Assembly (NCBI GenBank): GCA_030704615.1 | Contig: CM060732.1 | Span: 46,872,001-46,936,000 of the forward strand | DNA length: 64,000 nucleotides | Source of the DNA: Takakia lepidozioides | Taxonomy: Eukaryota > Plantae > Bryophyta | Direction of reading: 5' to 3' | Part shown: positions 1 to 64,000 of the stretch, in pieces | Numbering within the stretch: the stretch's first letter is position 1 | Layout: each line of letters begins with the position of its first letter | Translations under genes and position numbers: made by a program | Notes under the pieces: generated by a model | Databases searched by the model: none | Told to the model about the DNA's origin: nothing | Seen by the model: the letters and a program-made list of their open reading frames with translations, nothing else

Positions 1-2758
1 AAAGATGTATGAAGGCACAAGGCTGAGAATGTCGAGCAGACGAAACTCATTGTCGATATGAAGAATACAATCTGTCGCAATGAGAATACTTTCAAGCAAT
101 ACAGGCAGGTTGAAGCTGACCAAGAGAGGTACATCCTGGAATTGCAACAAACGCTCATGTCCAATAAAATGAACTCTCTGTGGCTAACAAGGCTGGAAGG
201 AAGCCAATAATCTGCTGCTGCTGCATATGCGAGTTTGGTTGAACCTCATGCGAAATGCATGGAGGCTTTACAGCAGCAGATAGATGTGTACAGGCTCACA
301 GAGGAGCAGACTCTAAGGGGTGCCACAAGCAACACCTTATGCAGGTCTGGTTAGCACAAGGGCCGGTGGAGGGCAAAGCACCACGAAAGCTCACCCAAAG
401 CGAGATGAATGAGCTCAGACTGCAAGTGTAGAACATTGCCACAACTACTATAGACAATGTCTATAGTAGGATAGCGGAGCTACAAGAGGATGTAGACAGC
501 CTGCAGACTCAGGTGGAGGACCTGACATCAAATATTGACAAGAGAGTCTTTGTACCTGAGGAGCAGCTGATGGCTTCTTATTTACAAGCCAGAACTTTGG
601 CTTTTCAGTCTTCTTCGCAAGGGGGTGCAGGAGATGCCAGTGGTACAAGAGCCAGTGCCACCAACACCACAACAAGTCACTGTGACAGTAGCTGACCCTG
701 TTGTTACTACAGCCACACCACAGCCACCACAGCCTGAGGTATGGGGGGATGCTGCTTTTAACCCACCTAAAACTCATGCTGCACGGGAGTACAGTCGGGC
801 TATGATTATGCCCTTCAACCAAATTCCCATTGTGTTGGATTTGGCTTGGAAGGAATTTAGTCCTCCGCAGTCGTTGGCACATTACTACCAAATCATGCGC
901 ATTTGGCTGCCAGTGGCAACTAGGACTAAGGTTCTTCCGAACAATCGACCCATTGAGGATCATCACTTTGCGCAGTACTGGCATGAGGCAAGTACCATGT
1001 TGAAGGAATTAATTGCCTTCCAAGTTGTACATGGGTTCATTTATACCAAGACCAAGGAGGTAGCAAGTATTGTCATGGGCTGCGGGTTATACTACGCTGC
1101 TTGTTTCTGGCACGTTATCACATTGAGCAGCAGAAAATGCAATCGCGATTTCTGAGTTATTCCAGTGGGGATCATTGGGTCTTACCTTCAGTGCCACCTC
1201 ATATGTACCTATATGAGGCAAAAGTTATGATGCAAAAGGATTCTCCAATTCGTTCATGTTTCATGCGGCCTGGAACAATTTGTCAACACAGAAAGAAATT
1301 CGGGCCTGACGATATTTTCTTTAAGGCCATGAGGCATGGAAATACTTGCACAATTCACAAGTCATTGGTACACCACTCACCTGGACAGACAAGGAGTTCA
1401 GGGTCTTCACCAATTTTGCAATTCAGCGCTTACAACAAGTTTTACAGTTTAAACTTCCAGACATGGTGGGACAACATTGTATGCCCCAGAGGATTCCACA
1501 AAAAGTTCGGCCGTTAAAACACCTGAGAGGGATGAGGATTCTGATACTAACTGTTTCTTCAGCGGACTCTTTTGACATGGCAGAGGACTATGCAATTCAG
1601 ATGGCAGAGAAGAAGCGACGGGGGTCTCCTATGCCTGAAAGATTACCTCGATATCAGCCTCCAGAGGGACTGTCATATCCAGGTAGTGTTCAATCATCTC
1701 CTCAACCAGTGACAAGACCACGGGCTCGCACACAGAGTCCTTCACGAGACTCTCAACGTCAGAAGGGTGCTCGCTCACAAAGGTTTACAAATCCCAAACA
1801 GTAAACCGTGAGGACACGGCTTTTTGAAAGGAGGAGGGGTAATGTTAGAGGACTGCTTGGGACTTAGACGCTTTTACGGGATCTGTGGGGTACCCTTAAT
1901 TTTTACACAGACTGAGACCAACAGGAGCCTTAGGGGTGACAGCAACAGGCTTTAGGGGGGAGATACACACCCCAACACAGTCCATACAGCCCGTCACAGC
2001 TTCGCACAGCCAACACAGCCCCGACACAACAACAAGCAGTCACAGTAACACAGCCCGTCACAGCCACACAGCCAGTCACACCCGACACAGCCCGACACAA
2101 TCGCACAGCCGGTCAAGCCCGACACAGCCAACACAGCCACAGCCAGTCACAGCCCGACACAGTCGCACAGCCCAGTCACAGCTCGACACAGCCCACATAG
2201 CCCAACACAGCGCAGCAGCCAGTCACAGCTTGACACAGCTGTCATGACCATAGGGAACGGATAGCAGGACAGGGAACGACTGTGTGGGAACAACATCTGC
2301 GAATGGAACATGTTAGTTCACGGATGACAGTTAGTGAGGGAAACGGTTAGAACAATGGATAGGAAGATATAGCCAGGAGCGAGGACTGGAAATGGATCAC
2401 TTCTGGGGGAGAGGATCACATCTCGGGGGACTACTTCTTGGAGGACTTCTGGCATCACGGGGGGGAAATGAAGCGGAGAGCCCATCTCTGAGTAGAAAGA
2501 GGGAGAGCACGGAGTAGGAGGAGAACGATCTATTGATGCTTGATGAATGCAAGCAGTAGAGTTGTAATGTAGAGCAGATAGAGACTCCATGGCTTCAGCG
2601 GATACTTGATAGATATTAATCTGATACATACTTCATACTCACCCTGTGTAGAGAGATCTGAGTGTGAAGTTGTGGAATGAATGGATGGTTGATGGAATCC
2701 GATAGATTGCTGAAGCAATCTGATACTTAAATACCAACAGTAAGGTAACTAGCTAACA
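1..2758 (+). mobile_element. 3' part of a gypsy-like LTR retrotransposon: broken ORF remnants (1-1804), PPT (~1826-1839) and 3' LTR (1843-2758)
   Basis: GAGGACACGGCTTTTTGAAAGGAGGAGGGGTAA (purine tract) is followed directly by TGTTAG at 1843; the perfect inverted end CTAACA is at 2753-2758. The ORFs upstream are frameshifted, with coiled-coil and Pro-rich segments. Confidence 0.6.
1975..2245. repeat. Degenerate short tandem repeat (CACAGCCC/GACACAGCC units) inside the LTR
   Basis: Repeated ACAGCC(C)GAC/GTCAC motifs read directly from the sequence. Confidence 0.85.
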
Positions 2759-4084
2759 TGAATACGAGAAGGAACACAAATAGAAAACACCTCCATGATA
2801 CACTAGCTGTAGGTCATGACTGATTGTTCTGAGCGGGCTGAGTGCTTAGAGATTTCCAACTCTTCTATCTTGAGTTCCCACCTCGGATAGCGAAGGGGAG
2901 GGATGGGTGAGTAAAAGCCGCGCGACACCCTCTCATAGATCCTGTTGTAACCTATTCCATAACCAGAGGGTTTGGTACTAAGGTAATTTTTGACTAAACT
3001 ATAATTAACTTTCTGCTATCTTCATCCTACCGGATCTAGTTAATAATGGTATGAATTCCATTAAATGTTAATTATGGTTATCATTTTTTACCTGCTTCCT
3101 TTGGATTATTAAGGTCATTTATATCTAACCCTAAGGAATGCCAGGTTCTGGTCATCGATTTTATGATGTCATCCCTGCTGGATGACATGACGATGACAAC
3201 AGGGGAATATTCACCTTTCATTCCTTATTTTTCATCCCACATGGATGAAATCGCCAATGGTTTGCCATATTTCCTCTCCCGCCATAAAACTTGCACGATA
3301 CTGTGCGTTTTTTCTACGGGAGATGAAGTGATGGTGTCAGGGGGATCTCTTAGCACGAATTTTATGATTTTGATGGCTATGGAGACGCTTCAATGCTGTT
3401 TACAAGTACTCTGGCAAGATTTCTACTCAATGTGGGATACTATATGTAGCATCCAAGAGATAGCCCAGCTATTATAAGAAAGATCCCGGGTTAACCAATT
3501 ATAGGTGTGTCTGTACCATGTGTGGGACTAGGTACATATCATAAGCATTTCATCCCAGGGTCTGGTATCGTTGGTGAAGACTCGCTGAAGAGGCCTCCTT
3601 CATACCTGGCATTTAATGGTATCAAAGTAGATGTTAAATTTTTAATGTATCAGTCTGTTATGTATATTGTTTTGTTTTGGCCTGGTATGGTATTGTATCA
3701 GTATTGCAATTTCAAAAACTTATACTTGGGGTATATCAAGACTGGTATCAATACAGCTCCATGGTATAAATTCTCCACGGCAGGTATAAAATTGGACACA
3801 TTTCTGAATGGCAAAAGCAGGGCCTCCCCCACCTCAATCAAAGAGCCGCAACTCTCCATTGCTGCACCCTAAATCCCCAACGCTCCCCATATTTATACCT
3901 AGGGTGCAAGCGATAGCGGAAGATAGAGTACTGGTATTGACATTAAAGCTGCGTTCTTTGCAATACCAGGCTGGTCTGGTAGGAGCCCAGGTATTAGTGT
4001 TTCGCTATATTTCACTATATTGCCCCCCCTTGCTTATACCCGCCTGGTCTGGTACCCTGCTGCAATAACCTTACCGTGCTGACA

Positions 4085-4220
4085 ACCAAGTTGTAACCCA
4101 GTGGTAATAGGCACATACCACCTCGGAGGTGGTTGTGGGTTCAATCCAACCTTGGTGTCAGAAAGGTGTCCACTGTCCTAGCCGAAGGCAGTCCCTTCGG
4201 GGTGAAGAGACACCATAATT
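4085..4220 (+). mobile_element. tRNA-derived SINE-like repeat (related pieces at ~33560-33660 on - and ~55060-55670)
   Basis: A-box-like TAACCCAGTGG and B-box-like GGTTCAATCC; the body AAGGTGTCCAC...GAAGGCAGT...GACACCATAA recurs at ~55610-55668. Confidence 0.45.
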
Positions 4221-4789
4221 TACACTTCCTTGGGGATCTGTCAAATATTTATTTATTTACCCGTGTTGATACCCCGCCTTGCCCCCATACACCGGTCCAA
4301 CACTGAAATTATAATGTCTCTTCAATCTGGATATCGACAGCCTTCTATTTGGAGGTGAAGACGTTGAATCCTAGGTCACCTTGGTTATGCACACACAAGA
4401 CGTAAACACCGAACCATTGGGCTACTTAAGGCTCTAGTGCAATGTTTTTAAATCTGGCGAAAGATCGCCAGATTTCGTCCTGGAAAATGGGTCAGCTACT
4501 TTTACAAAGAAATAGGGAGAGTAAGAATTTGTTTTTTTTTAAATCGAAGAATTCGCCAGAAAGCGCCATTGATTATTTATCAGAAGCCAGATTTTTCCTA
4601 CGTGGACATGTTAAAATGTGACACCTCCCTACCACCTCGTTATTCTCGCCACATGGGCGCTGGGTAGAACTTACATGTGCAATTTTGGAAAAGTGAAAAA
4701 AAATTGCTATATTGTGAATTAGTATATATACACCATAATTTAGGCTTCATTCGGGAGGTCATTTTTTTGAGTATATACATGTCACATTT

Positions 4790-7700
4790 TTTGCAAACCG
4801 CGAGGCCTGGGAGTGGGTGCCTGGTATGTTGGAAAGCCCTCGAGGAGGAGAGGTGCACTGGCTTGGTCTCATGACTTTTGGACCTGTAGTGTGGGAAATA
4901 TGGATTTCCAAGTACTTTTGGTCGCTATAAATTCATGAAAAATAGCAAAGTGGGCAATCGTGGGACAATGGTGGGACCCTTGACAGGAGATATATCAAGG
5001 GAAAGCTCTCCAGTTCAAATCTGGTTGTAGGCTTTGTGGAAAAAACGATGAGATATGGCTAAAACGAATTTCAAGTACTTTTGGTCGTTGCACAATGATT
5101 GGAGCCGAGATATCAAGGGAAAGGTCGGTGGTTCAAATCTGGTCGTAGGCTCTGTGGAAAAAAAAAATGATCAAATATGGCTTGCTACATATATTGATGC
5201 ATTTGGACTTAGATGACATTGGACACACGGCATGCCGCGCTGCAACGGCATGCCGCGCGTTGCAACGGCATGCCGAGATGCTTTTGCAACGGCAAGCTGC
5301 AGATGCCGTCGCTGAAGTTGCTCGAAGCTGCACCCCAGCGGTCACCCTGCACGGCAATTAAGCCACCGGCCTTTGTAAAATCCCAAACATCATCACCAAT
5401 TTGGTGGAGGATGCAGGGCTTGGCACATGCTCACGGCACACGGATGTCAACGAATGTTGACCGTCTAGGAGCTCGCAATTGGCCCAACACGCGGTGGCAT
5501 GGGGTCGACCAAATTCTCAAGGTCATTGTGTCACTCATGGCAATGCGCAACACGTAGTATGTGCACACAACCCGCGTCCAACACATGGGTGGCTTGTGCT
5601 TGGGTGGCTTGTGCTTGTTATGGAGGGGAGAACTTAATGTGAATGGGTGGGCCACAGCTACGGTTCATTTTCAGAGACACACCAAGTGGGCCGCCATAGC
5701 TTCAGTAGCGGGGCAGATTTAGAGGCCACCATTGGAGAGCACCCCTCCTCATCGATGGCTTTCCAAGGGCACCAACACCAGGGCTGGCCCTGCGGTTCGG
5801 GACATCTCAACGTGACAAAACAAACAAAACAAACAAAGTGGCTTCCTTCATATATTGATAGGGTAGCCTCTACCAATAGAAAAAATAAAAAAGTGGGCAT
5901 TCGTGGGACAATGGTTGGAGCCTCGATGGGAGAGATATCAAGGGAAAGGTCTCCGGTTCAAATCTGTTCGTAGGCTCTGTGGGAAAAAAATTACTTAGAT
6001 GACATTGGACACTTGGGCCAACGGCAAAGGTTACCCTAGAGGTTGCATTTGGGCATCAACATAGGAGACGCACTTTGATACATAGGGGATTGCACTTGGA
6101 CTTAGATGACAGTGGACACTTGGGCCAACGGCATAGGCTTCCCTAGTCAATCTATGAAGCGAGACGATTGTTTTGTTTTGTTTTGTTTGTTTTGTCACGT
6201 TGAGATGTCTCAAACCACAAGACCCCAACACTGGTGCTTGGTACTGTTGGAATGCCCTCGACGAGGAGGGGTGCACGGGCTTGGTCTCATGATTTTTGGA
6301 CCCGCATTGTGGGAGATGTGGAATTCCAATTGCTTTTGGTCGCTGGAAATTCGTAAAAAATAGCAAAAATGGCAAAGTGGGCAATCATGGGACAATAGTT
6401 GGAGCCACGAGAGGAGAGATATCAAGGGAAATGTCTCCAGTTCAAATCTGGTCGTAGGCTATGTGGAAAAAAAATGATTTGGACTTAGATGACATTGGAC
6501 CCTTGGGCCAACGGCACATGCTACCCTAGAGGTCACATTTGGGCCTCAACATAGGAAACGCACTTTGATACATATGGAATTGCACTTGGACTTAGATAAC
6601 ACTCGACAATTGGGCCAACAACACAGGCTACCCTAGTATTGATATAAATGAAGCCAGTCTATTTGTTTTGTTTGTTTTGTCACGTTGAGATGTCCCAAAC
6701 CGCGGGGCCTGAGCGCTGGTGCTTGGTGCAGTTGGAAAGCCCTTTGATGAGGAGGGGTGCACCGATCTGGTCTCATGATTTTTGGACCTACAGTGTGGGA
6801 GATACGGAATTTCAAGTACTTTTGGTCGCTGGAAATTCACAAAAAATAGCGAAAATGGCAAAGTGGGGATTCGTGGGCAATGGTGGAGCCTCGACGGGAG
6901 AGATATCAAGGGAAAGGTCTCCGGTTCAAATCTGGTCGTAGGCTCTGTGGAAAAAAACTTACATAGATGACATTGGACACTTGGGCCAACGACAAATGCT
7001 ACCCTAGAGGTTGCATTTGGGCCTTGATATAGGAGACGCACTTTGATACATAGGGGATTGCACTTGGACTTAGGCGACTCTGGACACTTGGGCCAACGGC
7101 ACATGCTACCCTAGTCAAAAGCTAGTTTGTTTGTTTTGTTTTGTTTTGTCACGTTGACATGTACCGAACCGCGGGCCCAGCCCTGGCTTGGTACCGTTGG
7201 AAAGCCCTAGATGAGGAGGGGTGCACCGACCTGGTCTCATGATTTTTGGTTGCGGTGTGGAGATACGGAATCTCAAGTACTTTTGGTCGCTGGAAATTCG
7301 CAAAAAATAGCGAAAATGGCAAAGTGGCCATTCATGGGGCAATGGTTGGAGCCTTGACAGGAGAGATATCAAGGGAAAGGTCTCCGGTTCAAATCTGGTC
7401 ATAGGCTCTGTGGGAAAAAAAATTACTTAGATGACATTAGACACTTGGGCCAAAGGCAAATGCTACCCTAGGGGTTGCATTTGGGCCTCGACATAGGAGA
7501 CACACTTCGATACATAGGGGATTGCACTTGGACTTGGATGACACTGGACACTTGGGCCAACGGCAGAGGCTACCCTAGTCAATCTTTGAAGCGAGACGTT
7601 TGTTTTGTTTTGTCACATTGAGATGTCCCAAACCGTGAGGCCCCGGCGTTGGTGCTTGGTACCGTTGGAAAGCCCTCGACGAGAAGGGGTGCACGGGCTT

Positions 7701-9458
7701 GGTCTCATGATTTTTGGACCTGCGGTGTGGGAGATGCGGAATTCCAAGTACTTTTGGTTGCTGGAAATTCACAAAAAATAGCAAAAATGGCAAAGTGGGC
7801 ATTCCTAGGACAATGGTTGGAGCCTTGACGGGAGTGATATCTAGGGAAAGGTCTCCGGTTCAAATCTGGTCTAGGCTCTCTGGAAAAAGAAAAAATTATT
7901 AGATATGGGATTGCACTTGGACTTAGATGACACTAGACGCTTGGGCCTGTACATGGGAGATGCACTTGGATACATGAATAGAAGATTGCACTTGGGCTTA
8001 GAGGTCGCTCTTGGGCCTCGACATAGGAGACCCACTTGGATACATAAGAAATTGCACTAGGGCTTAGATTTCAAGTCTTCACACATGGGCCATGACATAG
8101 GAGATGCTACTTGAATACATAGGGGATTGCACTTGGACTTAGATGACACTGGATAGGGAATTCCAAAAAGGCCTCCATGTGAAATGCATTGCAATTCACT
8201 TGATCACCCCCCTAAAAGTGCGCAATTCAATTGAATTGCAAGGGCAATTCGATTGAACTGCTAAAACTAGCTTGAAAACAACCCTAATTTGCAATTCAAT
8301 TGAATTGTCGGCACACGATTCAATTGAATTGTTGACTGCAATTCAATTGAATTGCGAATTGGCAATTCAATTGAATTGCTGACTACAATTCAATTGAATT
8401 GTAATCTATAATTTTTAACTTGTTTCTGTATATATATGTACATATCTAAATTATACATATATGCATACAATAGTATAAGCTAAATATACATGTTGCCCGT
8501 CTATTCTTGCTGTCCATCTATCAATCCTTTGCCCTTGGTAAGGCTTGAGCCCGAGATAAGCCTAAGGGAGAGCGAGAGGGGGAGAGGGAGAGAGGAAGTC
8601 ACGAAACGCTTGTAAAAGCGAATTGTCCCTCTTTGTGGATGAATATATGTGCTATGTACTATGTACATATACCAAACATGATACCAATGTAAGAGTATCA
8701 ACGTATAAGAGTTTGATATATTAAACTTTATATAGAACACACATCCCAACATCCTCCGGCTCTCGGGTTTTGGAGCTGTTCCGTTTTTGATATCTTGCCG
8801 GTTGGCAACAAACATGATACCTTTGTAAGAGTATCGAAACAATATTATTTTTTTAAATTCTCAAGATGAACATATCATTTGTTTTCTTTGTCCTAGGCCA
8901 GATACTAGTGTTAGGGGACTACATGATGATGCAGGGGAAGCCTTTCATCAATTGTCAGGTTTGATTTTGTCTGTTTCTTTCAGAGCCAGCAATGTTTCTT
9001 TCGCCAGAAGCTGCTGATCCCTCTCCCTCTCTGACTCTCCCTTTCTCGCTCAGGCTGAGGCTGGCTTTACAACTCCACAATTTCCTCAAGGGCACAAGAA
9101 AGAGGGGCAACAAGAATAGACGGGCAACATGTATTTTTAGCTTATACTCTTATATGTGTATAAGTATAATTTGAATATATACATATACATATATTATTAT
9201 TATTATATACAGAAACAAGTTAAAAATTATAGATTACAATTCAATTGAATTGCCAACTCGCAATTCAATTGATTTGCAAATTCACAATTCAATTGAATCG
9301 TGTACTAGTTTTAGCAGTTCAATTGAATTGCTCTTGCAATTCAATTGAACTGCACACTTTTAGGGGGGTGATCAAGTGAATTGCAATGCATTTCACATCA
9401 AGGCCTTTGGAATTCCCTACACTGGACACATGGGGCCAACGGCATAGGCTACCCTAGT
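4790..9458 (+). repeat. Head-to-tail array of ~460-490 bp units, non-autonomous Helitron-like; dispersed shorter copy at 33072-33349
   Basis: Units begin TCAATCTATGAAGCGAG/(GTTTT)n and end GGCTACCCTAG|T (junctions ~6146, 6637, 7114, 7578, 9457). They share the core GATATCAAGGGAAAGGTCTCCGGTTCAAATCTGG. TC...CTAG ends are the Helitron hallmark. An inverted head lies at ~5735-5867. Confidence 0.65.
8154..9419. mobile_element. Non-autonomous foldback/TIR element (hAT-like) inserted in the last array unit
   Basis: Termini are TAGGGAATTCCAAA...TTTGGAATTCCCTA. Inverted arms (~8154-8508 and ~9111-9419) contain CAATTCAATTGAATTG repeats. The flanking duplication (A)CACTGGA is 7-8 bp, and the interrupted unit resumes after the element. 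Confidence 0.85.
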
Positions 9459-10913
9459 ATATAGTAAGTGAACCTATTTGTTTGGACAAAGTTTCAACCC
9501 TATGCAATGATTGTTTCTGAATCCTCCTATGTGCTTTCATAATTTATGTTTTATTTGGAGAAGTTTGGCAATTTCATCCACGAGAAAATAGGGAACAACA
9601 TATTCTATTTTATTTTTTTAGGTCAAAATATTGCGAAAATTCGCCAGAAATAGAAATTATGACCCTATGTACCAGTGTTGTGCGGTTAGTTGTTTTTTTT
9701 TAATATCATTCTATTACGGATGTTAACTTTAACTTTGTGAACACTATGCGGTTATGGACAAATGGAATTTATGTCAGGATCCCTCCTATATGAGGTTGAT
9801 GGCTATCCATGATACAAACTCCATTTGTCATAGACCTACAATATGCGCGGATATTTGATTGAGCCTCAAACCCTGGTGGCGGGTCCCAACCCCAATATAT
9901 ATATATGTGGATCTACCATAGGGTTCCATAGCCGATTTATGGACTAGATAGTGGCTGCGAGGAGGCCTGCTACGGTTAAATAGTAGGGGCTCCGTATATA
10001 CCAGTGTTGTGCGGGTTTTGCCTTTTTAAGGAACCCGCCGGGTCCGGGTGCGGTTTTTTTTTCGGAGCCAAGTCCAGGTCCGGATCTGGGTTTTTGAGAT
10101 TTGGAAAATCCGGGTCCGGGTTTGTCAACACGGACTCGGGTTAGGGTCCGGGTAGTTGTTGGGAAATATTAGCGGGTTCACGGGTTCGGATCCGGGTCCT
10201 AATTTATTGATTAAATCAATTAGAAAAATAAGATTAATTAGGGATAAAATTATTTTTGGCTGGAAAAAACTTTAAATCCTAATAATGAATTTTATTTTAA
10301 GAGACATTCCTTCAAAATATACCATGAATATGAATATGTATACCACGAATAAGAATTAAAATAGAAGTTTGAGTTCCATTTTCTATTTTTCAATATCAAT
10401 TCATTAAACATGTTAAGAATAGTAATATGCCTCAAGGGTAGATCACTATTGCATGGATGTGTGGGATCTGGCCTAATAATAATATATGAAGCCTCCTTTG
10501 GGAGGTGTAAATTATGGTTCCATAGGGCCCAACTTTGTGACACCACTCCGTGGATTGAACCCACAACCGCTTTTGAGGTGGTATGTGGGCTACAACGTGG
10601 TGGGGTTGGCTGTTGCAGTGGCCTATTCATACTAGGGCTTCGCGTTGCTCCGCACTACTAGCGACGACTTCTGAGAAGGACGCCCGGACGGATGGGCCAT
10701 ACTGGAGGAACTTGAGAGAGAGTTGGAGGGGTTTTCCATGGGTCGTCTTGGTACAACAAGTAGATTTGGACTATGATAAATCAATATTTTTTTTATTATC
10801 CGTTGTGAGCATGCATTGGAAAAATATAGACTTTTTGAAAAGGAGAAGGAGGATGGTCTTTATAAAATATGGTGGCCCTTACATGGAACGTTTAGAAGTG
10901 TCTAATTTAAGCT

Positions 10914-11649
10914 CTACCAAGCTATGCTTTTGCTCCAATTGTCGTCGTTCGATTCTGTCTCTTCTGGTGCTTTGGCCAGCAGTTTGACCCCTTTTAATTG
11001 GAATGAAAGCCCGTGTTTCTTGTGACGGAAATTCATCCAATATCGGATGTTACACTTGATTGCAACGAGATCCCCTGAACGTACGGATTGTCCATCCATT
11101 TTTTGGCCATTTTCGTTAAGGACTTCTATTGTATTGTACATCCCGTCATTGTTTGTTTTGTGACGTTTGTTGTTATTGGACGTCGATCTAGAGTTGTTTG
11201 TGTTGTTTTTTTAGGAGCTTTTTCGTGAAGCTCATGTTGTTTTCACCCATCCACCTCGTGTCCTCGCCTCTCCTCTTCCAATGATCGGACCATTCCGTTA
11301 TTATATTTGCGTAGTCGAACTGGAAATGGCTGTCTTCTATCAATATTGTGAATTTTGCGTCTTTTAGTTCTTCGGCAAAAGTCACGAATCTGTAATTCCC
11401 GGTTTTGCCAAGGTAGGGGAATTTTGCAATACCTACGAAGATTGCTATTTCTTCACGGTCCGAAGGGACGTTCCACAAGGTGCTGTGGAAGTTTGTACTG
11501 TTGGGCAGGCGTTTCCACGTGTTCCCCACCTTAAGGGCATGGTGGTCATTGGACGCGAAACTGTCGTATATCACGTTTGTCATGTCTTGGTGGGTTATGT
11601 CTTTGTCTGTTACAGTGTCTATTGTGTCGGCTATTTCTGATGTTGACAT
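10914..11649 (-). pseudogene. Intronless orphan ORF split by one frameshift; C-terminus resembles OB-fold ssDNA-binding proteins
   Basis: Adjacent ORFs 11188-11649 and 10914-11141. The sequence VRSGDLVAIKCNIRYW...GLSFQLKGVKLL is followed by an acidic tail EETESNDDNW. Confidence 0.35.
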
Positions 11650-12299
11650 GGTTGTTTGTATGTATGGTGTAGAGAGAGAGATAGAGAGGCGGGGGTAGCT
11701 GAAAGTATATATCGGTGGATTTTTGAGGAGAATTAAACCCTAAGAGTGCGACTGTAAAATTAATCACGTTAATCTATAGAACTGTGGCTGTCTCTCTCAG
11801 ACCGAGGTTGATGCTACACCGCTTTGTTGGGAAGTTAGGTGCAAAGTGCGATGCAACAATATGTTATATTTTTTTCTGCTCCACCTGCACTTGCAACAAG
11901 ATGTCATTGTTAAACCTTATGGCTATATTTCCTTGCTTATGTATTGTGTGTAAGTCGGTAATTCTTTGGCTACCCAAAGACTGGATCTCACAACTGGCTT
12001 GTTTTGCAACTGCCCTTGGGAAATGACCATCTTAATTGCACATGTCACGTCACTTCAAACAATTATATATTCAAGACTTCTAGTGCAGGGTTTGAGACTT
12101 ACTGTCCAGTGGCATTAGGGCAAGCGACACTGTGAGCGAGAGAACCACGAAAGTAGTTAGATCAGCAGGTTGAATTGAACAACTTAGAGAGGAGTAGTGC
12201 TTAGGGGCCTGCCCACTTGCACTTTCAGTTAGTGTCTGCAACAGTTAGTTAGTGTTCCAACTTACAGTTAAATGCATCCCCCCCACCAAAAAAAGAAGA

Positions 12300-13850
12300 G
12301 CTTGTTTCAGGTTCGCTGAACTTAAATGTGATGCTGCCCACGAGGATATCGTACAGAATCACATCTGGTACAATTCCAGCTTTTGCGATACAACCATGCA
12401 CCTCTTGCCCTTTTCCAGGGCTGCCAGGCTTGCACAAGCATTGGAATCACAAACAAACATGATGTGGTTGGCCTCACCCCTTTGCACATCATTTGCTCAT
12501 AGGTCTCCAAAGCCTCCATCCCGCGCCTCTGCTGTGCATACCCTGCAAGCATCGCGTTGGGCAGTGTTCAGAATGACATTCCAGATTTGACGATGTCACC
12601 ATGGGCCTCTTTCCCCTTTTCCAGGGCTGCCAGGCTAGCACACGCACTGCAAATGCAAACATACGTGCCTTTAGTTGACCATCTACCCATGCAGGTTACT
12701 TGTAGCTATTGATCCACAGGGAATCATAGGTAATCTGGAGCTTGAAGTCCGGTCCCCTTTGATGAATCTCGACCCACACTCTATCCCTGCTCCTTCAACT
12801 ATCCATGCCTCTGCACAAATCATGCATACATCCTTGCCTTGCTGCTAGCAGCTGACAATGACAGCCTGTGACAGGCTCAATAAACTCTGGAATAGAGCTC
12901 CAAAGCCTCCATCCCGTGCCCCTGCTGTGCATACCCCTGCAAGCATCGCGTTCCACGACACCACATCTCGTTCAGCCATAACATTCGCATCCTTAATGCA
13001 CCCACATTTGGCATACATGTCCACCAAGGCAGTGTTCAGGATGACATCTGGTACAATTCAAGCTTTGACGATGTCACCATTGACCTCTTTCCCCTTTTCC
13101 AGAGCTCCCAGGCTTTCACACGCATTGCAAACACAAACAAACGTGATGTTGTTGGTTTTCACCCCTTCGCACATCATTTGCTCATAGGTCTCCAAAGCCT
13201 CCATCCCGCACCCTTGCTGTGCATATCTTGCAATCATCACACTCCACGACACCACATCACGTTCAGCCATACTCCATTTGCATCCTCGATGCACCCACAT
13301 CGCATACATGTCCACCAGGGCAGTGTTCAGGATGACATCTGGTACAATTCCAGCTTTTGACGATGCAACCATGGACCTCTTTACCCTTTTCTAGGCTTCA
13401 CTCCTTCGCACATCATTTGCTCATACATCTCCAAAGCCACCATCCTGCGCCCCTGCTGTGCATATTCTGCAACATCATGTTCCATGACACCACATTTCGT
13501 TCAGCCATACGGTCAAACACTCCCCTTTGCATGCTCAATGCTCCCACATTTGGCATACATGTCTACCAAGGTATTGTTCAGGATCACATCTGGTACAATT
13601 CCAGCTCTGAAGATGTCATTCAGCCTGCATATTGTTGAAAACTGCCTTTGCATCTTTAATGCACCCACATTTGGCATACATATTGTCCACCAGGGCAGTG
13701 TTCAGAATGACATCTGCTACAATTCCAGCTTTGACGAGGTCATCATGGACCTCTTTCCCCTTTTCCAGGGCTCCCAGGCTTGCATACACATTGCAAATGC
13801 AACCGAACGTGATGTGGTTGGGCTTCACCCCTTCACGCATCATTTGCTCA
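12300..13850 (-). pseudogene. Fragmented PLS-class PPR repeats
   Basis: Repeated [14 protein letters not shown]...[18 protein letters not shown]...EALETYEQM motifs with many frameshifts. Confidence 0.85.
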
Positions 13851-14139
13851 TACCCCTGTACCTCTGTTTACTAACTTTGAAAGTTTCGAGGTTGAACCTC
13901 ACCCTGAGTTAAAATTACAGTAGTGTCAAGGTTGCCCTTCACTCATCCATGTTACAAACCGGAAATGAGTTCAGGGTTTTATGCCTAACTGTTGTTTGGA
14001 CATTATGCATTCTTCCAACATGGCCTTGGACACATCAGCTTTCCAAGTTAACTTTCAAGTCAACTTCATTTTAGTAGGGTCAGTTCCTCTTGCCTAATAT
14101 TCAGGCACTTGAAATCTCCTCTTCCCGTTCTGCCAGGAC

Positions 14140-15280
14140 TTCACCTTTTGGACTGGATGTTGGCAGATCCACTACTTTCGTCTCCAGACACAAAACTAAT
14201 GGCCAGCTTCTCACTGTGGTGGCAAACAGAAAATTCCTTTTCTGTTTTTCTACAGCGACCTGGCTCCTTTCTAACTCCTCTAACCTTCATCATTCTTCTC
14301 ACCTTTGCAGTATTATCCCAATTACCAGCTGCAGCATAGATGGTTGATAGCAACAGCATCCAAAATCCAAGAGTATCACATTCCTGTTGGCTGAGGTAGA
14401 GGCATACACCTGAATGCCAAGCACCTGTTGCTTGCGCCCTAAGTCCAGCAGCAGATCTCGCAACTTCTACTCTGACATACGTTTCTGAATTTGCCCTCGT
14501 CTATGTTACCTGGTTCGGGATACTTTCTTATGTCAAATTGGCAGTATCAATCCCACACGCATGTTGTGCATATCCTGCAATCATAGCACTCCATGATACC
14601 ACATTTCGTTCAGCCATCCTGACGAACACTCCCTTTGCATCTTCAGTACTTCCGCCTTTGGCATACATGTCAATGAGGGCATTGTTTAGAATGACATCTG
14701 GTACAATTCCAGCTTTGACGATATCACCATGGACCTCTTTGCCATTTTCCAGGCTTGCACACACATTGAAAATGGAAACGAATGTGACCTGGTCTGGGTT
14801 CAACCCTTCCTGAATCATTTGCTCATAGGTCTCCAAAGCCTTCATCCCACACCCACGCTGAGCATATCCAGTGACCATTGCGTTCCACGAGATCACATCT
14901 CGTTCAGCCATCATTATATTCCACGTGATCACACCTTGTTCAGGCATTTTGTTGAACACTCAGTGTGCATCCACAATGCTCCCACACTTCACATACATGT
15001 TAACAAGGGTGTTGCATAGAAAAACGTTGGGCTTGAATCCACTTTGGATAATGTGAGCATGCACCTGTTTTCCGGCTTCTAGGCCTTTCATCTTGATGCA
15101 CTTATGCAAGAGACAGACATAAGTATCTGAATCTGCTGAATCTGCTGAAACCCTTCAAAATCTGTAGAGCCTCTTTCAGTTGCCCTGCCTCACATAGCAT
15201 CCTCACGTGCCCAGAAGTGCCAGAAGCGGTATTGTGGACTCCCTCTCTTGGTCCTCCCTTGGAAGCTGTGGCCATGGTGG
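14140..15280 (-). pseudogene. PLS-E/DYW PPR pseudogene with internal deletions
   Basis: N-terminal LCEAGQLKEAL, PPR motifs (14528-14959), E domain LLSTIYAAAGNW...VRKEPG, and a DYW remnant HSEKLAISF. Confidence 0.85.
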
Positions 15281-15698
15281 AGCACCTGATTTCAAATATG
15301 CCGCTGCCGCTGTTTCCAGTTGACCATCTACCCATGCAGGTTTCCTGTAGCTATCAATCCACAGGGAAACATGGGCACTATTGTGCTTGATATCCATCCC
15401 TCTTGGATGAATCTGGACCCACACTCTATCCCTGCTCTCCTTCAGCTATCCCTTACTCAACACCATTAATGCATAGACCTTGGCCTTGCTGCTAGAAGCT
15501 GACAATGACAGCTGAATTTTTTCTAGCAAACACCCAAACCCTACTGATCACACACTAGCTCCTACTCTGAATTGGTCCCAAGACTTTAAAAATGTGCTGG
15601 GGAGAGATTGTACTCATAAGACGTTGTTTGCCGTAGCCTTGTGGCCATTGACCCCGTGCCCAATTTGAGCGGGAACAAAAGGGACAGAACCTACCTCT

Positions 15699-16048
15699 TG
15701 TCAAGTTAAATAAGCACAGTGTGAAAACAGCTAGAATAAAACTAGTTATTTGTATTTAACACTTGGATTTAGGTCGTGTTAAATCAGGTGTCAAGTTTAG
15801 TTTGACACCTGGTCCGTCTTATCTTCACGAGAGCGGCAGTCGCGCAGCTCATCTCTCTCGAGTTGAGCCTGTGCGACCGAGCTCCTGCGTGCGTTCAGAT
15901 CTGAGTGTACTCATGATGGGAGTGTAGGTTGTTGGTGGGTGGAGTCCCCATAGCTTGGGGTGCCCCTGGCTCGACTACTATTTCAAAGAGTGATGATGGT
16001 TTTTGTTTTCAGGTTTTGTGTCAACAGTGTTTTCTAGTTTTCTTATCA
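15699..16048 (+). repeat. 5' LTR segment B (350 bp), repeated at 27494-27845
   Basis: Near-identical to 27494-27845, with only a few substitutions and a 2-bp indel by eye. Confidence 0.95.
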
Positions 16049-16062
16049 CTCGAGAGAGATGA
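16048..16062 (+). promoter_or_regulatory. Self-priming primer-binding site, complementary to LTR 15849-15863
   Basis: ACTCGAGAGAGATGA is the exact reverse complement of TCATCTCTCTCGAGT. No TGG-initiated tRNA PBS is present after the LTR. Confidence 0.75.
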
Positions 16063-16809
16063 CCTGTATCTAGTTTTCTAGTGCTAAGCTAGATGTGACG
16101 TTTTTGTTTTTAAGCACTATTATAATATAGCTTGGTCGCGAGCGCCGGTAGTTAGACTGGCTATGTGTGCCTAGTGGAGCATAACAGAAAGGCAGGAACC
16201 ACTCGAAGTGTCGCTACAGCAGTTCTAACCTCATGGGAATGTAGCGGGTCCAAGCTTTTTACAACAAGCAAGTGGGCTGGACCTGCTGTTTGGGTCTAAG
16301 AAGACTGGGTCGGCGGATAGGCCTCTATGGTTCCCAGGTGCAAAGGCCCCGTCTTGGGCTGGATGGATCTTTGGTCGGTGACGGTTACGCTATGGTGAAG
16401 TGGCGGATATGTGTAGGAACGTCACATGCAAACGAGTGCTTTGAGCGATTTAATCAAAAGATGATGTCTGCGGACATGTGGCACAGGTGTTCTCATCAAC
16501 TGTGCAGATTGAGCATCTGACAGTTGTGTTTGGCAGGAGTTCTGATCTCAGGGGTGAGCATTTGAAGGCAGGTTTGGAAAGGTTATTGATCTGGAACTCA
16601 TTGAGCCAGTGAGTTCCACTTAAAGCCATTTTGCTGGAGGAGATTGCTGATTATTGATGTTCCTGGAGCTTCAGGTGCAGGCCCTGCAATCGCTGGCTAA
16701 CAAGATTGATTTACAAGCAGAATCTGACGGGCAATCTGCCGAGAGCCTCATCTGCTTCTCGGAGGGGTTTCCGTAAAGGCCCGGAGAATTTAATCCATAC
16801 AATGGCAAC

Positions 16810-17082
16810 CTAGGTGAGGTACCAAATCAACTCTGAAGCAGTGGCTATGGCGCCACCAGTGATTGCCGTGCGAATCATCTTGTCGTGATTAAAAGTGATC
16901 ACGCTTTGTCACCCTTTCGTTCTTCAACATTGAGAAGGCCTCTAGCAATGTTCCATGAGCAGCTTCCACCCCTCCAATCTTGATGAAGCCGTCCAAAGTG
17001 TAGTTCAGAAAGGATGGCCCAAGTCCACCAGCACATCTATAGAGGGAGAGTCAACTCTCGCTGATAGCCTCGAGTGCGGCAT
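16810..17082 (-). pseudogene. OEP16: Captured chloroplast outer envelope pore protein OEP16 fragment (start and end present, middle deleted)
   Basis: MPHSRLSARVDSPSIDVLVDLGHPF/LNYTLDGFIKIGG...NHDKMIRTAITGGAIATASELIWYLT* matches the OEP16 N- and C-termini. Confidence 0.8.
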
Positions 17083-17175
17083 TTCGCTCTGCTTTCCTCA
17101 CACCCAAGTTCTTTCCTGCATCGGCAACAAATCTCTGCTGTCGCTGACGGATGGAGAGAGACACGGAGAGACGGA

Positions 17176-17364
17176 GATCTCATTGATGGCAAGAATCTGC
17201 CCGTGTGACCTCTTCACCTTCTTCAACTTCCTGAGGAAGTACCAAAACTTGGACTTTGCCCGCACTTCGTTGGTCGCCCACAACGTCATGCGGTACGCCT
17301 TCGGCTGCTCATCGGTTGGGGTAGGCAGTGCTCGCTCCACCACCTGGTGAAACCAAAAACTCAT
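17176..17364 (-). pseudogene. RPL18A: Captured 60S ribosomal protein L18a (eL20) N-terminal fragment
   Basis: [11 protein letters not shown]...[40 protein letters not shown]. Confidence 0.93.
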
Positions 17365-17441
17365 GGCTCTTGCCTGCTCTCTCTCTCGGATCAGCAGAAG
17401 CTAGAAGGAGCGCGAGACGGCCAATGCAGGCGCTGCCGAGT

Positions 17442-17765
17442 CTAAAAGGTAGGCTCATAACCATTGGTTGCAATGGCCAGGATGGCGAAACCAATGGCAT
17501 GACCCAGAGCTCCCCAAGCAAGCACATCGATGAGGGTGAAACCAGCGGGGTCATTCGTCTTCAAAAAGCCAACGACCTCCTGTGCCCGGCTATCACCGGC
17601 CTCGAAGTGAGTAACGCCATTTGTACAGGGAGTCCTTGCCTTGCAACATTGTCTCTCTGGAAGGGGAGGAACACAAATCGTCCCAGAAACAGAAGAGCTC
17701 CGGTGCTCAAGGAGATCACAACCGCGGCTCACATGCGAAATTGACCTGCTCTTGAGATCGCCCAA
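17442..17765 (-). pseudogene. PSAG: Captured photosystem I subunit G (PsaG) fragment with one frameshift
   Basis: [49 protein letters not shown]...[19 protein letters not shown]...NGYEPTF*. Confidence 0.9.
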
Positions 17766-18040
17766 AGAAGTGTAGCGAAGGGATAGCTGGCAGTTTCAGG
17801 GCGCGCAGCACTGATGGCACTCAAAGTGTGCTCTTGCTAGCATTTGGAACGCTCTCTATGCCCACATCTACAACCAGCTTCAGCTCCCAGTCCACCCACA
17901 TTTCTGCACCCTCCTCGCCATTTTCAGCCATCTGAGGAGCCTTGTTGCGCCCAGTCCTAAAGGTAGTGTTGCCTCGTCCACCCTAACCTCCCGACAGCAG
18001 CAGCTCCTGCTTCCATGGAGTTCCAGCAGAACATCGCCAT
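17766..18040 (-). pseudogene. OBGC: Captured chloroplast Obg GTPase (ObgC) internal fragment
   Basis: [72 protein letters not shown], corresponding to the end of the Obg fold plus the G1 and G2 motifs. Confidence 0.85.
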
Positions 18041-18421
18041 TCCTTCCGTCTTCCAAACGCCGTGGCCTCTGTGTTGACATTGGCTTCACCTGCTTTAACC
18101 TTGAAAAAAAAAAAAAAAAAAAAACTATTATGAAGGTTTGAAGAAGGAGTCCAAGGAATTCTTAGGGAACCTGTAGTGAATCCCAACAGACGTGGGAACA
18201 GTATTTAATGGTGAGAACGTTTTGGTGTTAAAAAAAAAAAAAAACCTTTTGATCTAATTTAAAGGATTCAGAGCCTGGTTGGTCATATCTTTGTCACATG
18301 AGCTCCGTTTGACTCAGTTCTTGAGGGATAGCGCAGAAAGGGGAAATCTACCTATCTAGACCTGGTTTTTGTTTTTGGGACTCTGCTAAAATCTATGGAA
18401 TTTTTAGAGTGTGAGTGTGCT

Positions 18422-19253
18422 ATGAAAGATCCACAATCTTGTCTCTAGAACCTGTGCTGGTCTATATGAGAGACAAATTGGTGGATGTACTCCTTGCATG
18501 GCTGGGGGAAATGAGGACGTAATTGAAGGGCAGGTCTCTTCTCTTAGTCTGTGCACACAAGGGGACAGGATTTATGTTTCCCAAGGAACTCAGACTGATT
18601 TGAGTGGAGGAACAGTTGGACGAGTTGATTGCATACTGGGAGTCAGGCATTAGCAGTAGACAACAGACTGCTGTAGTTGGCATTGAGGGCCTCAATATCG
18701 CTTGGACAGTCAGAACTCTGTTGGAGCCAGCAGTTCTGCAGCTGTAGGTGAAATACCAAAGTGGGTGAAAGCTAGGCTTGGAACACAGCCAAAGACAGCC
18801 CCGGGGACCAAGGTGTTTAGCCACAAGGCCGTGGTGTACTGGAGCAGAGGAGCAGGAGCTACACAGGTTTGTGCAATCAGACATGGTTGCAGCGGAGGAT
18901 ACGCTCTACACAGGGCAACCACGAGCGGGGGTTCATCAGCAACGACATGTTTGTTGTGCGTGAAGGAGATGCAGTCAGTCATCGCAATGAGGACACCGCA
19001 ACCGTCTCAAAGCTTTCGAGTTGAGAGACTATCAGACCTACCTTTGTTTTTTTAGTGTTCAGTGAGCGGGATAGAGCTAGGGGAGTATTGCTTTGTCTCT
19101 ACCTGGCAGAAAGAGGAGGAGGGTGGTTTAGAGCGAGCTACTGTAGCTTGGGACAAGGTTAGTGGTAGGTTTCTGGACATAGATATACCTCCTACACCTT
19201 ACCATCACGCAGAGCGAGGCACTTTGAGAGAAGTCTGGAAGTTGATAGCATAG
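18422..19253 (+). pseudogene. Disrupted extra ORF upstream of gag, function unknown
   Basis: Protein-like segments across frames (DKLVDVLLAWLGE..., VGEIPKWVKARLG..., ELGEYCFVSTW...REVWKLIA*). No family recognised. Confidence 0.35.
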
Positions 19254-19799
19254 ATCAGGATTAGATCTTGCTTGGGCGGGCTTCTATTCTTCCCCTCCAT
19301 CTCTGTACTATTTTCATTACCTTGTACTCGTAGTTGCCAAGCCTCTCTTGGTGGAGGCCAGTCAGTCCGGGGTTTTGGGCTGGGATATTCTGCAGGATCA
19401 GCATTGCAGCTGGATTTTGGTGTGGGGGTGTGTTTGATGTTTTGATTTCTGTGTTTGGATCCCCCCCAACACCTGCATGCTTGACTGTGTGCCATGTTGG
19501 TTTTGTGTGGGCGCTTGCTTTCATAGGGATTAGGCCGGATTTGATCACCGGTCAATCCTAGAGTATGCTGTCGGTGGTGAGGCTGGTGGAGTGATGACCA
19601 GCAAGACCACCAGTGTTTCTTCTATGGTGCGGCTGGGTTGATGACCAGCCAACCATAGGAGTTCTTGCGGTGGATGCAGGTGCAGGTGCCCTGAGCCTTG
19701 GGATATGACCCTTAAACTGCCAACAGGTGCCCACCCGTGTCACTATTAGATAGTAATAGAGCTATTATAGTGTCAAGGGAGAAGGAGGTGCACATTGGA

Positions 19800-21330
19800 G
19801 TCTGGCATACGAGTTACCCAAGGGTTTTGAGGGGAGTACGGCTATAGGACAAGTAACAGTGAGAGTAGGTTAACAAGACGAGGTATTCGGTTCAGACCAC
19901 CTTCACCACCACCCTCAATTACTGTAGAGTCATACACAGACTCGGAGGCTTCATCAACAGGTGTGCACTTTCATTCGCCATTGTTGTGGGACGACATGGA
20001 GGAGATGTATGGAGCTACCAAGGGGCCTCGTAGGTACTCTGGAGCTGTGGGCACAATCGAGTTTGAATGACTTTATCCAGGAGTTCGACAGCTGGTGTGA
20101 TTTGCAGCAGATGCGCAATCCACAGCTATTCACCCCATTCATGGCGTGGAAGGGACTGTTCCAGCATTTGGAAGGCCCGCCTATGGACGATTACCACGAG
20201 TTCAGACGAGGACATGAAGCAGAGATTGAGGAGTGGAGGATTGTATTGGTCACTTGACTACGTCTCCATTACTCGAGGCACGACGCGACCAGTAGCTGCA
20301 TCAGTACCAATAGCTCCCACTGCCAGCACTAGTAGTGGAGCAAGTAGTGCTGGTACTTCTGTAGGTGGTACCAGTTCAAAAGGTGCTACTACTCTTCCTG
20401 CCACGACTACAACACATGTGCCTAGATTCAACCCGGTGGTGGAGTTCTTCCAGGAGTTGCGAGGAGGAACTACAAGGTGTACGGACAGAGAAGCTGCAAA
20501 GTTTGCAAGACTTCCAGCGCAAACCCAGTGAGAGCCTGCGAGAGGCGTACACTCGTATGAGGCGCTTGATAAGTGTGACCCAAGGGTTACTGAAGCTCAG
20601 GCAATCCAGTTTTGGTATGGAATTCTGGATAAGGAGCTCAAGAGAAGGGTGCGAGATGCAACCCTGTTACAAGCAGCCCAACCCACATTAGCAGATGTGT
20701 TTCTGCTGGCTGAGCGGATTGAGCTCAACATGGTGGAGGAGCGAGTTGTTACCATTGGATTTGGCAAGGACATGCCTACACGAGGTGTAGCTGCCAGCCC
20801 ACAGGCACAAGGAACCGCTCAACAGCGTGGTCAGGGGGGCAAGGTGCCCAGCCCAAGTTCTATGGAGCTTACAGGGGACCTCAGGTGCAGAGGTCCGTGG
20901 CATCTTTTGCAGGCCAACAGCAACCAGGGGTGATATGTTGGACATGTGGAGGACCCCATGTCAAGAGAGATTGCCCAGAGAGTGGCAAAAGGCCGGCACA
21001 AGCAGATAGCCTGCACAGTTGCAGTGTGGGCATTGTGGCAAGTATGGGCATGGAGATGCCCAGTGTTATGACTTGCACCCTGAGTTGCGCCCAGGCCAGT
21101 TCCAAGGGAACAATGGTGGCCGGGGGCGAGGTGGGACCAGCCCAGAGAGGACGAGGTGTGGTCGGGCACGAGGTGCAGGCCAAGGGCAAGCTCCACATGG
21201 CCAAGGACGCGGAGGTCAGGGTGTTGAACAAGGCATGGCCAACCGGCTTCAGCAGCTAGAGCAGAGGCTCGCTGCCATGGCTATAGCTCAGGCGTGGGCG
21301 GTAGCTGGCAGGCTAGGTACGCGGCCCTAG
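19800..21330 (+). pseudogene. gag (frameshifted) with two zinc knuckles
   Basis: NDFIQEFDSWC..., LQDFQRKPSESLREAYTRM (retrotransposon gag), CWTCGGPHVKRDC and CGHCGKYGHGDAQC. Confidence 0.85.
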
Positions 21331-21949
21331 GCGGGATGGTCCACCTCCTGCTCCTGAGGGAGGAGACATGGGAGGCATGGGATTCATGTGCGGAGCAGCA
21401 CTACCACTAGAGCAGGTGGAGTCTGCCGCAGCCGTGACTCGAGGAGCAGCACGAGTTCCTGAGCCACGAGGTGCAGAGGTGGAGTTGGATCCACAACGTG
21501 GGGAGGCAAGCCGTCAAGCGAGGCTGCCTCAGTCATTCACCTTGGCGGAGACAGTGTCAACGCCATCCATGGCACCTAGTTCTCGCCCGACTGTTACCGA
21601 GGCGGAGGTTTCTATGCCATTGGGGAGAGCTACACGTGCCAGCATTGACTCCTGCTGCCAAGGCTAGTGCGGCCGGTGTGTTATTGGGGCAGCCACCTCT
21701 GTGTGTCAGGCCCCACTGTTCTCGGCAACAATGATTGCGACGCCGGGGGTAAGGCCAGCTGCAGTGTTCAGACTGGCAGCAACACTCTGTGAGAGTGGGG
21801 AGGTCATTTCATCTTCTGCGGAGTTAGTGGAAGGTGTAGTGGCAGATGGATCCTCGGATTTGAGGGTCAAGATTGCCACGGCTGCGCCCTGGCAAGCTGC
21901 AGCTGCCAGGTTGACGGAGCTGCCAGCTAGGCCAGCCTTTGAGCGCGCC

Positions 21950-22410
21950 ATGGTGACACCTGGAGTTGTTTTGTTAGACAACCAGGGAGGCATTTTCACT
22001 TTGAGTGGACCGGCAGGCAAGAAGTACCGGCCACTGTGGGTCTTGTTGGACTCGGGAGCTCAGCCACTGATGTTGGGCAGAGCTGCTATTGCAGGTTGGC
22101 CTCATGGAGGCGGATATGGAGCCTTGCCCTTTCCAGATACAGACATCTCTGGGAGGATCAGAGCAGGCTCGGGGCATGACACGGCATCAGTTGGCCATTA
22201 GACTGCAGCCGGATCATCCTATCGATGGGCTCAGTAATGCGAGCCAAGGCCATTGTGACAGATCAATCTCTTACGATGTCCTCGTTGGTGGGGCAGTGTT
22301 ATATCCCATGGGCTTCACCCTGGACTTTGGGGGAGAGTCAGCATCCTACAGGCCTAGATGGCAGTCAGGCGATGGTCGCCGTGCACAGCTCCCTGTGACA
22401 TTCATTGGGG
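21950..22410 (+). pseudogene. Aspartic protease domain
   Basis: WVLLDSGAQPL motif and downstream YDVLVG. Confidence 0.85.
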
Positions 22411-22749
22411 TATAGCGGCTGCCAGCGGGGGCAAGATGCCAACACTAGCCGCCTTTACAACTGCAGTTAGTTGGCCTGGGAGAGTTGCTGGAAGGCAATG
22501 CCCATGCAGAGGATGTGCCACCTCCAGCAGAGCAGGATGACATGCATGGTATGGCGGAGTTGCCTGCCATGGTTGCTCACACTCCATTGTGGGGTACGAG
22601 CAAGGATTTGTTAGCAGGTTGCTGATCGACGGGTACAACAAGCCTGGGTAGAGGCTTTTGTTCCGTCAAGAGAGGAGGAGAGTGCGGGTATTGCACCAGG
22701 ACCACCTCTGTTGTTGCCATTGGACACCACACCTCTTGTGTGGCAGCGG

Positions 22750-23730
22750 CCGGATGAAGGCATATGCCTTCTGGACTTGTTTGGCGGGATCAGCACTGGA
22801 TTGGCTGCAGTGTTGCAGGCAGGTGTACGAGTTCGACGTTACCTGTATGTGGAGAGGGATGAGACTACACGACGCGTCTCACTGCGCCATGTTGCTCAGA
22901 TGGTGCAGCAGTACCCTGAGTTGTTGCCGGTGTCTGCAGTTCGTGGGATATCAGCAGGCCTTGCCAACAGACATTGCGTTGCTGGGGGGCGCAGGATTGG
23001 AGCGGGGTTGGCTCCATTGATCTGGTAGTGGCAGGTTGGCCCTACCAAGGGCATTCATCAGCCGGGCATGGCAATGGATTGCGAGACTCGAGGACGGGTC
23101 TGTTTTGGGAGATGGTGCGGATTTTTGCGGCCACTTGCAGCTTCATCAGGCTGCTGTATCTCCGGCATACATCTTGGAGAATGTGCCACTGATGGGTGAT
23201 TCTCGGGCCAGGTGATGGCCAGTGTGCATCAAGTCCGGTCGTGGCTTGGGTCAGCAGTGTTGCTGGATGCAGCTGCAGTGGGGTCACGGGCTCATCGTCC
23301 ACGGCTTTGGTGGACTAACTTGATGCCACCCGCACTGCTCAAGCGTGCATTTGATGGGGTTGCAGCGCCCAGCACACCTCACCGTGGATGGCATTTTGGA
23401 CACAGGGAGGCAGTCTCAACGGTGTGAGACATAATGACCGTTCGCCGTTGGCAGTGGTCAACAGGATGGGTCACCCACGAGCAGCATTACCTACATTGCT
23501 CAGCTTCCCAGGCTCCCATGCTTTTCGGGATGGTGGACCTGGCCTCCTGTGGGATGCTCAGTTGCGCAGCAGTTAGTGGAGCCTAATGCGACGAGCGAGA
23601 GCGGGCTATGGGGTTTTCCACTGGGACCACGGCGGTGGTTGCCCTCTTTCTGAGGCATCACGTCGTCAGGTGTTGGGGCAAGCAATGGATCTCAATTGCT
23701 TGACCTGGATTGTCAGCTTGGCTATGGCTG
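22750..23730 (+). pseudogene. C5 cytosine DNA methyltransferase domain (Dnmt3/DRM-like) within pol
   Basis: Motifs in canonical order: I LLDLFGGISTGL, II YLYVERD, IV IDLVVAGWP[Y]QGHS, VI YILENVP, VIII DAAAVGSRAHRPRLWWTNL, IX ERERAMGF, X SEASRRQVLGQAMDL. Confidence 0.9.
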
Positions 23731-24169
23731 AGCAACGTAGAGTGCGGAGTGCACTTCCCTTGACGGTCTCTCTGCCTACCGAGACGGTACAGGCAGCGAG
23801 TGGGGGCGAGCCGGTGAGGACCACGGGGTGTGTAGACATCCATGGCACACGTGGGAGGTGCTCGAGGTTCAGAGGGAGTGGCAGCAAGGCAGCTGTGATG
23901 GATGAGGTTGGGGATTCTTCTCGGGATGAGGAGGTTCTCAATGATGAGATGATGGGGCAGGATGAGGCCTTGTCATTGACTGAGCAGGAAGGGAGTACTG
24001 CTCAAGAGGTTGCAGCATAGCAACCACGGGACGCGTCCTCTACCTCTAAACCACTGGACTTAAGGTTGCAGTTACGGAGGACAATTGGGAGCCTGACATT
24101 GGACCCATTGTCACTGGAGGGAGAGAGACGACGTATACGGCGGTTCCTGAGGGCTTACAGGAATTGCTT

Positions 24170-25500
24170 TGCCTTCAGTTTGAAGGACTGGGAGCACTGA
24201 AGGGTCAAGAGATCCGTATTTGAGTTGGCCACTGACACGCCAATCTTTCGGAGACCCTATAGATATAGTGACATGGAGAGGTCTTTGATTCAGATGAGGA
24301 CTCAAGATCTCTGGGAGGCAGGTTTGGTGGAGCTCTCTGGTGGAGAGTATGCTTAGCCACAGTGATGCCAGCTAAGAAGGATGTCTATGGCAATTGGACG
24401 GAGAGACGTGTATGTGCGGTGATTACCGGCCTGTAAATCGTCAGACCAAGTCCGATAGGTATGCCATGCCAACACCAGAGGAGATCTTTGATGCCAATTG
24501 GGCATTCCAAGGTCTTTAGCACGTTGGATTTTACGATCCAGATATCACCAGTTGCCGATCAAGGAGGCGGATAAGCAAAAGACGGCATTCTGGGGGATCA
24601 ATGAGCACACGGAAGGATTGCCTATACCAGTGGCGGTTCTTACCATTTGGGCTTAAAAACGCTCCCGCTGAGTTTCAAAGAGTCATGGACAGGATTCTAG
24701 CAGGGGGAGTTTGCTCGGTGCTACATAGATGACATCATCATCTTTAGTGCTACGGTGGAGGAGCATGAGAGACACCTTCAGGGGGTATTTGAGCGCTTGA
24801 GGACGCACGGATTGAAGTTACATCCGGGCAAGTGCAAATTTTTCCACAACCAGATTGAGTATCTTGGTCACATGATATATCCTGGAGGATTGGGGTACAG
24901 CAGAACTAAGGTAGAGTCCATTGCACAGGTTCCACGCCCCACGGATGTGAGCCGAGTTCGAGCTTTCATGGGGTTAGCAAACTATTACAGACGGTTTGTT
25001 AAGGGATTTAGTGCCATGCAAAGGCTCTAACCAACTGACCAAGGTGGACCAGGAGTGGCAGTGGGAAGATGAGCAAGAACAAGCTTTTCAAGAGCTCAAG
25101 GCGAGGTGACCTCGGCGCCCATCTTGAGACGACCTATCAGGGGCGTCCTTTTCAGTTGCATACAGATTGGAGCATGCTGGGGCTTGGAGCGGTGCTCACA
25201 CAGGTGGATGATGAGGGAGAGAGTTCGTAGTGGCTTATGCTAGCCGCTCGAACAATGCTGCAGAGTCTAAGTATAGCTCATATGAGGGAGAATGCTTAGC
25301 TGCAGTGTGGGCCGTGGCACACTTCAGGTGCTATCTATACGGCATCTCTTCACCCTTGTCACGGATCACCAACCACTCAAGTGGTTGATGGAGTCAGACA
25401 AGCTTACGGGGAAGCTTGCACGGTGGGCACTCATCCTTCAAGAGTATGACTTTCAGGTGGGTGCATCGACCGGGGGTTCAATCGCAATGCAGATGGGTTG
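24170..25500 (+). pseudogene. Reverse transcriptase and RNase H (frameshifted)
   Basis: MCGDYRPVN, LPFGLKNAPAEFQRVM, CYIDDIIIFS (~24722), LHTDWS, YEGECLAAVWAV, LVTDHQPLKWL. Confidence 0.95.
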
Positions 25501-25859
25501 AGTCGCAATCTATGCACGAGCCAGCAGGATGACACTGGAGCTCGGTGGCATGGTGAGACGGACAAGGAGATGGTGCCCGGATGGCATGCATCTGCATTCT
25601 GTGTATCTTTGGCAGCGGAAGGCCAGGTTGGACCCTGCAATAGGGATAACTGTAGATCAAGTGTCTGAGGACCCTGAGGCCAACAATGAGCAAGGTGGCG
25701 CCAAAGATATACATGAGGATTCAGTTGTGTTGGACTACCTCCGCACTGGAGACACGGCAGCCACTGTGACTGCCAAGGAGAGGATCGATCCTACAACGAG
25801 CCAAGAGGTTCAAGTGGGAGGGGACACACCTGCTCCGAGTGTGGGAGGATGGTCGAGTG

Positions 25860-27146
25860 AGGATTGTGCCTCACCCAACACAGCGAGCACGGTTAGTGCG
25901 GCATGCCCATGAGGAGTTGGGGCATTTTGGAGTGCGACGCACTCATAGTCTACTGCAGGGGCAGTATTGGTGGCGTGGTATGCACACCAGAGGTGCAACA
26001 ATTTGTGGCTAGGTGCATGGGTGTGTGACAAGGTGCGTGCTTCATTCAACGCCCCTACTCCACAATTGCACCCTCTTCCGATCATGGGATTGGGCTACAG
26101 GTGGAGTCTTGACTTCGCAGGGCCGTTGCCACTGACCATGCGCTCACAACAAGTATGTGTTGGTGATGGTGGAGCACTTCTCCAAGTGGATTGAGTTGGT
26201 TCCATTGCCTGATAAGGGCTAGTGAGGGAGCTGCGTATGCATTCTTGGATTGTGTGCTTAGCCGATTCGGTGCTCCAGCTGAGGTACTCACGGGACAAGG
26301 GAGAGAGTTCTTGGGGGAGTTTCAGGCTTTGGTGACAAGGCCTAGACCACCGCACCACTTCTCGGGATCATCCTGAGGCCGATGGCTTGGCAGAGAGAGT
26401 TGTTCAGACAGTGAAGAGGGGTTTGCGCAAGTATGGCTTGCAGAAAGGACACTAGGAGATTGGGACCTTCAGTTACCCTGGTTAGCCATGGGCTACAGGT
26501 TCAGCAAGCAAGCATCAATTGCCTCCTTCTCACCATACTTTCTTCTCTTTGGCCGAGAGCCGGATTTGCCTACATCCATTCGCAGAGAAGCTACTACAGT
26601 TCTTAACCTTGACGATCCGGACGTGTGGGCACGTGCATGTGAGCAGCGTGTAGAGTTGTTCAAGAGAGTCATGCCCATGGCTTTCGAGAACCTTGCCATT
26701 GCACAACACCGTGATACGTTGAGGTATGCTACCATACGTGGTGGGGGCTATCGTCCTGGGGTTCGGAGATTCAACCCTGGTGACTATGTCTATCTGCAGC
26801 AGACTGCTCCTACAACCCTGGATGTGACTGCAGGATGTGTTATTTTAAGGGTTCGAGAGGTCTTGCCCTCAGGCGTCTTGGTCTTGGAGGTCGGGATGAC
26901 ATAACTTGGAAGGACCATGTTCGTAATTGTGCGCCATGTCACCTTCCGAATGTCGATGGCAGGATTGACCCAAACCTGGCAGCGGTATCTGCAGGTTTGA
27001 GGTGCATGTTGTGTGGGTCTGCTAAAGGGGCAGCCACCATGCTGGTGTGCGATCGATGCTCTAAAGGTTGGCATATGGGATGCTTGACTCCACCTCTTGA
27101 GATGGTTCCAGATGGGGATTGGTTATGTCCATATTGCATTGGATAG
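25860..27146 (+). pseudogene. DDE integrase with C-terminal PHD finger (26995-27146)
   Basis: HEELGHFG...C (HHCC), WSLDFAGPLP, GLAERVVQTVK, SPYFLLFG. The C-terminal CMLC...CDRC...WHMGCLTPPL...W.CPYC is a C4HC3 finger. Confidence 0.92.
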
Positions 27147-27406
27147 TGGGAGTGGATACAACCATGGAAGGCTAACAAGCAACGCAAGGCCCAGCTACTA
27201 GGAGACCTTGAACACACGAGATCCTGGCTCAAGTTCACAGATTGCAAGACGACGACTAACGATGGGGCTACTCTTATACCCGGCCCCTTGGTCTATAGAG
27301 TTTGAGTACAATAGGAACAGTGATAGAGGACTTAGTACGGCTATGGCTATTACATCTTGTAGCTATCTGGAGGTAGAGGGACCTATCCACCAGCTAGGGG
27401 GGCGAT

Positions 27407-27931
27407 TGTGGTAGACTACTTTATTGTGCATATATGTGTGGTGTGGTTTGGACAGCGATGTAGTTGTGTAGCGATATGTATGCGCACGACAGCTGTCAAG
27501 TTAAATAAGCACAGTGTGAAAACAGCTAGAATAAAACTAGTTATTTGTATTTAACACTTGGATTTAGGTCAAGTGTTAAATCAGGTGTCAAGTTTAGTTT
27601 GATACCTGGTCCGTCTTATCTTCACGAGAGCGGCAGTCGCGCAGCTCATCTCTCTCGAGTTGAGCCTGCGCGACCGAGCTCCTGCGTGCGTTCAGATCTG
27701 AGTGTACTCATGATGGGAGTGTAGGTTGTTGTGGGGTGGAGTCCCCATAGCTTGGGGTGCCCCTGGCTCGACTACTATTTCAAAGAGTGATGATGGTTTT
27801 GGTTTTCAGGTTTTGTGTCAACAGTGTTTTCTAGTTTTCTTATCATTGTGGTAGACTACTTTATTGTGCATATATGTGTGGTGTGGTTTGGACAGCGATG
27901 TAGTTGTGTGGCGATATGTATGCGCACGACA
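27407..27931 (+). repeat. 3' terminal block A(27407-27491)-GC-B(27494-27845)-T-A(27847-27931)
   Basis: The two 85-bp A copies differ at one base. The full LTR A+B runs TG...CA directly after the PPT. Confidence 0.95.
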
Positions 27932-30900
27932 CTCTGTCAGGGGCTGACGTTGGTAGTAAGACTTACCTCCATATAAAGAATTAATCCGGGTTTTCCAGAT
28001 ATCCTCTAGAAATCCCTTCACACAAGCATCAATCTGTTGTGTGTGATTTGCCCAAAAACTAGGCCTCAGGAGGGCCTGGGCTTTTGGCTCAGCCTCAAGA
28101 CTTTCAAAGTTGGTAAACAGGGGTACGGGCACAATTCCCTTAATAGATTTGAAGAGAGCGTCTCTTTGGTGAGAGAACCCCGGACAGTGTATCAGAAAAT
28201 GAATACTGTCTTCAGATTGCCCACACAACGGGCAATTGCACTCTCCCTTTCCTCTCTGCTTCAGTTTGCTGTTCAAAGGTAGGCTTCCTGCCTTGAGTTT
28301 AAATTTCAGTCTAGTGCCGAGAGTGGGTAGACCCTTGAGGTCATCCAAGATGTCCTCCCCCATGTCACAGACTAGAAACAAGTTCAGGGAAGTTTTCTGC
28401 CTAACTTCATTTTCATCAGACAATCTCATGGCAACAGACATGGCTGAGGACATTACAGCCTCTAAGTCAGATTTATCCAGCAGGGTCAAGACTTGCGGAT
28501 CCAGGTCCAGGTCCTTGAGGATCTCTTCTACTCTCTTCTACCAGGACTTAGCCTGTTTGACAGGGCGGTCCTGTTTCCAAGATATAGAGTCGATTAACTT
28601 AGGATATCTGGTGTTGGGCATATGTTGCAGCTGACCCCACCATCTGACCTTAAATTCATCTCGTTGGGAGCTTAAGGACGGAATGCCAAACTCACCCCGA
28701 ACAGCCACATTGGCTGTTTTGGAGCATGCTGACATACACTCCTTAAGCACCCCCACTTGAATGGATTCTAGAGACTTAGGCTGGTTGGAGTTATCAACCC
28801 ATATAGCAGATCCGTACTCCAAGGCAGGTCTAATAACGCGACAAAGCATGGTTTTCTTAACCTCAGAGTTGACCCCTCTGCAGTGGAAAAATTTAGTGAG
28901 CCCCAGAGCTTTGCCCTTGCCAGTTTGAACAACTTTCCGGATATGTGCATCCCAATTACAATTGGAGGAGAACTCAACACCCAGGTAAGTGTAGGAAGGG
29001 AGGACCGGGATCTCTTGGCTACCCCACTGCCACTTAAGATCACTTCCTCCCTCTCCTCTGTCGTTGAATGCTACCACTGCACATTTGCTGACATTAGCCT
29101 CTAGCCCCCAAAGATCAAAGTATCTCTTCGCGCAATCAATCAACTCCTGGAGATTGGTTGGAGTCTCCCCTATGCCTGCGAAGTCATCCGCAAACATAAG
29201 GGCTGGTATGGTGGTATCACCCACCCTTAACCCAAATCCCTCACTTTCCACATCCTCGAGGAGTTGATTGATGAAAACATTGAAGAGCAGAGGGGAGAGA
29301 GTACATCCTTGAGCTACACCTTGGTCTATGTCAAAGAAGTTGGACTTCTGTCCGTTAACAGTGACACAGCTTTTGGTGTGAGCATACAAGTTGTGGACAA
29401 CTCTCCACATCTTTCCCTTGATCCCACAAGACCAGAGGCGGAACCATAGGCCATCTCTCCACACTGTGTCATAAGCCTTTTTGACATCCAGGAAAAAGAC
29501 ATAAGTGGGTTTCCCTTCTTTTTTCCTTCCCTGGATAATCTAGCTTAGAGTGAAGATATGATCCACACAGCCCCTGTTTCGCCGAAAGCCAGCTTGGCCT
29601 TCGTGGAAACAACCTCTAGACTCCAGATCAACCTCTTCCCGCTATATAAGTAACAGCAGGTAGGTTGTAAATCATAATCGCATTGGTCCTACATTGTCCC
29701 ATATTGATTGCCCGTAGTCTACATCGCGTAGGATACTTAAGCAGATGGGGTCTACGGGAGGTGGTCCGGATGGTGGAGGCCTGTAGTAGGGCTCCGTATA
29801 CAGGGCTCCATATGTATATGGAGCCACACTACTCCGTCATAGCTGGCCTCCTCAGAGCCAATCAGAAGGCGGCTATGCGGCAAGCAAGCTGCTCTCGACT
29901 GCTACAGAGTTTGTATGTCAGGACAGCCGTCCTATATTTTCTATTTCCATGGAAACATTGTGACCCTATTATCTTCTTTTTGTGCTCACGCCTCCATTAT
30001 GCACACCTGTGCTCACGTTTTACTACTTACGCCTTCCCTTGTTCAAAAAGAAGTTGAGTAACTTAGGTGCTGGGAGTTAGTGTCCCTCCTCGCTCTTTGA
30101 ACTTGTGCTCAGGGTTCTGCCCTATGCTATCTGTTTACTATTTACCTGTTTTGTTACCGGTTTAGGTGACCTGCCCAAGGGGGGGCACTATTTTCAGGCG
30201 TGTGTGTGTTTCCTGCTTGCTTATGTGGTTATGGGTTCCTAGTGTGTACGCCTTATTATGGCACTATGCCAGGGGTTTTTTATTTTTTCCCCTCAATTTA
30301 TAAGAATTGACCACCAGTAAATAGAACAGTGACCACCCAGGTGATTCTGGTTTCAAATCCTGCCACCTTGTCAGGTGTGATATATCCAGTGTTGGAGTGG
30401 TATATAGATGAAGGACTGGTAGATGTTCTAGTATATGCACTGGTATTAGATACCAGACCAGGCTGGTATCAGTTTTTTCATACTAACCACAATACCCGTA
30501 CTTCCCCCTTCCTCCCCCCCCTCTTTCTCATTTACTCTAGTATGTGTACTATATAAATTTATGTTTACATATGCCTACATATTTGTACTCATGTATATTT
30601 ACTTCTTTATGTGTATTGTATTTGTTTTCACATGATACCTACTTGCTATTTGATACACTTGTAATTCAAGATGGCTTTGGAATGATACCAGAATGATATC
30701 TCATACCAGCTGGTATTGTGATTATGATACTCATACTCATACCAGTATCTAGCAAAAAATACATCCACGATTATATAGACCAAACTGGTATGAAAGTTTT
30801 GTGATATGTCTGGTACCAGGACCAGTCTGGCACGTCCTAGAGCTGAGCAACAGTGGTATAAGCTTCTCCCCCTTCCCTTGGGTGGTGTCCCTAGAGCCTT

Positions 30901-33900
30901 GTGCTTGGCGCCTCACTGTGGTCAGGTTACTATGAAAGAGGTTATTTCCTCCTCTCACTATAATTAAGGGGCCTGATTTGTGACGGTCACTCCCGGGTAT
31001 TTCTCTTTTAATTTTCTTTTTGATATTTCCAAATAAAAACAAAAAATATAGTAAGACCTCACCTATGCCATATATATATACACACGCTTTTCTGCTCTAG
31101 AACTCCCAGCACGCAGTTGCGTGGAACAACTCCTTGTTGGTCTCCATGGCTTCCCCCAAGGTTATTTTTTCCTTGCTTGTCCTCCATTTTTCATTTAATA
31201 AATTTTCAGGGCCTCTGTCCCCTGTTCATAAATAAGTAAATAGATAAATAAATATAGCCATACTATGACTGTTCACATCTCTCAATGTTCCAATTTACAT
31301 GTATCCATATCTAGTGTGAGGTTTTTTTTTGTTTTTTTTTGTGTGTGTCAATCCTTGCCTCGGTCTAGCTCCTGTAAATTGCCACCACTTTGGGCTTGTT
31401 GATGACAAAGCTAAAATGACCCCCAGGTGATTCTGGGCTCAAATCCTGATCCCTTGTGGATCGTGGTTTAATCTTCTCCCCGGTGTCACATGAACTTTGA
31501 TTGTGGGAGCCTCATGGCGAGGTTACTTTGAAAGAGGTTCGTTTCTCTCACTCCAATGAAGGGGCGTGATTTACGGTGCTGGCAACTTGCAGGACTCATT
31601 GGGGGATATTTTCCAGTCCAGATTGGTCCTAGTACTAGATGTATCAGAAAATTTTCATACCAGTCTGGTCTATATAAGGGATGATGGCTTTGGAATGACA
31701 CCAGAATTGATGTCTGGTATTGTGGTCGTGATACTCATATTCATACCAGTATCTGGAAAAAAAATAGCAAGTATCCAGTGAAAACAATAAAGAAGTAAAT
31801 ATATTTCAGTACAAGTATGTAGGCATATGCACAAATAAATTAGTATAGCACACATACCAGAGGATTTTGGATTGACATACCTTTTTTATACCTTATTTTT
31901 TATGTTAGCATTACCCCTAAACCCTTACGAATGAGGAAGACGGCGGGGAGTACCGATATTGTGGCTGGTATAAAAAAAACTAATACCAGCCTGGTCTGGT
32001 ATATGACCAAGTATTCTCCCAAATGATACCAGACTGGTTTGGTATCTAATACCAGTGCAAATAACAGTCCTTCACCCAGACGTTTCTTTTATTGGCAATT
32101 TATCGGCAGATTGCGACCACAAAAAATTAAATCGAATATTCTGTCGCAAATTCCCTGTTTTTTCATGGATGAGATCGCTAGACTTCTCCAAATAAAAAAT
32201 AAATTATGGATGAATTCACCAAATATGGATGATAAATTACTTATCTGGATGAATTTCAGTGGATGAACAGAATTTATGGCTATTTCTTGTAAGACTCTGT
32301 AGCCACTCGTGCTGTTTTCCAAATTCCTTAAAAGAAACCCTGCCTTCACCTATATACCACTCCAACACTGGTACAATAATAAAAGAATAAAATGTCGAAT
32401 TACCATTGTGGTCATTGGTTATTTTCCGACCAAGGTAAACCATGTTGGTGCCCGAAGAATAATGATTAGAAATGCAATTTCCAATTAAGGAAATATGTTG
32501 TTTTCCACTTTACAGAGCAGTAAAGACATCTGAAGAAAAATGAGTAGATCTCTGGAAAGACAGTAAGGGCGGGTCCCGCTTTTTGCAGAGAGTGGCAGGC
32601 CATCATTTAATGGGCCCCGCTCCGGTCAGCGGAGAATCTCGGGCAGACTCGGCACATCTCCAAATTTCTCACATCTGACGGTAGCCAACATCCTTCAATG
32701 ACAGTCCATGGATTTACCCTCACTTACTTAGCAAAATTGCAAAGTAATTTATGGGTTGCTCATCCGTGACTCATCGTGCCAACAAAATCCTTGTGAGGTA
32801 CTTTGGGTGTTGCCAGAAAGGCTTATGATGGCCTGCTTTGCTTCAGGTCAATTTCCCATCAAGTAGCTTCCCTTCAATAAAAGACAATCGCTTACTTTTG
32901 CTCTGCTGTAAAGCCTGCATCTTTCCTCTTTTGCCACCTTGCCAATTGCCGCTTCCTTCACTAAGTTCCAACCAACGGAAACCATAACAGTTATGTTATT
33001 TTCTGGACAAGAGACTACCCTTTAGAGTATAAGTTTTCTGTAGGGCTACCAATTTAGTCGGGAGAGTAAAATCAATATATGAAGCGAGGTAGTTTGTTTG
33101 TTTTGTTTTGTACAATTGAGATGCCCCAACCGGCGCCCCAGGCCTGGTGCTTGGTACCATTGGAAAGCCCTCGATGAGGAGGGGTGCACCGACTTGCTCT
33201 CAGTATTTTTGGACATGCGGTGTGGGAGATATCATGGAATTTCAACTACTCTTGGTCGCTGGAAAGTGGCAAATTATTCACACATGGGCCCGGCATAGGA
33301 GAGCTTAGATGACACTGGACACTTGGGCCAAGAGCACAGGCTACCCCAGTATAGTTTGAATAAACTAATTCCCACTCCTTTTCTTAAAAAAAGAAAAAAA
33401 GAAAAAAAAGAATGCCATTGGACTGCAAAATGACCCCACCGCCACAGTCGGTAGGTAGCTCAAAATAGAAGAGTATGATATCCCTCCTTGTCTATAAAGC
33501 GTAAGAGAGAAAAAAAAAGAAAAAAGAAAGAAAGTCTGATGCCTCCCAAGCATAAATTATGTTGTATCGTGACCCGGTGGGGGTACTGCCTTCCGGCGGC
33601 AAGTTGGACACCTTGGTGATGCCAATCGGTGGATTGAACATTGAACCCATGCATGTCACCTAACTAATAAATCAGTTGAAATCCTGACCTCCTCGGACGT
33701 GGTATTATTATCTTCTCCCCCTTCCCTTTGCAGGGTCTCATCCGCCTCATGCTCGGCGAGGTTTCTTCGAAACAGCTTATTTTCTCCTCTCGTTTCTTGG
33801 AAGGAGATGCAGACTCGCAGTGTCCATATAATCAGATTAAAAGGTGACGAAAAAAATAACCCCGCGAAGGAGGGGGGGAAGCCACCCCCCTGAGCAAAGC

Positions 33901-35440
33901 CATCAACTGAGAAGCAAAAGCTGGTCTGGTCTTGAGGAAGACTGACTCACAAGACAGAACTTAGACTCAGTTTCCCTTTTTCTAATTATTAGAAAATAGC
34001 TTTTGAGGCCTGCTCTCCAGATAAAAGGTATATTATGGATGAATTCGCAAAAAATGATGATATTAATGGATGAAAGTACAGAGATGGATGAATTTTAGTC
34101 GATGAACAGAATGTACCGCTATTTTTGGCAAAACTCTGTAGCCACTCGTGCTGTTTTCCAAATTTCTTAAGAAAACACTGCTCTGGTCTCTCAGGGTCTA
34201 AGAACCAAAAAACAAAAAAAGCAAAAAGAAAGTAAGACAAATAACGTCGGACGTGGCAACAACGCTGTTGGGAACGTGAGCAGCACATCCACGATTATTC
34301 GCTCGCGACCCATGTCACCGGAGGTCTGGAGTTCAAACCCTCAACTGCCTCGTCGCCACGGCTCTGTCAAAGGGACTGCCGTCATGAATGCAGTTTAACG
34401 TCCCTGTCAACAGAGTCGTCCAATGCCGCGGCAGCCATCGCAAAGTCAAGGGTCCAGTGCTCGCACAAGCGTAGAACGCCCGTCGCCCGCGTATTCCCTT
34501 GCCGACGAAGTCAAATTGACCGTCGGGGTTCCGCATCCGGGATTCGAGCCCGGCATCTCCCCCGCTGTCGGTATCCAATAGATTAGGGTTGCGTTGTCCG
34601 GGCCGAGGCTGCGGCTCGGAAGAGGAACGAGGAGAAGGAAGGGATAGGTTGGGGGGACACGGAGATCGAAGCGCGGCCGCCCGCACCCGGTGCGCGATTC
34701 TCTGACGCTGCACCAATGGAGGTGTCACCCCTAGCGACTGCACGCTTTTTTACGTCTGAGCAGCGGAGATCAGTGTGCTTTTTGATCAGCGCTGAGGTTT
34801 TCTGTTCTTAAAGAGCTGAGGGAGTCGTGCACTAGGGCCGCTCTGATCTAGCCGGAGCTACAGTGTGTCTTTCAAGTTCCTAGACGCAGCGTCAGCACGG
34901 GTGGCCTCTTACTGTTATGTGTTTGCTTATTAGCGAGTGTGATGAGCTCATTCTTAAGGCTCATTTGCCGTTGGAGATAAGTCAGTGAGTCGTACACGGT
35001 TGTAGATAGGCCGAAGCGGTAGTGTGTTTTGAAGTTTGTGGAGTTTCCCGTGCCGTCACATGCCACCAGGTTCAGCTCAGCCGGGCACTATATGCAAGTA
35101 TCTGACGGGATCTTAAGCAAGCAGCTCGCTCTCCTTTCGGTTCTGATGAGCTCTTGGAGGACCGGGCCGTTTTTTCCTCATCGTTGTCCTCAAGCATTAG
35201 GAGCTCCGCTTACTGCTTCTGACAAGGTCTCTGAAGTATTCTGAAAGAAGTTCTTCCAAGGTTTTTGGTAGTGCTCTGGCGCTTTCTTCTCTTGGAGTCG
35301 TGATTTATGAGGGACGTACAAGAACAGGAGGGCTCGAGAAGGTGCTTGACGTATATGCACAATTAGCTATTTGGTGATGAAGGCTTGTTGGGACTGAAGG
35401 GCTTTCCTGGAGAGGCAGACATAGGGTAGGAGGCCAGGGC

Positions 35441-37802
35441 ATGGCTCAGGAACCGGTTGCTATACAGGCCAATGGGAAGATGCGACCTCTCAAGGCTTGG
35501 AAACTGAGAATGCCATGGGGAGGACAACAAGACTCGCAGCAGCAGCAGAAATTTTCTTCGGCTACAGGACGCCAAAATGGGGAGGCTTCAGGGTCTCGTT
35601 CCTCAGTGTCGTCCATAGCTAGAGCTTTTTTGCTAAGCCGTCGGCGCCTTCGACTTGATCCCGACAAAAGGTTGCATTTCCTGTGTGAGTTCCAAATCCT
35701 ACCAACACCCTAGTCTTTGCCCGAGCTTATGTGCTCTTATCTTGAGATATTGGTGGTCTTCGCAAGATGCTGACAAGCTGTTCTCCTCTATCTCTGCTTC
35801 AGATGAGCCAGGAAAGCAAGTGTCGAGTGCAATAAAGATAAAGAATGTGAGCCGCTCACATGTTGCGTTCAAAGTAAGTGCAGTTTATGCTTGTCCTCGT
35901 TGTGAAACATCCTAAGCCAGGGGAATATTTGATGTGCTGTGCTGACCTTGAACTGGTTTGGATACATTTTTCATTTGGCACTGCAGTTTCAGACAACAGC
36001 GCCCAAGAGCTGCTTTATGCGACCTCCCAATGGCATTCTTCCTCCAAACGGGTCCATATTTGCAACTGGTATGAAATTAAAGCAGCTTTTGGCAGACCGA
36101 AGATTACTGATGATTAAATGAATATCGTGTGGCCATCCTGCTATAGCAAGGTGCCTGGACTTTGTCCGTATTGTACTTGCTACTTAGGTCTGAAGGCTTT
36201 GTTTCCTTGCAGCTAGTTGTTCCACAAATCTCTTCTAACTGTTTCATCATGGAAAGAGTTAGCTTGTGATGACAAGGCATGAACTATATGGAGAAAGAGC
36301 CTCATTGTGACTTTGATCATTTGCAGTGGTCAAGTTCGTGGAGCAGCCTGAGCGCCTGCAGGAGAAGAAAAACAAGGACAAGTTCAAGATTGTGAGCTTG
36401 GCTGTGAAAGAGGGTGTCGAATACACTCCAGAACTCGTAAGGACAGATTTAGGAGTGACGGAGTTTCAATAAATGACAGACTACTGAGACCGAGAATGAA
36501 TGTTTAGGATGACTTGTTGATGCAATGAATGGATAGTGAAGAGAATCTGTGGTAGTAATGGAGAGGTATTTAATGACAAAGGCTGGCAGTTTGACACAAT
36601 ATTAGTTGTGCAGTGGGAGCTTTGCATACACAACTTACCTATTGTGAAGCTTTAGGGTTTGTAGAGTCTACAAACAGCAGACCGTTGATTAAGCTTGTGG
36701 TGTCTGGACTCTGTGAAGTTTGAGGAGCAAAAGGAGGTGGTGGCTGTTGAGCGCATCCTGCGAGTTGTTTTCATTGATCCTCAACGAGCCTCTCCGGTAT
36801 GCCCCATTTCCAATGCAGGCACTCCTTGAAGCAAGTTTGTGCAAAATAACTTCATGCTGTATGGTAGTTGATGAGTGCAAAGGTGTTTGAGGCCAGGTCA
36901 TGAAATCTCCTCACGATTACATGGCTGTAAAGTTATAGTGTGGCAAGTCTGAGATTTCAGAAAGGGTTTTGAGAGGAATGTGTAGTGGGAACCTGTAAAC
37001 GCCATGGCAGCAGTTTCAACTGCAGCAATGTAAGATATAGGATGCTTGCAAGAGGTATTTTTTGTCCATATCAAACATGCTTTGTGTGAGCCTTTTAGAG
37101 AAAGTTTCATGCTCCAATGTTGTTCACAGGCATCCGAGCTCTGCAGTAGGATCTGAAGGCTGTTCTGACCTGCTGGTCTGCACAAAACTGATGACATGTC
37201 TGGTGATGATTGTGTCTGCCACTATGTATGTTTGGTATTCCTGGCAGCCTTTCATCAACAGTGGTTTCTCAAACTCAACATTGGGTGCAGGAGGAAATAG
37301 ACAAGCTGCAGAAGCGATTGGCGGAAGCAGAAGCCGCAGAAGCGGCTCGCAAGAAACCACAGGAGGACAAGCACCCCAAGGGTGCAATGATGGTGGAGGG
37401 GCTTGTGATCGATGAATGGGTATGTTATTCCTCCTCTCTCACATTACCATGCTGTTCCCTTCTCTGGGGCTTTGTCTGTTTGCCAGGATACTTGACATTG
37501 TGACTGACAAGTGATGCTTTAAGTAGTATCAGCATCTATCAACACCCTATTGTTTCCGCTTCCCTAAACTTGTCTGAATGACTCACTTGAGAGTTTGAGA
37601 TCAGCCAAGTATACCTCTGTTTCCAAGTCCACTTTCCTTGGGCTACAGTGTCTCTTGTACTGGCATAGCCTTACCATTTGCTTATTGATATTCAAGAGCA
37701 TCATGAACTCTCATACTTAGTACCTTTTTCTGGCTTTCACAGAAGCAGCGCAGAGAAAACTATCTGGCACGACAGCAAGTGGAAGGAGCAGAGTCTCTAT
37801 GA
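35441..37802 (+). CDS. VAMP-associated protein (VAP27/VAP4-type, MSP domain), 7 coding exons
   Basis: Exons ~35441-35684, 35803-35873, 35987-36068, 36327-36436, 36719-36796, 37291-37419, 37743-37802. Motifs RRRLRLDP, VAFK/FQTTAPKSCFMRPP, GEG-like LVIDEW/KQRRENYLARQQ; GT-AG junctions. Confidence 0.92.
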
Positions 37803-40368
37803 GTTTCATGCTGACTGACTTACAAAATGTTTCAACATGGAAGGATGGTGCAATGGTCATGAGGTGTACATCCTCGCTTGACACTCACTGGTAACCATAG
37901 ATTTGGGTTTGGAAGGTCTGTCAGATTGACTTTTCTGAGCAGTTTCCTCCAGGGAGCACTGATTTTCTAATCTGCCCTCTTGGATCAGTTCTCTGCCTTG
38001 CCATTCCCTGTGTGTACTTGGCCTTGTTTGGGTTCTCCATTCTAGTTGTTGTCCATGATTTATAGCTGGAGCTAGTGGCCATTGGCGAACCTATTTCTGT
38101 ACAGGCTCTCTCTGCTAAATGCCCAAATCAAACCACTTTGTATTGGCTCCTAAAGCCCATCCTCGATGGACAAGGTTCCTTTGTATTTATTTTGATGGAG
38201 AGGAGATCCCTTTACATTGATTTGACAGTTGGAACAGTGTCTGATGTGGACAAGCAACTAGCTTGCGAAGGGTTGTTCATGTTTATACCATAAACCCTTC
38301 TTTGCCCTTCTTCAAATATCATGTTTGCCAATTGTCTGTTTTATATTTGTGATTGTAGAGCTAATGGCTGTGGAGTCTTCCCTTGACAAACATGTGTGAG
38401 CGGGGGTATTGACACTCTTGCATGACAAGATAGAGAGCATATCTTACCCCTTCTTTCCCTTGCTACTGGTATTATGTAGTGCTGGTCCCTTCACTAGTTT
38501 GCTGTTGGAGCTTGATTTTGTTGGTGGGATAGGTGGCCCAGGGGCAGGATCCCATGCAGATCAGCTATCCAATCTTCTCCCTTGCTTTGACTTACCATGG
38601 AGCTTATTGAGGATGATGAGTTATGGTTGGGAGACAAGTGAGAAAAGCCAAAAAAGATCAATGTCTGAGCTGTAATTGTAGTTTTAATGACATGAGCTTG
38701 CATTGACACATGTCCAATTGCCCATCCCTAAAATGGTTTGGCACGTTTTATTTGTCATCTATGGTGAGGGCACAGGGACTAGGGACAATGCCACACCTGG
38801 CCCCATAACGAATCTCATGTCATGTTCCATTCGCAGATGCAACAGATTCTTATATACTTGCTCTGCCATTGGAATTTTTCTGGGTAAGGCCCTAAGCTCA
38901 ATTGTTTCATTGAGGTTACACCAAATGATGCCTCCCTCATAACATGTTCATCCTTGATCAGTTGATCCTTTGTTCGCATTCATTTCATTGGAAATAAGTA
39001 ACATAGTGAAGACTGTAGGAAGCAAAGCTACCAGTAGCATAGAAGGTGGTGGCTCAGAACTGCAGTGATGAGATGTTGTATGCGAGTAGCTTCATGATCA
39101 ATTCAACACATTTGTCCCTTCCCCTCATTGCCTACATGAGCCGTAAAAAGCAAATGCTCTGTACCCAAAGAAGTGATATACAAAGAAATATAACTAGAAA
39201 ACTTGGTATGGCTATTGAGCAGAAGCATCTAGAAGAGGGGAGGATAATCCATAGATTAGTCAAGTTTGCTGATCTTAGAGATTGTGTGAATTGGTTCCTG
39301 CTTACTTGTGCAGTGTGACTTAGGCTCCCTGACCCGGTGACAGAAAAAAATATCAAGCAACCACTCTGCAATAATGTAGTCAGATTCCCTGAATAACATT
39401 ACAGGCAGCTTTGCACTCGGATCGTAACCTCAGTGAGAGTTCCAATGCCACAATCAAGTTGATCTGGTGGCATGCTGAGAGTTCCAGCTTTGTTTATAAT
39501 GTCTACTCCACCAAGAGAGACTCTCACAGAAAAGTCTAGATCATATCGGGGGCAAGCTTTAAATGAGACACAAGTTCCAATCTCAGAGCATAGGTCACGA
39601 AAAAATAATGACTCTCCAGAGGCTGAGACAATGCAGGAGGGCACAACAGGGACAGGCATACAGATCGAGACGTTGAAAGCAATCTTATTAACAGAGGTAA
39701 GTGAGAAATGGATATCCCTGTCAGATTGGAGTTTAATGCTCCTCATGTGGTCGAACAAAGATAATCAGACTCGTAGTAGACATTTGCAAGTCCTTGGAGT
39801 GCAACTATGAGAACCTTCAAGTGGAGGCGCTAGTAGACTACAGGCTCCGATTCGTCTCCATGAACCCAAATCAAGAGTAGTTGGTCGGCGTTGGTGTGTA
39901 TGGGTATATCACCTTGTCACCTTTCCCTAGAATTTCCATATATGGCTAAATGAAAGTGCAATGCACTGAACATAATTACATTCTCAGATTGGGTAGTGAC
40001 AGGCGAGACTCTCTTGCCCAGGCCTCCTCCCACCTACCCAGTACCCTTTCCCCAGGCGATCCTCAGTTTATGGTGAGGGCACATGGACTAACAGTCCCTA
40101 TCCATTTCTTTGAGAAGTCTACCTGTACCTTCCTCCACATTTCAATACCACCTGCAAACCATCGTGTTGTATAAAACTATATTTCAGGGTAGACAACAAG
40201 CATTCGGCTCCATATTAGTCCGGCTGCACTAAAAATACAATCTTGGTGCTTAATTCAAGGAGAATAGGGAAAGAGACTCACGAAAATTCTGCCACAAGAG
40301 GGGGCACTCCATTGTTGAAATTAACCAGCTACGTGTCGAGATAAATCACACTCATTAGGATTTCCCTA

Positions 40369-43300
40369 TCAAGGCAGCCCAACACCCAGTGAATAAAACT
40401 GAGAGTCAGGTGCCGAACTGAGGCGTAGGCATTCTTCAGTGAGAGCAATCGTAAGCATCTCAGTTGTAAAAGTGTCGTCAGACTTCAATCCAAGGGCCTG
40501 CAAGCAAGACACAATTGACAGGGTTACCTTTCACAGATTCTCTTTCACCAAAGCTCCAAAACAGCCAATGTGGCTGTTCGGGGTGAGTTGGCCATTCCGT
40601 CCTTAAGCTCCCGACGAGATGAATTCAAGGTCAGATGGTGGGTCAGCTGCAACATATGCCCACCCAGATATCCTAAGTTAATCGACTCTATATCTTGGAA
40701 ACAGGACCGCCCTGTCAAACAGGCTAAGTCCTGGCAGAAGAGAGTAGAAGAGATCCTCAAGGACCTGGACCTGGATCCGCAAGTCTTGACCCTGCTGGAT
40801 AAATCTGACTTAGAGGCTCCAGTGTCCTCAGCCATGTCTGTTGCCATGAGATTGTCTGATGAAATGAAGTTAGGCAGAAAACTTCCCTGAACTGTTTCCA
40901 GTCTGTGACATGGGGGAGGACATCTTGGATGACCTCAAGGGTCTACCCACTCTCGGCACTAGACTGAAATTTAAACTCAGGCAGGAAGCCTACCTTTTGA
41001 ACAGCAAACAGAAGCAGAGAGGAAAGGGAGAGTGCAATTGCCCGTTGTGTGGGCAATCTGAAGACAGAATTCATTTTCTGATACACTGTCCGGGGTTCTC
41101 TCACCAAAGAGACGCTCTCTTCAAATCTATTAAGGGTATTGTGCCTGTACCCCTGTTTACCAACTTTGAAAGTCTCGAGGCTGAGCCAAAAGCCCAGGCC
41201 CTCCTGAGGCCTAGTTTTTGGGCAATCACACACAGCAGATTGATGCTTGTGTGAAGGGATTTCTAGAGGATATCTGGAAAACCCGGATTAATTCCATATA
41301 TGGAGGTAAGTCTTACTACCAACGTCAGCCCCTGACAGAGGTAGGTTCTGTCCGTTTTGTTCCTGCTCAAACTGGGCGCGGGGTCAATGGCCACAAGGCT
41401 ACGGCAAACAACGTCTTATGAGTACAATCTTTCCACAAAGCTGTTGAGCTCTTCAAGCCAAAGATTTGAAGAATTCAAGGCCACAATTACAATTGCATAT
41501 CACTGAACTATACTGAGCTGGTCAGGTACTGCCCTAGCAACTATTGTTCTGTAAAGCCAAATCCACGCATTGTACGTAGGGTGCCAATCATCAAACCAGG
41601 AAAAACTGTGTCCAGTATGTACCTTATGGTAAAAGTCGATGGCTTTGCTAGTGCTGCCCTGGAAACAGACAACTAACATTTGTCAACAGAGGCTATTTAT
41701 TTGTAGCAAGTCCAGGTGAGAGAAAGCAAGAAAGGAAGAACCTAAGGTACTGGCAACCCCACTGCAGTACCCTTCATTGTCATATCATTTTCAGGTTGAA
41801 CATGAAAGCAAATAAGGCAGAGGATTGTAAACCTCAAGATGGTGAGTGAAGCCAAGGGCAGCATATGTAGAGGCACCCTTAGGATACAGTGCTAATGCCC
41901 TCTCATACATACTTATTGCCTCCCCATATGACCTGCAGTTCCCTCCACCCACCTTTGTTAACTTGCCATGTAACCAGCAGGTATCAAGTTTGTGAAAACT
42001 TCCGGTTTAGGTTATAGCATATTCTCGTGTGGAAGCAGTGAGTGTTATCAATAGGTGATCACCTATATGCATCAATAGGTATATGTATTCAGACTGATAC
42101 CCGGCCAATACTGGTGTAAACCTGTACTCGGTAGATTTAGAAATGTGTTGAGAGGAGACAAGGAAAAGATGAAGGTAGAGAGAGTTTGTCTGCAGGATAC
42201 AAGCCGATTGTGAGGTTTCAGCGGACCAGTTTCATGGACTTGGCCTGAATTTGACCATGCTATAGGAAAGCGAATGGCGATTTATGCTCCTGGAGCTTAT
42301 CAAGCTCATTACACAACTTCAGTTCCAGCCACGTAGCAAGTGTTGCTGTGGACTGCCGGTCGTATATAGAAATGGCAGATAGACTATGACCATTGAAAAT
42401 TTGAGACCACAGGAAAATTTCGAATAAGCAAATCATAAAGACTTACAGAGAATAAACTCATAAGACGTTCATCGTAGCATAGTGGCCGTAAACCCTGTGC
42501 CCAGTTTGGGCGAAACTAACAGAGAATGTACTCATAAGACGTTGTTTGCCGTAGCCTTGTGGCCATTGACCCCTCGCCCAGTTTGAGCGGGAACAAAACG
42601 GACAGAACCTACCTCTGTCAGGGGCTGACGTTGGTAGTAAGACTTACCTCCATATATAGAATTAATCCGGGTTTTCCAGATATCCTCTAGAAATCCCTTC
42701 ACACAAGCATCAATCTGCTGTGTGTGATTTGCCCAAAAACTAGGCCTCAGGAGGGCCTGGGCTTTTGCTCAGCCTTGAGACTTTCAAAGTTGGTAAACAG
42801 GGGTACAGGCACAATACCCTTAATAGATTTGAAGAGAGCGTCTCTTTGGTGAGAGAACCCCGGACAGTGTATCAGAAAATGAATACTGTCTTCAGACTGC
42901 CCACACAACGGGCAATTGCACTCTCCCTTTCCTCTCTGCTTCTGTTTGCTGTTCAAAGGTAGGCTTCCTGTCCCGAGTTTAAATTTCAGTCTAGTGCCGA
43001 GAGTGGGTAGACCCTTGAGGTCATCCAAGATGTCCTCCCCCATGTCACAGACTGGAAACAAGTTCAGGGAAGTTTTCTGCCTAACTTCATTTTCATCAGA
43101 CAATCTCATGGCAACAGACATGGCTGAGGACACTGGAGCCTCTAAGTCAGATTTATCCAGCAGGGTCAAGACTTGCGGATCCAGGTCCAGGTCCTTGAGG
43201 ATCTCTTCTACTCTCTTCTACCAGGACTTAGCCTGTTTGACAGGGCGGTCCTGTTTCCAAGATATAGAGTCGATTAACTTAGGATATCTGGTGTTGGGCA

Positions 43301-46300
43301 TATGTTGCAGCTGACCCCACCATCTGACCTTGAATTCATCTCGTCGGGAGCTTAAGGACGGAATGCCAAACTCACCCCGAACAGCCACATTGGCTGTTTT
43401 GGAGCATGCTGACATACACTCCTTAAGCTCCTTAAGCACCCCCACTTGAATGGATTCTAGAGACTTAGGCTGGTTGGAGTTATCAACCCATATAGCAGAT
43501 CCGTACTCCAAGGCAGGTCTAATAACGCGACAAAGCATGGTTTTCTTAACCTCAGAGTTGACCCCTCTGCAGTGGAAAAATTTAGTGAGCCCCAGAGCTT
43601 TGCCCTTGCCAGTTTGAACAACTTTCCGGATATGTGCATCCCAATTACAATTGGAGGAGAACTCAACGCCCAGGTAAGTGTAGGAAGGGAGGACCGGGAT
43701 CTCTTGGCTACCCCACTGCCACTTAAGATCACTTCCTCCCTCTCCTCTGTCGTTGAATGCTACCACTGCACAGTTGCTGACATTAGCCTCTAGCCCCCAA
43801 AGATCAAAGTATCTCTTCGCGCAATCAATCAACTCCTGGAGATTGGTTGGAGTCTCCCCTATGCCTGCGAAGTCATCCGCAAACATAAGGGCTGGTATGG
43901 TGGTATCACCCACCCTGAACCCAAATCCCTCACTTTCCACATCCTCGAGGAGTTGATTGATGAAAACATTGAAGAGCAGAGGGGAGAGAGTACATCCTTG
44001 AGCTACACCTTGGTCTATGTCAAAGAAGTTGGACTTCTGTCCGTTAACAGTGACACAGCTTTTGGTGTGAGCATACAAGTTGTGGACAACTCTCCACATC
44101 TTTCCCTTGATCCCACAAGACCAGAGGCGGAACCATAGGCCATCTCTCCACACTGTGTCATAAGCCTTTTTGACATCCAGGAAAAAGACATAAGTGGGTT
44201 TCCCTTCTTTTTTCCTCCCCTGGATAATCTGGCTTAGAGTGAAGATATGATCCACACAGCCCCTGTTTCGCCGAAAGCCAGCTTGGCCTTTGTGGAAACA
44301 ACCTCTAGACTCCAGATCAACCTTGAGACGAGTACTTATAACTCTGCAGAATGTCTTGCCAACAGCATTGAGGAGCGTGATGCCACGGTAGTTCCCCGGT
44401 TCTTCTCTGTCACCCTTCTTGTATAGATTGACAATGACCCCCTGTCGCCAGCGAAAGGGGATCATTTCAGTCTTCCAGATAAGGTTGAAGAGGAGAACTA
44501 GGGCCTCTATCATGGGAACCATTTCAGTCTTCCAAATAAGGTTAAAGAGTAGAACTAGGGCCTCTCTCATGGGATCGCCACCGTGCTTGATAAGCTCGTT
44601 GACAATACCATCAGGTCCACCAGCTTTATATCCATTTAAATGTTCAATTGCTTCCACAACCTCAGAAGAACTAATGGGAGCATTATAAACCATTGAAATA
44701 TACTCCAGTTCATCAGGGCTGTTTTGAATCATAGGAACAGTTTTTCCAACTGTGTCCCTCCATTCAGCAGAAGACCCCTCACTGTTAGACCTAGAAGTTC
44801 TGCCGAGGATACTGTAGTGAGTTTCAAAGGTTTTGACAATGTCAACCGATGAAGTCACCACTGCACCTTTAGTAGTCTTCAGCGCTTGTACTTGCTGACC
44901 GTTTTTCGGCTTGTACAAACGTTGAAGGGCCAACCAGAATTTCTTGTCATTACCACCATGGTGGTTTGAGTTTATTTCACTGTATAACTTGTCCCAGTAT
45001 AATTTCTTCTGAGACCTAACAAGCTGATTGATATCTTTACGGAGCTGGTAGTACCTCGCCCACAATTCTCTGTTGGTTTCCAAATTGCAGCACTCTTTAT
45101 AGAGGGCTCGTCTCTCAGCTATCTTGAGTTTAATCTCATTAGTCCACCAATTAACTGCTCTACCGCAGACAATTAGTTTCCTCCCAATGATCTTGTCAGC
45201 CATGGAGGAAACGAAACTCTCCCAAGAGTCCACTGCTCTTTCAACTTCATTTCTTGCGTTAACAGAGCGTGACTGAAGTTCTTGGTGCGATTGGACAAAA
45301 TGAGGGAGAGCCTCTTGCAAGGCCTGGACGTACTCAGCCTTGACCTCCTCATTGTGGAATTTTTCTATGCGCCACTTCCGAATCGAACGTTTCACAGATC
45401 TCTTGGTGGTGGGAAAACACCTTTTGATCTCAGTCCAAACCAGGAAGTGGTCAGAGGTACCAATATCAGTTCTGTCGATCAACACATTGGCACACTGGGG
45501 GAACAAAATTTTGTCCATTATGATATAGTCCACAATGGAACGTTCCCCAGTTTGGGATTTCTCACAAGTCCACTGCACTTGGTCACCTCGTCCTGTTATT
45601 CAAGGTCAAAAGCTGAAGCTCTTCTAGACAGTTAATTAACCGTCTGCCATTAGAATTCAGCTCGTCCTCACCAAAAGGTCCAATGATATCGTCCTGATGG
45701 ATCCCTTTGCCCACCCGGGCATTGAAGTCCCCCAATAGTACCACCTGACCTTTGGCAAGGAACGAAGCACAGTCCAGCTTTACATCTTCGAAGGCCTTGT
45801 CTGCGTCAGCACTAAGCGTCCCCTCTGTGGGCATGTAAACACAACCAACAAAGAGGTCCTTTGTACTCATGCCGCCCTTCAAATTCAGTTTTAGCCAGAT
45901 ACTATGCTCGTACCTCAAACCCTTGTTGATAATTTCACAATTGTCAAACAAGAAATCACGGACAAAGAATCCGACCCCTTTTTGACCGCGTTTGGCAGAG
46001 GCTGCCTTGAGAGTACACATCTTACCTGCCCATTTAAAGAGAGAGCAATGGAGGCCCAAAGTGTCCAAGGGACACAAGCAGAATAACAAAGTGAGACCAC
46101 AGAACACATACAGTAGATCCACAAAAAACAAAGAACAAATGAAAGATCAGGAGTTGCGCGGAAACCAAGAGAGGGAGGGAGGGAGCTGCTGTACTTCAAC
46201 TTGCGTAGACTGTGAGCAAGGTTGACAACAGTTGGTTCCCAGGCAACTGGGAGTGGTGGAGGGACCAGCGAGAGAGCCTTCCGTAGCCAACATACAGCTG

Positions 46301-49300
46301 CTTCATAGCTGCCATTCCCATTGGTAGTACGGTGTTAGCATGATCAGAATCCTCTATTCATTAAGGACTCTAATTTTACTGGGAACTGCCTACCCTAATT
46401 GACTCTCCCCGACCACTGCGCTCTCAATACCCTACATATTTGTTCAGCCTGCACCACTGTTAGCTGCCATACGGGATCTACTACCTGCACGACGAAGTAC
46501 AACTTTGATGCTTCATGAAATGTTTTGACCAAAATAAAATGAAGTCTTAGACTGTACGGAAGGCATTGAGTGGCCTCAAATGACACACCATATCAAGGTT
46601 CTTGTAATTTGAATGTTTTGTACTTGCATGCAATGGCAACGGTTCCCAAGTACGCACTAGATTGGCAACCTATCCAAAACCAACCTGTTGAAAGGAACTC
46701 CTAATTCTTCCATCCCTCTTGTCATCTCTTCCCTACCTTCCCTCGCTCTCAGTAAGAGATGAAGGCTTACTCTTTATTGCGGTATGCCATGACACCCAAT
46801 TCATTGTGTAGAAGTGGATCAGTAGGACAAATGGCTCTTGCCTGCATGAAAAACTGCAGTACGCCATCTAAGATTGTGTTAAATTCAAATCTAACATGAA
46901 ACTCCCCTGCAGAACTTGCACTCACCTTCACTCTCACTCTAAACCTCCCTAAGCCTCAGAAGTCTTTTCTGACCCAGACAACTCTCACAAAAGGTCTTTC
47001 ACTCGAAAGCTGGCACTATGCCTTGAGAAGAGACAACATACACACAGCAAGACAAGAGAATGTCCTCATCATGATTCCCCACAAACATTGACTATGACAC
47101 GACAGGGCAGAATCCCATGGCATCTACCCGTCTGGGCTGGGTGTGGCGATTTAGCCCACCAGGGCATATGAGACCCAGCTCAAAATTACCATGGTGCTCA
47201 CTTGGTAATTCACATCATACTACTAAGCATGAGATCTATTCAAGTACTACTCCAGCCCTACCTTGCAGCTGATGTGCAAAATGTACAGACAAACAGACAG
47301 ACAGGCACACAGAAAGACAAAGGGGGGGACTATAAACAGTAGAGAGACAAATGCAAGCACAAAGAGGTGTGCAGTACTGAGATCAGCTAAAGACGAAGGG
47401 ACATACCTGTTCTGCAAGGTTCAGATTATTGGTGCGTAGATACTCCATCCCAATGCACAGAGCTGGTAGATGGCAGCTGAAATAGGAGATACATGCATGT
47501 GAGATTTTGACTACCGAGGGCACCCAGTGTTCTGTATGGAGGCGTTCTAATGCTGCTTAAGCGAAACAGCTCCAGCAGTGAGAAGGACATCATAATCCCA
47601 AGATGATAAATATTTGGTAGAGAGATTTCTCAGATTAGTTGTATTCATCACGAACTAATGATTGACACACACGAAGGACAGTATAGGGGAAGATCAATGC
47701 GAGAAGGAAATACAAAGGGACGGAGGTGGTAAGGATGAGAAAGCTCTACCCAGCAAAAAGGCGAGCAGCTGTGCGATAAGCAGCCATAGCTTGGTCACTT
47801 TCATCCTGTGCAGCATACGCATTGCCAAACCCCAGCCAGGCTGGTGCAAATGACCCTTCTAATGTCGTTGCCTTACTGCACCCTCCAGAAATTCAACACC
47901 AGGTTAATTGGTGCGCTCAACTGGTCAACTTATGCTCAACAGTATATTCCGTAAGGTGAAATGCATGTCATGTCCAAGTGCACATTCGGTAAAGTTCTCC
48001 ACAAAAATGAAGTCTCTTGGTCATACACCATTGTGGATCCACTCAGGGTTGATTGTGGCTCCTGCCAAGGTCTTCAGGATTTTAGTTTTACTTCAAGTAG
48101 TTGTTCCTACAGGCATATAAGCTTTGTTAATAAGTCAAGCCAGGAAGGTCACAACCATCTACCAAGGTTGAAAAGAACATTGATGCCAATGTAGGGAAGC
48201 CTCTCCAAGGGTTTAAAATTGCATGTTCTTTGCAGGATGAAACACTCAGCTTTGGGATAAGAACACATTGAAATTTCACCAGAAATAGCGACGTGCGTGG
48301 TCATATTGACAGATGCAGTAGTAGTAGCATCCTACAGCAAACCATGAAATAGCTCTGTTCACAGCGTGCCACAACAGAAGTTATAAAGATATGCAAGCTT
48401 AGTTTCAAAAGTACAGATAACACGACATAGTGAGATCACTATCTTACAGCAGTGACAACAAAGCACCAACCTACCCCAGATGCTGTGATGCACGCTATAA
48501 ACGAACCCCCCTCACCTGGGCTGCTGGTGGGGCCTCAACTTTAAACTAACAGATCCCAACATCAGGTGTGTATAGCGGAAACTACTTTCACCACAGACAA
48601 TCTCATGGACTCAAAGAGACAAACTGCTGTGATGTTCCATGAGCCAAAGGTTGGCGTGATCTGATATGATGACTGCAAACTCTATTAACTGACCTGTTTC
48701 GTCCAAACTAGGCCCAGGTCTATGACCACCAGCCTATGGCAAAAGTCTTATGAAACAATTCTATCAACTGCCCATTGTTGTGACTTCACTCCAACAGTGA
48801 TATGGAGTGCACAACTAGACCTTGGTGAGATACAAAGCTTAAATTCATTTACTTGTGTGGGTATTCTTGAACCAGATTGTGAGCCCTCAGAAAGAGCTCA
48901 TTTTTGCGCCCTAGTTCCAAGGCAGCACCAATATGCAAAGGCATGCAATTTAGATGGTAATGATCCTGCTCCAGCAGCCTGGAATCCCATCCCCTTGTTA
49001 GCCACACGTCTATAACACATTGAAACACTGGAATGACTTGATGGAGATGACAAAGGTACACAAAATCACAACAGAAACATACAAGCAATATATTAGCCAT
49101 CCATACAAATTTCCAGCGAACAAGCCAACTTAGCAACGTCGACACTAAAATCGACACAAATAAAATGTATATTTTTACATACACCCTGGTAGTATCATAG
49201 CAGCGCTGAAACTCTCCACGATGGTATAAAAAGTCAGCCCTGCAGGCCACCACATCATTGTTGTCCTTGAGGGAGCAACCTGCCCTCTCATTTTCAGGTT

Positions 49301-52300
49301 GTGATTCATCAGGCTCCTTCTCCAGCTCCAAAAACTTGGATTCGATGAAAGCAAATTGTCCATACTGAACGGCACCCAGGGACAAAATGTGTGTGAGGAT
49401 CCACTTTGAGTAGATAGCACACCAGCAACAGTATGAGAGTGCAATGACCCCATAAAACTTTTAACTGCTCTCTTGCTCTATATTTGTCCAGTTCCTGAAA
49501 GCACATCCCCTCGCAACGCTTCTCCTCCGTGCAGAGGAGAAACCCGAGAAATACAAGGGCATCTAGCACGGTTGGACCACAACCTGGAGATGATCTGCCA
49601 TCTCTTCTCCCAACCCATCCTTCCTCTCTACAATCCCCGCCTCTTCTCAACACTCCTTCCAACTTCTCCAGCTCTCAAACAACCATCTACACTCGGCTTC
49701 CATGCAGAAGACCTGAGGTCCTCATAGAGGTAAAGTGACACTCTCACACACCAGAGGCCAGTCTACAGAGGCCTCAGGCAAAGTCATGGGTCATCAAGAG
49801 CAAGCAGCCTCCAAACAGGAGACCATCTTGTGCCAGTTGAAGAAGCAGGTGGCGAAGGAAATGGCTGGTCAGAGGGTGCAGATGGCAGCACAGGCCCCAA
49901 TCACGACCAGAAGGTGAAAACCCCTGGAAAACATGCACACAAACCCGAAGCCACTTGTAGGCCTGTGTGGGGGACGAAGGTCCCCCAGGTGACCAGGGCC
50001 ACAGGATAGATGCCACGAGCAAAGTCCTCATTATCCTTTCCTCCAAAAGCTAGGTACTAAGGTGCACAGTTCTAATCAACTAGATGACAGACAGACATAA
50101 CCAAATGGTAAGCGCAATAGGTTACCTTTTTGGCCCGGCAAGAATAGAGAAGCGATAGCCAACGATCCTCTGGGTCGAACTTCAGTGACGACAACAAATT
50201 TCCCTCTAGATAACAATGCCACAATGAAAACTTCATCAAGGTCGAATCCACATCACTTCATGAAATTCCAGAAACTAGTCAACAGATTCACAACAGATGA
50301 TGGACTTAGCACAAGTTACTAATGGAACTCTGGTCAATTTACTCAGTACTTGTTACTGTGAAACGAACACATGCTGCTTTGAGTCCATAATTTGAATTAA
50401 GTATCCTATTCTCAAAATAAAATCTTCTTTTACTGCAAAGATAAACAACGCTCTGTTGAAGACATCTCCTTTGTTCCCTCTGTCATATTTGTAAAATGAA
50501 ATATCCAAGAAGAGGCACAGAAGTACTACATCCTCCAGTGTACTTATGAAGCATATTCTACCTGCCAGTGCAAACTGAAGTATGAAGAGAAAGCTAAGAC
50601 TAGCATAGAATGTGCTAATATCAAGCAACAGACAGCTGGGCAGGGTCAATATGTGAACTTCCTACTTCACCAGCAGTTGAGAAATTTGAGAGTGAACAAG
50701 GGATGTAGTTATAATAACACAGCCAACATTTTAGCATGTCTCTGCAGTCAGTGGTTGATAACAAAATTTTCTGACTGATGATTTATTTAAAGAACTGGAA
50801 AGGAGTCTGAAAGGAGCAGCCTTACATGGTCCTACCTTCATCCTGAGTCATCATGTGATTGTCGATTAGATGCTCAAATGCCTGCATTGACATGCCCACA
50901 AAAAGGTTCCAACTCTTTCACTCACCATTGTAAGATTGTATTGGAGAAACAAAGATCGTAAGTCTTGCCCCTACACTCATTACAGTTGCTTGCCATAACC
51001 AGATGGCCAGTGACCCTCCACCTGGTTTGAACAGAGGAGAAAAGGGGGGCGACTGGAGGAGAGCACAACAGAGGACATTACTATTGCAGATGCTCGTTCT
51101 ACTACAAGGTGTGCTATTCACCACAACAATCAGCCCAAAGAAGGCCACAGCTGCATAAAACAAGGTGCAGCAACAATCTATATTCACTTCAACCGAGCCC
51201 TTTAACATAACACGACCATTATGGTACATCAGATAAATCTTCACCTAAATGTAAGCAGATTAAAGGAGCTGAGAGAGATAAGGAAGCAATGCTCAAATGT
51301 AGTATAGACATTGAGTACCTCATAGCAATATGGATCAGCCTTCAACGCCGCCTTGTACCTGATCACAAGGAAGGAACCCAGAGTCATTTATTGCAAAGTC
51401 CAGCTCATAATGTTCTCCTGGGTATCACATGAATTGTCTTAGCTCAAAAATGGACAACCCCACACAGCCAGTGCTGGAAAATCTTCAAGGGTGCACCAAC
51501 AGTACACAATCCACAATCACCAGGAAAACAGTACACTCCAGATAACCTGATTGACACTACGAATCAAACACTCGAATGCTACTCCATACCATCGCAGAGC
51601 GCGGGCTCGGTTGTCTAAGGCTTCAAAGGTGCGCCCTCGCAACAAACATATAGCTGCCCCAATCTGTCAATAAATTCGCATCAAACTTTCTCCCATCTGG
51701 GGTGTGTGTGTATCTCTCTCTCTCTCTCCTCACTTTCTCACTCCGCCCTTCCATCAAGCAGTGCAACCACAACCACATATGTTGCGAGCATGATGTCAAC
51801 TCCAGTCGATACATGAACACTGAATTCCCTGTAAAATAGCCTGTGGTCCACTGTGGGCAACTCCTATGAAAATTTAGGGCTAAGCCCATTTGCGCTATAA
51901 ACTCACAACCTGCTCCTGGAGGGCTAGTATCAGGCAGGTACATTTTGGCAAAATTCAAAAAGCATATCAAATTCTCTCTCTTTCACACACTCACGCAGTG
52001 TAGCATCACATACTGAGGTCACAGATATTAAAGAAGCCAATTTGCATGTAACTCACAAGAAATTAACTCCCTGAAGATAGAACCCACCCTCAGGAGAGGA
52101 CTCTATTCCCCGGGGCAGCCATTCTTTCAGTGGCCATTTATTCGACCTCGCGCAGGTCCTGGCGACAGGGGTTAAGGGAAATGAGGTTGAAAAAACGACG
52201 AATTCCGCCAAAATCTGATCTGGTTCGCCCATCTTTCACCAGAGGGTCGGCAAGAGGGAGCAACGTGTTTCAATCCTAGAGAGGGACGTTAGAACTGAGG

Positions 52301-53751
52301 GTCCAGATCTCATTATCAGCACTTGTTTTGAATCTGCACTTTGTACCATTGCCATAAATGCTCCACTTAGGTTCCATGGATGCCACTCGCGCCACAATGT
52401 AAATAGCTTGAAAGAAACACTGACCCAGGGGAAAGAGGCTCTCGACAGCTCCAACAGACGTCTTTTCTCTCTCCTCTCTCTCTCTCTCTCTCATTGAGAG
52501 ACAAATGCAAAGAGATGAACACATTTGGCGAATACAAACAACCATGTGACATCACTCTCCAAACAATGGACATTAAATTGACAGGGAAATTCTGACACCC
52601 ACATTGATTTCACGCTCATCCAAATCCTTGTCCAAAGACTCAGTGTCTAGGTCATCTGTCATCTGCACATTTCCTTCTGCATCGACGTCGCCATCTCCCA
52701 GCATTACCAAACACTCTTCCCACTCTTTTACAGCCTCCTGCAAGAACAATACAGTTAATGGAAACTGTGGTCAAACAAGCATCACCCAAAGCTTAAGGTA
52801 CCCGATAGCCAAAGTAACTGGGGAGACAAGGGCTGATCATCATGGAGTTGGAGTTAAATGAAACCAGAAACATTTTCAGCAGAAATTCCTACCAAACATT
52901 TAGCAGCCAAATAGCGGAAACGCAAGTCGGCAGGCACCAATTGATGTCGTCGCAGCAGATGCAGTGCTCTTCGATACTGTTTCCCCAAATACAGTGCTTG
53001 TGCCTAAAGTCACAGAAAATTATATATTAGTTGGAGTTCTACATACACCTAAGCAGTGTTCAAAGCCACCCTCTCGATCATGGAATCACTCCGGACTGGC
53101 TTACAATATACTTCTGTTCAAGCAGGTATCCATTAGCCCTCTTTGATCCTAGTTTAAGGGACACAGAGGAGGAAAATATAGTGGAGGGGAAGGGAAGGGG
53201 TGTCGGGCATAAAAGCCAGGTGTAGACAGGAGATACCATGGTACAAAAGATTCAGTCTCTAGTGTTTGAGAGGTTCTGAGCACCAACAATGGTACCTGAA
53301 AGTGTAGTTAATGAATAAGGCAATCGCCTTAGAAAGATGATTCACACATGAGACATACTCGGGTCTCACTGATAAACCCTGAAGAACGGTCCTTAGAACC
53401 TTGGGGACTCAATTTCCCGTGCCAATTATTGGCCTGCGTGATAGATACTCTGCTTCCTGTACTAAGTTGCTGGATAAATCACAGTATAGATGGATCAGAA
53501 TGGTCATTTCCTTTTAGATTATGTAGTAGCTGCTACAGACGGTCACAAAGAGTATAAAGATGAAGAATGAAGTTCAGAGTACAGAATTTGCACAGGGTTT
53601 TGGTGGTACTCGCCTGCATGTACAAGTCTTGAGTAGCATTGCCAGCCAAAGTGGCGAGCTTGTCTGCGAAGAAGATGGCGGAAGAGTACAAATGCTTGCC
53701 TAGGCAATCCCTGACTACCGCCCTCAGCTTCTCTATCTCTGCCTCCCTCAT
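40369..53751 (-). CDS. APC6: Anaphase-promoting complex subunit 6 (CDC16), ~17 exons
   Basis: MREAEIEKLRAVVRDCLGKHLYSSAIFFADK, AISWFAVGCYY, FAPAWLGFGNAYAAQDESDQAMAAYRTAARLF, WEPTVVNLAH, last exon ALGLKSDDTFTTEML...*. Confidence 0.95.
40553..41430 (+). mobile_element. 5'-truncated LINE (copy 2) in the last APC6 intron
   Basis: Same family as copies 1 and 3. Imperfect ~15-bp TSD: TCTTTCACCAAAGCT (40541) and TCTTTCCACAAAGCT (41428). Confidence 0.92.
42447..46050 (-). mobile_element. LINE (copy 3; APE endonuclease + RT + C-terminal zinc finger, RTE/RTEX-like) in an APC6 intron
   Basis: APE motifs YMPT, LGDFNARVG, IVDYII, SDH; RT motifs PGNYRGITLL, QGCTLSPLLF, FADD; a frameshift at ~45580 and a stop at 43218. 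Confidence 0.95.
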
Positions 53752-53919
53752 CTCCGTCTCGCCTCTTTCCTCTCTCTTCTCAATTTCCTCCTCAAATTGA
53801 CGAGCTCTGCTCGGACGCGACAGGACACCACTGCTACGAAAGTTCCTCCCCGATCGCGCTATCTATGTACACTGTACACTACAATGAATCTAGGAGAGGG
53901 GCGTGGGGAAAGAGTCCCT

Positions 53920-53987
53920 CAAAACCCTAGGTTATGCGTTCTAAGAACATCGTCTCAATTTTTTGAAAAGGGTTTAGGCTTTAGGGT
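53920..53987. promoter_or_regulatory. Telo-box-like motifs upstream of APC6
   Basis: AAACCCTAG (~53922) and TTAGGGT (~53981) within ~250 bp of the ATG. Confidence 0.4.
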
Positions 53988-54302
53988 ATGTAGAATTCTT
54001 GAGGCAAGAGCATTCCACGCATATGGGAGTTCAATGGCTCCACTCTAAGATGGAGGCGTTTGCCGAGAATTCCTAGGAAACTATACAATTGCTTTGCATC
54101 TCGTAGTAAGCAGGCTGTCGATCTTTGGGCGGCCGGAAGGGTGTGATGATCGCGAAAGAATGAGATTGGCTACCTAGTATTTGACGGTCTACAAAACTCG
54201 TGGAGGCTTGTTCACCCAGAGCCATACAAAATGCTGGGGTTGTCTGGAAAGTTTTGTAGGGAAATGAGTGTATAGTTTTGAGTGATAATCGGTAGAGCTA
54301 AG

Positions 54303-54403
54303 TTTCCATGGATTGTGACACAGAGCTTTATCATCTTGCATAAACCTCTCTTTGTTTCCATGGATTGTGACACGGAGCTTTATCATCTTGCATAAACCTC
54401 TCT
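54303..54403. repeat. ~52-bp tandem duplication, with a third degenerate unit at ~54470
   Basis: TTTCCATGGATTGTGACAC.GAGCTTTATCATCTTGCATAAACCTCTCT occurs twice. Confidence 0.85.
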
Positions 54404-56129
54404 TGCAGAAAGTCTTGAACAGGAACATCGCATATTGTATAGTTCTGAGTTCCGATGGTCCATATAATTGTCCATGGTTTACACACTGAGCTTTATCAGT
54501 CTTGTGAAACCTCTTTTGAGGAAAGTTTTGTACAGGACTAGGCGTTTTGTAAAATGTGCTCCGCATACTTTTATAAAGAGACCCAAGTGGGGTGACTGTA
54601 CAAATGGGTTTTGAAACGGAGTCGTGGGGCCTTATGTTTTGGCCCTCCCTACATTCGTCACTCCGACTGAGCACTAGAGTTGTATGGTGGTGCCAAGTAG
54701 GAGACCAAGGACTCAGAAAATGCAACCCACAACCTCAAAAGTGGAGATGTTCATAGTCTTCTCTGGCTATTTGTGATCAAGCTTTGGCCAACGCCAGCTC
54801 GCCTTGCGGCTACTTTGTGGATCAACAATTCTCAACATTTCTATGAATCTTCTCCCTCTTTCACCCCACTGAGTCATCAAAGGGCTTGTCTGATCCCCTC
54901 ACTTCTCAACTCAACTTTCCACAATATAACATATCATGTGAGAAGCTGATTCAATTGTGTGTGAGGTTCAGCGTATAATTAGATAATTATCTCGGAGCCT
55001 TGGAAGCTGGCAATATGTAGCAATCCTCAACATTACACTAGTGTAGGTATAGTAGCATCCAACAAGATGGCCCAATTGTTAGTGCATGACATTGTATCAA
55101 TTGGTCGCAAGATCGTCTTGAAGTGACTGTGGGTTCAAAGCCATATATGTGTGTGTTGGATGTCACCGACTATGGCTAATCCAACTTTCTCAACTGGCCA
55201 CCTAGTGTGTGAATACTAGGTCTTTTTGACTGGTGACACAAATTTGGGCAATCACAGTTTGCCTCAATTACAACCATTAGAAGGTGTACACTGTCCATCT
55301 TCCAAACAGAAGAAGTCGATAGCCCTTAATGAAGTGACACCACGATTTTTTGCTTGCGTCAACAGGAACTTATCAACTTTAATTTAAGGAGGTACTCAAA
55401 TGACCAAACTCAAGCATCCAACAGAAAGCCCAATGCTTAGGGCACAAGCGCGCCTTACAAATGATCCTGGGTTCATCAAAGCCACACTCGCATATGTTGG
55501 ATGTCACCCATTGTGGTCAACCCAACTACAAAAGGGGAATAACTGGGTCAACCAATTACTTATTGGGAAGGGTTGGGCATCTAGCAATTGCCCCGGATAT
55601 GGCCGTTAGAAGGTGTCCACCTTCCAAACTGAAGGCAGTGGCCCTTGGGGGTGAAGTGACACCATAAGTTTTGCTTGCTTTGGCAAGAGTCTTCCTCCCT
55701 TACCCAACATCACTTGCAAATCTCTCATCAAAATGTGGAAATAAGTCGCATTTCTTGATTTTACAAACAATTGTTTCAAACCAGTTTAAGGTTGAGCTGC
55801 CCCCATCAATGACCATGTCCACCATCAACCCTTGAAGGTAGGATCCTATGAAGTCAATCAGACTATAATTAAAACTATAGTGTGATTGTCAAAATCTCAC
55901 AGTTCTTCATCCGCCGACGCATGCTTGTGAGCTCCTGTCATGACAGGTCAACAAACCAGTCAAGTTAGCTCATATCAGGAGGTCTTCTACTAGTTCAATT
56001 GTTGCATCCCTTGCCATGTATTGTATGTATCATAATTCCAGTTTTCACTCTCAGGTTCTCACAATACTCTTGGAAACTATCATCTGGTAATTCAGGGCCT
56101 GCTCTGGTAAGCTGAAGCAAGTTATGATC

Positions 56130-59100
56130 ATCTAAAGCCATGGAAACTGAGCCTCAATATAGACAGTAGCTGAAACGAGTATGGACAGACGAGCTGTGTA
56201 CTTTGAAGAAGGTTGAATGGCCAATGACTGTGATAACATTCTCTGGTCTAGCTTGCAGAAATCGCCTGAATTTGCCCACTCGCTTCCGCAGATCTTCTGC
56301 ATGCCAGGTGCCATTAGTAAGCCTATGTCTCTTCCCTTTCTCTCCAAGTCACGACCAAAGAAATAATGACTGCTTAGGTACCAAAAAGGCTGAGAAGACA
56401 TGTCCCTTTAGTAACCAGTGGAAGAGACGAAAAGAGAGACAAGAAGCATCTACCCATGGGTTCTGTACTTTGAAAGACTGCTTTCAATGCATCATTGGGC
56501 GCCTTTGGTGCAGAGAACCACCAGATCTCTGGCAGCATATCAAACGACAGCCATGGGAACTCTGCTGCTAGCAGCTGCAAAATTTGCAATTAGCCCACCC
56601 TAGTATCACATTGAATATGTCAAGGGCTTCATCTTCGAAAGAGATGTACAAGTGATGGCTAAAGAAATGAATCTTTTGTACAGTAAATGGAGAAACACAT
56701 CTAGTGGCAGTCAAGCAGTTGCATGCAACTGGAGACTAGAACAGTCTGCGATGAATATGTAGTACCTTGCAGGGTCGGCCAACGTCTCCACTGCAAGAAA
56801 CGTGTTCTGTGTGAAGGGCAGTTACCTCTACACGTTCTTTTCCCATCTGCAACATGCATTTCAAGCATCAGTATTTCTCTGCATATATCACTTCAATAAA
56901 ACAGGTCTTACTCCTCGTGGTCATTGCCACTGATTGTGATAGATACTGAGAACATCTTGGATTTTGCTTCATGTAATACTCACGGTAGTCTGCTAGTACT
57001 GTGAGTGTACATGAGCATGCCCAGGACCATGAGTCTGTCAGCTGATATGCCCTCAAGATGGATTATTGACCAGCACACAGATGCTACTCCTCACCCTTGC
57101 CTGCATACATTGGCTGTAAGGGCATGGTCCCTCCAGGACAGGAACCCTCAAAGAGTAGACCATCAGATTGCAGCCGACAAAGCTTTACGACGCTAAGCAG
57201 GAAATCCTTTGACACTATAGAACAATAGAGCAACTTTCGCACAAAGACAAAAAAGAATTAATAAAACAGAGAACCATTCAAATGTGGCCCAAAGTCTGAA
57301 GGTGTGTCCTGCAGGTAGGATGCAAGGCACCTCAGGTCTTCATGGCTAAAAGCCTTGGCCAATGTGGGGCAATCTTAAAGACACAAATATCTGCTCTGAA
57401 GCTCATAGGAGGCAGTATGGGAAAGAGAGAGAGACATGAAACAAACCTGAGCAGATGGAAATGCATTCTGAAGTGTTTGCAATGCCCGCGTTAGCGGTGA
57501 GGTCAAAATCTAGATCATCACATGGTCATTTTCAGACACAAAGCCAGCTTGCAATATATATTAGGATGAACCATTTTGAGTGTGAATGCCCAAATGCACT
57601 TCCCACACACATTCCAGGCAATACAAACCTACAACTAGACTGCTAAACAAAGACAAGGAGAGGAAATCTTCAATTGTGACATTTCAAATGAGTCGGAAGG
57701 TGTTCTCAAAGGGTAAAGAGACAGGTACACGGGCTACTTACACAGCTCTTCTGTGAAAATTACGGCTTTTAGACTTGACTTTTATTGCCTAGACCTGACT
57801 GGTATCTGTTTCTCCACTCACCAGCTCAGCCCTAAGGGAACTCATCTTTGTCGCCAAAGCAGATGCCTGCAATTCAAAGAAAATGTCAAACCGAGCTCCT
57901 TCTCTCAACAGACGTGTTTGAAACTCTAAGTGGGGAGACGGCTCATGTTGAACACACACAGTTCTGATATTGCAAGGTGCCTTCAGTCTCATTGTAATGT
58001 TTGCATGTTACATGTTTGCAAAATGGCACACATCCAAGCTGCCCAACTAACTTGGCTCCAAGCATCTGTGCTTTTGTTGGTGCTGGGTGGGCGCACTGCG
58101 GCCTGGGTGATAAGACAGCACTCTGCAAATGGCATTCAGACAATGTTTACAAGCCAGAACCTCAATAAACCCTACTTATCAGATAAAACCCCACTAAGTA
58201 GGGTTAGATATGCTACCTGCTGGACACCAACAGAGGTCAGACGTAGGTCGAATCTCTCCACAGTGCCTGATACCCGTTCCATCACACTTCCCCACAAGGA
58301 AGTTTGACCATGCCGTATCAGATGCACTGTCTGCATGCATGGTTGTAAAACTCTGTCAAGAGAGAGGTGAATTCATGGACCCGTTCCCTGTGAATATTGG
58401 CTGTAACATACCCAGGCCCTGTATAGTGCTAATACTATGGGATCTCATTTCCTCCGCCAAAGTGCACAGCCAACAGAAATGCAGTTGCAGAGTTGACGAA
58501 TGTTGTTTTGAGTTATGGCTCACATCATGCACAACAAGAGAAGGAAGAGACTGACCTTGTTAGGGTAGTAGAAGAGGGAAAAGAGCTTCAACTCTGCATG
58601 GGTTTCCTTCTTTGCCTGCATTCAAGCCGGTCTAACAGGGACTCATCAAACGTCACCCCCTGATCTCCATAGCTAAGCAGAATTCTCTCTACAATTCGCC
58701 AAGAAGAAATTGCATCATGCGGCCATGCAAAATTCGAAGTTTCTTCAAGTCATTGCTGTTTTGCAAATACAGGAATGCAGCCCTGCTTTACCAGATTGAG
58801 CTCCCTCAAAATGGTATAAGCACTAGCTACCTTCAACCAAATTCAACCTAATAGCTCCTGCTATAATTCAGCTCCCAATTTGCTTCCCAGTGTTTCAGCC
58901 AACTGATGGGGTATTCCATGGTGGTCAGGGCAGCCTGTGATTAAGTATGACAGGTGTAAACCAAGACAGTCTTCCAAGAATTGCAGAAGCACTTCACGTA
59001 TGTCCCTGAATGCCACTGGAGACTCCAGCTACACCAATGACACAGAGCGCAACCGCCAGTGCACAAAAGCAGAAACCATTGGGTTAAAAAGTTGTCTGCA

Positions 59101-60034
59101 AATTTTAATATTTCCAGAGTTTACCTTTTCTGCACTGCAGCAAGTGGTGGTGCCACCTGCATTGCTCAGTGTCACGTTTTTTTCAAACATCTCCTTTGGT
59201 GCTCTGATGCTTGAGGTAGCTGGCTCTTCCTGCATGTTGCCTGGTTCGGTGAAAGTCCTTTCAGTTGACGCAATATCATTGGTTGATGCTTCTTGCAGCA
59301 GGTCCACCTTGTTTCTGAGTGAAACACATCAGATCGATGCGAAAAAAATGTAGAAGTATTCAAACTTTTAGTCATAATACAAAACTTCCTGGATGATTTT
59401 TCATGTCATATGCTCGTGGGGCTCAATTGAGTTGGACGATTTTATGGAAAGGGGCTCCAGGATGTTGTGCTAGATCACATATCTCACAGCTGAAGAGGGT
59501 GGCTAAAATTCGAATAACCATAGTGAGAAGACTACCAACAGTGGTGATTTAAAAAGGACATGAGAGAAGTTGTGAGGGAAATTGTAGTGGTAAGTGTAAT
59601 TCTTTGCCATGCTGTAGAATACTCTCTTGGTAGGGTGAGAATTCCATACAAATCTGCGACAGCACTCTCACAGCCAAGTCCTTCCCATTTGCAGAATTGA
59701 GATTCAGTCAAGTCCTCTGGACCACGACATACATTTTATCTCACATGGAGATAGGATCAGCCGACACAATAAACCTAACCTGCATAAGTAAAGTTGCTGC
59801 TGTTGATGGAGGACTTCACTACCACCTGATGCAAAGCTCAAGCCGGTACCTGTAATGTGCTTTCGATGTCTCTGACTTCGGGAAGTCCAATGACGATGGA
59901 GTTGTCGGTGGAAGAAGACAGACATCCAAATGAGAGTTTAGCGACTCTGAGGCCAGACGAGCCCCACAACATGGGCACGATACAATGGGCTTTCGTCTCT
60001 CCTCTGATGGTGGCCCTGTAGCTCGTCTCTTCAT
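56130..60034 (-). pseudogene. Degenerate multi-exon gene: N-terminal UBZ-type zinc finger and C-terminal histidine-phosphatase (PGM-like) segments
   Basis: CPCCGARLASESLNSHLDVC; HTEHVSCSGDVGRP, EFPWLSFDMLPEIWW, EDLRKRVGKFRRFLQARPENVITVIGHSTFFK. In-frame stops and frameshifts lie between these segments. Confidence 0.35.
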
Positions 60035-60629
60035 GGCTGCTAATGAGAGAGCGCAATTGGTGTGGCACTGATCATCTGTTCGGATTCCGGCAAAATCATG
60101 CTGCTAGAAATTTGTGTAATCCTTCATCAGAGCTCAGCACCAGAACACGTCCCAATTCCCAGAGGAAAAATTGCACCCAAACTTCAAAAATCTTGGTGGT
60201 ACATTATTCTCGAAGGGATTTTTAGGGCTCGGGATGATTTTTTTGGCCTGTCCAAGTGTACCTTCTTTCACTTTAACGGCGGGAATAGGTCAGCTTCCCA
60301 AGTGGGTTTGAACCTTGAACAACGATCGTAGTTCCCTACCCACTTGTATGCGTGGGAAGCAGATCTGCTTCTTGATTTTCCTTGCTGTATATGCGATACT
60401 GTGGATTTGGAGAAGGAATGACAGCATTTGAAATTTAGAGTGGGGGCATGCAGGGTGCATGTATTCTCGCATATTTCCTGTGCATTGTAAGTGTCGAGGC
60501 AGTGTTTGGTTGGAGGTTGTCTTGCTGTGGTGGATGCCTCGTGAATAATTAAGGCGGGAAGGGGAAAGAGAGTGGTTGTAGGAATTTTTTGTGTGGGTGA
60601 TTGTTGTGGGAAGTGGAAGGGGAGGAGAC

Positions 60630-63745
<3,116 letters not shown>

Positions 63746-64000
63746 TGATTGCATGATTGACAAGCATGAAGTGTCTTCATCTTTGATGGATGTTAGGGTG
63801 AGGAAACACTGGTGCTTGTATATGCTCATTGTTATTGAAGAAGGAAGGGAAGGGACATTTGCATGATGTTGTGTGGAACCTGCATAAGCAAAACTGTTAG
63901 GTGTAAACCTGTACACACTCACTCACATAACTAAACTCAGTGTGCTTCAGGTTTGATGAGAAACCTGGCAAAGCTTCTATTTTGGGGAAGAGAAGATGGA

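Follow-up and report, generated by a model that had tools for sequence, protein, structure and literature searches.

The window, a stretch of 64,000 nucleotides from contig CM060732.1 of the moss Takakia lepidozioides, holds on its plus strand a decayed Ty3/gypsy element of 12 kb that carries a chain of host gene fragments, here called the cassette. On the minus strand, from 16810 to 18000, pieces of an Obg GTPase gene, of PsaG, of eL20 (RPL18a) and of OEP16 follow one another head to tail: four genes in five pieces, each of them truncated, and each either abutting its neighbour or parted from it only by a UTR-like spacer. The cassette sits in the 3.9-kb leader of the element, between the primer site and gag, and is antisense to gag-pol. 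This host-derived sequence lies between both LTRs, with the left repeat and primer site (15699-16066) on one side and the gag-pol domains and the right LTR on the other, in agreement with the initial annotation of the locus, which had placed it in the 5' leader in antisense orientation.

The carrier element

The left LTR (part B; 15699-16048, plus strand) has TG...CA ends and is 98% identical over 352 nt to positions 27494-27845. Adjoining the LTR end is a primer-binding-site-like stretch (16048-16066, plus strand) that is complementary to 15845-15863 inside the LTR itself; the two form a 19-nt inverted repeat in which 18 of the 19 positions (95%) are complementary, and by our estimate about 0.002 such 19-nt complementary pairs would be expected by chance in the 4.6-kb region. 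When the sequence after the left LTR is read directly, no tRNA-type TGG primer site is seen. The arrangement suggests self-priming of the Tf1 type in a plant gypsy element, a layout of this kind being known from Tf1-type elements.

The decayed gag-pol region extends from 19961 to 27146 on the plus strand. Its zinc-knuckle gag was recognised in the list of open reading frames, and the pol domains were found by Pfam: a C5 DNA methylase (DNA_methylase, 1.3e-6), a reverse transcriptase (RVT_1, 1.7e-14), an RNase H (RT_RNaseH, PF17917, 3.4e-10), an integrase zinc domain (Integrase_H2C2, PF17921, 1.6e-10) and a PHD finger (3e-11); Pfam did not detect an integrase core (rve) in the carrier pol. The plus-strand order RVT_1, RT_RNaseH, Integrase_H2C2 is that of a gypsy element. 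The C5 cytosine DNA methylase domain (22920-23189) stands ahead of the reverse transcriptase, and the PHD finger (26835-27146) stands after the integrase. Since the gag-pol frames are broken many times, this copy of the carrier is dead.

At the right end of the element (27405-27939, plus strand), LTR parts A and B together occupy 27405-27845 and are followed by a second part A at 27846-27939. The first part A is 89 nt long (27405-27493) and comes directly after a purine tract, AGCTAGGGGGGCGA. The layout of the element is thus B, internal region, A plus B, and A again, the first 94 nt of the right LTR being repeated directly behind it and missing at the left end; this resembles an LTR-LTR junction or the arrangement called 'split direct repeats'. 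Reverse transcriptase ORFs of LINE-like character lie on the minus strand at 27818-29634, abutting the right end of the element, and at 40553-41430 and 42523-44323, and a LINE-like stretch of 1.7 kb recurs at 98% identity 14.7 kb further on, partly inverted.

Identity of the gene fragments

The pieces of the broken fragments were searched separately. The Obg GTPase fragment (17765-18000, minus strand) covers the end of the Obg fold up to the G1/G2 region, and matches GTP1_OBG in Pfam (1.8e-7) and B. subtilis Obg in PDB (1e-11). The next Obg piece, in another frame, is colinear with ObgE residues 176-197, and identity to a plant contig (L087) is 72-82%. One in-frame stop and at least one frameshift, at 17824, interrupt the fragment, which may extend to about 18040.

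The PsaG fragment (17442-17725, minus strand) holds the mature protein, starting near residue 76 and ending with the native stop, and has a frameshift near 17625. Its coding part (17725-17445, followed by the stop at 17444-17442) matches PSI_PSAK in Pfam (1.8e-11) and the PsaG chains in PDB (7e-31), and Sphagnum PsaG shares 97% identity with one half of it and about 80% with the other; a word search with PsaG returned no near-identical sequence. Three of the captured genes had been said to encode chloroplast proteins, which holds for PsaG and OEP16 only, the third gene being identified as far as an Obg GTPase and not to the paralogue ObgC.

The eL20 fragment (17175-17364, minus strand) starts with the native ATG at 17364, continues through exons A and B in spliced form and ends with 4 nt (ATCT) of exon C. 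It matches eL20 in PDB over residues 6-67 (2e-29) and is 83% identical to a full-length moss-like cDNA; a 6-nt deletion in it removes two codons, and Pfam returned nothing for this piece. The exons were mapped by a metagenome scan in which 80 loci were fetched. Of these, about 50 are genomic contigs of plants, with the exons visibly broken behind W43 and E64; six others are cDNA-like and uninterrupted, and the remainder match more distantly or only in part. The sequence in the window is unbroken across the W43 site. After AATGAG it has no GT but ATCT, the four bases with which the third exon opens. A splice site as the end of the fragment was ruled out, as the fragment runs 4 nt past the exon junction. 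That the fragment ends (17171-17181) just 4 nt past an exon-exon junction may be a coincidence.

Two spacers accompany the eL20 fragment on the minus strand, and with their lengths of 77 nt and 92 nt they bear out the UTR-like spacers that had been described between the fragments. By direct reading, the 77-nt spacer (17365-17441) would comprise the start of the PsaG 3' UTR and then a CT-rich stretch like an eL20 5' UTR, the point of division being our reading of the sequence; the cDNA alignments around it end at the eL20 ATG and at the PsaG stop codon. The 92-nt spacer (17083-17174), also read directly, is pyrimidine-rich and is probably the OEP16 5' UTR.

OEP16 is present as two pieces on the minus strand. 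The N-terminal piece (16898-17082) runs from the native Met1, whose ATG is at 17082, to about residue 62, with a 1-nt deletion near 17010, and the C-terminal piece (16810-16893), found by tblastn, covers residues 121-147 approximately, up to the native stop at 16812-16810, with 56% identity to Selaginella OEP16 P0068 (E 1.6e-6). Altogether, three colinear tblastn pieces match Selaginella OEP16, at residues 1-25, 21-62 and 121-147. A library-wide HMMER search with a 53-residue piece gave five matches, of which the two best are long repeat proteins and were taken as spurious; the other three are OEP16-sized, two of them carry Pfam Tim17, and they include the Selaginella 'outer envelope pore protein 16, chloroplastic' (E 9e-4). 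A word search with the OEP16 piece gave no candidate, Pfam returned nothing for the OEP16 pieces, and Atlas provided a weak lead to related envelope proteins. Judged by these matches, the identity of OEP16 appears weaker than that of the other three fragments, but consistent. Between its two pieces about 55 codons are missing. Exon skipping was ruled out as the source of this gap, which extends from inside exon 3 to the middle of Selaginella exon 6; because its bounds ignore exon ends, it is a deletion or an intramolecular jump.

As a whole, then, four unrelated host coding fragments on the minus strand are present where the initial annotation had located them, with matches far above chance, and the series ObgC, PsaG, RPL18a and OEP16 that it gave stands as Obg GTPase, PsaG, eL20 and OEP16, with the amendment that OEP16 is in two pieces with the gap between them. 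Native start and stop codons are indeed kept, the ATG in eL20 and OEP16 and the stop in PsaG and OEP16. All fragments are disabled by frameshifts, a stop or deletions, none being intact, and at the DNA level they are about 80% identical to the closest orthologues available. Elsewhere in the whole window there are no further matches to the Obg, PsaG, eL20 or OEP16 genes. A chimeric ORF of 88 amino acids was looked up in public assemblies by exact match and is not on record there.

Spliced origin of the fragments

The intron positions used here are those of orthologues in other species, not those of the host's own genes, and each of the four fragments crosses at least one such position without an intron. 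The Obg intron of contig L087 (GAAAT/gt..ag/GTGG) is read through in the window as GAAATGTGG. PsaG has one intron in Sphagnum fallax and Ceratodon purpureus (GACAAT/gt...ag/GT, at about codon 102), and this moss intron position is read without a break as GACAATGTTGCA. For eL20 the relevant position is the W43 site described above, and for OEP16 the Selaginella introns after codons 38 and 55 are both read through, this last test being the weakest of the four because another contig (L086) is without the first two introns. Since orthologue intron positions are read through in all four fragments, their origin is in spliced mRNAs. Single exons accompanied by intron sequence had been named as the sign of capture at the DNA level; what is found instead is four spliced fragments and no intron sequence.

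The possibility that the cassette is a separate, nested Pack-type element had also been raised. No inverted repeats bracket the cassette, so that terminal inverted repeats are absent, and its flanks hold no direct repeat of more than 22 nt. A Pack-type or nested LTR element is therefore unsupported. On the minus strand, no A-run occurs within 690 nt after the OEP16 stop. A search of the leader against Rfam gave nothing real.

The remainder of the leader

The stretch from the primer site to the OEP16 stop measures 744 nt. The leader outside the cassette (16067-16810 and 18130-19960) was searched on both strands, as twenty stop-free stretches, against Pfam, with no match, and likewise no match was found for three leader pieces in PDB, one of them straddling the right border of the cassette, for one piece in Atlas, or in IMG/VR scans with integrase and gag pieces.

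A run of 23 A residues (18106-18128, plus strand) borders the cassette on the gag side, and a second run, of 15 A residues (18234-18248), also lies to the right of the cassette, the two being 121 nt apart. On the other side, a T5GT5 run with an AT-rich palindrome (16100-16133) is found 34 nt to the right of the primer site. The A-runs and the T5GT5 run may be switch sites or remnants of poly(A).

A minus-strand ORF at 16629-16453 has a plant-like start context, starts AAAATGGC and reads MALSGTHW...KPAFKCSPLRS...VRCS, which is similar to a chloroplast transit peptide. It has no match in Pfam or PDB. A fifth captured mRNA may follow OEP16 downstream in the chain, with this ORF as its 5' end.

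Proposed origin of the cassette

We consider it probable that the cassette arose through template-switch capture from mRNAs and is functionless cargo of the element. According to this model, spliced and abundant host mRNAs would have been packaged in the particle together with the element RNA, and the element's own reverse transcriptase would have jumped from one host mRNA to another, producing a chimeric cDNA. This cDNA would have become fixed in the leader between the primer site and gag, would have been copied in later rounds of retrotransposition, and would then have undergone neutral decay.

The junctions between the fragments bear on the direction in which the chain was made. The complete-looking 5' end of OEP16, with 5' UTR and ATG, abuts an internal site of eL20 near 17174; eL20, whose 5' end likewise looks complete, is joined near 17410 to the PsaG 3' UTR at a point 30-odd nt past its start; PsaG and Obg are both cut internally. 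Exactly this pattern is expected of a reverse transcriptase that ran off at the 5' end of each template and landed inside the next mRNA, and the order would then be OEP16, eL20, PsaG and Obg, so that synthesis would have proceeded from left to right in the window. We tentatively propose, as the simplest reading, though one that we hold with less than even confidence, that the capture occurred during plus-strand DNA synthesis. In that case the mRNAs would have been copied into the plus-strand DNA of the element, the nascent strand, complementary to the mRNAs, being the element's plus strand, and synthesis may have gone back to the element at the A23 run. With a single plus-strand event of several jumps, the uniform antisense polarity would not call for four events. 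The initial annotation had described the fragments as serially captured from spliced mRNAs; the spliced state is upheld, whereas serial capture is not required, as a single event with several jumps fits the chain and its polarity equally well. Its further statement that uniform antisense orientation is hard to explain by template switching was overstated, given that plus-strand copying of mRNA yields antisense and that maize Sirevirus captures show no orientation bias (10.1101/777037). For plus-strand capture of host mRNA, limited literature searches found no published precedent. A return to the element at an A-rich site is invariably seen in one Drosophila gypsy family (PMC5131818).

The same features might have been produced by a LINE, and we regard it as unlikely that a LINE reverse transcriptase made a chimera by template jumps during target-primed reverse transcription, which landed backwards in the gypsy leader and was then amplified. 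LINE-made chimeras have a shared orientation and run-off at template 5' ends, and their 3'-side pieces keep complete 5' ends, as in the cassette. LINE-like reverse transcriptase ORFs moreover adjoin the element and recur within the window, and the T5GT5 run near the primer site could be the remnant of a poly(A) tail. A chimeric retrogene made by a LINE, however, has a poly(A) end and target-site duplications on its flanks. In the cassette neither hallmark of a classical LINE insertion is seen: past the OEP16 end, the minus strand shows no clear poly(A) tail, and a target-site duplication is absent. The long homopolymer that does exist, which is T23 when read on the minus strand, stands at the 5' end of the chain, the wrong one for a tail. 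LINE chimeras of several cellular RNAs are documented, and the tripartite pseudogene of Magnaporthe is like the cassette in the direct fusion of different transcripts, which is ascribed there to template jumps (PMC2104539). Capture at the DNA level, whether by a nested Pack-type DNA transposon, by a Helitron or as break-repair filler with genomic exons, is largely refuted and seems to us extremely improbable. Pack-type elements and Helitrons often carry several gene fragments (10.1101/777037), but here all four fragments are spliced, terminal inverted and flanking direct repeats are lacking, and random ligation would be unlikely to give one polarity throughout at least five joined pieces.

Selection is the other way in which such an array might have come to be kept, with the RNA of the element, or small RNAs, pairing with essential host transcripts, either so as to restrain the silencing of the element (as 'hostage' or camouflage) or so as to regulate host genes. 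The cassette is antisense to the transcript of the element, as a device of this sort would be, and there are published models in maize (10.1101/777037) and for TART-A and nxf2 in Drosophila (PMC7785250). We nevertheless judge it highly improbable, with the fragments decayed and of no more than about the DNA identity given above, the carrier copy dead, and the genes matching a sampling of abundant mRNAs. The captured genes are presumably, for the most part, sources of abundant mRNAs in green tissue, and nothing points to a function of the cassette. Beyond functionless capture by template switching, one may imagine a self-priming gypsy family with a hot spot behind the primer site, in which plus-strand synthesis would repeatedly capture host mRNAs backwards and so build a variable antisense library feeding small RNAs against abundant transcripts, as hostage or camouflage or in gene regulation; this broader proposal is speculative, and we think it very improbable.

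Comparison with known systems

The capture of several host fragments by LTR elements is already established (PMC13317346, PMC5131818, 10.1101/777037). Bs1 of maize is an LTR retrotransposon with three transduced host gene segments, and the likeness lies in several unrelated, truncated host fragments inside an LTR retrotransposon that were propagated with it (PMC13317346). The cassette differs from Bs1 in that its fragments are antisense, disabled, and placed in the leader ahead of an otherwise complete, if decayed, gag-pol.

Tan et al. (2016) described retroposition by LTR template switching across animals, including the two-gene CG4799_CG11924_r and the four-gene 'Super' retrocopy of the mouse; they also reported secondary retroposition, one family that repeatedly returns at an A-rich site, and a Drosophila gypsy family whose switch points lie near exon junctions (PMC5131818). 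Their cases resemble ours in being partial, intron-free copies of mRNAs, with several genes chained inside an LTR element; in them, however, part of the ORF of the element was replaced and the mRNA was copied in first-strand synthesis (PMC5131818), whereas here gag-pol is kept and the antisense chain lies beside the primer site.

About 3% of maize Sirevirus elements hold captured exon fragments, and 15% of those hold two or more; since these captures show no orientation bias, antisense cargo is common (10.1101/777037). In the 'epigenetic conflict' model of Muyle et al., silencing of the element also hits the donor gene (10.1101/777037). The idea of the initial annotation that silencing of this element could affect the parent genes amounts to that already published model, and is for the present locus a candidate reading: the conflict in maize was measured with siRNA and methylation data (10.1101/777037), while it is the antisense orientation alone that is seen here. 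TART-A of Drosophila is similar as a retrotransposon with a piece of a host gene, nxf2, and a possible source of antisense small RNA, but there the host gene is a component of the silencing machinery and its capture had a measured effect (PMC7785250), whereas the genes of the cassette are photosynthetic or housekeeping genes.

By itself a single locus of this kind is ordinary. A limited literature search found no described case in mosses of an LTR element chaining host mRNAs, and the cassette would be a clean, dissectable bryophyte example of an LTR-element reverse transcriptase joining spliced host mRNAs. Its value is in the mechanism: plus-strand capture is suggested by the combination of seemingly complete 5' ends at two of the junctions with antisense polarity and a place beside the primer site. 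Should the cargo of the family prove to vary, at a single site and mostly in antisense, the family would lend itself well to a study of the frequency of capture and of any epigenetic cost to donor genes.

Repeats to the left of the element

Tandem repeats of a unit of about 470-490 nt form an array at 4794-7904, and one of these units is found again at 33075-33273. Just to the left of the element, at 12351-15512, is a second repeat field, made up of repeats of 120-300 nt.
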